From Marsupella aquatica (taxonomy: Eukaryota > Plantae > Marchantiophyta): a stretch of 64,000 bases of DNA. This document shows positions 1 through 64,000 of this stretch, in pieces; the stretch's first letter is position 1; every line of letters starts with the position of its first letter. The position numbers and the translations under genes were made by a program. The stretch lies in assembly GCA_973895155.1 (NCBI GenBank), contig OZ316896.1, positions 6,190,166-6,254,165 of the forward strand, in the 5' to 3' direction. The notes under the pieces were generated by a model. It had not been told where the DNA came from, ran no database searches, and saw only the letters and a list, made by a program, of their open reading frames with translations.

Positions 1-3000
1 CTCACTTTGGAGCCCAGAAAAGCGATCAAGGATAGCCACAGCTGAGAACAGTGAAACTTGCGGTAAGCTCGACAGTGCCATAACCCTGAAACATCTTCAC
101 CCGCTTTGGGCATCAAATTGTAATCCACCTTCTGCAGTAGCAAGTTGTGGATTTGAGAAACTTTGTAACGGCATCCGAATAACGAGGTTGTAGTTCTATC
201 GCTGAACGAAAATGTGAAGACGTAACCGGGTGGATATATCAATCGATCCCATTAAGGTCTTGGGCTTTCCAACAAGGTCCTGGGGCTTAGGTACCAGCCT
301 GCTCACCTGTTGCCCAAGGAAGTGGACTATGAAATTGTTCCTTTATCTAATGCAGAGCGCGTACGTGTCACTGTTAGAGTAAGGCCGCCAACGAAATTCG
401 AAGAGCAGAAAGACGAGGATGGTGCTCCCTTCATCTTTTTGGACACGGAGAAGAACACTCTTATTTTGCGACGCAAGTATGTGTCCTTCTCCTATCTCAA
501 AGCTTAGCGCAAGAGCCCAGTAACCAATTAATGAACGTGGTCTAGCAGCGAAAGCCTACTGATTGCGATTTCGGCATCCCCCGAGACTGCTAGAGCTTTT
601 AGATCATGGATCTCCTCCGCTAACTTTGCGCCCTTCTCTCCTGTCTCATCCAAAAATGATGGAAATTCATGCCCAAATTCGCAGTGGAAGCTTTGTGGAC
701 TTCACCGAGTTCCAATTCGATGCTGTTCTTCCGTCTAGTGCCCAGCAAGTGGATGTGTACAACTCTGCAGCGAGACATGTTGTTCTGGTACGATTCGTCC
801 AATGACGACTCCTAAAGATGTTTGTTGCTGTCAATTCGATATTTTCTATTGCTTCGCATCATTATAAATATAAATTTGATGGAGTCTTTGCAGCTGTCGA
901 CAAACTTTGTGGGCTGTAGTTGTTCCGCTCAATCGTCTAAATTTACGCTTCATTATATACTAGCCTGAATAGCTCTAAGATATGTTTATCCAAGAAGTTG
1001 AGCAGGGGAGAGGACCAATGTAACACTGCTTGTTTCTTACTAACTGTTTGTCTCTGAGCTTACATAGCAACCACTGGACCTCAAATTTCTTGGTTGCTAC
1101 CCTTCCCAGCTTCCAAGATACCTTGTAATGAAGTTGTTGAATGGTGTGGCAGGATGTTTTGCAAGGGTACAACGGGACAATCATGGCATATGGCCAGACC
1201 GGTGCTGGAAAGACTTATACGCTTTCTGACAAGCTGTGTACTGGAGGGACTTCTGTCGAAGGTATCTGTGTGCGGTTCGTGTAGGCCATTGCGCTAGTGT
1301 GCTCTGGCCTAAGTCAAATACCCATGTCTCGCTTCGGCTAGTTCCTACCCGTTTTATGTTATGACTGCGGGTACAGAGACCAACACTACAATCCGCTTTA
1401 TTTCCACGTTGCAGGCATTATCCCAAGGTCAGCAGCTGAAATCTTTGCAGCAGCAGAGCGCGATACCTCACACGAGTATCGTGTGTCGATGTCGTACACC
1501 CAAATCTACATGGAACAGGTCTTCCGTCGATTCAAATATCTCTCAGTATAGTGATATATCAAGTCCCTCCCCGTGACTGTCGACATATATTCCTTAACTT
1601 ATCTGAATTATTCTGAAAGTGGTTTTGAATGTTTCTGATAGTGGTTTTGCCAGAGAAGAAACCAGATCTACTTTAAATTTATCTTTACAAAACTTTCAGA
1701 CGTCTGTTTTGGAGGTTTTTCTTTTCAATAGGAGCCTTTAACGCCCATCACACACTCTGAGTTGCTACCAGGCCAAAGCCTCGGTATCCCTTTACGATCC
1801 CTATCTGTACCTAACGTCCACTCGGTCTCTAGCAGAAACCAGATCTACTTTAAATTTATCTTTACAAAACTTTCAGACGTCTGTTTTGGAGGTTTTCTTT
1901 TCAATAGGAGCCTTTAACGCCCATCACACACTCTGAGTTGCTACCAGGCCAAAGCCTCGGTATCCCTTTACGATCCCTATCTGTACCTAACGTCCACTCG
2001 GTCTCTAGCAAACATTCACCTTCCACATCTACCCTGGATCCAAGCACAAACATTTTCTCACGTTCCGAGAACAAGAGAAATGACGAGCTCATGACTTCTA
2101 CGATCACGACAAGTAGTGATCCAGGATGTTTTTCTTCCGATTTATCATTCCACCTTGCCTACATCTTTCGTTAAATACAGGGTGTGCCAGCACCTCAGCC
2201 GAACCATGTAGCACATATGCTGAGAGAAGTCTCGGGTTCCATAACAAGGATTACGGTTTTACACACCCCATACTTACCCGAACACTTTTCGCGAGAAACA
2301 AGACTCGTGAAGATCTTCCCTTCTTTTCACGTGACGCGCAAGAGAAGTATTCCAGAAAGTCTTTAACTATTCCACAATGATCTCTTTAACAACAAAGAGC
2401 ATCGGCTCTTATGGGAAATTGCCTGAATTCGTATTTCCTCCACGAGGCCGTCTTGAAACTATGTCCTGTCGACAGTGCATTGCATTCTTAAGAATTCAAA
2501 ATTTACAGTAAACGACTTCACTTTCTTCTTAACTAGGGCAAAGTGTACCTTGAGAATCAAGTGGAAAGAAATACGATTCTACTCTATACAGTGAGCTACC
2601 ATGCCTTTCATCGATGCGGTTGTATCACCAGAGATCCGGCCACATCTGGGACGTTCCGAATACAGGAAATCTCCCCTACCTACTTCTGTTGGACCAAATC
2701 TCTCACAGCTGAGGAAAGACTACCTAAAACAGCTACTAACTTGTCTCCCTGTTCTTTCCTCAACTTCCGATCCAATTCGTTGTTTCTCTCATAGGCCTCG
2801 AGAGACTTTTCCAGAAAAGAAGGCAAGAATCGCGTTAAGGGCTCAAGAGCTTCAAAGCCGTGTCTCTGAGGTCCAGCATCTTGTTCGTCCACCTTAGGCA
2901 GCCTTGGTGACTCTTGTGCTAGTACAACAGGGATCTCTTGCCTCAAACCCCGCTTTCTTTTCCTGGGAGTGACACCCTCTTTTCTCGCCCTTTGGTTGAA

Positions 3001-6000
3001 AGGTGGGGGCAAAGGTTGCGAAACAGATTGTGCGAACCCTTGTGAGGCGGGCTGCGACAAAGGATCTGGCAAAGATTGTAAAGCAGGCTGTAATAATGAT
3101 TGTGGCAAAGATTGTGCCAAAGACTGTGGTAACGACTGTGACAAGGACTCTGGCAAAGGCTGCGGCAAACCTTGTGTCAAGGGCTGTGAAGTAGGCTGTG
3201 ACATCGGAACAGGGTCAATTTGTATAGCACCCGCCGGAACGGGTTCCACCGGAGGGTCTTCTGTCTTGTAAGGAAATAACCTGGGGCTCATTCCAGAGCG
3301 ACCAGCCAGGAATGAATTCATGACGTTCCAAATTTCTTCATCAAATCCAGCTGGCAGCTTCTTCGCTTTACAATCAAGCCCGCCTACGGCCCAATAAGAT
3401 TCCATGTCATTTTTCTTCTCCCAGTCCTTTATCTTCCTATAGGCTGCAAGTAATGTGTTCCATCGCTTTCTGCACTGAACACTTGTCCTTTGCACTCCAT
3501 GATTACTACATATTTGGGAAATAGATTTCCACTTAGCATCACCCCCTGTGGAAGTTGTACCGGCATCTTCCTCAAGCTGTTTCATCGCTGACACTAGTGC
3601 CATGCTTTCATTCCTTGTCCACCTCTCTCTCTTCCATCGCTCTTCCCCTCCATCACCGCCAACACCTGTAGCGTCCCCTCCATCACTGCTCTTTGCTGGC
3701 TGTTGAACAGCTCCCGGTCCCCCATCTCCTAACGTCTTGCTCTCAGGGTCACTTGATATCTCCTCTGCCATTCTTCTCAAATTTTACGTACAGCGTCTTG
3801 GTCCTGTAAACAGAACCTCGTTCAGCTTAATATTTGTTTGAAGCCAAAGACAAAAGTCTAAGATCAAGCGCACAACTAATTCTGCATACTGGCCCAGAAT
3901 GTCTCCAGGAAGTTTTGTTTAACTTCAAGCACTAAAGCACAAATTCATTCAGTCTCTACTTCTCCCAAACTAGAGTGTCCTGAAGATTTCCTTCATTTAG
4001 CTATTTCTTCTCTCCTGCTAGGAGTCTCTTTCACTTTCCCTTACTGAGAAACTAAGAGCTGTAATCTGTAGGCAATCAATATCTTCGGACCTAATGCTTT
4101 GTTAGTCATCCTCTCACTACTTGTGAATGTGCACTACTGTTTCCAACCTTCGTAATCCTTGGATAACCTTCTACTCATCAATTAATCCACACCTGATAAC
4201 TCTGATACTTAATGGCTCGTATATCCATACCACAGGTTTGTCCTGTAGACATACAGTAGTAAACTTCCTTTGACCGGTAGACTTCTGTTGTTTCCACAGA
4301 TACAGGATTTACTTCGCCCCGATAGCAGTAACATGCAGATACGAGAAGGTGAAACCGGGGTCTATGTATCTGGAGTAGAAGAGGTATCGGTGCCAACATT
4401 CAATAGCACCAGATGTGAGGGAATCCGACAGTCTTAGTATAAGAACGCCAGTCAGTTTATCCGCACAAACTAAGCTACAAAATCTATGAATGTCTCGTCC
4501 CTGCAGTCAATAATTGTTTTCATAATCTGGGCTTATACTCGCTACTCGCTCTACAAAGAAGACTCCTTATGTGTACTGCACTTGGACAGATACAAGTCAC
4601 GTCGGGAGACGACGTTATGAAGCTGCTATTGTTGGGGGACCAGAACAGAGTATTTTCCTTCACAAAGCTGGTAAAGACCCTCTGCGCTAAGTTCAAGTCT
4701 TTGCGGATTGATCGAGATGACTTATCCATACCACTGTTCTCTTCGGAATCTCCCTGCTCAAGTACATACCTAGTGAAAGCAAATCCGGTGACAGTAAAGA
4801 ATAAAACACAATATCTGCCTCAGACCTGCATACTGCTGACTCAATATTCTTCCTCGCATTTGTTGTACAAGGGGTGAGCCATTCAGGACATGGGTTCGGA
4901 GACTCAAACTAGGCTAGGAAATGGAAGTAAAGAAAGGTAACCCAAACAAGAAAGTAAAAATTTTCAACAGCTAAGAAAACGGTTATTCAAGTTAAAGAGA
5001 CTCAGACCAGATTGACAAATCCAAGACAAAAGGATCAGCAAATCCGAGATCATAATGATGGACCGGCTTGAAAAATGGCTGTCATATTTTTCAAGGTCAA
5101 GTAAATGGCTTGTCTCCAGTAAGAGATAGTAAATGCTCGTTGATATTATGTACAGGTCCTTTTCAATCTGACGGACAACGCACGACACTTAATTTCCTTA
5201 TCCTCTCACCAGAACTATCTGGTTAATTAGATACAAACCATGTACTAAAGAAGGTTAATACGCTTGCATGATAATAAACACAACACTGAATTGGGTGACT
5301 GCAGAATGCTCACTCATCACGCAGCCATGCGATTGTGATCCTTACAGTCGAGAAGAAGGCAAAGTGCCGGAGTTCTGACCACCCAACATGTGACTTGCAA
5401 GATCGCCTCCACTGCCCAGCTGGATTTCTGGAAAGTGAAAGGTGCTGATCGTGCCTGTGCTGTCAGACGTTCATCTTTCACGTCAACGTTGCAGCAATAC
5501 TAGGGTTGAGGTCACTAAGCCACAAACTAGACATATCATTTCTATAAACAAATTGATAAACAAGAAGAAAACGTCCTGTTTAAGAATCTCTCTTCGACTA
5601 CATACTAAAATAAACTCAAGTTCATAATCAAACACCTACTTCTTCACTACACCAATTATCGTGGTCCAACTCATTCCAAAACTACAGGATCATGTCAATC
5701 TCTCCCACAGCTTATTCTTTGTCTGGTAAAATTAAACCCTATCATTAGAAATTTCAGAGGATAGAAATGAAATATATCAATGTCCAACTCTGTCACTTAT
5801 GCGGCACTACGAAATGCTTGTAGGGTACTGGTGGGGAAATTGTTCCTTGTTGATCTTGCTGGTTCAGAAAGATTGAAGAAGAGTGGTAAGATAATAGCTG
5901 CCAAACATCTCACTTCAGAAATTTGTTGTCAACGGTATTAGATACCGTTGAGCTTCAATCGTCAGCTCTCATATTCTTCATCTGATCTTTATAACTACAA

Positions 6001-9000
6001 TCTCTTTTGAAACTCTCCAATATTAATCGCAAAAAATATTTTAATGCAGGAAAAGTCCGCCAGTAGCATATTATCAAAGTTCATTCCGATACTGTAAGAG
6101 GTGTCAGATAGATGTCACCTGAGAGCATTCCCAAAACCATCCAATCTTGTCTTCTAAGTGTTGCAGATGTGAACAGGTTCAGAAGGGCTACGTGCTAGTG
6201 AGGCAATGAGCGTCAACCTTTCTTTGACATGCCTTGGTAAACGACCCTCAGCAGCTTTATATGTGTGGTTTTAAATGTCTGAACCTATTCCATCCAAATC
6301 ACAAAATTGCCCAGACTACAGCCCTTTAATTCGCGTTGGATACATTGGCGGTTTAAACGGACATCCCTATTCACAAGCGGTTTAGAATGTCGATGATTTA
6401 GACAAGAGTGTCCCAGCTCCAGTATCAAGACCCTCGTCCATAAAGGAATCGATTCTCCTTCTCATGGCTTAGTATGTAATTATTAACATGCACTCAGAGA
6501 TACGGAAGTGTAATCTTCCCACATTTGGTTTAAAAGTTTCTTGATAACTGATGACCAGAAGAGGAAGAGGCACTATCTACAAAGCTACCCTTCACCCACA
6601 AATAACACTTTGGCTTTAAAAACTACAAAGCTATTTGAGAACAGATGAGCAATGATTTTGCAGGAAAATGTATAAGTGCCAGAGCTGACCAAAATAGTAC
6701 ACATGTGCCGTTTCGAGACTCAAAGCTGACTCGCCTCTTGCAAGAATCTCTTGGGGGTAAGTGTAATTCACAAGTCTCCTAAACGATAATGTTTGCCAGA
6801 GACGGCACTAATAAACTTCATTCCCTTATTCTTTCTTAAAGTGGAATTGCTATTGTTTCAGTAGGAAGGTTGCCGTGTTCAGTATTCACTGCCCTGATAG
6901 AAGAGTTCTGTGCAACGCGCGAAGAATCTTCCTAAATGCAACGAACTTCACACCATTTCATGCAAATTCACGGCACCTAATGACCAGAAGGCTAAGGGAT
7001 AGGTCCTAGTTTGCAACGAGCGAGTCAGCTACACTTGTTAAGCTTAAACACTGCTTATGAGTTGCAATATCTAAGAACAGTCACAATCTACGAACAAGTT
7101 TGAATCCTGCTACAGATTGAGCCTTTTGCATTCAGGTAACGCCAAGACATCCCTCATCATAAACATTGCACCATGCAACGAATTTCTGCAGGAGTCACTC
7201 TCCTCATTGCTTTTCGGTTCAAGGGTGGGTAATGGCACTCCCTACTTAGACATTCCGTTTTCGCTAGCTTAATCTTGAGAAGAAAAGACATTCCGTTTTC
7301 GCTGTTCAATCTTGAGGAGAAAAGGATTTAAATTTAATTTATTCCGAACTTACGGTTCAATTCCACCTCGAATTAGTTGTAGGAATGCCAAGCGATGGCA
7401 GAATGTAACAAATTGCTCTCACATGTAGGCAATGAAAGTGGCAACAAGGGCAATAATCAATGTCGAAGAGGAGTTCCGAGTACTCACCAAAAATCTCCAA
7501 GAAACTCTGGACATACAAGATGAGCGACTGCAGTCTCTTGAGGTTTGTACGCACTTTGTTCAATTGCACCTTGTACGTTTTTGACCAGTGAGTAGACGCA
7601 CCGACATCCTTCAGGGTAATGGGGTATCATTGATTGGTATCTCGGGTTCCTATACGCACCTAGAATTGCATCCTGCGAGCACCGACGTCAACTGTCATCA
7701 GAATTGAGCAAGGAGCGCAAAAATCCACCTCTTCCACATTCATTCACTCATTCTCTGCCGCCCTCTGTCGCGTCACTTACTAATCTCTATCGCTCGTACT
7801 CGTTTCTGATCCAAAGCCAAAGGTGTCCCCACTATACTACCGGATTCCATTCAATTTCCCTCGCCCTTGAGAGTACAGTATAACGTAACATTACTTTATG
7901 CACAACAACATGAAATTGCACGTCTCCCCTTGTTCCTACACCGAGCTGTCAACATTAGGAGGAATCACAAACGACTAACCGAGTCCCGGCAAAGCATACG
8001 GCTCCCAGCATACTGGCCGTCTCACAACAGAGTATTTTCACCTGCTACTGTTATCTGGCTTGCTACAGGCAATTCAATGTTCAAATTTGCCAAGCTTCTC
8101 TCTCTCTCTCCCTCTCTCTCGACCAAAAAGTTCTTCGACAGTGACAGTTCCAGTGCCCCTAATGTCGTATTATAATGAACTGACCTATCCACGTGTGACC
8201 ACCAATTTAGATCACTGGGTAAACTCAGTCGTGTAGATGAATTCGTGGTCACCATAAGACTCGATAATTTCTCACTCGAACGTTAATTCGTTCGGTGGTT
8301 TACGACTGAGGAGCCCCTCGGCGCTCCTCGGCACAGTTGACAAAACACCTAGCAACTCGGGTTTCGGACGTGGCATCGACATGGTGAACATGTCAGCCAC
8401 TGAATCAGAAGATTAGCAATATAGTATCTACGTTCGTGCCATACGCCCCGGGTGATCAGCAAGTCAACCCAGTCCAGAGGTTACAAACAAGTTGAGCCCA
8501 GCCCACGGAAAGAAGTGCAGTTAGAAGGAAAATTTCCCCACTGGGGATCAAACTGTGTCTTCCCTTCCCAAACTGGTTTAGTTTCTATGCATGGAAGCCA
8601 AACAAAGGCAATTGTCTGGACATGCAACTTACTCGCTCTCCTCACCTGGTATGATTCCGACTTGTTCCCGGGTTCCTCCTCGTCATGGAAACCACGCCAA
8701 AGCCAAGAGCCCAGCTAGCCCTGAGGTACGGGGGTAACACTCTCAACGGCGCCAGTAAGCGACTCTTGCAGTACAGTATCCCTCAAATCCCTCACTTCAC
8801 CGGAGATTTGCTTCCTCTGTTGTTGGCCCAAAGAGGTGTGTACCGGCGTCCGAAGCAAACGCGCATAAGCAAGGAGGCAACCAGCCCACTCCCTAGTCGG
8901 CTGATCCCTAACTGTGCATTCGGTCTCAGATGGCTGCGCACAAGGACGCAGCGCACCTACCAACCAGCTCAAGCAACCCGCTCCCTTCCCTCCCTCCCCT

Positions 9001-12000
9001 CCCTCCCTAGCTGCCTGATGAGTGCCTCCTACTGCACCCGCCCTGCCATCACAACCGCGGCCGAGCAACTTCTTCCTATCAGAGACACGCCTGGGATCCC
9101 AAACTCACATGATTGTCTGTGACTCAGTGCTCGTCCGTCCTTCCGGAATCGCTCTCTGCGTACACCTCGCCAGCCAGGCGACCCACGATACCGTACGACT
9201 ACCACGGACAGTCCCAAGCGGCCAAGCGGTGCTTCTGAATTTCTGCTGTGCAGCTGCGCCCTCCCAGATGCCGTAGTCACTACTGCTCCTTAGCGTGCAC
9301 CTACAGAGGTGGTGACCCAACGAAGAGAGGGATTGAGCCTTGGTACTGTACTCCTACACAGTCCGAGCTCGGGTGCAGCCCCTGCCACAGTAGACTTCCT
9401 TCTCCGCTCCGCCTGCTCTCCTCTTCTCCTCTCGTCTGCTCCTCGCAGGCTTCACTTTCCGCGACAGTCCCCCAATGCTGCTCGCTAAAAACATCCGTTC
9501 CCGTCAGAGAGCCTGTCGACTAACCAGCACCATAAGGAGCTACCAAGGCGACCCGGCCCACGGCAATGGAAGGATACAAATCCCGGCCTGTGCACTCGCG
9601 ATCCTTTACAGAGAAGAGGGTGACTGGAGCCGGTTTGTGTCGACTATGCTCCCCTCCCCTGTCTTCCTTCCACCGTGTGCTCTAGAGCTTTCGCCTTGAG
9701 CGCTTGGTGTGTGTCCCTCGCTTTTCGTCACACCGTCTTAGCTCGTCCGTGAGTGCTCCTCCCCTAGGCTCCCGTCTGCATGGCTGCCTGAGTGCCTGGG
9801 CGGGGATGGTTCTGTGGCTGCCTGGCTGGCCCAAAGTCCTCGTGTCTACTCCTTACTACCTACAGGTAATGCCGTCCCTGCATCGGCCCGCCCGTCCTGC
9901 CCCAACTCGCCTGCCCGCGCTGCCTACTCCAATCCTATCCCGGCTTGGGGAGGGACGAGCCGCTCCAGAACGATCTCGTTCCCGATTGCGGGCTGATCTC
10001 GTTCCTGATTGCGGGCTGATTGCGGGCTGCCGCGATGATGCCACACCAACAGGCCACCCATCCTGCCCGGGGAAGGGCATGCCAGGCCCTACCACACCAT
10101 GCCGCCGTACACGCACCTACCAGCCGAACCCAAGACTGGGCGTCTGGGCTGGCTGGACTGCACCAGCGTAGCCTAGATGCTGCGTCGTTGAATTCTCTCC
10201 GAGGACGGTGCACCGCACCGCACCCCACGCCAGCCCACCCAACTGCGACTGAGTGAGGGAAGCCGAGGAAGCGGCAACGGCCGACCCCACCAGTCCCTAC
10301 GGTAACCTTGGCAGCCCGTCCGTCCACATTCTTCAGTGCCCATTTTAGTTCAGACCCGGCTTTTTCTGTCCTCTTCCCTTTCTCCGCATCCTGTCGACGA
10401 TGCCCCTTATCTGGACTATCAGGTACTACTGTAGTGTTTGTGGTTGTGGGCCGTTTCCCGGCCATTTGTGCCCAATTCCAAACTGTGTTAAATCTATGCC
10501 AAATTAATGTGTTCCTTGCACCAAAATATAAACGTGATTTAAATACCATGTGTCTTGGTTTATGTTCTGGTAGTATGACTGACATAGATATAAAGCGCTG
10601 GCAACTCAAGGAGGAGGTTTATGCATGCATAATCCCGGAGACCTGGCACTGCTATGTAACAAATCCACCTTTCAGTGTTTTGTCTTACTAAGAATTTTTT
10701 TTCATAAATTTTTACTTCAATGTGCCATTGATAACAAGGTGCATTATTTGTACAATTTAGATTTTAGATTACTTTGGCACCCCTCTAAGTGTTGTTTATA
10801 TTCCTATTCTAGAGCTCTACTTCCCCACTACATTTAATTTTCGTACAATGCATTCACTCCCTGAAGAAGCTTTTATAGAATTTTTTGCAATTCTAGTGAA
10901 TGAGAGAGAATTGATACTTCTAGATGTGGACTCCTCCTGTTTAAGTACTCCTCAAACTTTTGTTTGTTAAGCTTATGATTTTTATTGTCATTGCCTAAGG
11001 TAAGGGAGGATCCTTTGTACCTTATGTGCACAATTTTGGACTTATTCCAGTGTCATTCAAGCAAGTAAAAATCTGTACCTCATCTTACTATAAAAGTGCC
11101 AACTGAAGCCTACTCTTAAGGGCCTAGGTCTAGAGTGAAGACTCTAGATCATAACTCCCAATAGAGACAAAACTGATAATGAGGTTCAATAACGTCAAAA
11201 TTTGAAATGAGTATGGACAAAAGTGACATTACCTCAAAAAATACAAAACTGAAATGAGGCTGTACAAAAACAAGTATGGGGCAAAGACTAGCCAAAATAG
11301 CATATAAATTTTATTGTGCAAGATTTTTTTTCATATCTATTTATATTCAAGGAACCGGTCATGGGGCTAGTGTGCACAACTTTTCAGGACTTGTGCACTT
11401 TTACTTTTCTTGGTCATTATGTGATATAGTATGGTCATCATCATGGAAATGCTTCATTTTTTGTCTTATAGTGATGTGTAAATGACTAATGCATAGTATT
11501 GAGTAGAAAAATGACTTTTGGACTAATGGGCTTTTTGGCTCAAGTCTTCTGGGGTTTTATTATGTTGCCTCCCCTTGATTGGGTCTCTTGGCTTTGGGAT
11601 GGTGTCTCCCGGTTGGGCCTCTTTTGTTTGTTGGCAGTGTGATGTATAGGGTTTTCTGTGCAAACTTTCATATAGTCACTACCAGGTGAAGTAAGTTGCA
11701 AATGCTACAAAGAGGTTTTTAAAAAGTTTTTAGTGATTATTTGCCAAAATCAACAGTCTAGATCGAACCATATAACATTTTTCTGCTCAAAGGATTCTCA
11801 GCGTGCCATAAGTGCCACTTGCCCAAAATACAAAAGAAAACCCTGCCCCATAGGATGCTTGATTGGCTGGTTTGTGCCTCCCGGGGTTCTCCCATCCCTT
11901 TCTGATCAGCCTCCTTCTTTTTGAGATGATCCTGGTGGGAGTCGCCCCCTCCTTTCCTTCAATGGGTGTGCTCCTTCTTCCAGCCTCCTTAATTTCTTTT

Positions 12001-15000
12001 GATATTTCCTGTCTTCTCCACCCAGACAGATGACATTGTTCTCTTGGTTGTTCCCTTCAATAAAGTTTCTCGGGCTGCTGTCCTTTCCAACAACCCAAAA
12101 AAACTAATCTATATTTGTCCATATTTGGTGTTTGAATACCAATGACCCTCAAGAACTCATTCAAACATTATACTTGAATGTGCCAAAAGAGCAAAAGAAA
12201 TTCTTCAAATAGAGAATTTTGCTGTTGGTGAGCTGTAGATGAATACTATTTCAGGTTATATCTAAATTTAATGACATCAATTTTGCTAATTTGATCTGCT
12301 AATCCATATGCTATTTGACTGCCTTTTGTTAACTAATGCAGAAAACATAATCTTTGTAAACACCTAACTTTCATTACAAATCAAATGGTAGGCCTCCATA
12401 TTGACAAAGGAGGAACAACTTTTGCAAGCTCGTCAAATTTTGGAGGAACGAACAAAACAAGTGGAAATGCTAAGAGAGGAGCAAAATTGTTTCAACGAAA
12501 AATTCATGGAACAATTAAGAGTGAAAGATGAAAGGTGGCGCAATAGGTATGTAAATCTGGCTAATCTTTATATTTGGAAAGCACTGGCAACTTGAGCTTA
12601 GTCTTTATCTTTTTTACTCATTTCTTGAGCTTGAGTAGGATGTACGGTCTAAAAAATGATGACTTCTATCGCTCACTCAATCATAGTGAAATGCTATCTG
12701 AATTCTTCCACCTAGGGTTCCTAGCAGGGCTAAATTACCTGTAATATTTGAGGGTTGACTACAGAAATCCTTAGGCACCACATGAGACCTACAAAATACG
12801 TTTTGAGTTATTTTTACCAAAATTTTCATAAATATATAAAGATTTAGAAGTTGATTACAATACTGAATATAGAATATTCCCTACTTTCTACCTTTTACAA
12901 AATAATATAGATTCTTTCAAAACTCATGCAAGCATCTATGGAATATAGAGGTTTATTAGTATCGCACATCATGGGTATTCTTAAAACCAGATTTTCTTCA
13001 CCTTCGAATAAAAGTGTCTGATGACTTGATTGATATATGAGGTTTCAATTTGGCAGTTGTGCCTTAGCTTAGCCACCTAGCTATGAGGCTATTTTATGAG
13101 TTGAGCAATGAGTGAGTCCAGGAAGTGACACTAAAGGCCATAATCTGAGATATCTTTGAGAGATATTGTTGCCTACAAGCTGTCATTTTGAGGCCCTCTT
13201 AGATGACCTAGGCCTTTAAATGATCTTTATTGAGTTATTCTGTAAGTAACAGTAAGGACAGGAGATTATTCATGATGCATATCATTTCTTTGAAGTTGCT
13301 ATGGTGAATACACCTTTCAGATTTTGTCTTAGTCAGATTTTGTGTGTTATGTATTTTTATTTCAATGTGCTTTATCAAGGGGCGTCCTTTGTATCATATA
13401 GATTTTTAATTAATTTTTGGACTGCTTTAATTTTTGGTATCCTAGAGAATTTTGATCTGATTTTGGCAGCCCTCCTAATTTTTAATCTTTGTTCTCTCTT
13501 AGATTTCAAGTGTGCAAAAACACTTGGACCAAGTGTTTAAGTCTTCTCATGAGTGTTAGAAATGATTCTAACTAACCTGAACACATCTTGTGTTAAATTC
13601 CCCTCATGGCCTTCTTTCCCAAGTTTATGGTTTTTATTCATTTGAGTGTCATTAATAAGGCACATTGAATTAATAAGTGCAGAGATTGTAGCACCTTTAT
13701 GTCATAGGACTTGGCTGTACTTTTTGTTGGTCACTCTGTATGTGCTTTTCTTTGCATGTGCCTACTTATATTATTTTATCCCACTCACACTTGATATGTA
13801 TTCTAGTTATACTCTCTTATTTTATCCACTTACATATCACTACAAGACAAAAACTCAAGCATGTTCCGAGATGAGTATGCTATATTCATGATGCGTACCA
13901 TATTTCACCAGTTGGCATTAAAGGGTAACTAAGGATGTTGACACTCTAGTAGTGTTTCCAATTAAAGTACTAGGCCATCTAGGAACCTCTATTCCCTATG
14001 GCTATAAGGGGTGCAAATAAAGAGGGCAAGAGTGATGGAAATGCTCAGCAATCCCTCAAGGGGCACTCCTACGCTTGCACTTCTCCCACAAGTGTAGACT
14101 CTGTCAGCCATAATTGCCAACTTACATTACTAAATTTCTCAAGTATAATTGCATATCTTCACAAGTAGACTATTGAACTCATTCCATTCCTTATCCATTT
14201 AATTGGGCTTTTCTTGGTTTGGCCCTTTGCACCTCCCCCCCTAAAAAGACCCCCCCAAAAACTATTGAAAGAAAGAAACTCATTTTTCCTTTAGTTACCC
14301 ATTACTCACACTGAGACATTGTTTTTTTCTAACAAAAAGGCTAGAAGTTGTGCGGAATGCAGCTGCTGAGAGTAATAGGAAGGTGCAAAATCACAGCCCT
14401 TTTCCATCCATTTGTAAAATAGGCATTTGTAATCAGTCCATCACCTAACCTGCAAAAGATGTGAGTATGATTGAGAAAACACACCAGAAACTCATGGGTC
14501 CATTACTTCTAAGTAAAGTTTTTTGCGTTTCTTTGAATTGTCATGTTTTTTCTTCTCTTCTGGTATTTTGGGCACTCAGTAAACACCTTTGTAACCACCA
14601 CTCTCAGATAGTTGAATGTCCCCTTGTTTCAAAATAATTTGGCACCACATCCCACACAAATTAGCTCCCTTGGGGGCTTGGGTTTGAGACAGGTGCCAAA
14701 GGGCTTATCACTTACAAGTGCTGACGCCAAGCCTTATTATATACACATGATTGCTTTAAGAGCTAATTAAAGAGACACATACTTTGGATTCTGTCTGAAG
14801 TAGAGAGATGAAAAGCATTGAAAGAATCTGATCAGGAATCCTTCTCACTTTTTATGAACTCATTCCTCCAGTCAATCAATTAATGGTCTTTCTGTAGGAC
14901 ATTAGGACAATACATGATATCTCATTTTGATTAAGGCTTGTGTCTCTTAGATATCAATTTCTTAAGGCATGTTGTTATGCACAAATAGAGAATACATCAT

Positions 15001-16568
15001 CTACAAGCAGAGCTTCAAAAACTGAAAGCAATAGAGGTTGTTGGTCGAAGAGGCACCCTCCAAGTTTTAAGTAGTGGGCTTGCTAAGGTAAAGATTCTCC
15101 AAGAAGTATGTGTTTCTGTAAACAATATTAGAATCTTATTGTGGTAAATTGTTTTATGCTGTAAAATTGAATTTATCTTAGAATAAGTTGTACTTTTAAG
15201 AAGTCCAAATTTGAACATTTAAGTGTCCACATGTTTGGTTTAAGGCACGAAAGTAAATAGACAGTTTTCAACAATCCCAACCAACAGAATCCTTAATGGA
15301 GATTGTATTAAAAAAAGGTTTGATTAGAGTGTATGAGGTCATAACATGTGCCTTCAGCATTAGCACAATAACTCAAAAGATTGTTTTAGAATTGTTGGGG
15401 ATTTATTTCTTCTCAATTTTTACTTCAGCCGTATCGCTGGATAAAGAATCCAACAAAAGTCCAGTAAACCTTTCATATTCAGTTACCTCATTGGGTAAAA
15501 CAAAAAAGCTAAAAGATTCCTTGCACTGTTTTTCTTTGTCAAAATTTGAGCTGAACAAGAGTTAGCTGGTAAATTTAGCCAAGCAAGGGTCAACAAGCGT
15601 GAGTCCACTTTTGACATTAACAAAGATGTGTCTCTTGCTCAAATGCCAAAGATGGGGCTGTTTCTAAAGGAGTTGTTTGTTCGTTGCTATTTTCTGCCTC
15701 AATTTGTTTGCACAACATATTCTTTCAACGCATTAACTTGTTGTATATGCTGAGTTACGTAACTGGTGTAAGTAAATATAGACGGTCTTATTGTATTAAT
15801 TTTGTTAAAATTTACTTTTACTTGATATTGCTTGTAGGATTTTGCTGCAAGGATTATTCAAAGAGCCTATCGACAAAGATATCTCACTCGATTACAGAAA
15901 GTAAGCTTAATATTTGGATGATTTTCTGATAGTAAACACCCATTCAATATTCATTTTATAGTGTAGTATATTTTCATGAAGCACTAGCTCGATGATAACT
16001 TTAGGAGCCAGAACATTTAATGAAGATGCATCTGCAAAGTGTGGAACAAATTAATCCATACTGATTAATTTGATTTCAGATCTCTCATTAATACCCAGAG
16101 ATGTGCTACCTTGCAACCAGGGATATTATGGTGCAAGAAGACAAGAAAACATAAATATTAATCCTCACAGGGATATTATGGTGCAAGAAGACAAGAAAAC
16201 ATAAATATTAATCCTCAAAATTGGAAAAGGTCTTGGTCTTTGCTAATGGCTTTTTGTTTGTTTGTTGATAATTACTAACAATGGTAACCTACCCAGAGTT
16301 GAAAGGAGTCGGGGTCTCGTTGCTGGACATCCAAGTTGTGGCTTAAGAGGTTTGTTGCAATAGTTTTAGTGAAATATTGGCAAGTATCTTAGGCTATGTT
16401 TAACAATGAGTTTGTATGGCCCAGGAAAAAAGAAAGCTTGAACTCGTGGCAAGTTTCCAGCTTATAGCCAATTCCGCTACTAAGGTTTTCAATGCCATGA
16501 AAGGGATTGATGAATATTTTACAAGATCCTCCAAAATTTTCATCCAAGTTCTTGATGTATTTTCTTAA
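1..16568 (+). CDS. Kinesin motor protein (N-terminal motor, coiled coil, IQ-like motif); ARK-like but no armadillo repeats seen; 5' end lies outside the window
   Basis: GT-AG exons in continuous frame: <1-62, 356-476, 685-787, 1153-1261, 1415-1518, 4300-4383, 4590-4670, 5305-5441, 5824-5885, 6177-6236, 6664-6756, 7136-7224, 7429-7542, 12392-12546. Less certain exons: 14340-14382, 14989-15087, 15838-15900, 16425-16568. Motifs: [18 protein letters not shown]-loop [19 protein letters not shown], switch [11 protein letters not shown], switch [43 protein letters not shown]. The motor domain is well supported; the C-terminal exons are moderately supported. Confidence 0.9.
1657..2009. repeat. Near-perfect tandem duplication (177/176 bp) in a kinesin intron
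   Basis: AGAAACCAGATCTAC...CGGTCTCTAGC occurs at 1657-1833 and 1834-2009; the only difference I saw is one T in a T-run. Confidence 0.95.
2680..3771 (-). CDS. Trihelix (GT-1/Myb-SANT-like) transcription factor, ASR3/SH4 type, intronless CDS of 363 aa, nested in a kinesin intron
   Basis: ATG at 3771. Trihelix motif [11 protein letters not shown]...KWKSISQIC...[24 protein letters not shown]...SYW...[10 protein letters not shown], a Gln/Pro/Ser linker, basic NLS-like PRKRKR, and a C-terminal helix [20 protein letters not shown] typical of ASR3-like proteins. Confidence 0.92.
   Translation of the reverse strand: MAEEISSDPESKTLGDGGPGAVQQPAKSSDGGDATGVGGDGGEERWKRERWTRNESMALVSAMKQLEEDAGTTSTGGDAKWKSISQICSNHGVQRTSVQCRKRWNTLLAAYRKIKDWEKKNDMESYWAVGGLDCKAKKLPAGFDEEIWNVMNSFLAGRSGMSPRLFPYKTEDPPVEPVPAGAIQIDPVPMSQPTSQPLTQGLPQPLPESLSQSLPQSLAQSLPQSLLQPALQSLPDPLSQPASQGFAQSVSQPLPPPFNQRARKEGVTPRKRKRGLRQEIPVVLAQESPRLPKVDEQDAGPQRHGFEALEPLTRFLPSFLEKSLEAYERNNELDRKLRKEQGDKLVAVLGSLSSAVRDLVQQK
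8300..10450 (-). mobile_element. GC-rich, heavily degenerate insertion in a kinesin intron, possibly a Ty1/copia relic
   Basis: GC content rises abruptly. Minus-strand fragments [19 protein letters not shown] (~8365-8425) and [10 protein letters not shown] (~9265-9295) weakly resemble copia RNase H (ADIFTK) and RT-tether motifs. No LTRs were delimited. Confidence 0.35.
10649..11050 (+). repeat. Dispersed ~600-bp repeat family, copy 1 (partial, diverged)
   Basis: TGCTATGT...CACCTTTCAG.TTTTGTCTTA...TTCAATGTG aligns with the copies at 13.3, 24.1 and 25.6 kb. Confidence 0.65.
13296..13886 (+). repeat. Dispersed ~600-bp repeat family, copy 2
   Basis: Starts TGCTATGGTGAATACACCTTTCAG and ends CACTACAAGACAAAAACTCAAGCATGTTCCGAGATGAGTATGCTATAT. 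Confidence 0.8.
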
Positions 16569-19489
16569 AACTTACAGTAAAAATTTGATTGACAAGAGAC
16601 ATAACTGGTCTGGGTTCTTGTAAAACTGAATTGCCACAGGTATGCAATGCGATCTCTTGTAAAGAAACCTACTGGGCTTTCACAGTCCCACTGTGAAATG
16701 TCAAATCTTATTTTTGCCATACACAATATCATTGGATTTTTTTGGATTTTTGTGTAGTGTAGAATATTTTGATTTGAAGCTTGAACATAATTATGTTAAA
16801 TGGCTGTTAAGGTTGAAACTCTTCCCTTGCTTATACACATGACAAGACTTATTGTGTAAAATAATAATAAATGCTCTCTAGAGAATTGTTGAGGTTGCCT
16901 AGACAGTATTTGACCATAGAAATGATTATATTGTGCTATGAGATTTGTTTCCCTTATTATAAAAATGTTCACCCAAAGTAGAAGTCTGGTTGTGCAGCCT
17001 TGTCATCCGAACATGGCTGCTCCCCCCCCCCTCCTCCCCCCCCCCCAAGCAAGAAAAAACCCAAAAATCCAGGAGGGTGGTAATTTGGCTTGCAGTAGTT
17101 CTTGTGTCACAATTTTCCTCTCCACAAAGAAACCCAAGAGGACATCATGTGCCCGGATCATGTGCGACCCCTTAAATTGTAGCTAGCAGTAAACAACAAT
17201 TAAACCGTTAAAATGCTTAGGAAATCTAAATCATCTTGAGTAATTAAGGTACAGCCATTAGTTGGATCCTAACCAAATCTATGGGACAAGCACGATAGTA
17301 CTTCACCTGGCCAAGACGTAAGCAGTCACCTCAGACCGGCGGTGGGCAGGGAGCCATCATACCCCAAGAGCAACAATAGAATGAGACACTTCACTCTTCA
17401 AAATTAGGAAGATTGTCCAAACCCAAGATAGTACCATTTTGAACTCCACCAAATCATTACAAGAAGCATAAGCAAGTGAGAAGTTCAATGGCAAGGCTCA
17501 TTGTATGATTGCAAACCCAACACCAGTACTATTCTTGCTAGCACTTGCAATCAAGAAAGGAGTAGACTAGTCTTTGTGAGCTAGCTACCAACATTTGTGC
17601 AGATGCAAAGTCTATGGAAGTCATGGCATTGTTGAGTCAGGAGCAAGCCAAGGTCCCACCTGCCAGGAACAAGAGAGGAGTTCTTATCAGAGGAGAAGCT
17701 GTGCAAGTTGGTGGACAAGCTGGAGTGCATTGAAGAGAACGGGGAAGAGAATTGCTGGGTCTGGATAAAGCAAGAACCTGTCTAGTGTGGTTTGGATGGA
17801 TTGCTATCTCTCCAGTGGAAGGGCAAGCATGATATTTTCCAAGATCATGCACCAAGGTGATAATGTCACCAAAGTTGATGTTCATAACCTATGGGGGAGG
17901 CCTACAATATCACTAACCAATGCTTGTGCACCATTTTGTACGTGCCAATGGTATGGAAGTCATTGCTTGCCTATGAAGTAAAGACCCTCAATGCAGGGGG
18001 AATTTTGGCATTCTATAGCAAGTAGAGGTTTAAATAAGCCAAAACTGACAAGATTCAGTATGTATGGCGCAATTGAAATGGGGGGGGGGGGCAGGGTATT
18101 GCAACTACATCAAAATTTTCACCAAGTTGGTGCTGATGAAGAGCGGGTATCATCATACCACCCTTGCCCAACTTTCTTTGGCAAAGGCAGAATTGGAGGG
18201 AGCATATCACCCCCTCTAGGTATGGAAGGCTTGGGGGTGGGGGCGGGGAGGGGTGGGGGCGGGGGGATTCATTGTATGAAGGGTCTTACATTGCGTGCAA
18301 CATGTTTAGGTCTATACCCCATAACTTATAAGTGGAAAATATTATTTTTTCTCGCCCTTATGTACTTTAAAGCAGCCATTTTCTACTATGTTTAAACAAG
18401 TATGAGCCTTGTTGGTCTTTTTGGAGGCCTTCATGGAAACTATCTACTACTATAATAAGGAATCCCCCCAAAAATGGTGTATCATCCCGTTTACAAACTC
18501 ACTTTTGGAGCAAACATTCTCTGACCATTGGATTTATACTTTCGTTTATCCTGGTCTTTCATTATTCAAAAAGCAATCTGCCAATTCCAAAGGAGACAAG
18601 ACAAAGTATTTTGGTATACCACAAAGGTTCTGTAGGAAAGAGGTATGGCATACCCTCTATCTGAGTGCAATATGTTTTCATTGCATGGGGGCACTTCAGA
18701 CACCATAATGAGGAGACAAGGACTAGAAGCCATAGACTTCAAAGTATGGAGGGGAAATTAATGATGCACCCATGCATGGGTGAGGGGCTGAATAATGTCT
18801 TACCATCCCATAAGTACGTAGGTGGAGGGGACAAGACAAAGTGGAGTAAATGGAAATGAAAATAAATAAACAACTTTTAAATACATTGTCAATAAAGATG
18901 TTTGAATTTACAATACTGCCATAATTTATTTTGTATTTACAAAAATGACATGATTTCCATATATGGTTCCCCTGGTTATCTTGGTAAACTTGTCATCTGT
19001 ATACAAAACTATGACTTTGTTATAAATACATAAAAAATAGTGGCAGTATTGTGAATTAGAACATCTTTAGTGACAAAGTAATAAAAGCTGGATAAAGAAG
19101 ACAAGTAAGCAATAAGAGGAAAAAGGATGAGAAAAGGGACACCCTTGCTTTTTATTGGTGGGTTGGGGGGCGGGGGGGGGGGGGGGCGGGGCAGCGGTAG
19201 CCCAAGAGAAATGGGGTGAGGAGGCCATGAGGAGGAGTGGGGATGCTTCCACCTAGCGTTGTGCAAATGTATGTGCCTCGGTTGCCATCATCTATCTCAC
19301 GCTCTCTTCTGTTACTTCTTTTGCAACAACATCTTTTTGAACATGGACGTCTTATGCAATGACATTTTCTACACAACATCTTCAATGCAACACACAGGTA
19401 TTGAACATGACCACAACATCTGTAGTGGTCAGGATCACACATAAAATGTCTCAACAACTACATCGCAAAGCTTACATGTTTTGCCTCAC

Positions 19490-19860
19490 CTTGACATATT
19501 TTTCTCGCCTTAATGTCTTTACCTTGAATTGCATTGACATCTTCATCTCACCACTACATTTTCTTCTCACCTTGATGATTTTTCTTTTTTCAACATCTTT
19601 TTCTCTCCTCGAGAATTTTTCTCACTTGACTTGACATTTTTTTCTCACCTTGATATCTTATCTTTTTCTCATCTCACCATCTTTTTCTGACCTTGAAATC
19701 TTTATCTCACCATGCAAGACATCTTTTCCTCACCCTCGACACCTATTCTCTCCTTGACACCTTTTCCTAACTTTTGCATCTTTTTCTCACCTTGTCATCT
19801 TTTCTCTCCTCAATATCTTTTTCTCACATAACCATCTTTTCTCACGTCACCATCTTTTGT
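19490..19860. repeat. Degenerate pyrimidine-rich minisatellite (about 18-20 bp, CATCTTTTTCTCACCTTGA-like)
   Basis: Repeated TTTTCTCACCTTGAC and CATCTTTTTCTC units. Confidence 0.7.
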
Positions 19861-21737
19861 GCAACGCAGAGGCATCCGCAAGAGGCATCCGCATCAGGCT
19901 AGTAGGTAACATATATAACTATTGATGACTGGTTTTTATGAGGTATTTGGTCAACTGTAGAGAGTATTTCTGCTTGTACAAGGAGATCATATATGGGAGG
20001 GCAATAGAAGTCATTAGGGAATGAGCAGGCACCCTTAGCTTCATGTTGAGGTTGTCAGCACAGAATAATTACACTTCATGCACTACAGACGTGCAAATTT
20101 AGTTTGCTGCAGATGTATATATACAATTCATTCTTAATAACTTGAAATCAGTGAAAAATGGCTTACTTGTCAGCGTTTGAGTGACCTAGATCGAATGTCA
20201 ATGTAACCCCCTCACCACCTTTAAGTAAACTTTACGTTCCATACAAAAAAAAGAGTGGGTACCAAACCACTGCTGAGACGGCAGCTTGTCGTACGTTGAT
20301 ACCTTAGAAGATGGGTTTGTGGTGGTCCCTTCGTAGAACCCAAATATAAACGGGGTTTCTTTGACTTTCAGTAAAGTTCACGTCCAAGAGAAAAAAGAAG
20401 TCATACAAAATAGGATACAAAATTTCTGCTTAGACTGCAGCTTGTCGTACCTTGGTACATGGGTTCATGGTGACTTGGATAAGAGAGTGACTAGAAAACA
20501 TCGTCATAGTGTGTCCTGTGGGAGCTGTGCTGCTTTGCTCTCCGAGATGCTCGGGGGAAACTTATCGACTCCTAAGTGGTCCAGTCAATGATCTTCCTCA
20601 TTTAGCGAATGAATTGGGGGGGAGTGGAGATTGGCCGGGTTGCTGGGGACGAGGCCGAACTGGAATCTGATTTCCCTCCAAAGCCCGATTGAATCCGAAG
20701 TAATTCTGACAGTTGTGTGCGAGGTGGTAAAATTAGTACAAGATTCTGCTCGCTCAGACCAATTAGCCTCGTAAAACTTCGACAACTCAATTTTGCAGTC
20801 ATAAGAGTAAAGGTAAGTTAGGTTTCGAGGAACAGGTATATAATAATTATGTGAACAATGCGCTTTTACAGAGGGGCTTTTGCGGGAGGGGTGCGGGAAT
20901 TCTAGTTGAAATTTGGGTTTTCTTGTCAACACTCCACGCTTGTTGCAGGCAGTAGCTGACGTCGTTTCTCATGTCAAAACGTTTGTGCTGTGGATAATTC
21001 TTATGTCTGGCATCATGTCGTGCCTCTGAATTTGGTAAGGATTTGCATGGTATGATGTACGGGTAATTCGTCGTTCTTTTGCCTTCCCCGAACTGATGAC
21101 TCTGCAAATTAGAAAGCAAATCTCCTACTGCAACCTTTGCTGTCCGGCAGGAATTGATGTGCACAACCTGCCAAATAGAATCTGAATATAATCTTCTAGG
21201 AGGTTGCATGTGGAGGACGTTCGATGTTGTCCTATGTTAGACCATCAATCGCCGCCAACCGCGTCAACTCCGACGAGACTATCTAACTAGTCCAAAGTTT
21301 GAAAAGTTCAGGAGATTCGGCTTGTACGTTAGTACTAGGAACCTCCACTTGTGCATTGTGATGCATGTGCGTAAGGACTGTGTAACAAACAGTGCGCGCA
21401 TTTTCGCCACAGTAATTCTTTGACTATTCCTGAATTGGGTCAAAATTCCAAAACATTAATTGAAGCAGATTGGCAGCGATGAAAGTCCTTAAAATTGTTT
21501 TTCTAGCTCGGGACACGAGTTGGCTGCGAATTGACACAAATTGGCCGGACATCGGCTGCTGTAGATTGAAGTTTAAAATCTAATGGTGGCTCTTGTTTCT
21601 TTAATTGTTGGCTACTGTAGTCTTCAAGGTACGGGTACTTCACTTATTGGTAACTCTGGACGCTGATTTTCTACTCTGGACGCTGATTTTCTACTGCAGG
21701 TAGCAATGGCTGCTACAGAGTGCCGGGTCAGGCGCCA

Positions 21738-23418
21738 ATGTCTCATCCTGACCTGGCAGAGAAGATTTCCAGCGAGGTGACTGTGGAGGATGTGACGAAA
21801 CAATATGAAATAATGAAGCTACTTGGAGGGCAACCTCTTGGGGAAGCTGGCGACATTGAATCGTTCATCTGGCCCGAGGGAACGAGACCGGACATCTCGT
21901 ATGACCATTCCGATTTTGAGCTTCAAGTTATCGATTTGTCACCAGTGCTCAAATTGCAGAGCCTGCAGAGGGAGCTCGAGCAGTTGGAGGGAGACGCGAG
22001 AACTCGGATTGCTTTGGAGGCAGAGATCAAGGCTTGCGAAGCTGCGAGCAGTATCCTTGTACCAAATTAAGGGGGAATTACTGTTAGGAATTCTACTGTC
22101 GCCGACTAAATGTTCTTGAAGTTTGCCATGAAAGCAATTTCCTGAGTGAAGACTCTCACTGACTAATTGTAATATCTCCTTCATGGGACGGGAGGGCCAT
22201 CTGGTTTTGTGATAGATTTTCCTAATGATTATGAAGCTGCAGATGCACACGCAGTAACGTTCTTGTAGCAGAGTTTGTGTCTCGAACATATGAGACAGTG
22301 AAATGACAGCAAAGAATCGGATCCCGAATCGGATAGCTCTTTCTCTCCTTGTGATGCAAAAGGGACTCGACAGCATATATATTCAGTCCGAGTGACACGT
22401 CCACAGCTTGCCGGTGCCCCCAAAAGCACCTTCGAAGTTTGAATCGTTTAGAACAATTTTGAAAAAGTTGAACTTTCGATGGCTGTCAAGATCTAGTAGG
22501 GACGGGAGTAGGGATACCTATCCCATCCTACCCACTGGATTTAGCGTATATAATCTTGTACCAATGTTCTCAGACAATGAAACAAGACAGAACAAAAGTA
22601 GACCTGCAATTATCTCGGTCGCAATCAAGCAATGACTGGATAGCATTTTGATCCGGCTTTATTGAATTGCAGGAGAAGATGAAAAAAGCAAACGAGCCAA
22701 GGGTGCCAGGTTACACGCCCCTGAAGAAAACATCCGGAATCAACCGTATGAACCCGTCTATCACATGGAGTGAAGCAATTCAACTAGAGTCACCAGGACA
22801 GAAACGTCCCGGCAGCACGGAAGAGATCGCAAACAATCTCTGGCCGGATGAGCCTGAACGCAGCTCGAAGGGTCATTTATTCAGGTGAGCGTGTTTAAAT
22901 CCAAGAAATTTTGGAGTTCAGGCTACCAACATGACGTCCTTCGAGGAGATGGCGAAAGTGTCAACAACAGGATTCGTCAACAAAGGCTTGTTCACGAAGT
23001 TCTAGCGTGTCTTTCATTAGTTCTCGATGGATGACATGCTCATTTATCAGCAGCCATCTTCACATTTTTTCTTGGACCAGATCTAGCGCCGAAGAGTATG
23101 GCAAGCAATCGAGCAAGCTGATCCACTTACTAATGGACTTGATAGTCGCTAGTCTTGGAATCCCGGAGGACGCTGTGAACAGTATATGTGTGATCGACAC
23201 AAACAGCAGGTCCATGCCATGGTCCGAGTGCACAACTACCCCATCTTCGATCACCCCGAACTGACTTAGGGACTTCAATGCCACACCGACCCGGATGTTA
23301 TCACCCTTCTGCATCAGGACTCCGTGGGGGGCCTGCAGATTCGTTCAAAGATGGGACCTGGCATGGAGTGCAACCTCGGCTTGGGGCTTTCATCATCAAC
23401 TGTGGCGACTTTCTGCAG
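21738..23418 (+). pseudogene. 2-oxoglutarate/Fe(II)-dependent dioxygenase (DOXC class) pseudogene
   Basis: N-terminal FIWPEGTRPD...LQVIDLSP; middle exon 22672-22884 (ITWSEAIQL...LWPD); catalytic exon with VRVHNYP, HTD (23282-23290), ITLLHQDSVGGLQI and GAFIINCGDFLQ. In-frame TAG at 23267-23269 and frameshifts near 23210 and 23345. I found neither the WGFFQVVNHG segment nor a clear last exon. Confidence 0.85.
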
Positions 23419-24124
23419 GTGCTGCCTGCATCGTGCATTCTGAATCCTTGAATATCTCGCATTGACATTTGAATTTCAAATCATATCTGGACTTTTGGAT
23501 GAGTGCTTTACCTGTACTTATGTACGTGTTGAGTATATCTATCCTAGCAAGAAGCCCACGTTGGCTTCTTGCCCCTTGATCCCTCAGAGGAACCTAAAGT
23601 ACCCTTCACCTAGTATAGTGGCCGGTGGCATCATATGAGTCCTCTTAAAATAATGCGAAGGACCACGTGGCATAACATGCTGCACCGCATCGATCAATTT
23701 CCTATCCTAGTCAGAGAAAGTGTCATACACATACTTAATTTTGAGTTGAGAGAAGGGAATGTCATGTTCGTTTCTGTTTTTGGTTGAATTCGTTCTGAAT
23801 ACAAAATTTACTGACGAGTAAAATACAATAAAGAGCATCGGATGAGAACTACTGTCGATCAATTTTTGGGACCCTTGTTAAGTTCGCTAGTGAGATACAT
23901 TATTGGTGTGGGCACGTGCTGAACAAAGTTTTCTTCTTTCGCCTGTGCAGGCTTGGACAAATGGGAGATTTCTAAGCGCAGAGCACAGCACAGGGTGGTA
24001 ACTAATGAAAAGAGCAGGCGCATGTCAATTGCATATTTTGCGTTTAGCGAGACCAACTACGTTTTCAGTCCAAGACCAGAGTGCGTGGATGCAGAGCACT
24101 CTGGTCCAATTCGATTTTTTTGAA

Positions 24125-24714
24125 GCTGGTGAATGCAACTTTCAGTATTTTGTCTAATTCAAACTTCTTTTATTATGCTTTTTTATTTCAATATGCATTT
24201 TTATTTCAATGTGTCTTACCAAGGTGCATCCCTTGTATAGTTTAGATTTTCAATTTATTCTGGCACCCCTCTAATTTTTTTAAATCTTTGCTATATTTTA
24301 AGATCATTCACCTTGTAACAAAGGTGGTTGAATTTCTAGCCCTTATTCTCATGAGTACAGAAGAAATGATCTAAATAATGTGCACACTTTATGTCTTTAA
24401 GTACTACTCATGGTTTTGTGTCCTAAATTTATGATTTTAATTATTTTGAGTGTCATTACCTAAAGTAAATACATAAATATCTCTACTCATGTACATTATG
24501 TGCACATCCCAATACCATAAACTTAAAACTTTCCAGTGCATTATTTTATTTTTTTATATGTGTACTTTTATTTTTGTACCTTATGTGCACAAGTTTCAAT
24601 ATCATAGACTGTAAGTCTTCCTAGTCAATATCCTGTTTATATTTTAATTAGAACATCTGTATATCACTAAAAAAACAAAAATGGAAGCATGTTCCAGGAT
24701 GAGCATGCTATATA
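24125..24714 (+). repeat. Dispersed ~600-bp repeat family, copy 3
   Basis: GGTGAATGCAACTTTCAG.TTTTGTC... ending AGCATGTTCCAGGATGAGCATGCTATATA. Confidence 0.75.
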
Positions 24715-25584
24715 GATACAGGTCATTTACAATGATGGAGTACTTCCGAGCGCTTATGTCTCTTGACCTAAGTAAAGACAAAGGGGGGAATCTGGAAAAA
24801 GCTTTTTGGCATACAAACTTGATTTTGATGGTTCTAGGTTTGTTCTCACTTTGAAACAAAACAGGATAGAGACTCGAACATAATTACCAAATCATGATTT
24901 CTTTAGTGTTTTTCATTTGCATGTGATTCTCAAATTTACATATCTTTTACACTTAGTTTATAATTCACATTTTTACATTTAGGTTTACATATATATTCAA
25001 ACATGTTTAGTAAATTGAAAATGGGTGTTTAATTGATCATGCTTGTATTTTACATTTAGCTTACATATGTATTCATGGAATTTTGGTAGAATTCAAATGG
25101 GTACTTAATTGATGATGTTTGTCTTCAGATCAATAGCTTAATGCACCTGAGTTGTTCGTTTGGCCTGGTTATTGTAGAGTAAGAAATTGAGTCATTGTGT
25201 AGAGTTTGTCCATGTGAAAAGTCTTGTTGCAATGTGAAAGCAAAGGTTGTCAAATGATGGAGATAACTACAAGACAGTTGGAAGCAAGGAATAGAATGCA
25301 TAAATGGGTAGAGAGAGTTGGGGCCAGAGTTGGAGCACAGCCAGAGACAGGATAATTTTGACTAGGGTGCTAGGCAGAATGGTTTTGGATGAACTCCTTT
25401 TTCTTTTCCCTCTCTCATTCCTCCCCCCCCCTCCTCCTTTTTCCCTCCATGTCATCCCCTCCCAATCCCCCCTCCTGACAAAGAAAACTGATGGTTAACA
25501 GTTGTCACCCCTGCAATCAAGGATGACGGTTTACTTCGAGATTTAATTTTCCAATCTATCATCTACTTTAGCCTCAACATGCCC

Positions 25585-26083
25585 CATATAGCATGCTCAT
25601 CCTGGAACATGCTTGAGTTTTTGTCTTGTAGTGATTTGAAAATAAATAAAATATGAGAACATAACTAGAAGGATTGGTGCACAGTGACCAATGAAAAGTA
25701 CAATCAAGGATGCTACGATGTCTGCACTTAATTCAATGTCCTCATGAATGACACTCATTTTAATAAAAATCATAAACTTAGGAAAGAAAAACATAAGGAG
25801 AACTTAAGACACAAACAGAACCATTTCTCTCACTCATGAGCCTTTGTTCAAGTGGTGGAGCCTTTCGTTCATCTCTAATAAATCACAAACATCAAAATTT
25901 ATATGGGGGCTGCCAAAACAAGTTCAAAATACTCTAGAATTCTAAAATTAAAGGGGTCCATAAATTAAATAAAAATGTATATTATACACAAGTTGCCCCT
26001 TGATAAGGCACGTTGAAATAAAAATATATGACGCCAAAACTCTGAATAAGACAAAATCTGAAAGATGGATTCACCATATAGCA
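25585..26083 (-). repeat. Dispersed ~600-bp repeat family, copy 4 (inverted relative to copy 3)
   Basis: The reverse complement starts TGCTATATGGTGAATCCATCTTTCAG and ends CACTACAAGACAAAAACTCAAGCATGTTCCAGGATGAGCATGCTATAT. Confidence 0.8.
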
Positions 26084-26950
26084 GTTTCAAATATATCAAG
26101 GGTAAAGATCTCCTGCCCAATGTAAATCGTTGCAACGCAGTGGCCTTGTCATCCTTTTGCCATTACCAATCATGAGCACTAATCTCACTGGGAATAGGAT
26201 TTTGAGACAAGTGCACTGCTTTGGCACCTTTCCATTTACAATACCAACCACAATACAAGCTAAAGACCTTAAAACAAACTGTATTTGGCAATATTGGGCT
26301 TGTTAGAAACCTTCTTTTGAGCAGCTTCAATTCTAGCTGTAGAGAAAAAAGTGTAAGGAAATGAGACAAAATTCAATAGATTGGCCAGATAAATTCTTGC
26401 TCATGGATGCAAAGAGAAAGTGCAATCTTCAGAAATTCTTAACTCCCTTATCACTGAAAGAGAATAGGCCATATCAAACTTGTTGGAAAACTTTGACAGC
26501 ACCAGGCAGGACAAATTTCATCAAGAAATGAGAAAACTCTGCAATAGAGTATGTAGCTGATTGCCTCAAGAAACTTCATTAGCTAGCCCTACTGTAACGT
26601 GCCCTACTAATATGAGCAGAAACGTGATATTTTACATCTAGAAGATGCCTGTTTGGTGAAAGAGCTTTGCATCCTTACATGGTCAACACGCCAGTGACTC
26701 ACACTAACAAATCACAGCATAGAAAGATTTGGTGATTCACTCCAATGCCAATTCCTGTTGACCTTGTGGTGATTGTTGAACAAATCACAACATACAAAGT
26801 GATGCATTTGTATACCTCTATTTTTATAATAAGGAATCAGACCAAAAATCCTGGTCTTTTTACATGTTAGAAAGGAGGGAAAGAGACTGAACTGTCAATG
26901 TTTTCTAGGGTGTTCTTAAACACTTGGATTAACTCAAATGGGATGTCCTA

Positions 26951-27824
26951 ACACTGGGTTTAAAACAACACCGGATTAAGGCTCCCCAACTTTCTTGGGG
27001 GCCTGTACCCTACCTGTCCCATTGAAAGTTGATGCCCTCAAGCTCGGTTGACCGTCAATCACCGTTCTGGCGGACTTTAAACTCACTAGCCCCGGATCTG
27101 TCAACGGACGGAAAAATTCTGTCCTTTTTGAATTCGCCGCCCTTTAGGCCACTACCCACACGTGCCTCTCACCCGTGTGTCTCACTCCGTTTTATTCCCT
27201 TGTTGTCACTCTCAGCTTTTGTCATTGTCAGGCCACGCTTCTGAAAATACCTGATGTGCAACACATAACACACTTATGTGTTCTGTCATCGTCATATTTT
27301 CATGTGCGCAAGCATTCTGCCCAAAGTTTATGCGCACAAGAGCTATTGTTTCTTGTCCTCCCATGCTATCAACACATGCAATTCTGCCTTTTCACTTAAG
27401 AATGTGGGTCAGGTGGCAGCCAAAGAGACTACTTGCTCACTGCGACCTGCACCGGCAAGAGAGAAATTTGAGCAGCGACATAACGGTCCCACAATAGCAC
27501 CCTGAACAGCACAAGAAAGCTCCAAAGCTTGAAAATGAAAATAGAGCGGTTTGACATAAAACAGAGAGGACAGGTGAGAAGGCAAGGCGCATAGGCTTGA
27601 GGTGGCTCCCCGGGTGGGTCGTGCCCTAAAGGGGGGAAATTTTGAAAAGGACAAAAAATTCTCATCCTTTGACGGATTGGGAGCTAGTGAGTTTAGAGTC
27701 CTCCATAATAGTGATCAACGTTCAAGTGGGCTTGTGGGCAACAACTTTGGGATTTGGGACAGGCAGAGTACAGGGCCCCAAGAAGGTTGGGGAGCCTTAA
27801 TGCAATGTTGATTTAACCCGGTGT
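26951..27824. mobile_element. Non-autonomous Mutator-like (MULE) element or MITE with long TIRs
   Basis: Diverged TIRs of more than 200 bp (ACACTGGGTT...ATTAAGGCTCCCCAAC...AAACTCACTAGC versus its reverse complement at ~27610-27824). Flanks are GATGTCCTA (26942-26950) and GATGCCCGA (27825-27833), a 7/9-matching 9-bp TSD. Confidence 0.8.
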
Positions 27825-28658
27825 GATGCCCGAGGGGATCCGCTGGCTTCTAGGGTACATGTAAATGTGTTAGCTTGTAATCTATGCCAAGGTAGAGAGG
27901 TACTTTCTCTATTACTGCAAGTTACCTAGTTTTGCAGTAACCTGGTTATCAGAGATCCTCCACAATAATCACCCACCTTCCTATTGTCTTTGGGTTGTTG
28001 TGATGGGGAGACTAACTTTAGCAGATCAAAGGTCAGAATAAAACAAAACATAAATCTGATGGTCGAGGCAATCAGCTGCATACCCAATTTGTTAAGCTGA
28101 TTGCCAACCTTGTAGACAGCATTGTGTTGCATCACCCATACATGTAAACAAGGTTGTAGAATTAGCTTATCATAAAATCAGCCTTTAGGGTGTTCATAGG
28201 TGTGGAAGTAAAGGGGAGGTCACTATGATCTGGAGGTTTTGAGGTAAAAAGCATGTATAGCAAAATTGATGGCTGCCAGGCCGTAGAGAGACAAGTCTAG
28301 GACAAGTCTATACCAGCCAGGCCAGGTATTGTGCAAGCAGTAGCCTAAAATTGATATATGCCAAGTGCAATATATACCTTACCTTCATTAAGCAGCAATA
28401 CCTTATTGCAGTAGGTAATATATCTATGCACTGTGTGCACCCCTTTGTATTGTAGTTAATTAGATATTTCAAACTTCCTTAGAGCATGCCAACCGGACGC
28501 ACTAATCAGTCGCCTGGTAAGTGTTTGGCCTCAAGGGTGGTGCAATGGGGACTATGATCCCCACCAGACCTCGGTCAGACCACTGTTTCAAACCACCATA
28601 TTTTGGCACACATGCAGCAATGTTGCAACTTTGGCAAACACATTCTGACAGCTTGGAA

Positions 28659-29003
28659 TGTTGAGCATAGACGACAATCGCAACGGCAAGCCCATGAACC
28701 ATCTAACGCACAAGAGTTGACACAGAGAGATACGTGGTTCACCTCCACATGAGGCTACGTCCACGGGAACACACATGAGCTTTACTGCACTCTAGGCCGA
28801 CCGGCCATACCAAGCATCCACAGCGCAAGCTCTCTCTATCTCTCAACTAGCTCCGTAACAATGAGCCTGAGTTCCCACTCTCCAAGCAAACACCGCTTGG
28901 TTATAGAGTGTGCATAGCATGACTAACCTAACCAAGTGTGCGACTAAGGTTAACCTTAATTACGGTACAGTCGTAACTCTAAACCTAAGAGTAAATCCTA
29001 ACA
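28659..29003 (+). mobile_element. LTR-like sequence (TG...CA), copy A
   Basis: Starts TGTTGAGCA, ends CCTAACA, followed by TGG; contains the GAGATACGTGGTTCACC core also seen at 46.8 and 47.0 kb. Confidence 0.6.
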
Positions 29004-29115
29004 TGGAAAGCTAGATCTCTGTAACTAGTTCCCATCATGGTCATTTGTTTTGGCACACTTGGAGGGTGATGGGTGGGGCAGGGTTCCATGTCCCCTTGCC
29101 ACTCATGAGACACCA

Positions 29116-29419
29116 TGTTAAAAGTCTTATTAGACATTTACTCTTAGGTCTAGAGTTACGATTGTAATCGTAATTAGAGCTAACCTTAGTTGTAAACTTG
29201 GTTAGATTGGTTATGTTCCACACTATATACCCAAGGAGTGTTTGTCTGGAAAGGAGGAACTCAGGCCTGCTCATTGTTATGGAGGAGCCGGTCTAGAGGC
29301 GCTTATGTATTGTACTGGAGATAACTTTTGCTGAGATGAACCATGTATTTCTCTCTTTCCACATCTTGTGAGGTGGATAATCATGGGCTTGCCATTACTA
29401 ATCTAATCTTTGCTCAACA
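29116..29419 (-). mobile_element. LTR-like sequence, copy B, inverted relative to copy A
   Basis: The reverse complement starts TGTTGAGCA, ends TTTTAACA and is followed by TGGTGTCTCATGAG; it aligns with copy A throughout. Confidence 0.6.
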
Positions 29420-30380
29420 AGTCTATATTTGCTAGTAGTGCATTGGGAATACCTTGACCGACAAATGCTTGTAGCAGTGTAAAGTTCGATTACTATTATG
29501 GCTTTTCTGCTCACCTGGTCCCGGCTGCCCTGGTGGCACCTTAGATCTTTCCCTTGATCGTCCTGTGAGACTCCTATTGTTTTCATTGAGCTAAATTCTG
29601 ATTTTCAAGGCCATAATACTGACTTTCCTTTTGAAGTGCATTGATTGTTGTTTAAGAAGTGAAGACACGAACAAACAGGAGAAGGTCATTTTGGCTTTGC
29701 GCTATTTGGTTGGGTGTCCTGCGCAAACCGGAATGTCAATACTGTAGTCTTGGCGCAGGAGCGGCACGTCACCTCTCGTTGTGAGCTCTCTCTTCTCACT
29801 GTCTTTGGGAGCGCTCGTTCGATTCGACAATTATTAGTTTGCAAGTACAATAGTAGGTTAAAGCATGCTGTTGAAGCGCAATCTAAGCTTGTCTAAATCC
29901 TGTATCGTTCAAGTCCTTCGCAAGCAGGTCGAAGCATTTTCTCAAGCTCTCTCAAAGAATTTTAAGCTCGATCTACTTACACTCTCACTCTGTATCGGTT
30001 TCGTTTGCTCTACTACATTAGGTTTAAGCATTTTTGTCGGAACTGAGCACTTTAGAAGCACTCTGTCTGTGCACGGGCTTTTCGACTATCAGTGATTTTT
30101 GTATTTTTTAAAAGTTCATGTGGTAAGATTTATGCTTGTGCAGTTCACTTGAACGTCTCTGCCGCAATCGAGACTTCCGGTTATCATGGTCTCACAAGCA
30201 ACTGACAAAAGTCAAGAACACGGTCCGGTTTTTTCCCTGTCCCGTGCGATTTCTTCCTGCGGACGGAAGGACGAACAACACTTGCGGTAGGGAGAGCCGT
30301 CAGTTCTCAGGGAAAAAAATTCCGAAGGCTAGCTACTGTACTATATCTAAGCTTGTGCTGCCACAGATTTGGCTAGCTTC

Positions 30381-33300
30381 ATGGCCCGCCCTGCAGCTGG
30401 TGACATTAACAGCGCAGTGTTAGATGGTACGGATGGAGACGACGAGCTTGACGATGAGGAAGATGATGCAGAAGAAGAAGAGGAAGAGGGATCTACCGAA
30501 GGAGAGGAGCCAAGGTTGAAATACCAGAGGATGGGAGGCAGTGTCCCATCTTTACTTTCAGGCGATGCTGCATCGTGCCTCACGGTGGCGGAGCGTATAA
30601 TTGCTCTAGGAACCCATGATGGCACCGTTCATCTGCTGGACTACCAAGGGAATCAGGTAAAATTAGAATTCCTCCCTTAGCGATTAAAGGCCTTAGTACT
30701 TATCCCGCAATTTTGTAAATTCTCTCCTTTAAGTCTTAAGACTTCTGCCTGAGGCGCGCCACATCTCGCCCTGGGTACATATGAAGGAACTGTTTCTACT
30801 CGACCACCAACTGAATGACTTCTCTGGTTCATCCCACTCAACTCTCATACAGAAGGCATTCTCTCTTTGCAAACTTTCTCTATTAGGACGGCAAACTAGT
30901 TTGTATGCCACAGAAATTGGCCATGTCATCTTCTTGTCGCCACCCATGTCCTGAAGTGGGCCTTCTCTGTCTTCATAAATTGACTCCAAACAGCAAATGC
31001 GGATCAAAAAAAATTATGGTCCTTTCAATCTTGGGCCCAACCATCCAATCCCTAGGACCTCAAGCCTCTAGATCGTTGAAATGACAAGTCTGTGGTAGCG
31101 GGGATTCGGATTATTGGCCTCAAAAACACGGATATGAGCTTTACCTTACAAATACTTTCCACTAGAGTTTTCTTATTTCCGATTACGGAGACGACGCTTA
31201 AATCTTTTTTATAGCTCTAACTACGACTTCTCCAGCTTGAGCCGCCTATCAAGGCTAAAAGCTCATTCAGAGCACGATCCATTCGGCTAGTGGTGAGAGC
31301 CTTCAATATTGACTGGCTTGAAGGCGATCTACATGGCCCTGTCAGAATTGAAGCTGTGAATTTAATTTACCCGGAAAAGTTCGTCAGATCGATTAATGTG
31401 GATCTGTTGATGTTTGTCTCCTGTACCCCAAACCGTCGGGTACACGTACAAGCAGAGCCCGTAAACCCCGTCCCTTCAAATTTTCCAGAACCTGCTGTCG
31501 TTAGACCAAAATTTGAAAGAAATATCATCTAACGGCTTACTGACCAATCCGATTGGCTCTCAGTTGATGCAAGAGTCTTTCCAGACCCAAGGGGTTTACT
31601 AATTGACTTAAGGAATGTGGGCAAAAATGATCTTCCATGGAAGGTACCGCACTGAAGGCGGTTTTCGTGAAGCCTTCATTGAGTCCAAGAAGTAGAAGTC
31701 GCTCTTTCATTTCACTCAAGGGTGGCAAAACATGCAGTATTGGTCAGGCTACAGTACAGCAATATGTTCCTTATATATACAGTTCATTTTATGAACCTCC
31801 CTGAAATTTGTGATATTTTCCGGCTGTAGAGTATTAGCATTGCCTTCTGCCTTTGTTGACTGTTCAGGACAGGTTAAGATATCGTTAAACATTCAGATTT
31901 TTGGACTAGGCAGGAGATTAGATGCCCATAATAACATGCGCAAGTGCTTCGTGGCTTATTGCAGGTGAAACAGTTTGCAGCTCATGATTCGAGAGTGAAC
32001 GAGTTAAGCTTTGATTCAGAGGGTGAGTACATTGGGAGCTGCTCAGATGACGGCTCAGTGGTCATCAATAGTTTGTACACGGATGAGATGGTGAAGTATG
32101 AGTACCACAGACCCATGAAGTCTGTTGCATTAGATCCCGATTATTCCAGAAAATCAACGATGCAGTTTGCTGCCGGAGGCCTTGCAGGGCAGCTTATCTT
32201 CAATACCAAAGGATGGCTTGGATCACGGGATCAGGTGCCAATCCTTGCCCTGCTGTCAATCAGGGAGTTTGTTAGTTGTTGAACCTTTATTTATATACTT
32301 ATCCACGTCTATTAGCTACACGACATTGTCACTTAGAGGCTTGTAGAGGCTGCCATCAATCATATTAAACAGGCACCTGATCTCTACGTCTGTCATTGAT
32401 TTCAGGTGTTGCATTCCGGAGAGGGTCCTGTGCATGCAGTGAAGTGGAGAACCAGTCTTATTGCATGGGCAAATGATGCTGGAGTGAAAGTGTATGACAC
32501 AGGAACTCATCAACGCATAACTTTCATTGGTCGACCCCGCGGCAGTCCCCCAGCTGAATCATTGCGGCCTCACTTAGTTTGGCAGGTTGACAGCAATTAG
32601 ATTCTCTTGCCGAATTTTATTTCTCAATTCGTGGGTTTTGGCTAATGTTCCCTCGCAAGTAAAAATTGGGGATACTCCTTATATGTCTTGGTGATGTCAG
32701 GATGATGTAGTTCTTCTGATTGGATGGGCCAACTACGTCAAAATCGCTGCGGTGAGAACAAAAGATGCGAGGGGACAAGGATGGAAAGGCGCAGGATCCA
32801 AATACGTCGAGATTGTGGCTGTTTTCCAAACTGAGTATTACATATCTGGGCTTGCTCCCTACGGAGACTCCCTTGTTGTGCTAGCATACATTCCTGAGAA
32901 TGCAGAGGGCTCAGTTGAAGCTGCTGCAGCTGCGAACGTATTTCAATCTCAGCAGGTAGCTAATGTATGGCTGCCTTGCATTCAAATAGCTGTGTAGTAC
33001 GGAGAGTTGTCCTTTTCGTTGTTCCATTTCATAAATCAACATGAGGATGTACGTGCATTTTAAGCCGGATACTGGAAATTACAGTTTTCAGTACTTTTTC
33101 AGGTGAATTGTAATAAGCTGTTTTAGCAGGGACGTCACAGGGTATGCATTAAGTATGCATTAGTGTGAAAACTCAGATGTGCCATTTTATTCCGGCAAGG
33201 CAGGGACAAGCACACCGGCCAGAAGTGCGAATATTGACCTGGCAGAATGAGGAACTAGCAACTGATGCTCTATCTATCCATGGCTACGAGCATTACAGGG

Positions 33301-36300
33301 CCAAGGATTATGTGCTTGCTTATGCTCCGTTCTCAGGTAGAGGTTTTTGTAACCATTTTCTTGTACAACGCGATAAGAGTCAGAGGTTCATTTTCAGTAG
33401 TGAGTTGGGAGAAAGAGCTGGAACCTGATGCGGTCTTCATCATCGTGATGAAAATCTGAGGTTTAGGAATCATGTGCGTGCGTATCTCCGGTTGTCTGGT
33501 AACTTCATCGTGTCCTAGGAAGAACATGAGTTATTGCGAGGGAAGGGACCCAGGGGGCCGTGTTTGTCTAGTGTGCAGAACCAAATTATGCTGAATAGCG
33601 AGGCGTTTGAGAAGCGACTTTATAACTAATATTATGTGTCCATAGGGAGCAGCAGTGCAGGAGGTCAATGGGCTGAAGGGTTTGAGCCTCTATACTACAT
33701 TGTCTCCCCCAAGGATGTGGTTATTGGCCGACCAAGGTCTGGTGGCTGTCAAATATTCTGTTTTTGTTCATCGTAGCAATACTAGACGATGAAGCCTGCC
33801 TTATGCTTTGCTTTTGTTCTCCACAATCTTGGCAAGGGACGTGGGTGGTGTCCTTGAGCCCGCCCGCCCTCGAGTAAGACAGTGTATGTAGAATCTGCTC
33901 TATGATTCGTGCATTGCAGGCGACATTTGTGTTTATTTTGTAAGATAATTAGTTGCCGTATGTGAATCTCTATCTTGCCGAGTGTCATAGCAGCTGTTGT
34001 GGGCCTGTACTTGATAAATGCTCTATTAGGGACGCAGAGGACCATGTAGCCTGGCTCCTTCAGCACGGTTGGCACGAGAAGGCTCTAGAGGCGGTAGAAG
34101 CTGGTACAGGCCGAACGGAACTTATGGAAGAGGTACTTTCACGATTACATCAGACTGTCCCACGTAAAGTCTAGCTCAAATGTGTGCTCTTCATTCATTA
34201 CTCACGTGTCTTTTGCCTCTACTTAGGCTGATGTTGGACCCATTCACATTGGAAGCACATTGGAAGCTGTTTCACTAAAAGTTCAACTGTTTGTTGTCTT
34301 GTGACCTTGATCTAGGTTGGGTCAAAATATTTGGACCATCTAGTGCTGGAACGTCAGTATGCGCAGGCTGCTTCTCTTTGTCCAAAGCTTCTACGAGGTT
34401 CAGCAGCAGCTTGGGAGAGGTCAGTATTGACTGTCATTTTAGAGAGTAAGGTCTTTAATGATGCACAAGAAGCAGACTGTAACTTGGGTCGTCTGTGACA
34501 GGTGGGTTTTTCATTTTGCTCATTTGCGGCAGCTTCCTGTCCTGGCACCTTACATTCCCACCAGCAATCCCCAACTTAGAGACACCGTCTATGAGGTGAG
34601 TGTTTTAGAGTCTTACGTGACAGATAATAGATAGGTTTTCTTTTTGTGAAATACTCATCAGAATGAAACACCCCGTCCACCTCTCTATACATCCATTGTT
34701 CTATGATAATATTTGGGACCACAATATTCTGCCTTCTAGGGATAGTGTGCTCAAATTCTTAAATTGGTCCAGCAATTTTCTAATGAAGTGAGAAGAATGT
34801 TTAAAGACATTTTGAGTAACAAAGGGTTCAATTTGTACCGCAGGTGGTTCTCAATGCTCTTCTAACAAACCCGGCTTATCATGGGCTGTTGCTCAAAACT
34901 ATCCGAAGTTGGCCTCCGAATTTGTACTCACATTCAGCCATAATTACAGCTATACAATTACAGCTAAGCACGAGTTCAAAAACTGACGCGTTGAAAGAGG
35001 TGAGTGTACTAGTATGATACTTTCAGTTAATTATAGGTTCACATTGACGCCTATTGCAAGCTTTGGTTCTGTTGCCTCGTAACGTGACAGTCCTTAGATG
35101 TTCTAATTCCCTGGGCTTGACGAACCTTTTTTGATGCAGGCCCTTGGGGAATTCTACGTAATGGATGGAGAGTACAATAAGGGTTTTGCGATATTTGTAG
35201 AGGTGATTATTGTTGATTTTTAGGTGCAAAATAAGCTACCCTCAAAATTGAGTCCAAACTGTCTTGACAGACTCTTTGATTGTACGTGTCCGACACAGGT
35301 TCATAAATTGTCTGATACCCGCCTAGTTTGAATGAAGCGGATATTTCCAATTCTTAAGGAAGAGTGTTTCGTATCACGTTGTCAAAATCTATCTCATATA
35401 ATTTGCATGTGACAGCTAGGGAAGCCAGATGTTTTTCAGTTCATTGAGGATCACGATCTACACGATGCTGTTCATGATAAGGTTAGTTCCTGTTCATCGA
35501 GTATGTTTTTGCGTTGCTACCCTGGATCTCCAGTAATAGTCCGGTTGTCTCTATGTGAACGGAAGAAAAAAATAAGGAAAGGAAAAGAAAAGAAAGAAAA
35601 GGGAACAGAAGGTGTCTCCGAACACAGTAATGAAAAGTAGATGAGTAATTGAGACTTGGAAAATGTTTTAGTTCTGTAGGCCACAAAAGTAGAGCTTGCA
35701 GATCTGATTCAAGGAGATAGACCTCTCTGTATCTACAGCTTCTGGATGTGTAGGGGAAGGAGATTTCCTGCAGACTCTCAACCACTCACACAGCCTACAG
35801 ATTAAGAACCTAAGCACAAACTGATGCCCAATCTTGTTTGAATTCCAGGTTGTTCCTTTGGTAAGGCTAGATGCAAAGAGGACAGTTTCTCTTTTGATCC
35901 AACAAAGTAAGAGCATAACTGCTGCAGAGGTGGTGAGTCAACTCCGGAAGTCAGGAAATGACCAAAGGTTTTTACTTCATTCCTACTTACATGCCTTATT
36001 CGAGAAGGATCCAAATGCAGGCAAAGAATTCCACAATCTGCAGGTACTCTAATAACGCTGTTTTTTTGCGAGTAATGCGTAAACATTATCTACTTTTTTC
36101 TGTTGTCTTGGGATATTATTGACTGTTCACAAAATCATCCGGCCAATTGGTTAGATTCTCTGAAATGATTGTTTTGTTAGGCTTATTTTCTTTCAAATTG
36201 TGTAGGGTGAGTTGCCTGCTCGCTGCTGTTTGGGGAATCCCATCTCATTCTAGTGTGCAGGTCGAGTTGTATGCAGAGTTTGAGCCTCGACTGCTCCTCC

Positions 36301-38407
36301 CATTTTTGCGAAGCAGTCAACATTTTAATCTGGATAAGGTGATTGAAGTGTTTTCTGGTTGGGAAGGTCATCAATGATTCGTAGTAGCTTCAAGTGCTGC
36401 AAGCTTTTGGAAACAGTTGCTAGATGACAACTAATCTGTGGCAGAGGTCCTGAATAATGACCAGGCGGGACAGCTAGGAGCAAATACGGGGTTATAGTTC
36501 CTGACACTAGAAATCTGTTTTCCCCTGAAGTACGGAGTAGCCTGAAGCTTCCAGTTTCTTAATTGTTTTCATAAATGTGATTGTGTCGAGGGTCTCAGGA
36601 TGAATCTCTTATTTAAACGAGATATCAAGGCGTAATCGCGTAAGGACATGGAAAGGTGCATCAGTTGATTGTTTGACAAGTAGTGCATAAAACAGTGCAT
36701 GAGTCAAAATTGATACGCAACCTGTTTGGCTTCGCGTATTTCTCTCAGGCTTATGATATTTGCACAAAGAGAGGGTTAACGAGGGAGAGAGTCTTCTTGC
36801 TAGGGAGAATGGGCAACGTCAAAGAGGCACTTGGCCTGATCATCAACGAGCTAAAGGATGTTCAGGAGGTCAAACTCGTCCTTTGCCTGTCTTTGAATTT
36901 TGTTTAAGGCTTTCAATATCGATTCTTCTACTCGTGAAGAAAGTCATTTTAGCAGAGCTTATATTCTTAATGCAGGCAGTTAAATTCATTGGTGCTCAAC
37001 ACGACGAGGATTTGTGGGAGGAGCTCATTAATCAGAGTTTGAAACATCCAGATATGGTCAGTGGATGCTGGAGAGTGTTACTGCGATTGTTGTTTGGTCT
37101 TTAACACTTTTGCAAAGCAAACTTTTACTAGTTTCATCTAACGCTTGTGCAAGTACACATTTTGTTAACCACATCACCGGAGTTGCAGGTTGGTGCACTT
37201 CTGGAGCATACCGTGGGAAACATCGATCCTCTACATCTTGTACTCAAAGTTCCACTGGGGCTTCCTATTCCACGGTAGTTGATCTGAACAAATATTGGTT
37301 CTGCCTTGCTTAACATCCCTTTACATAGTTGCATTTGCATAGGATGTAACTTTCATCGAGGAAAATCTAAATCTGATCGTCGAGTCGATCTGAACATAAC
37401 AGGCATGTTGTGATCTGGTTCCAAATCTGTAGGTTGAGGGACAGGTTGGTGAAGATTATTACTGATTATCGAACTGAGACGTCTCTCAGGGAGGATTGCA
37501 TGAAGATTTTGAAGGTTTGTGCACTGTTTGTTGTTAAACTTTGATCCATCCGTTGCTGGTATTTAAGGTGTTGCCTGCGCGTAAGCACGCTTTCTTATCA
37601 CTTCTGGTTTAATTTTGAGATGAGATAGGATGTCCTTGTATTATAGATTATTGATCTTCCTGTTGGACTAGCTAGCAGGACTGTACCCCTTTACTGTCAA
37701 ACAGAGTAGACAGAGTAGGGACGCCTCAGTTAGGGTAGCGAAAACGTCTTTCAGGGCTCAAAGCTGTTTTGCTTTCTAAAATTAAAAAATTGCACAGTTA
37801 GCTAAGTTCTTTCAGATTTTGGACTACTAATAGCTTGATTCGTGGCCATCTGTGGCAGGCTGATTGTGTTGACCTACTGGTGAGATATTACGATGAAGCT
37901 CGCCATGCTATTCGAGTGGGAGGTGCAGAAAAGGGAGAGGAGGCTGGAGAGGTAGGTGGGGAGGCTGTGAAGCTAGGCCCAGCCTTGGGAAGGGCTGGAA
38001 GTGGAATCCAACGAGGCATCAAGACTGGACGAATTTCTTCCAGTGTTAGTGGAAGTGGTCGCTGTTGCATATGTCTGGATCCTGTTGCTCTGCAAAATGT
38101 TGCTGTGGTTGCATTTTTCTGCTCTCACGCTTACCACGTTACCTGCCTCAATGATACATCAGGTATCCGCTCAAAAGCATCAGATAAGAACAAGAAAGAG
38201 TCTGAGAAAGATCTTGCATTTCGAATTGGCCAAGGTATCGGGAGCTTGTATGAACAAGCAGATGACGATGAAGATGAGGAAGAGTCCGATTTCCCTCGCA
38301 TGCGGTGTATTTTGTGTACAACAGCCTCCGAAAAGTACCAGTCCAAGGGCAATCAGAAGAAGAAATCTTCAGTTCCAACAACTGGGAATGGTTGGGGTGG
38401 GTCTTGA
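30381..38407 (+). CDS. VPS41: Vacuolar protein sorting 41 (HOPS subunit): WD40 propeller, clathrin repeat, C-terminal RING-H2
   Basis: 19 GT-AG exons: 30381-30656, 31965-32234, 32406-32585, 32701-32955, 33204-33336, 33646-33736, 34030-34132, 34316-34419, 34502-34595, 34844-34999, 35140-35202, 35416-35481, 35849-36043, 36261-36338, 36749-36868, 36976-37056, 37189-37274, 37433-37514, 37859-38407. Signatures: acidic N-terminus then EPRLKYQRMGGS, IALGTHDG, HSGEGPVHAVKW, DAEDHVAWLLQHGWHEKAL, LLPFLRSSQH, CCICLDP...FFCSHAYHVTC. Confidence 0.97.
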
Positions 38408-39269
38408 TAGCAACAAGAGTAATGGCTACAAGTTTGAGGTTTTGTTGTGACTATTGCAGGAGCATTTTTTATGATGTAATAATAATGGGACTAAATGTTC
38501 TCTTGGTGTCAATTTCTATAAGTGATTCGAGAGATCACCTTTTTCTTCTTGAGAAGAGATCCACACCCTCAAACAAGAGTGATGGTCATGGGGACTGATC
38601 TTAGTGCACCAAATGGCTTTGCTCATAGTTGATCGAAATGGCTCTCCACAAATCATGTACACTATCGAATGAGCCGAGGTTTATACAGGGAACGATAGAA
38701 CCAGTGATGTAGACTCACAAGGTTTGTATTGTCCGTGGGCAATTTAATTGAATAAAAGAAAAGCAGGTCTGTCCTGGTGGTTGTCTGGCTACACGGGCCG
38801 TTGGCAGTAACTGGGGAAGACTCATGGCAGCGTCGGGACAGTGGTCCTTCTTGGGTTTAAATTGAATTATTCTGCTAAGGTTGTCTAGCTATATCGGCCG
38901 TTGGCTGTAACTATGGAAGACCTTATGGCAGCGTCGGGGCAATGATCCTTCTTAAATTTCAATTGAATTTTGCTAAGGTCACTGAAGCTCTAGTTTCTAC
39001 ACAACCGATGTGGAGTTCTCCAAGAGAAATGATAGTGGTTCAAGAGGGCATAAATTTTAATGCACCAAATATTGCAACGTGTTGACCTCAGTTGAATCTC
39101 TCAAGGACTTCAATGTAAATGGGAGGCCATTTGAAATGAATCGGTAAAAGTTAAGACCATCCTGAAAGGCATATGAAGCTCGGATGGACTGACAGGTTTG
39201 CATTGAGATCATAAAGTCATCAGCCGATTTACATTAGAAGAAGAAGTGACTTGGTGCTTTTGGAATGAC

Positions 39270-41350
39270 AACTCACTTTTCTTTAGACTCAAAAAAATGA
39301 ATTGAAATTCATTCAAAAAGCCAACATACAAAAGGGTTGGCCCAGGGAGGGGTAGGCACCCAGGTAGGGGGTAGGCACCCAGATAGACCAAAGGTCATAA
39401 AGTCCAGAAGGCCGGGAAGCTGGCACCAGGAGAGATGAAAGACCAAAGATGGCAGCCAAACAAGAAGTTCAATTACGGCCGGGATGGACAATATTTCATA
39501 AGACTGGCCAGTGGACAGTGACCAGCAAGGTAATGAACAGTGAGTCTGCGATAGAGCAAAAGAAGTATCAGTCCTAGCTACAGCGCATCCTCAACTCCAG
39601 ATCAGCAAAGGAATTCATGGCGGTCTGGGACAAACAAGGGGTACTTGAATAACTTCATTGTGGAGTTCCCAGTCCGTCCATGTGCCGTAATCAAAAGACA
39701 CATCATTGGCATTTCAAAAGTGGATTTGCCAGCCCAAATTCTGGATATATGTCGAGCCCAGTCCTTACAAATGTAAACTCCCAAGTGGTGCCACATTTTC
39801 AAAATGACTCCCTGAGACGTGGATTGGGTGTGCTCGACCTATCTTTCCAAATTTTCCAGCAGACCACAGCCCTCAGATCAGACCAAAGTTTCGCTGGTAC
39901 ATCCCATTCCTATGACAATGGAACCTCAACTAGAATATGAACTGCCTGCAGGTGAATGATGTTATTCCTGGCAAAACAATATGCTGCAAGATGAATTGAA
40001 CCCAGAGCCGGACAGTCGATGAGATATGGCAGCTCCAAATGCAGGTGCACCAAGTCTTCCTCCTGACTAAGGTTACACCGAGGGAACCAAGTGAGGGGGT
40101 CGGTCGGAGGTGATTTTGGGAACCTCCATTGCTGGGTCGCAGGGATCCTGTATATCATCTGCCATAGAAAGCAGTTCTCATTTGCTTCCCTGAAAAAGAG
40201 CCAGGTGTTGGCCCATAAAACCTGGAGATTGGGTTGCCAATTCAGCTGGGCTGCCCATTTCCTAACCGCCTTGTGCACAGTCGTTTGGGAGTTGTTCTGA
40301 GTGGGCCCTGGATCTCTCTAAAATGTGCCATGCTAGTCTCCAGAAGGGGAATGCCATCATTCCATTGAATAAACCCCATGAAGATATCCTCAGGTCTTCT
40401 AATGCACTGCAAGGTCTCCAGAAGGGGGATGCCATCATTCCATTGAATAAGCCCCATGAATATCCTCAGGTCTTCCAATGCACTGCAAGGAGGAGGTTGC
40501 TGCCTTGTGGGACCAAATCACCACCTGATATAAGCCAATATCAGGTGGGGGAGCCGAGTTGTCATGTTACTTTTGAGAATGATGCCTTGAGTAATTTATC
40601 CAAGTGCCCTGACCAAGGATAAGTGCTGGTCTTCGATAATTTTAGAATTTTTGTTCAAGCTCAAATTCTACCAGCAAATGAGAGGGACGTCAGGAGTAAT
40701 CATAGCAACACTAATGGTAGCTTACTCATGATTGATTATAGCCCTGGGCAATGTCTTTGTCTATTTGACTTTAGGGAGGTGAGTAGCCTGTATGCTTGTT
40801 GTGCTGTGTCATTCTGTGGGCATTTTGGCAGGAGATAGGGCAGTAGCACCCACAATTGCATTGATAGAGATCCTGGCCACTTTTGGGAAGGACACCTTGT
40901 ATACTTTGGGCATGAGTGGCAAATTGCCACTTTTGTGAAGACACCTTTTTGAGTAGTTTGGGAATGTTCAATGACTTTTCACTTTTGTGAGGGCCTGAGT
41001 AGTTTGGGAATGAGAAGTGACTTCCAGGCAAAGTAATTGAAACAGGTTGCAAACCGTGAGCCCATTTACAAGCCCCAATTGCCACTCTTTATGATCCGTA
41101 ATGAACAGTTTTGAGGGGGCTGATCTGTAAAAGGTTTGAAGGGGCTGATCAAGCAAAGTATATCCAGGAAGGGGTCTATTAAGCATATCCCTCAACGCGC
41201 TATAGGTTTCCTGAGTAGCGAACCTTCCTGGCTCTACTGAACTTCGGTGTAACCTGGCTCTACTGAACTCAAGCTGTGCCAACGTAGAGCCAGGTCAGGA
41301 GCTGAACTTCGGTGTAACCTGGCTCTACTGAACTCAAGCTGTGCCAACGT
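39270..41350 (-). mobile_element. Degenerate non-LTR retrotransposon (LINE) 3' portion
   Basis: zf-RVT-like FLWQMIYRIPAT...WFPRCNLSQEEDLVHL in ORF 39910-40278, with further broken ORF fragments, multiple frameshifts and internal duplications (~40337-40490, 41236-41350). Confidence 0.7.
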
Positions 41351-42403
41351 CCTACAAACACCCTCAAATTTGTTTCGTGTAGAGTAAAGCACCCTCAAAA
41401 TGACAAACTGTAGAGTACAGCGCTGTCAACTGGATGATGTAAACATCCGAGGCCTGCCCAAGATACAAAGCACTAGCGACAATGCTTTAGTGAGCCACAG
41501 GGTAAACTTCTTTCACAAAGGACAACAAGAAACATTGTCCAGGGTGTAATAGGAATTATTAAATGTAGCCCAGCAAACATATAACTAGAAAGTTCCGATT
41601 GTGGAGTGTAAGGCATGAAGCAGTGAATATTGTCCACAGAAGGGCGTGGAACACTCAGTATGTAGGAAAACCGAAGCATGAGGTGCCTCGAACACAATTC
41701 TTCACGTGGAAACTCTTAATTGCTTTCCAGCGATAGGTTACGGGATATAGATAACTAGCAGTATCTACAAAAGTATGAATCATACCTGCTCGAACATGGA
41801 GAGACAGAGAAAGGCCATTTCAATAAAAGACTTGGAGATGGTAGTTCTCTAAATAGAGGTACAACTGTTTTGCTAAGTTTATCCAGAATTAACGGAATAG
41901 ATTACATAATCCTGATCGGAAGTCAGGCCTCGCACGCGACCAACATGCGTACACGACACGGTGGAAGGACATAAATGTTGTAGAAAGAATTCAAATGTTG
42001 TCTGTTTGCTGTATCCGTAATGGTACAAAAGAGCAATTGCAGACCACTACTACAAGCTTTCAAGCAAGAATCAATGTCGACTTCGTCCATAGGCAGTTGA
42101 ACATTTATCCCTGTGATCGACAAATACCTTGCTTTTGAAGACCAGGCTTCAAAGGTAATTAGAAGAACCTGTAGGATCCTACAATTGCACGGGTCCTTAC
42201 TAGGGGAACTCGTTCATACGTACGAGGGACCCAAAGCTCAATCAAACAAGAAATTTTTTTTTCCATTTCAGTAACATCTGCTGCTCTGGGAACAGTTCTA
42301 TAATTCTTCGTCAATGATAACGTACAAATCTTCCGAAGAGTGTTGACAATCCACTCAAACAAGGATTTCTGAAATTGGCTCATATAGACCACGCAAAGTT
42401 CAC

Positions 42404-43998
42404 TCAAAACAGCAAGTCACACAGACAGCAGCAGCATAACGCCGCCAGGCTGCACACATCCAAACAACGAGTTAATAGCATTCTAACAGAGAATTTTCAG
42501 CACACATACCTGAGAATTGTTTATCCCAACCTGAAGCTGATGGGCCCGACGCGGAAGCAGTACACAAGAAACTATTTACAAACATCTTAGCGACTTTCAA
42601 TTAGGATTTCTACAAACAACCCTTCTGAGGCTTCGGAAGTCCACCAAGTCAGATCCGAATGAAAATCTACAAAGCAGACTTAGACTTCACCAGAATCTAT
42701 CCTCCTCGTCGAAACTAGCGTGTCGAGATACTCTGGTCGCCGTTCAAGATCAAAGGGAGCACAAACATACATCGTTCTATCAGAGGTCTCTCTAGGTGGG
42801 ACTCTCAACTACCGTCAAGCGAGGTCCGAAATAAACGAATTCGAGCACTTATCAGTCAAATCGAAAGGAAGCCCTCAGTACAACAACGTCCAAGTCACAA
42901 CGACAAACGGTTGGCTAGGAGTCCGGCCGAGCTCCTAAGCAGCAATGAACCGCAAATTAGGACTGAGGGAAACATCTCACTAGACACTCAGTTTTGGTTC
43001 ACTGCATCCGGAGCACCTGGAAAGGGCTTCCGCTAGACCAAGGAGAAATTACTCACCATCCTTCAACAAGTGAAGGCCCACCGCGCTGCTGCTGTTGCTG
43101 ATATTGTGGTTGAGGGGCGTACATGCCCTGTTGAGGAGGATAACCTTGCTGAGGATAACCTTGCTGAGGAGGACCCTGCTGATGATAACCCTGAGGAGGG
43201 TAGCCCTGGGGAGGATATTCCTGTGAAGGATAACCCTGAGGAGGGTAACCTTGTGGAGGATATCCACCACCTGCAGTGGCAACAAGAGAAATCTCATTAG
43301 TAAAACTTATTGGACCACATACTACGATTCGCAAGATCAACGGGAGAATTATTCCGCGTGCCTTCAGGAAACAATCGTCTACTTGCTTAGTTGCGCACGG
43401 GTAACAGGACTCGGGAGGCGTAGCACTAGAAAGTTTTCCACACGGCAAGAGAGGTGCAGATCCACGAAGCCCATCGCTCGGTCGCAAATCAGGAAATGAC
43501 ATAGAGAATGTAAGGTCGCTGGCAGTGTATCCAAGCGCACTAGATACCTACGGGCTATCTTCTTCAGGACCACAACGGATCTTCGTAATGATCACAACTC
43601 CTCAACATTGCTTCAAATATAAAAAGTCACGGATGATGCCCTCACGATCTAACTAACTCCAACTTAACAGATGGAGAAGCCAACGGCGGCTAAGAGGGTG
43701 AAACGTAAACAGGGCTGTCGTCTGTTCCGTCATCGACAAATCCCCCTCTAGAATAACCACCACTATGAGAATCAAGTCAATTTTAAAAAAGAGGGTTGAC
43801 CACATTGTTTTCCGTAGCCTAGCGTAGGTCTTAGAAAGAAAGCATCTAAAAACATTTTAGTTCTCCATTACTCTCGAGTAGACAGAACAGCTGCAAAAGT
43901 TGGAGTCTAAGTCTAAATGAACATCGACCAAACTCACCTCCATAGCCTTGCGGAGGCGGAACTCCAACGGGCGGCTTGCCGTCACCGTAGGAACCCAT
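42404..43998 (-). CDS. CYSTM-family small protein (Pro/Gln/Gly/Tyr repeats plus Cys-rich tail anchor), 106 aa
   Basis: Exons 43998-43938, 43270-43057 and 42449-42404, with phases 1 and 2 consistent. Protein: MGSYGDGKPPVGVPPPQGYGGGGYPPQGYPPQGY...GPSLVEGCLAALCCCCLCDLLF*. Confidence 0.93.
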
Positions 43999-44289
43999 GT
44001 CTTCGACTCCTTCTCCCTCTCTTTTCCTTGTCTATGTTCTGTTTTGCTCAATTCTGTACTCAGAAAGTTCGTTCGCCACCAACTGCTGCGGTCCTGCAAA
44101 ATCAGTCGAGACGGGCACAACACAGATCCGACGCCGGCACTCTCCTACTCTTGCCTCGCTTGCATTGAGGAAATGCTACGATGCCAGTAATGGGAGACCA
44201 AATGAACCAGACGACCAAAGAAATAAAATAATACAATGCTGCGTCGCTTCGGCCGATCTCTCCGCACTTCGCTTGTCCCTCCTGCGGCG

Positions 44290-44381
44290 TTACGGTACGA
44301 GCTTCCCTTCAGTGGGAGGGAGGCAACGTAAATCCTACGGTACGAGCTTCCCTTCAGTGGGAGGGAGGCAACGTAAATCCT
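44290..44381. repeat. 45-bp tandem duplication upstream of the CYSTM gene
   Basis: TACGGTACGAGCTTCCCTTCAGTGGGAGGGAGGCAACGTAAATCC, two copies. Confidence 0.9.
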
Positions 44382-44958
44382 GTGAGGAGAAGAGGTTACC
44401 CATGTGTAACCATTTGTACAGGGCCTGCTATGGTCATAATCTGGTGTTCTGAAAAGTTGACTCGATAACCTCTTTCCGGGCATGAGGAATTAAGTAAGCT
44501 AATGCAGGGCAGAGCTGGGATTATAGGCTGTAACCTGCTCCCGGAATATTCAAAGAAGCTTCCCGGCTGCCGCCGATCAGTTTCTTTTCATATTCCGAAC
44601 GCAAGGTTACAGCCTAGTAACCCTGCGCCCAGACCTGCATTACCCTATACAAAATGGACAGCGGGCGGCCGAGCCGGACCGGGCCACAACACGCACCGCC
44701 CATTTTGCGAAGCAGCGATAACAAAGGGGAACTCTAATTATATCTAACAACCGAGCTATACCAGGCCCTTTGGTCGACCAAAGGGAGTTTGGTCACATTA
44801 GGCTGAACTTAAAAGAGCAAGTATTAAATACATTTAATTTAAGACAAACAAAGTGAATAAAAATAAAAGAATGAAGTAACCACAAAAGACAAAGCATTAA
44901 ATGTTCTTCTCATCTCTTTTCCTCTGCCATCATGATCTGGCCTGAATACAAATACTGT

Positions 44959-45194
44959 ACACAATACATTGGATTTTGTTTTGGTTTGTTTCGAACAAGA
45001 AAAATTGTATAGAAGTCTAGTATTGTAGTCCATTCTATTGGTATGCATTGCACAACAAAAGTATCTTGGGGGACCAAAAACACAATACATTGGATTTTGT
45101 TTTGGTTTGTTTCCAACAAGAGAAATTGTATAGAAGTCTAGTATTGTAGTCCATTCTATTGGTATGTATTGCACAACAAAAGTATCTTGGGGGA
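44959..45194. repeat. ~121-bp tandem duplication
   Basis: ACACAATACATTGGATTTTG...GTATCTTGGGGGAC, two copies with few substitutions. Confidence 0.9.
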
Positions 45195-46757
45195 CTTTTT
45201 TGGTCCCCCTTCACATAAACTATATTCCTGTCCAGGTTTTACACATTCTGTTCCTGATCTCTAAACTAAATTCCGTCCCCATTTGACACTTTGTGTTCTT
45301 TGTTGGCAATGTGATATATAACATTTAGACAGATGCCACATATCTTACTAATAAATAGTGAACAAAAGCTAGAGTTGGGGACCAGGGTTAGAGAATGAAG
45401 ACTCTAGACCGTGACTCTTGGGCCCCACCAATATTTCTAGATGGAAAGAACTATGGGATGTATGTATGTCAAAATGAATCATCATTACTATTAACATTCT
45501 AAAAATGGGCATTCAGGCTCTTAAATTCCAGATATTGGTTTAAAAGCCTTCAAAAACAAGGACAGAGCAAAAGCCACGCAGGGCCCAGGAGCACAAAACA
45601 CCCCAAAAGCTAGGGGGAAGGAAATGGAGGGCCTGCGCTTCCGTCGCACCCACAAACCAAGGACACCTAGTCAGGCCATGAGACCTTTTTACTCACCACA
45701 AAGTGGCAACCAGATGTGGGTAAACTATCCAAGTAGGTCACCCTGACTATAGTGCAACAGATATCTACATTTTTTCCTTTCAAAATATGACTTTTGTCTA
45801 TTACTTGTTGAGGTTATGATCTCACATGTGCCAAGTATGGGTCTGCTGCACTAAAATTACCCAAGCATAAGTTTTTGACTGAACATAGTCAAACATGAAT
45901 CAGATGCTAAAATTATCTGAGTTTTTTAGCATCTGAGTTGTCATGCATGTATGGGTCCATTGCTAAGCATTTGCCTAGCATGCGTCCGCTGCTACCATCT
46001 TCCCCCGAACACAGTGCCGTGCCTTGTATTTAAATAGCGCGCCCGGGTGTTGTATGTGAGTTCTGACTGTGTTTTCATTTTATGTTCGAATATTGGCTTT
46101 GTGTTTGAGTGTTGACATTGTCACATGATTCATGGATTTATTACCGTGTGTGCTCACTATAGATAGTTTAGGGTCCAAACTCAAACACAACTTCCAACTT
46201 GAACACAACGCCAATATACAAACACAATGCTTGGGCATTAGATGTTGTGTTAGAGTTCAAATGTGTTTTTTGTCACATGACCCAAAAAATTCAATTTTCA
46301 AACACAACGCCCTGGCGCTGTGTTCAAGGGAAAACAGTAGAATTAGCTAAGCAATAGACACTGAGCATGTGTCCTTTGACTGCTAACATTAGCTAAGCAG
46401 GGGTCTGTTTCTAAAATCAGTTTTATTCATTGAAATTTTGAACCATGATTTGTTTGCACAACATGTGCACTAATTAATTGGTTGAAAGTTGAGCTAGTAC
46501 CTAACCACTGAGCCAAGGTTGAACGTTTTGATGAGATAGATCTATTTGGACCGTCTTATCTGTCCTAACCGATCCCCTTATAGGACTAGCCCAATGTATG
46601 TGCATTGCACAAAAATGTAAAGGTGAGTTAAAGAAATACAAACGAGGCAAGGAAATTCTTGAGGCATCTTATGTGTGTTTGTGGCCATGTTGTGATCACA
46701 GTCATGTGGTCAATGCCACCAAGTGGTCGTCTAAGACATGTTGTGGTCGGAGCCATA

Positions 46758-47090
46758 TGTTGGGAAAACCGTCACGAAACAACCACGAGCACAACTAGCA
46801 AGCATGCACACACCGACACCAAGAGATACGTGGTTCACCTTAATTTATAAAGTGTATGTCCATGAAAATACACAAGAGCGTTACTAAGCTTTGGCCACCA
46901 TGACCACACAAAGCCTCCTTGCACAAGCTTTCTCCGAATTGTCGCCACCCAAGCTTTGCTTCAATACCAACTGTTGGGAAAACCATCATGAAACAACCAC
47001 GAGCACAACCAGAAAGCATGCACACACTGACACCAAGAGATATGTGGTTCACCGTCATCAAGACTATGTCCATGGGAACACACAAGAGCT
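46758..47090 (+). mobile_element. Two tandem short LTR-like units (first ~214 bp, second truncated)
   Basis: TGTTGGGAAAACC at 46758 and 46972, each with a GAGATA(C/T)GTGGTTCACC core shared with the 28.7-kb LTR-like copy. Confidence 0.6.
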
Positions 47091-48974
47091 ATCATTGAGG
47101 GTGTTGCTGAAGTTGGAGTCTCATTTTGTTGGGTGGTTGTTGCTCTAAAAATCTAATCATTTGGTTAGTGTTGTTGTGAAAGAGTTGTTGTTGGGAGGGA
47201 AAGGACGCAATGATGAGAGATAGGTGTTGACGGCCAGGGCATTGCTGAATCTAAGCACAGTACGTTGCACAACACATGGGGATATTTCTCAATTTTTTTT
47301 GCTTTGGCTTTGGCTTTGTTTTTCTTTTTCCTTTTTAAATAGCGGGCAGGCTTGAGGCAAACTGTATGTGGATTGATCTGATGGTGCCAAAAACTCTTTT
47401 CTTGCTGACAACCAAGACTTGTTCTTGCAAGCCTTTTCAAATTTTGTAAGTAAACAACGTATATATTCTAGAGACGAGAAGAAGGGAGTGTTACACAATT
47501 GTTGTGGTGGCTGTGTCATCATAGCTAATACCTAGAAAGAAACTTCTAGATTGTAACTACTTGAGGGCATGATTCTTATTGTCTAGAGTGAAGACTCTAG
47601 ACCATGACTATATTTGAGGGTATAGTTGAAAGTGAGGGTGCAAACAAAAAATGGGATTAGGACAAAGATGAGCAAAAAATAGCATGGAATCCCTTTTCTT
47701 GGAAGGTTTTTCTCTGATCAGGCTTATTTATTTATGTTCAAGGAACAAGTAATCCGGCTAGTCACTGCAATGCCCAATTTCAAAAATGTCAGAGCTCTCA
47801 AGAGACAGAAAATATACTTAGAGCTTTGACTCTCTTTGAATCAGCAGAGAGAACCTAAATGAGGGTGTAGAAGGAAACCTGGTCCTTCATGGGCATTTTC
47901 CTTTGGAATTCACTTGATTGGGTGCTAAAGATATCAAACAATTATGGTTTCCCAAGCATTTATACTAGGGGAACACCCAATGAACACTTCATCAAGTGAG
48001 TTTGGAAAGGAGAGCACCCCATCAAAGAATAAAGTTTGGCTTGCTTGTAGGATTCCCTTGCTAGACCCTGGTATGCAGTTCACACCAGAGATCCACCAGG
48101 CTCTTCAGTTTGCCCATAGGTTGGCTTTGGGGTTGGGTTTTTAGGGTCCACAATTGTTCTTTTGTTTGTCTTTTCCCTAACCTGTTTTGGCCATTTGGTT
48201 GTCCCCCTTGATTGGGTCTTTTTCCTGTGAGGGATCATGTCTCCTGGTTGGATGCCCTTTGTTTGTTGGCAATATACTTGCTTTGGACCGCTCATCAAAT
48301 ACTTTGGAGATCAGCAATCGCATCTAGAGCCTATCAACTCATTGTTGAAAAAGCAAAAATGACAATAAATCGTTAGGTAATGGCGCCTAATCAAATTATT
48401 TGGAATTCCAAAATTCAAGAAATGATTACGGACCCCCATGAGAGGTCCTTGGCAAATTCCCTGCCATGAGGTTGCGCCACATCAGCACAACTAGCCACAA
48501 ACAGGAAAGATCTTATTTTTGACAGTAACAAAAGCGCACATTCATGTTTGTGGAAAAAGCAATGTAATTTTGGGGGCGCCATGCCATAAGTATGAGGCAA
48601 AAAAACCAGAATACAAAGGAAAAGATGTCATATAGTAAAATAAAGTTACCATTCTGATGTTTGACAATTATATATCAGTGTTTTATATCAAAATGTTTGT
48701 ATTTTTTAATTGTTTGCAAGTTTGAAAAAACCAATTGACAGAAATGTACATAGTTAGAACCCCTTTGACTCCACATTATAAAACTAAATAATCAATCTCC
48801 TTAGTACTTGATGAAATCTATCAATGTTTGATTCACTAGAAAGTCAAGATCAAGATTTAAAAACTCATGACCTCTTTATAAAATATCTCAATGTTGTTGA
48901 AACACCACAACATGGAAATGACCAATCTTCTCATTCATGGGGAAAGACTTTATACAAGAGGTAGTTACTAAGGA

Positions 48975-49224
48975 TGTTAGTGTAACTACCTAGAGGTGGA
49001 GGTTTAACCTTGGTTAAGGGTAGACTAGCTTAACCTTGGGTTGTAACACTCCCCCTTGGGTGCACCATGGAAACATGTTATGGTGCAACCAACAAGTCTA
49101 CTATATATGAAGTGAAAGTGTTGTATTTCTAAGATATGGCCTATTGGAAATGAGAAGAAATGGGGGGGGATGTAACCTCATTAAAACCTCCCCTACTTTC
49201 TTTTGGGAGGAAAGAGTGTTACCA
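48975..49224 (-). mobile_element. Possible LTR of a degenerate retroelement into which the CACTA inserted
   Basis: The minus strand reads purine-rich AATAAGGCGGGA, then TGGTAACAC...TTACACTAACA. No partner LTR found. Confidence 0.3.
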
Positions 49225-50480
49225 TCCCGCCTTATTCAAAATGTAATGTAATGTGATGTAGTGTTAAGTGTAAGCAGTGTCAACTAGTGTGACCTAAATT
49301 ACTCGGTTGAATGAGGTCGTTCGTAAGGTTAGTCACATTCGATGAAGGAAGTGTCGAAGAAGAAGGAGCAGTAGTTGTTGCGAGGGAAAAAGGAACTTTG
49401 TGAGGTTCATCGATTAGGGAAAAGCGGACTAGGGGAGCAAAGGTTGAGTGGAGGATCTGCGTCAAAGATCGATGGGCGCAGTGTGGGATTGTTGTGTAAC
49501 CATATACTCGGGTCCAGTAATATTTCCATTCGCGCCCCTATGGATGTTTGTATGAACTGGTGACTCTGCATCTGCGTACACTACAACATATTTTGCCCTT
49601 TTGCGAAGCTCATTTGAGTCCAAACACACGTTTGCGATTCCAGATGCTTCAAACCGTTGATGACTCAATACGCATCGCAATTTGCGATACTTGTGGTATC
49701 GCAACTTTGGTCTTCCATGCGATTTGCATCGCAAACATTTTGCGAACTTTATTGTATCACAATAGTTTGCGAAACTACAGAGATTACAAAACACATTACG
49801 AAGGCTCCGCGACCGCTCCGAAAGTCCGAAACCACGGTAACATTAATGATGCAAAACAATTAGTATTGGAGGATGTTTGCGAAAAGGTTAGCTTCAAACA
49901 ATTTGCGATGGGTTTGTATGGCAAATGTGCGAAACGATGTGGATGGTAAAGGTGGGATGGTCTGGATATCGCAAAATAGTGAAGCGTATAGTATGGAATA
50001 ATTGAGAAACGGTTTAAATGGCAGAATTGCGATTTGGTTGGGATTTGTTTAGTTTCGCAAATAGTTCGCAAACGTTTATGTTAGACTTGTGTGTGCATCT
50101 AGGTTAGAGTTTGAATGGGGGAGGAGGAGGGAGGGAGGTGAAAGGTGAAAGAGGGAGGAAGGGAGTTGGAAGGTGGATGAGGGACGGAGAAAGAAGGGAG
50201 TCCAAAGAGGGTTTACTAAAAATAGGAGAGACTTTAGCGAAGAGGGAGGGAGGAGAAAAAGCTATGGAGTTTTTGGAAGAGGAAGGAGAGTTTGGGTTCA
50301 AAGAGCCCGGAGGAGGGATAAGGGAGGGAGTACCCATGTCACTTATATGCATGACCTCTTTTGAAAGTAGGAGTCCAAAATGAAAATACCTACCACACTA
50401 ATGGTGTATGAAATATTAATTAAGAAACAACATGAACAATCCATGATATAGATTTTGGTTTAAATATCCATAAGTGTCTC

Positions 50481-53400
50481 TCACACTTGGTCACCTTCAA
50501 TGTCCTCTACATCTGACACAAAAATAGTGTCTGGCTTGTCTGAAACAATGGAACGAGACCGTGGCACATATGTGATGACAAGTGACCACTCTGGGTCTAA
50601 GGGGTATGGAACGTAGAAACATTGCTCCAAGTGAGATGGGAAAGTAAATGGCTCTGACGTTTGCCAATGAGATGCTTGAAAACTAGTGGCACTTGTCCTC
50701 AACCGTGTAAACCCACTCTCATCTTGGAGTACAGTGCGATTATTACCAACAAGGTTCACTTTGAACCACTTGCACTTGAAGACATACTCCTCAAACTTAG
50801 ATTGGTTGTCATATGAGACCACCAAAATCTCCTCTATCTTCCCATAGTGTGGCACAACATCACGAACAATGTTCCTGTCATGTCGGCTACTCCGGGAGTC
50901 CTGACAAAACTGCCCTTGAACTCCACAATCAAAAGTACGAGCCCTCTTCTCATCAAGGGAAGAAATCCTGAAATTAACAAGACCCATATATTGTTACTAC
51001 TACACAAAAAACACTAATCATGTTATGAGGAACCTTTCATACCAAAAGAGAAAAACACACTTATCTTAAGTAAAATGATTACTATATCTTAAGTAGTAGT
51101 ACATGAATATGGAAAACAAGGTTATGAACTAGTGAAACCTGAAGTGTCTCCCTTGGGTCCACATGGCCGTCTTGGATGTTACCACTCTCAAAGGGCCATG
51201 AACAATGGTCCGAATGTCATTTGTCATAGTAGGAAACTGTGAGACATCTCCTCCTTGTGCCAAAATGCCATCCAACTCAACCAACTTTTCCTTCATAAAC
51301 TCATGCAACTTAGGAAAAATCCTTGCCCTTTGACTCATTCTTTTGGCATTGTCATAAAACTCCCTCCATTCATCCATGACATTGTTATTACTCAACATGA
51401 ATGTATTCAACTGTGTCCACTCTGTTGATGTAAGCATGCGTGTTTTTGTTGCTCCTGTTAAACGGTCCTCCTCCTCTTGCCTCTCCTCCATCCAAGTACG
51501 TGGTAAAGTCCGATCAATGGTGGCCAAGATGTTACTACAATAAAACATGCTCTCTACAGCCAAGTATCCTGTAGCTATGCTTCCCTCCACTCGTGCACAG
51601 TTACGTACATAAGCCTTCAAGACTGACATGTAACGCTCAAGCCAGTACATCCATCGACAATGAACTGGACCAGCAATGGCAACCTCCCTCACAAGATGCA
51701 CAAGTAAATGAACCTGACAATCAAAGAAGGAAGGAGGGAGGGCCTTCTCCAACTTGCAAACCACCTCAGCAGCCAATACCTCCATTCCAGGAATCTCTTC
51801 CACATATATCTCCTTTGAGCATATCCATCTCAACAAACGACCCAATGACCAAATGGCATCTTGCACTTCTTTGGTCCCCAACCCTATAATTGCCACTGGC
51901 AATATATGCTGCAATAAGCGGTGATAGTCATGTGTCTTGAGATACCGTGGCCATTTGTGATTGTCCTCCATCCCAAAAGCTTTCCTCAAATTGGCACCAT
52001 AGCCTATAGGAAACCGCATCTCCCCTATACGATTCCAGAATTCACGTCTTTGGCCAACACTAAGCACCCAAGGAGCAGAAGGATGATGTTCCAAACCTGT
52101 GGCAGGATCAACTTGTACCCATACATCTGGATGCATTTCCAACTCTTCACATGCCTCCCTGAAGTTAGTGTCCTTCTCCCCATAAAAATGAGCTATCAAC
52201 GCCTTCCCCACATTTCCCTCTATGTGCATGGGGTCTAAAAGATGGCGGATCTTCAACTCTGACCAATAGGGCAAACTGGCTAGTATACTCCACCTCGTCA
52301 ACCCAATACCATCAAAGGTGAGGGGATCATCAGGGTCTGCCACCCTATCAGCTAGTGACTTCCAATGCCCAAAAGTTGTTGGTTCCGGAATTTCCCGCAT
52401 ATCACCAAGGGGCATGTCAAAGGAGGAAAATAAAAGTGGGTCAGACCTCATCTCATGCCCCATCGGAAGAAACTTTGTATGCCCAATGTAAACAATCTTC
52501 CTAAGCCATGGGGACCAAATTGCCATATCTTGCAATTGTGGACCACAGGTGGAGCAAGCTTTGTACCCCTGAGTTTGCAATCCAGAGACAAAGCCAAACC
52601 CTAGTTACACCAAAAATAAAACCAGACTAAATGTTAGGGTTGTCACATGACAAACAAGTATATTAAAGAGCATATCAAAGAAGGGTGGCATATGGTCAAA
52701 AAGTCATCTTACCAGGATAGTCATGCATTGTCCAACAAACTACCCCTCTCAGTTTAAATACACGTGGAATGCCTCCTGTATTTTTCCTGCCATCATATGC
52801 CCACACTCCACCCCACAGTTTTTGGAGTTCTCCAATCAATAGTGCCAAAATAAGTGTCAAAGTTCTTCACCTTTTTTGGACCTGGAATAATCAAAGACAG
52901 CAAGAGGAACCCCTTCTTCATGGATAGCCATGGTGGAAGGTTGTAATTCATCACAACCACAAGCCAAACTGATGTAGGTCTTCCCTTGCCTCCAAGGGCA
53001 TGAGGACTAACCCCATCAGATGCCAATCCCAACCTCACATGACGAGGATCATGTGCAAAGTCTGGCCATGTTTCCTCAATATGTTTGACTACAGGAGAGT
53101 CAATTGGCAACCGCATAACACCAGGCTCTGATCGATGAGTCTTATGCCATACCATCAACTCTGCCAAATCAGAACACCTGTACATGTGCAACAACCGAGG
53201 AATGATGGGAAACCAACGAACAGCTTTTCTTGGCACCTTCTTTGTAATCATGTTGGGGTCATACCGTGGCTCATGACATTCAGTACACTGTGTCTTCTTC
53301 TCATCGGCCCCATGAAATAACATGCAATCATTCACACATGCATGAATGATATGATATTCCATGCCAATTGATGAGAGAACACGCTTGGCCTCCTTCCAAG

Positions 53401-55193
53401 TTCCTGGCAACACATTGCCAGAAGGTAACATAAGGTCATGGCAAAGTGCAAACATATCAGATAACAAGGCATTGCTTGCCTTGTGTTTGGCCTGTAGATT
53501 CATCAACCCCAAGATAGCAGAAAGATGACTCAAACGAGCACCCTCATAGATAGGAGTTCGGGCATGTTCCTCTACTTCCTCCCATTGGCGCTGTCCCTCG
53601 GGGGTATGTCTTGGTCGTGGATCATTGGGGGGCACATGACCTCCTTGATCAGCAGACACCTCAGCATCATCTCCAGGGACGTCAACACCAAACCAATCAA
53701 CCATAAAATCATCCATGGCTCTATCTTGGTCATCAATAACCTGTTCATATGTTCTGGGTACATTGCGATCAGGGTTGTTGCTTCCACTGTCACTTGATGA
53801 GGAATGTGACTCAGAGCCTTGTCCTTCTTCTGGCATACCCATTTCCCGATATGCTGCTCTCAATCTCCGCGGTAACATATTTTGAGAGGGTCGCACATTC
53901 TAAAAACAATGCAAACAATTGAAAGTTACAAAGCAAATAGTTACAACATGTAGAAGAATATATGGGGGTGTGCAAACATGAAATAATATCGGTACTGGTG
54001 TAAATACAAAATGTGGCCAAACGCCATGTGTATGGTCATTTTCTAATCCCACACATAGTGAGTAAACAACTCATCACCTGAGTGAATGGTCCTAGTAGCT
54101 ACAACCAGACAATGGTCATGATGATATGTTTGGCCATAAGGGGCTGGTGGAGGACCCTCAATGAAAACCCACTCACAATTTTGCCTACACTTGGGGCGAG
54201 TCCCCACAGTACTGTTTATGAAACCAACTATATTCTCAGTTCGTATGGGGTCCCCATCTATCACCCGTTGCTCACTATACCTCCTAGTGTTTCCATCAAA
54301 AGTATCTAACTCCAAGGTATAAGTCTTCCACTCAGGATGTTGTGCAAGGATCATGTTCCAATGTCTTCTCTTGTAGATGGGTCCACCATAAGGAAACAAC
54401 GTAGGTCCTTCTCGACCGCGTCCACCACTACCACTCTCGGTATCCACAATGATGTCTTCACAAGCAAAAACTCCATAGCCATGTCTATCCCCAAGTGTGG
54501 AAGGTTTGATAACCCAACGTCTTCCCCAAACCTCTACCTCCTCACCATAGGAAAGCTCTTGTGGCAAACCAAGAGTCTGGGGATCCCAGTCCTTGATGAT
54601 AGGAACACATCTGCCAGTAAACTCACAATCACCCCACCTACCGGTAACCACTGCCTTGTACAAATCAGTATCCCCTCGGGGCCGTCTCTTGGAACGCTTT
54701 CTCCCTCTTGGGACAACAGGCTCACCCCCAACTGCCCTAGGACTGGAGGGGGCTGTTGCTAGACCCAAGGCTTGTGAGAATGCATTGCCTATAGCATCTA
54801 GAACACCTTGTGATGGGACATAAGGTGCTGATGCCGCAGGTCTAGGCCTACTAGATACCTATTCCACCCAAACCAAAACAAACAACAAGAGGTGTGAAAT
54901 TAAAACCCTTCACCATTGCGATGTGGAAATAGGGTAGAAACTAAGGCGTAAACACTTACCACATGGGATGAGGAAGCCCCTGTTGTATGACGTCCGTAAC
55001 GTCCATATCTCTCAATATGCTGGGTGCATATATAGGACTTTTGGGAAACCTGACCCACGCATTTGGCACATTGGCAAAGCTGACGGGGTGGACCACGAGG
55101 AGGAGGTGCAGTCGTGTGAGGTTGAGGAGGAGGTGGTATATCTTCATCGGAGGAGGAAGAATCTGTGGTGGAGATCTCAGAAGATGAAGACAT
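50481..55193 (-). pseudogene. CACTA transposase (TnpD/Tnp2 family), about 1120 aa if repaired; one frameshift
   Basis: Exons 55193-54960, 53899-52713, 52600-51139, 50967-50481. Motifs: IHACVNDCMLF...CTECHEPRY, WFPIIPRL, LGLASDG, NYNLPPW, HDYPG, GYKACSTC, LDPMHIEGN, LKTHDYH, FFDCQVHLLVHL, GPVHCRWMYWLER, YGKIEEI...FKCKWF. One extra base at ~52847-52850 breaks the frame, and removing it makes all exon phases consistent. Confidence 0.92.
54043..55193 (-). CDS. Transposon-encoded SET-domain protein, 349 aa: shared exon 55193-54960 spliced to exon 54858-54043
   Basis: Uninterrupted frame. SET-like motifs in canonical order: VIKPSTLGDRHGYGVFACEDI, LFPYGGPI, YTLEL, VIDGD, NIVGFINST...NC, LVVATRTIHSGDELFTHY. 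Phase-0 donor GTAAGT at 54959 and phase-0 acceptor TAG at 54861-54859. Confidence 0.8.
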
Positions 55194-56562
55194 TGCCCCT
55201 ACAAAGATGTATAATTTGCAAGTTAGGGGTTATTACCAAATAACATCACAATATCAAGCTGGACAAATGTAAGTTCTCAAGTAATGATGACATGAAACCA
55301 AACACAAAAGGAACACTAAAAAATACCTTTCTGAGACCCAGGCTCAGCGGTGCCAATAGGTCTTGTGGCTCTAAAACAATGAACCGAATCTGGAAGTATG
55401 AGAAAAGCTGCAAGTACACAAAGCGAACACCTTACATACATGTCCTCTTTATAGATAGTGGGAACCAAAAATTTTAATTACATGAATAAGCCTAACTAGA
55501 CCCATCTATTTTAGTCCGTACCTCCAGATGCCCGGGCTCTCACGATGCATACGCATTAGCTAGTATCAATTCATGCAAAAGTGCCGCACCCTGCAAGTTG
55601 TCATAGCTCCGCCTCCTTTGTTAGCATAAAACCCATGGAAAAACCATTAAAACCCAAAAGATCCATAAAACCCATTAAAACCCATAAAACCCATGGTAAA
55701 ACAACTAAAACATTAATCTCATCTAACCTTGCTTTGCCTTTTCCAAACCCTCACCCCCAAACCTCTGACCTATTACAAAAACCTAGACCCTCACTCCCAA
55801 TCCCCTTCGGACTCTCTTTTGTTTTAAACCCTAAACCCTTGCTTGAACCCTAAAAGCCTACAACCATAAATGCAAACCCTGCTTAAACCCAAAATTAAAG
55901 ACTTAAACCCTAAACCCAAACCCAACTTTAATCCTAAACCCTTTCCTCACTTATTAATTTTAAACCAAAACCCAACTCTTATCAAAATTAGCCTACACCC
56001 ACACCATGTATAGCTTAAAAAATGGAAGGTTTGACTGGTAATCTCGCTTTTAACCCCTAAAAAAACCAGCTTCATCCAAGACCCAACCCTAACAAACGCC
56101 GGGATTTGAAACGGCGGAATTTCTTAATTACACAAAAGGGCATAGTATAACTTACATGGCCTAAACAAAAGGAGGAGGGAAAGAATGTGAAATTTTTTTT
56201 TGCCAGGAATTGCCACGATATTGAGAACCAACCTGCTTCGCAACCTGCTTCAGAATTTGGTCACATTATTTGCGAAGCAAAATGTTTCGCAACAGCTTCA
56301 GAAAAATAGAGCCCGAGAGCATTTTTTCGCGTCTCTGCAGCTTTGCAAAGGCTTTGCGAAGCGTGTGGTTTCGCATTGGTTTTGGAAAGTTGAGATACTA
56401 GTTGCGAAGCGGGCTGATTCGCAAATTGCGATGCGGACTGCGTCGCAAATGTGTTTTGTCTGGGCATTCGGACCTTCCCGTCGGGTTACGAGGCCCATTC
56501 GACGTTTTTTGAAGTGAGGGAGGGCAAGAGGAGAGCTTGCGCGCGCTTGGTATTGGATAGCT

Positions 56563-58673
56563 ATGGATTCTAGTGGAGGGCATGGAGGGGATGGGGCAGG
56601 GGCAAGTGGGAGTGGGAGTGGCAATAGCAATGGAGGGAACAGGAATGAGGAGAGTAATCAATGGACGAATTTGATGGCCGAGCATCTCAATGCCACACAG
56701 CTTAGCCATTTGGATTTGAGTACACCAGCTGGGATTGCTTCTTTGAGTGCAATTCTAGGGCAAGCTTTGCAAACCGGGGTTGCAGCAGGGCAGGCTCAGA
56801 GGGAGAAAGAGGCAAAGGCTGCAGCTGAGGAGAAGGCCAGAGAGAAGAAACGAAAGAAGGAGGAGAGGGCTAAGGCAGGAGTACTCTCTCCTGCAGCCCT
56901 CGAAAAGAAGAGGAGAAGGGAGGAACGAGATGAGATTCGAGCACAACGTGAGGCGCAGCGGAAAAAGGAGGAAGAGAGGAAGAAGCTGCCATTGATTGCC
57001 TTGGTTGAGGGCATTCCTACTGAGTTGGCCTACACTGGGGCAAAGAGCATTATCAGGCTTGTTGTGAGGACTAGCTTTGCACGAGGTGTTGAGTGGGGGA
57101 AACTAAGCAGAGCAGAGCAGAGGAAAGTAATGACTCAGGTCAAAGATTCATTCAGAAATGGAGCAGAGATTGATGACCAGTGGCTTGCAGATAGAATTTT
57201 GAATTCAATGTCTCAAGCACGATACCATGATAGGAGGAAGGTGAGGGCCTACCTGGCAAGCTTGCAGGAGTACAGGAACGTGAGGAGGCCAATGCAATTC
57301 ACAGAGGATGTGTGGAACGCGTTCTATAAGGTCGAGGTGCAGCTGAAAGCAGCCAAGGACCTCCAATTCTGGAAGGAGAAGGAGGCCAAGGCACTTCAGG
57401 CCGGGAAGTCAGACAAAGACCTCAAGGCATTGGCTGAGAAGGTCTCTCAGCTGCAGCACATCGTGGATGAAGTGGGGACACCACCCTAGAAGTTCATCCT
57501 TGCAGCAGACCGAGTCAGCAAACGCCCCAAGACCACACACAAGATGGGGCAAGGTGGACTTCCCGGCCTGAAAGCAACCTTCGTGAGTCCTCTCCCCTCC
57601 TCCCCTGCTTCTTTTCCTTCGCCTTCAATTGTTGTTTGCTTGCCTGCAATGCCCCTCGCAGACCTCTGCTTTACCCCTTATGGCCTCCCCTTTCGTTTTA
57701 GGTCACCCTGACACATTGCGTGCCTTAGCCATTTCTCGGATTTTTTTAAAAGCACAGTTTGCGAAACAATTGCGAAGCGGGTTGCCTCGCAATTGTTTTG
57801 CAAACTCTATTATAACCTTTTTCCCGTAAGGTTTGCGAAGCCATTGCGAAGCAATCCGATTCGCAATCTATTTCGCAAACTTAAATATATTTGAATTTGC
57901 AAAGGTGGGAGTTTTGCAAAGCTTGTTTCATTTTGAAAAACATTTAGTGTCGAGTGACAAATGTTTGTTAGGGTAATGGGGTTTTTTTCTGGTTAGGGTA
58001 CCCTTTTTACCCTTTTTAGGATTCCTTTTTTGCTTAAGTACCCTTAGTTACTAACCCGGGCCCCTTATGTTTTGGTGTTTCATTTTTTTGTGGTAGTATA
58101 AGAGGTACCGCCGCAAGATAACAACAAAGGAGATGGAGATAGGGGCAGAGCATGGGGCCAGACATCTCTTTGAGTTGGTTGATGAAGAGTTGGCTAGTGT
58201 GAGTGATTTGTAGTACCCTTTCTAAACCCGCACCCATTCCATTTATAAGGTTTATACATTTTTCCTATTAACCCTAAACCCGAATTAACCTTGTGACATG
58301 GAAGCAGGATAAGGAGGAGCAGGAGGGGAGTGAGGATAGCAGTGAGGAGGATAGCGGCGCTGATGATGGGGACACTACCGGGGCCACCACGAGTGGGTCC
58401 AGAGGGGCAGGGAGTGCTGCCACACCTAGCACACCAGGAGACCAGGAGGATGATGATGAGGATGATGACGATGATGAGGATGAGCCAGATGGGGAGGAGC
58501 AGCAGGCACCACCACCACCACCCCCTCCCGTCCAGCTCGTCCCGCCCAAAGCAAGAAGGACAAGGGGAAGAGGCCAGCAAAGAGGAGTAGGCGGGCTCCA
58601 TTCTAGAGGATGCAGATGTAGTTCACTCCATATGGCATATGGATTAGTCAAAGGACAGTGTCTTGGTATTTGA
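56563..58673 (+). pseudogene. Second CACTA ORF (TnpA/Ptta-like accessory protein) with a premature stop, divergent from the transposase
   Basis: Exons 56563-57582, 58097-58198 and 58308-58673, all phase 0. Charged coiled coil, then RPMQFTEDVWNAF. The frame continues past TAG 57487-57489 through KFILAADRVSKRPKTTHKMGQGG to a GTGAGT donor. Acidic/Pro-rich tail. The family assignment is by resemblance only. Confidence 0.65.
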
Positions 58674-60398
58674 TACCCCATAGGGTTTTAGAAAACCCTA
58701 ATTTTTGTACATTCAGGGATTTTTGGCATATATAAAGTTTTGCTTTGGTATCTTCATGTGGAGCAATAAGACCCCAACCCAATTATGAACCCAAATATAC
58801 AAAACCCAGCCCTCAAACTATCCTTGTGAAACACATGCGAACGCCATACTATCACAAACTTGCCATACATTGAGTATTGGAACATTGCGATACTTTTGGT
58901 TCCGCAATTGTGCGACACCCTGACTGACACAGTTATGCGATACCATATGAATGGCAACAGAATTGTCAAGACAACAGCTTCGCAAATAAGTTATAGTTCA
59001 GAGCGCGTCGCAAACCGATAAAGAGTCTGTCGAGATCGCATAAATGTGATTTATGTGCGATAAAATAAGTTTCGCAGTGTGCGAAGGGGTTGCGAAAGTC
59101 CGATTGCGAAGCTGTGGGTTTCAAAGAATGCAAAAGGGTTGCGATGCGGAATTTCATAATTTGGTCCTTTGTTAGTTGCGATGGGACGGGGTTCGCAAAA
59201 GGGGTCGGTAGTGTTGTAGTGGTAAGGGCCTGCTGCAGCTGATCGCGTTGATGCTTTGTTGTTGTAAACATACGCTTCAGATTTGCTATTGCTTGTCTTC
59301 GAATTTGCCATGCTCTGGTGGATGTCAATTTCAGTAGTGCTGCTTTGATCCAATTGGCAGAGTGTATGTCTATAGTGTGTTTCTTTCTCTCGTCTTTTCT
59401 CAGGTTTATTGAGGTCCGTTTCCTTCTCTGACGGTGTTGTGATGTGCTCCGGAACTGATCCATGGGGGGAGGATCCGTTTTCCAGTGCAGTAAGGGCGTA
59501 TATGCGGTGTAGTTGATCTGGGGCCGTAAGCTTGAAGTTCTAAGGAATGGGATGGAATCGTTGTCCCTCAACGCCATTGCTGGCTTGCGCTCGTGTTTGT
59601 CTTGATCAGGTTAATCGCTCACTGGTTTTGCTTGTTGCAGTTGAGTGTAAAACAGCTTTGTAGACTCACTACGATTTGTTGTTGTTGTTGTTGTTGTTGG
59701 CTCCAAAAATAGTTGATTTGACAATGGGTAGCCTCTCCATAACGTCAACTATTGAAGCTACTAGAGCACCTAGTGCTTGAGGCAGGTAGTAGTTGGTGTG
59801 CATACTTAGTGGCATAGAGGTTTGTGGAGTTCCTGACTCTCCATTTGAAACAGGCGTGAAGCTAATTTTGGTATTTGGAGGGCGTAGTGTTGCACCTCAG
59901 TAGAATCGTAGGTGTCCATTTTGAATTGGACATTTTGAATTGGACATTTTGGGCCGACAATCCTTACTTTTTTCTTTGCAGTGTTTTCAGTGAGGTTCTA
60001 CAAAATCTTGCAGTGTAGGCAGTTGCGTTTTTTTGCGCTGTACTCAATGGTGTTTGTGCCACTAGCATAATGAAATGGTTTTCAGTGTTCCTGGACTTGA
60101 AGTGGCAAGGTCGGGGTATCGTCCGTGATTTTGTGGAGGAATGGCATTTCAGACTTGTAAATTTGATGCACTCTGTACTCGCGTTTAGAAGGTTACGCAT
60201 TACTAGCTAGGCTCATGGATAAAACTCCTTGTAACAAACAAATAATTGATGAATGCCCCTATTTTGCCTACTAGAACATGGAGACAAATACAGAACATAG
60301 CTGATATTAACAACCAAAGCATGAACATTTTTATTGGGCAAAATGTGTGTGCAAGGCACACAATACATGTATGCAACGCGCGTTTTAATGTGCTTCAC

Positions 60399-62274
60399 CT
60401 ATGGGCTAACCGAATCAGGGACATACGAAGTCCATGAATCTATAATATTCATCATTTCCTTGAAATGTTGTGGAGACCGGTTTTGCTTAAGAACTTCTGT
60501 GAGCAGCACAGTGGCTTGTTGAGCTTTGTTAATAGCGAGTTGATGTTTGAGCTCGGTTCTAGCCCTCTTATCTTCTTGCCTACGCTGCTGGGGGGGGTCA
60601 CTTCCATGGAAGTGGCACATCACGTGCGACGAAGTATAGGTCCATTTAAATGGGTGTGGCGGAAGACTTCCAAAGTTTGGTGGAAGAACACATAGGGCAT
60701 GTTTTATTGGCTGGTCTACTTTAAAGAACACATAGGCCTCTTTAATTGTAAAAAATACTTTCTTTAAAGTTTTTAGGGGTTTTTTTAATAAAAAATGACA
60801 AAATTTAAAGAAAGAAAGGATTTTGCAAAAAAATATTTTTCACTTATAAGTTAGGGGGGTCAAACCCTAAAACGTTGCACGTGATGTATGGCCCTCCAAA
60901 TAGTGACCCCCCCGAGCTACGCTGAAGGCGTTCTCTTTTGTCCAGGTGTGCAGATTGGGCATCTTGAATGACCTTCTCTCTGAATGCATCTGCTAGTCTT
61001 GCTTCCTTCCTGTCAGCCAATTCTTGCGCTCTCCATCTATCCTTTGCATCAATCATTTGAATTCTGAAAGCATTCTTCTCTTCTAATTTCTCTACATACA
61101 CCTCAGCCAGATTGGGCCTAGATGTGCCTTGAGTTGATGATGGCCTCTTGCCCTGTTGTGGCTGTTGAGTACCTCGTTCTTGTGTCACTGTTGGGTGAGT
61201 TTGTGAATTACCTTCGCTTCAACCTTGAGAACGTGGAGCTGCTGCTGTCGGGAAAGATGCTGGAGCTGACGCGGGCTCTTCAATAGTGGGTATGCTTGAT
61301 TGAGGCTGGGATTGGGGCTCGGGTGCTGTTGGAGGCAGCGATTCATCAGCGGAGCTGTTTCCGCTAGTAGGAGGGCAATTTGTGCGATGGTCCTGGTCTA
61401 TATTAGTCTGGCCAAACTGAAATTCAGAGTCACCTGCATCAAAATGTCCTAATTAAGCACGCAATTTAACTATGTGTAGTGGTGTGGAGATTATAAATAC
61501 TACGCAATGCTATGAAGTAACCTCTGCCACAAATTCAAAAAATGTTGCATCAATAGTGCTGAGAGTACTCCGAGGCGTAATGACTTGCCTTACCAACTTC
61601 ATGGTAGATGGGGTCATTGCGGGGATCCTTTGGGAATGGGAATTGGGACTCCGGCACCTCATCTTTGTCAGAACCAACATCGATGTATAATTCTTGATGG
61701 CCAGGAAAACCAACAGCGATTGTGCTTGGAGGAGAAACGTTTGCTCTCTCCCCATAAATTGCGTGCATACGCTCAAAATGGGGGCAAATTTCTCATACTT
61801 CTCTGCTAAAGTAAGACCCTGTCTCAACTTAGCGTCTGTGAGCCCAGCACCAGAGTCCCACTTCATCGCCAATGCCACTTTATATTTCTTTAAGAAACGC
61901 TGGAACCTTTTGCCAAGGTTATCGCCTGTTGTGACGAACTTGGGAAACCCATTGTCATGCAAGTCAATCAACATCTTCTTAAAAATAGTCTTCTTGGGAG
62001 GATGCTTACCAGTGACAGATGGGCGACTACTAGTGCCCTTGAGCATAGCAAAGTTCTCAGGCACCTCCAACCAATCGACAATTATCACAAGGTGTTGTGG
62101 CAAGAGCTTCCTGTATCTCCGGCTAGACCCAGACCTGCAGCTTGCGAGACCATTTCAGTGTCGGATTTCGGGAAGCTGGGAATCAAGGATGACAACTTTA
62201 GCAGATGAGCACCGAGGATGATTTGGATCCTAAATCTGATTGTTCAATTGTGAAATGCCCTGTAAGATGTCCAT
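60399..62274 (-). pseudogene. Degenerate Myb/SANT-like DNA-binding ORF of PIF/Harbinger accessory-protein type
   Basis: IVDWLEVPENF...KKTIFKKMLIDLHDNG...KRFQRFLKKYK...DSGAGLTD...(frameshift)...HAIYGERANVSPP, then a coiled-coil C-terminus. Contains stops and frameshifts and is split by a MITE. A TIR pair was not confirmed. Confidence 0.6.
60588..60916. mobile_element. 329-bp MITE with 8-bp TSD (hAT-like)
   Basis: TIRs CTGGGGGGGGTCACT...ACATCACGTGCGACG and CGTTGCACGTGATGT...AGTGACCCCCCCGAG; perfect TSD CTACGCTG at 60580-60587 and 60917-60924. Confidence 0.9.
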
Positions 62275-64000
62275 GTTTAGTATCACTACTCTCGCCTCCA
62301 AAATTGCGATGGACCAGGCGACATTGAGCGAGGGAATTTTGATTTGAAATGTTGAAAGAATCGAGCAAAGCACTCACTGACCTCCCAACATATTACGGCA
62401 CGTTTGAAAAAATCCAGGGGGAATTGGTGAGGTTCCGATATGAGAGGAGAGATTTTCTCAGGTTAACCGTGGTTAGCAGGAAACCACTTCACTTTACAGG
62501 GCCGCGACACGACTCAATGTTAACTACCCCAGCAAATATGGGCCCGGGTATACCCACTTTTGGTGCGCCCGATAGCTTCGCGGGCCGCCCGTGAGGTCGA
62601 GATATTTGCCATATTTGAGACGCCCTAGTGATAAGCAAACCCAATCACACAAGCTTTCGGCCCGGTTTCTATAGTGAACTCACTCGCTCAGCAGCTCTGG
62701 CAAAACATTTCTCCATTGGGTTGGTCAGGTCTCCTGTTCAAGAGCCCATGCCGTGCTTTATTTAATTATCCCTGTTTCTTGATTTGGGGTTCTGGTAAAA
62801 GGAAATGAAAGTTCTAGGGTCAGACCAGAAACCCAACTATCCGATAGAATGCGCATCTGCCACTTCAGTATCCGTTGCCAGCTACACTCTTTACAGTATT
62901 TAGTCTCACACACTCTAATTACTGTGAGGTTATATTTGAGATAAGTGATGGTAATTAGGGTGTGTGACACTAATATAGTATGACACTAATTCCGGTCACA
63001 AGTCAAATAGTGTCACATACACTTAAGTTAAAAAAAATAGAATGGACAATTCTAGTCAAAATTTGCTTATAAAAAATTTAATTACAGCTCACAGGACTCA
63101 CTACTCAAACATTGAGAAAACTTCAGAAACTTATAACTCCTTCCATATACTACCCAAACATTGAGCAAACTTAAAAAATTTATAACTCCTTCTCACATAA
63201 CACAAAATTGCAGTTCGGGTATTCAACCACACCGAGCAAACAAGATTTGTTTGATTCATTTCTATCAACTACGAATAACACATGCTATCTCACATAAGCT
63301 ACAAATTAACATCCTTTTTATTCTCTTATAGCCTGTCCCTTGTGTCTCATCCTTGCAAGACGGCATACAGCCCCAAGAGAAGTGAGTTAAGCTGGCTCTT
63401 CATCTGGTTCACCAACATCAGGAGTCACTTCAACAATAGCATCAATGTCAAGGCCAACTTGACTCACTTCAAAATTCACTCAATACTTCGCTATGCTATT
63501 CTGAAACTCAAGTGTAAGTTGATTTTCAGACTATACACCATTGACATTTAGAGACCAACCGATCTTTATCATTGAGTTTTGTGCATAAGACATGCCATGT
63601 ATGTCAACAGAACTGTTCCCCTTAGCTACAGAGTCCCTTGCCAATGTCAAAAACAATGTTCATGTGGATTTATCAATTTCCCAGATGTGCCCTGTGTCCC
63701 AGTCCCCATATTTTTTGGGTCTTCATTTTTCATTTTTTGAAGTGAAGTGAGGATAAGCCAAAGGAGATGCAAAATAATTACCAGTGACATTTTAACATAG
63801 TGAGTCTTGATTCTTTTTGAATTCCCTTGCTCTAGCAAATCCAGCTATGATGGCCAATCCATTCCCGCCATGATGGCCAATCCATTCCTGCCATGTTATC
63901 AATCTGTCAACTTCCTTTCACAAAGACTGACAAGCTAAAACACAAAGAAGTTTTCTAAGAACATACACACAAAAAGATGTTATTGGTAGTCTGGATAATT

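Follow-up and report, generated by a model that had tools for sequence, protein, structure and literature searches.

A CACTA transposon of bryophytes carries a SET-domain exon predicted to be spliced to the finger of its transposase

The 64,000-nucleotide stretch of Marsupella aquatica DNA analyzed here (the window) raises the question of whether a land-plant transposon can carry its own chromatin-marking enzyme. A sequence-only reading of the window had noticed an intact exon with the motifs of a SET domain, lying within a CACTA element, and had treated it as a gene of that element. Such an exon may encode a lysine methyltransferase whose marks on the element's own histones keep the element expressed. 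Alternatively, the enzyme may act on other proteins, the exon may dampen the element, its product may be a catalytically dead binding module, or the exon may be a captured fragment of a host gene that has no role for the element.

We found that the element spans 9,643 bp (49579 to 59221) and is bounded, as the reading had stated, by terminal inverted repeats and a target-site duplication: CACTACAACA at 49579, the same sequence inverted at 59221, and the 3-bp target-site duplication GTA on both sides (49576 to 49578 and 59222 to 59224). The left terminal inverted repeat (49579 to 49606, plus strand) matches the right one (59194 to 59221, minus strand) perfectly over its first 10 bp and loosely over the rest. 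The hexamer TCGCAA/TTGCGA occurs 39 times in the 9.6-kb element and 21 times in the other 54.4 kb of the window, with clusters toward either end of the element, in the interval separating the divergent genes, and around 57760 to 57880. The left subterminal cluster, with the motif TTCGCAA/TTGCGAA, covers 49601 to 50071 and the right one 58979 to 59198, while the cluster between the divergent genes (56237 to 56448) may hold regulator-binding sites.

The transposase gene lies on the minus strand, and Pfam finds all three TnpD domains in it. Exon 2 (52713 to 53899) carries PF02992 and starts at a conserved phase-0 acceptor, AG followed by AAT (N-V-R-P-S); exon 3 (51139 to 52600) carries the end of PF02992 together with PF13960; and the last exon (50481 to 50967) carries PF13952. 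The splice sites of these last two exons are inferred, with the intron in the same position in the related locus L014. The transposase is 29 to 50% identical to angiosperm TnpD. In Sphagnum-type TnpD, exon 3 is interrupted near residue 200 by an additional intron of some 150 bases (2903 to 3056 in locus L011, 2627 to 2777 in L014, and 12805 to 12955 in L030), which the M. aquatica copy does not have.

A second, divergently oriented gene on the plus strand (56566 to 58670, ends approximate) occupies a TnpA-like position. It is conserved (dN/dS of 0.15 to 0.20), has at least three exons, and ends in an acidic tail. Its TnpA profile score of 14.9 fell within that of shuffled sequences, and neither Pfam nor the atlas returned a match. 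Its product may be an unrecognized DNA-binding accessory protein.

The M. aquatica copy looks defective for transposition because its TnpD is frameshifted near 52848, where sister contigs are one base shorter (at 52847/52849), and because the divergent gene has a premature stop at 57487 to 57489, where relatives have Leu. Its SET exon is intact. Contigs from four DNA runs span the element, and near-identical pieces connect the SET exon on both sides, its 3' end to TnpD exon 2 and its 5' end to the exon upstream. The depth of these pieces was 362 to 438 in run X2 and, in run X1, 1370 to 4494 against 100 for the right flank, which hints at many element copies, although depth is not copy number. 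The element also seems to be nested in another repeat (flanks 49400 to 49578 and 59222 to 59500), and joined, element-free forms of these flanks are present in three DNA runs. By eye, the left flank consists of a purine-rich tract and then TGT, resembling the start of an LTR.

The SET exon itself is a minus-strand open reading frame (54858 to 54043) of 271 open codons, closed by a stop at 54045 to 54043. Its motifs appear in the order in which they had been claimed: GYGVFACEDI (G127-Y128-G129), FPYGG (Y157), IDG (200 to 202), FINST..NC (N215, S216, and N227), and the C-terminal motif ATRTIHSGDELFTHY, which carries E263 and Y268. The GxG, YxG, and ELxxxY motifs are thus all present, and after Y268 the protein reads V-W-D-stop, ending three residues past the tyrosine as described. 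The Pfam SET profile (PF00856) matches at an E value of 4.9e-6, with 27.3 bits against a cut-off of 22.4, and in the family proteins scanned Pfam finds no other domain typical of plant histone methyltransferases. No cysteine cluster follows the catalytic tyrosine in any of the 58 aligned rows that have this residue, in agreement with the earlier statement that a post-SET cluster is missing. Residues 1 to 64 form a low-confidence linker with a basic patch, and residues 65 to 271 comprise a family-specific N-terminal extension and the SET domain; a basic patch precedes the SET domain in 28 of 42 rows.

The notion of a stand-alone SET gene is called into question by an upstream exon that it overlooked. 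The 5' end of the SET exon lies at a splice acceptor AG (54860 to 54859) and supplies no start codon. Ahead of it lies exon 1 (55193 to 54960, minus strand), which contains an ATG, a Ser/acidic stretch, and a C-x-C-x2-C...H zinc finger, and whose 3' boundary is a GTAAG donor in phase 0. Downstream are two acceptors, both in phase 0. The first, across a predicted 101-nucleotide intron (54859 to 54959, GTAAG...TAG), opens the SET exon; at the second, TnpD exon 2 begins with N-[VI]-R-P-S, seven codons ahead of its first Met. In related loci these sites are conserved, always in phase 0: GT stands at the donor in 18 of 18, AG precedes SET in 15 of 16, and AG precedes TnpD in 20 of 22. Public gene models of Calypogeia and Sphagnum, P0001 and P0004 among them, splice the same exon 1 to SET. 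Given this layout and the in-frame splice sites, we predict that SET serves as an alternative terminal exon within the first intron of the TnpD gene, and alternative splicing of one transcript very probably yields two proteins that share the finger, namely finger-SET, of 349 residues, and finger-TnpD. For the second product, no gene model confirms that exon 1 is joined directly to TnpD, because the 120 matches listed (of 141) to TnpD gene models of 614 to 2000 residues include no named bryophyte and none above 50% identity. A search for fused SET proteins of 805 to 2295 residues found none, which is weak evidence.

Against a profile of the N-terminal TnpD finger from 79 angiosperm proteins, exon 1 gave a probability of 87.6% and a score of 29.5, above the maximum of 21.7 among 40 shuffles that kept the three Cys in place, although this comparison is partly circular because the reference profile was chosen by the C-x-C-x2-C pattern. 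Exon 1 alone has no Pfam match, and the distant relative P0231 matches PF13963 at an E value of 0.031, below the cut-off. TnpD exon 2 lacks an N-terminal finger domain of its own, and the distant members P0202, P0214, P0231, and P0268 also start with such a finger.

If the SET exon were a passively captured fragment of a host gene, as in Pack-CACTA elements, it should be a one-off, and the sequence-only reading had named such a capture as an outcome that would undo its proposal. CACTA elements often capture gene fragments, and the SET copies of related loci do carry stops. A first protein search found 42 relatives among 1,841 candidates, and the 11 with a named organism were all bryophytes: Calypogeia fissa (73% identity), several Sphagnum species (55 to 80%), and Riccia sorocarpa (41%). 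One cluster comprises 360 members, with 12 of the 15 listed named as Sphagnum, from five species. Searching the complete set of 50%-identity representatives with a profile, we obtained 131 proteins at E values of up to 0.001; we looked up 20 of the 127 new matches, and the named organisms were Riccia (five) and Calypogeia (two). Among the named matches looked up there was no conventional host SET gene, which argues against passive capture. Two Calypogeia fissa models, P0254 and P0262, are very distant members (27 to 31% identity) with long branches and other N-termini, and could be other carriers or domesticated copies.

Linkage of SET to the transposase was assessed in a metagenome scan (56 of 64 parts), whose 595 candidate stretches included at least 41 confirmed related loci. 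Of the 26 loci that extend 300 bases or more downstream, 22 have TnpD some 150 bases behind SET, and the other four break off inside SET. Where the flank suffices, exon 1 precedes SET in 18 of 20 loci and the divergent gene is present in 10 of 14. A CACTA end lies 3.5 to 3.8 kb upstream of SET in five of the 41 loci, with four different flanks; no related locus showed a far-side element end or a target duplication. Since 40 of the 41 loci represent one Sphagnum-type family (81 to 97% identity to P0004, with three near-identical pairs), some of them redundant, neither these linkage counts nor the dN/dS values given below are independent. Independent support for the linkage comes from the distant gene models P0239, P0258, and P0268, which run from SET-family sequence into PF02992 and share about 28 to 47% identity with the M. 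aquatica sequence over the matched parts (two are from Riccia), and from the Sphagnum gene model P0025, which is named a transposase. The position of SET is constant across families down to about 30% identity. The SET exon is therefore a family trait and not a one-off capture.

The divergence of the exon bears on the same alternative. Between M. aquatica and the 32 of 40 loci that cover at least half of the SET core, median dN was 0.146 and median dS 0.77, and dN/dS ranged from 0.16 to 0.27 (about 0.19). The corresponding ratios were 0.13 to 0.24 for the TnpD pieces, 0.09 to 0.16 for the finger, and 0.22 to 0.51 for the linker. These values indicate that SET is under purifying selection and is kept as tightly as the transposase, and the neutral evolution that would have undermined the earlier proposal was not seen between families. 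Among the loci themselves, dN/dS was higher (0.68 for SET and 0.46 to 0.68 for TnpD), as expected because copies decay after insertion. Stops in related loci were as frequent or more so in TnpD (5.2 to 5.9 per 1000 codons) as in SET (3.3 per 1000). Given the low ratio between families and the fixed position of the exon, we regard passive capture as very improbable.

A tree of 68 SET rows places the M. aquatica copy with Calypogeia P0001 and other rows, inside a well-supported set of 16 rows that includes Sphagnum. Synonymous divergence between M. aquatica and the Sphagnum-type family is only 0.8 to 1.7. Because this divergence is low and members from mosses and liverworts fall together in a single tight clade, the sequences hint at horizontal transfer among bryophytes.

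We next consider what the SET protein may do. A model built from the 71-row alignment (22 to 84% identity) reached a pLDDT of 91.9 and a pTM of 0.87, and its best Foldseek matches were SET8, LegAS4, and MLL1, at E values of about 1e-6 (best 7e-7), so that the SET fold proposed from the motifs was borne out by structure prediction. A structural search of 48,161 chains placed Set1 at the top (Z of 12.1, rmsd of 2.6, 124 aligned residues), with SET7/9, ctPRC2, and SET8 tied at Z of 11.6 to 11.7; the methionine-bound enzyme BurB was also among the matches. Searching solved structures by sequence, we obtained no SET match from a single sequence and five chance matches from a shallow profile. Only a deeper profile found SET, with LegAS4 as the best match (E of 1.7e-6) and the next at 8e-4; EZH2 matched at 0.018. 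A likeness to ATXR5/6 turned out not to be special (profile E of 0.11 for ATXR5, Z of 9.7). In the atlas, the SET domain lies near haptophyte and giant-virus SET clusters (0.96 to 0.97), which we treat as a lead only, and a viral fold library gave weak SET matches (E of 2e-3) with an earlier, poor model (pLDDT of 64). No plant histone methyltransferase class (E(z), ASH1, TRX, ATXR5/6, or SUVH) fits the family, because none of the flanking domains of these classes (CXC, AWS, pre- or post-SET, PHD, SRA) is present.

Several features of the active site could suggest a catalytically dead SET domain, kept as a binding or decoy module that, for example, binds methyl-lysine or histone tails and blocks host writers. 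The canonical NH(S) motif is not kept, as the sequence-only reading had cautioned when it read NST at this site: His is replaced by Ser in 68 of 71 rows, while the Asn is kept in 63 of 71, and the preceding Arg is replaced by Gly. In addition, the protein ends 2 to 6 residues past the tyrosine in about half of the rows, and position 157 is Phe in 20 of 71. The reading NST thus stands; as a ground for doubting activity it is weak, given that S216 is a family feature and that the Legionella protein LegAS4/RomA, which reads Y-I-N-F-S at the same site, is an active H3K14 methyltransferase according to the available part of its description (10.64898/2026.05.29.728679). Loss of this His is therefore not equivalent to loss of activity. 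LegAS4 (PDB 5czy, 8swi) is only about 21 to 25% identical to the M. aquatica SET and has ankyrin repeats that are absent here, yet the two are alike in lacking the His, in having a nonaromatic switch residue, and in carrying a basic stretch ahead of the domain.

The SAM-contacting Gly motif, the Asn, and the catalytic tyrosine are, by contrast, nearly invariant in the family: G129 is conserved in 68 of 69 rows, Y/F157 in 71 of 71, Y180 in 67 of 71, N227 in 70 of 70, E263 in 62 of 64, and Y268 in 58 of 62. A pseudo-enzyme therefore seems quite improbable, and we think it likely that the SET protein is catalytically active, as a predicted SAM-dependent lysine methyltransferase. Residue 265 of the model aligns with the residue directly preceding the F/Y switch of SET8, EZH2, and MLL1; taking the switch residue to play its presumed role in those enzymes, T266 would be the switch and Y268 the catalytic tyrosine. 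A small residue at the switch permits multiple methylation, and position 266 is T, A, V, C, I, S, or G in 60 of 62 rows. If the enzyme is active, we thus lean toward the view that it would be capable of di- or trimethylation.

Which protein the enzyme would modify is less clear from its fold, as the tied matches span writers of H3K4, H3K27, H4K20, H3K36, and H3K14, and the modeled structure does not choose a substrate among them. Nor does the relationship to LegAS4 imply a shared substrate, because the structural scores tie with SET8, Set1, SET7/9, and EZH2. An active lysine methyltransferase with a nonhistone target, such as the element's own transposase, the divergent protein, or a host silencing factor, could tune transposition instead. 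The SET unit is minimal, with no reader and no pre- or post-SET domains; SET7/9, which also has nonhistone targets, ties for the best fold match; and the finger in common with the transposase could bring SET to the transposase complex. SET folds in general also act on nonhistone proteins, and the BurB match is to a methionine-bound enzyme. However, LegAS4, the closest solved relative in sequence, acts on histone tails, as do most of the structural neighbors, and the basic patch ahead of the SET domain recalls the basic stretch of LegAS4/RomA that, in the portion of the report available, engages nucleosomes (10.64898/2026.05.29.728679). We accordingly consider a nonhistone target unlikely, while taking it seriously. 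Provided that the enzyme is active, we somewhat favor a histone substrate and anti-silencing of cognate copies, with the shared finger and the basic patch helping to target them.

The SET exon could also work against the element, either because the enzyme writes a repressive mark that dampens it or because the exon is a splicing switch that diverts transcripts from the transposase. The exon has a stop and precedes the TnpD exons, so any transcript that uses SET loses TnpD, and EZH2/PRC2 is among the tied fold matches. Synonymous divergence is also lower in the SET core (54046 to 54546, dS of 0.77) than in TnpD (1.0 to 1.3), exon 1 (1.2), or the divergent gene (1.7). This difference could reflect RNA-level constraint, as a splicing switch might impose, or SET-exon exchange between families, or noise. 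A mere switch, however, would not preserve catalytic residues over 22 to 40% identity, and in Sphagnum the family has attained a high copy number (the 360-member cluster). Self-limitation in either form thus appears to be a rather remote prospect.

The placement of the SET exon, where it would share the finger exon with the transposase, suggests that a chromatin-marking enzyme is likely among the element's own products. We propose that one transcript would give rise to the two splice products, finger-TnpD as the transposase and finger-SET as a nuclear SAM-dependent lysine methyltransferase. The shared finger and the basic patch would help direct finger-SET to cognate copies, where histone marks on the element's own chromatin would keep it expressed and allow it to escape host silencing. 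Finger-SET would then achieve catalytically what TnpA and VANC achieve through the recruitment of host enzymes. Against this proposal, the family lacks both the NH-motif His and a post-SET region, and the known plant anti-silencing factors, as far as the accessible texts describe them, use DNA binding and host demethylases and not an enzyme of their own. Weighing these points, we judge the chances to be evenly balanced that finger-SET is active as a methyltransferase and, by marking the histones of cognate copies, keeps them expressed. More tentatively, we suggest that an old bryophyte CACTA clade may encode its own histone lysine methyltransferase, outside all plant SET classes, on an alternative exon that borrows the transposase finger; this enzyme might write a mark possibly unused by plants on cognate copies, and might be the first chromatin writer encoded by a transposon to act in land plants.

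The closest precedent for the layout is Spm. Maize En/Spm and Arabidopsis Spm3 make TnpA and TnpD from one alternatively spliced gene, and TnpA drives sequence-specific anti-silencing, according to the available portions of these reports (10.64898/2026.08.24.746577, PMC13547354). The M. aquatica element is Spm-like in its CACTA ends, 3-bp duplication, subterminal clusters, TnpD domains, two predicted proteins per transcript, and likely self-activation. Unlike Spm, its alternative product is predicted to be a SET-fold enzyme fused to the transposase finger and not a DNA-binding protein of the TnpA type, and it has a separate divergent gene as well. VANC of VANDAL elements is similar in being an element-encoded factor proposed to release cognate copies from silencing, but it belongs to a MuDR element and, in the text available, is described as binding DNA sequence-specifically; it has no SET domain.

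SET cargo as such is already known. In red-algal Plavaka elements, the PAG2 protein combines an N6-adenine methylase with SET, and the accessible text only proposes a function for it (10.1101/2025.02.11.637652). The sequence-only reading knew of no SET cargo in a plant CACTA, and this stands insofar as we found no land-plant or TnpD-type SET-cargo element in the literature searched, the scope of which left aside Repbase Reports, most subscription journals, and preprint supplements; it does not extend to the EnSpm/CACTA superfamily, to which Plavaka belongs. The M. aquatica element differs from Plavaka in its canonical plant TnpD, its lack of a DNA methylase or oxygenase gene (Pfam scans of the element and family proteins found no N6-adenine methylase domain of the PAG2 type), its SET exon inside the transposase gene, and its land-plant hosts. 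Phytophthora HarbingerS and MuDR families carry SET genes (PMC12730594), and so does proto-Helentron-Pi, whose SET is reported as Clr4-like and 50% similar (PMC4067079). The consulted parts of these papers likewise concern transposon-borne SET genes thought to counter silencing, but in other superfamilies, in oomycete hosts, and as separate open reading frames, whereas the bryophyte SET family has no close eukaryotic class. New here are the land-plant hosts, the canonical TnpD element, the distinct SET family, and the predicted splicing layout with a shared finger.

With a small, well-modeled SET protein in transformable plants, it becomes possible to test directly a long-standing idea, that transposons themselves write the marks on their chromatin. 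The arrangement also represents a new route to an accessory protein, in which an enzyme exon is dropped into the first intron of a transposase gene. Hundreds of Sphagnum and liverwort gene models labeled "SET domain-containing" may turn out to be transposon genes, and the family may also provide a new methyltransferase that is compact and has an unusual active site.

Elsewhere in the window, we noted by eye several frames that we take to be host or other genes: a trihelix-like one at 2680 to 3783 (minus strand), the C-terminus of a VPS41-like one at 37802 to 38407 (plus strand), and a CYSTM-like one at 43053 to 43547 (minus strand). A pair of frames at 60844 to 62154 (minus strand) is likely another host or other gene; a Pfam scan of 61513 to 62154 gave no significant match. 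The window also contains a second CACTA-type family, with identical inverted ends of 30 bp or more (CACTACAAGAC...) at 13838 and 25586 to 25635, 11.8 kb apart. The 3-bp sequences beside these ends (TAT/ATT) do not form a matching duplication, and there is no TnpD or SET match inside. A third end of the CACTACAAGAC family, at 24663 to 24713, pairs with the end at 25635 to delimit a nonautonomous element of roughly 970 bp.

Follow-up and report, generated by a model that had tools for sequence, protein, structure and literature searches.

A SET-domain exon inside the transposase gene of a bryophyte CACTA element and its predicted place in a splice-site choice

Introduction

The organisation of the CACTA transposase gene is well described: in the available part of PMC8978399, ORF1 carries TAD, Transposase_21, DUF4218 and DUF4216 in that order, with the TAD missing from some records. 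Alternative splicing into TnpA and TnpD, together with split-gene variants, is documented in the accessible portions of PMC13547354 and bioRxiv 10.64898/2026.08.24.746577, and SET genes have been described on transposons of several kinds, namely Plavaka PAG2, HarbingerS, MuDR and Helitrons (bioRxiv 10.1101/2025.02.11.637652; PMC12730594; both in their accessible parts). Each half of the arrangement that we propose here, TnpA/TnpD-like splicing and a SET domain on a transposon, hence has a precedent, and the combination was not found in the literature searched.

The locus under study lies in a CACTA element of the liverwort Marsupella aquatica. Like En/Spm TnpA/TnpD in maize and like Arabidopsis EN/SPM3 and 7, as far as the available texts describe them, it would produce a transposase and a chromatin-related accessory protein from one CACTA unit by splicing. 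In En/Spm, however, TnpA is a transposase-derived DNA-binding factor, whereas here a captured SET fold would sit inside the transposase gene and share a coding exon with it, under a predicted pattern of splicing. An earlier note on this DNA had invoked En/Spm in proposing that splicing or polyadenylation toggles between transposase and methyltransferase. The layout, the sites and the phases behind that proposal are conserved, but the analogy itself is only loose, because the second product here is exon 1 plus SET and not a Transposase_24-type TnpA DNA-binding protein, and because a separate gene on the opposite strand may be the counterpart of TnpA.

Plavaka PAG2 of red algae, in the EnSpm superfamily, is likewise a SET domain on a CACTA-superfamily element (bioRxiv 10.1101/2025.02.11.637652); the likeness is by description, and PAG2 differs in being an accessory gene in its own right, encoding a fusion with a DNA adenine methylase and lying on elements of 17-19 kb, with no transposase-shared exon described in the accessible text. 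In our element, no Pfam match to a DNA methylase was found in the 7 ORFs scanned. HarbingerS, the SET-bearing MuDR of Phytophthora and the SET-bearing Helitrons are similar as DNA transposons with a captured SET methyltransferase gene, but they belong to other superfamilies and hosts and, in the available parts of the sources that cite them, carry SET as an accessory gene (PMC12730594 and the Bostrychia preprint). The canonical CACTA ORF1, as given in the accessible text of PMC8978399, would have the same domains in the same order if our exon 1 joins the distal acceptor, and differs in that here the TAD-like part is cut off from the rest by a SET exon that is in frame and brings a stop of its own. 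The available portions of PMC4158355 and PMC11982613 hold nothing on a SET-in-transposase layout. In full-text searches of the open literature, with Repbase, subscription journals and bioRxiv supplements outside their scope, no SET exon placed inside the CACTA transposase gene of a land plant came up among the papers listed; a curated Repbase entry for such an element may exist.

Results

The CACTA element and the state of this copy

The window, that is, the whole stretch of 64,000 nt of contig OZ316896.1 that was analysed, holds one complete CACTA element at 49579-59221 (9,643 bp), with the region of interest inside it and no second copy within the window (Table 1). Both ends (49579 and 59221) carry the terminal inverted repeat CACTACAAC, which starts with CACTA, and a 3-bp target-site duplication, GTA, lies on either side. 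Subterminal repeats of the type TTTGCGAA/TTCGCAAA (families D2, D4, D7 and D8) stand close to both ends. Contigs of runs X2, X3 and X4 contain the empty site, with 49575 joined to 59222 and 9646 nt skipped, the equivalent of the element plus one duplication; the insertion is therefore not fixed among those samples, and the CACTA family appears to have been recently mobile.

Transposase_21, DUF4218 and DUF4216 are found on the minus strand over three predicted exons, all above the Pfam cut-off, with Transposase_21 in the frame that opens at 53899 (E 7.4e-25). One extra base near 52847-52849 shifts the transposase frame in this copy; it is absent from the contigs of three of the four runs, and the fourth run barely covers the site. 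The plus-strand ORF ends in a premature stop at position 57487 that is seen in this copy alone, all four runs having C there. The frameshift and this stop together indicate that the copy is damaged or mis-assembled. A search of Rfam returned 0 matches.

Table 1. Coordinates of the CACTA element and of its observed and predicted features in the window
Feature	Position	Strand	Basis
Target-site duplication GTA, left	49576..49578	.	Empty-site joint 49575 to 59222
Terminal inverted repeat CACTACAAC, left	49579..49587	+	Sequence
Last transposase exon (DUF4216), predicted	50481..50967	-	Pfam
Transposase exon, predicted: end of Transposase_21, DUF4218, WLERY motif at 51644	51139..52600	-	
Transposase exon behind acceptor B: Transposase_21, GLASDG at 53029, MHDYP at 52728	52714..53899	-	
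Spacer, 143 nt, AT-rich, ends in acceptor B; predicted to form the 3' UTR in the SET isoform and the last part of the long intron	53900..54042	-	
SET exon, 271 codons and stop: basic linker, beta/helical pre-SET part, SET domain	54043..54858	-	
Phase-0 intron, 101 nt, GTAAGT donor to acceptor A	54859..54959	-	
Exon 1, ATG 55193: Ser/Asp/Pro-rich N-terminus, CxCxxC..H motif like Transpos_assoc	54960..55198	-	
5' UTR intron 2, predicted, GT..AG	55199..55326	-	
Upstream exon, 63 nt, conserved, likely non-coding	55327..55389	-	45/63 nt same as L001
5' UTR intron 1, predicted	55390..55521	-	
Divergent accessory ORF, without Pfam match above cut-off	56563..57489	+	
Terminal inverted repeat CACTACAAC, right	59213..59221	-	
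Target-site duplication GTA, right	59222..59224	.	

One donor, two acceptors

We consider it likely that one transcript gives rise to two proteins through alternative 3' splice sites, either exon 1 plus SET or exon 1 plus transposase. The exon structure behind this reading had been outlined in the earlier note, and all its positions are confirmed. The first exon, 55193-54960 on the minus strand, has 234 nt and 78 codons, carries CQCAKC...CTQH and ends in a phase-0 GTAAGT donor. The AG of the proximal acceptor A ends at 54859, in phase 0, and the frame behind it is free of stops for 271 codons (54858-54046, stop at 54045-54043), while the AG of the distal acceptor B ends at 53900, again in phase 0, with the transposase frame open from 53899. 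The 5' UTR intron placed at 55326-55199 has GT..AG borders, and we found a further upstream intron at 55521-55390, giving two 5' UTR introns in total. The layout of a shared exon and two acceptors is supported, at the level of sequence, by three conserved splice sites, by their phase and by the TAD-like motif of exon 1.

The conservation of these sites can be followed in L001, a metagenome contig that spans the whole unit and is the 1 locus obtained from 69 pattern matches. Identity between L001 and the window is 62-74% in exons, 54% in the SET linker and 43-54% in introns and spacer. Both UTR donors, the phase-0 exon-1 donor and acceptor A are kept, and an acceptor-B-like site is present; the earlier note had named lack of acceptor conservation among copies as grounds for giving up its model, and L001 has donor, acceptor A and B-like site in the same phases. 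Intron 1 measures 101 nt in the window versus 111 nt in L001, and the spacer 143 versus 219 nt. L001 ends six bases past a T-rich TAG, with AATATG there versus AATGTG after the TAG in the window. Such an acceptor-B-like site arose in 0.4-2% of 5000 doublet shuffles of the 225-nt tail of L001, depending on the pattern, the patterns having been picked after the match was seen and with only 6 exon bases available.

The sister contigs from the runs bear on the same boundary. A diverged X3 contig can be aligned over 53817-53902 and again over 54043-54120, the two parts being separated by 165 unrelated letters, and in the X2 and X4 contigs similarity also stops at 53902; in these sister contigs the alignable sequence breaks off precisely at the SET stop and at acceptor B. 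Eight of the 10 indel rows fall in the spacer, and the remaining 2, in the exon, cancel each other. Among the substitution rows listed (40 of 68), 26 lie in the transposase exon, 19 of them at third positions and 18 synonymous; only 1 of these 26 variants is upstream of 53878, and the third-position bias therefore confirms the frame and not the start of translation. The contigs of the four runs hold introns, flanks and empty sites, and their joints near 54827-54954, 55200-55324 and 55374-55525, considered as splicing, were instead read as diverged introns of a sister subfamily. Among the joints listed (15 of 30 in one set, 3 in another), none coincides exactly with 54960-54859 or 54960-53900, a result that speaks neither for nor against the two junctions.

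What feeds the transposase frame

The likeness of exon 1 to the transposase-associated zinc-binding domain, suggested in the earlier note, appears weakly in some of its relatives but not in the exon itself. The window's exon 1 had no Pfam match at E<=1, whereas 4 of 14 aligned homologs match Transpos_assoc (PF13963) over positions 31-63, the CxCxxC..H part, at E 0.025-0.14; with 13-15 bits these matches are far under the Pfam cut-off of 27.7, and still this is the family most shared among the homologs. At E<=0.001 exon 1 has 17 homologous proteins, of which one is probably spurious; CxCxxCxG and a His are kept, and for most of them the end coincides with this donor position, down to an identity of 35%. 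The dN/dS of exon 1 against L001 is 0.27, and that of its motif half 0.11, values that for this single pair show selection on exon 1 as well. A search of the ESM Atlas with exon 1 gave no usable match, and a modelled exon-1 homodimer with Zn had a score of 0.00, with the alignment left out of use.

Behind acceptor B, the first 125 codons of the frame are free of Cys, and the frame gives no match to Transpos_assoc; since some exon-1 homologs do match this family weakly, the transposase likely needs exon 1. Transpos_assoc is present in 45% of the members of the Atlas cluster near this transposase. A weak search for long proteins (614-2000 aa) resembling the N-terminal part of the transposase found none.

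Exon 1 is joined to the SET exon at the same point in Calypogeia and Sphagnum gene models, in a liverwort and a moss, and a direct join of exon 1 to the transposase was seen in 0 of the 48 proteins with the exon-1 pattern, which enter the SET exon or read through the intron; these 48 come from gene prediction or from raw ORFs and not from transcripts, and sources of that kind usually give one isoform. That every exon-1 gene model runs on into SET would also fit a different arrangement, in which acceptor B is fed by the UTR exon (donor 55326) and the transposase mRNA skips both exon 1 and SET to start at the ATG at 53878, with exon 1 serving SET only. This ATG, near which the earlier note had placed a transposase start that would speak against its model, does exist and is in frame downstream of acceptor B, the ATG of L001 is the second codon after its B-like acceptor, and the TAD is missing from some CACTA records (PMC8978399, accessible part). 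We nonetheless hold this arrangement, the main alternative, to be improbable: acceptor B is in phase 0, and in the window as in L001 the first codon behind it is Asn; the alignment with the sister contigs reaches 53902, which lies upstream of the ATG; the ATG of L001 corresponds to GTG in the window, which makes the start not conserved; and the transposase would be left without the TAD-like motif.

The two acceptors of the favoured model differ in T content. Acceptor B, with 9 T in -16..-4, ranks 1st by T count of the 205 YAG sites on the element's minus strand, and acceptor A, with 4 T, is the weakest of the six predicted acceptors. The 143-nt spacer has three TGTA words in the window and in L001 alike (by eye), and AATAAA was found neither there nor after the transposase stop. 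The lack of a clear poly(A) signal in the spacer would suit a gene without acceptor choice, where SET and transposase are separate cistrons, on a dicistronic mRNA or with a second promoter in the SET exon or spacer, as would the split-gene EN/SPM families of Arabidopsis (PMC13547354, in its available portion). We regard separate cistrons as very improbable, for they leave unexplained why a conserved, top-ranked acceptor lies precisely where the transposase frame opens. Dicistronic TnpD mRNAs, as known in maize, count in their favour.

It could also be imagined that exon 1, most of SET and the transposase form a three-part fusion through an internal donor at 54176. A donor-like hexamer, GTGAGT, is indeed present there in the window, and one Sphagnum gene model (P0025) has such a form, but this model joins the transposase about 45 codons late and stops early. 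The donor at 54176 is in phase 1 against the phase 0 of acceptor B, the hexamer reads ATGAGT in L001, it arises through a Cys codon that 26 of the 33 homologs with that motif retain, and the conserved ELxxxY motif would be cut off. Such a fusion hardly seems credible to us.

Upstream of exon 1, the short exons at 55327-55389 and 55522-55560 (minus strand; about 270-495 in L001) are conserved like coding exons, the 63-nt one being 71% identical and without indels. A coding role for this exon was considered and set aside: in the window its frame runs on to join exon 1, but in L001 a stop interrupts it, and the 18 mismatches with L001 are without codon periodicity by hand count. Judging from this conservation, the two short exons are possibly a regulatory UTR element.

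The SET exon and its predicted product

The SET profile PF00856 matches the exon with 27.3 bits against a cut-off of 22.4 (E 4.9e-6). Homologs number 42 at E<=0.001 among 1841 candidates, and the named ones have identities of 73% in Calypogeia fissa, 55-80% in several Sphagnum species and 41% in Riccia sorocarpa, a distribution in keeping with a bryophyte host. The dN/dS against L001 is 0.30 for the single pair, and by such comparison the SET exon is under purifying selection. Moss and liverwort copies are 60-73% identical, which either strong selection or horizontal transfer could explain. Searches elsewhere gave little: viral contigs had nothing for SET or for two transposase parts, nothing was found in plasmids, and the sole match in prokaryote genomes (L002, 36 aa, E 1e-3) was marginal and was disregarded. 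The PDB sequence searches returned no relevant match.

Most SET domains have NH in the SAM-binding motif; this NH(S) motif, the post-SET closure, and the GxG, YxG and ELxF/YDY-type motifs with a terminal Tyr are canonical. Among the 42 homologs, fragments included, GxG is found in 36, F(P/R)(Y/F)xG in 38, the N motif in 37 and ELxxxYxW in 32. The His after the motif Asn is replaced, 31 of 37 homologs having NS, and the predicted protein ends 3 residues past the terminal Tyr, with the post-SET cysteines absent. Some active SET/PR domains also do without the His or the post-SET cysteines. The cysteines of exon 1 were considered as a stand-in for the post-SET zinc site; the fourth ligand of that site is an NHSC-type Cys, and the idea was set aside because this position is mostly Thr/Ser here.

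Structure models are of low confidence (pLDDT 54). With the SET model, Foldseek returned SET proteins in all 41 rows among those listed (best E 2.1e-3), and a wide fold search (VIA) placed the EZH2 SET domain at the top (Z 5.7, rmsd 4.4, 99 aligned), tied with SET8, Z values of 5-5.7 being weak alone. The fold matches tie among H3K4, H4K20, H3K9, H3K27 and H3K36 enzymes, and the substrate cannot be read from them. A basic linker stretch of the SET exon looks like a nuclear localisation signal. We predict, with moderate confidence, that the SET isoform is a nuclear lysine methyltransferase; that it acts as a writer of histone marks at the element's own copies, helping them to escape or reshape silencing, we offer as a tentative proposal.

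The change from NH to NS and the absence of the post-SET region would equally suit an inactive product, a decoy or binding protein that has the shared N-terminus and dampens the transposase in the manner of a truncated repressor, a reading that is compatible with the splice model. A search of PDB sequences with the SET exon likewise found no solved SET chain at E<=1. Against this, GxG, YxG, the Asn and the terminal Tyr-x-Trp are near invariant down to 37% identity, as expected where SAM binding is kept, and we find an inactive decoy possible though rather doubtful.

Discussion

We suggest that the SET exon was captured into the first intron of the transposase gene. Transcription from a single promoter would then cover two short UTR exons followed by exon 1, and two outcomes would be open to the transcript. 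If the weak acceptor A nearby is used and a 3' end forms in the 143-nt spacer, the product would be a protein of 349 aa composed of exon 1 and SET. Use of the strong, far acceptor B would instead lose the SET exon within a 1,060-nt intron and yield the full transposase (TAD-like, Transposase_21, DUF4218, DUF4216). Were no 3' end to form in the spacer, a long spliced tail would remain on the SET mRNA. Alternative use of the acceptors would make the products mutually exclusive for each transcript, and the shared zinc-binding N-terminus may be an address for both proteins.

In its widest form, the proposal is that a histone methyltransferase serves as a mutually exclusive terminal exon in a moss-and-liverwort CACTA transposase gene, with a splice or polyadenylation switch between writing a permissive mark on the element's own copies and cutting and pasting them, and with a shared N-terminus that sends both proteins to the same site. 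This would amount to an enzymatic form of anti-silencing in place of the VANC/TnpA type; to our knowledge, the plant transposon anti-silencing factors VANC and TnpA bind DNA and have no known catalytic domain. The whole of this scenario is speculative and, we think, unlikely to hold in every part.

What we describe is a land-plant transposon with a candidate chromatin-writing enzyme, one maintained by selection in mosses as in liverworts and built into the transposase gene. If the splice model is true, the SET and transposase products compete for one exon. Two questions are raised by such an arrangement: can a transposon write its own histone marks, and does splice-site choice ration the transposase? 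There is also a consequence for annotation. Many Sphagnum gene models labelled 'SET domain-containing' are probably transposon genes, which affects counts of the SET family in bryophytes; the high-copy models P0004 (a cluster of 360 members), P0001 and P0042 are probably the exon of this transposon.

On the plus strand, the element carries an accessory gene (56563-57489 and 58278-58673) with a coiled, charged N-terminal part and a helical C-terminal part, the latter of which we take to resemble TnpA-type DNA-binding regions. The accessory ORF is possibly a TnpA-like gene, and the assignment is putative. Clusters of subterminal repeats are also found internally, at 56220-56450 and 57756-57880, where they flank this ORF near predicted promoters. 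Outside the CACTA element, fragmented ORFs at 61510-62154 presumably resemble the Myb/SANT-like protein of Harbinger-type elements, and a purine-rich tandem repeat with a 15-nt unit and about 9 units lies at 43132-43275.
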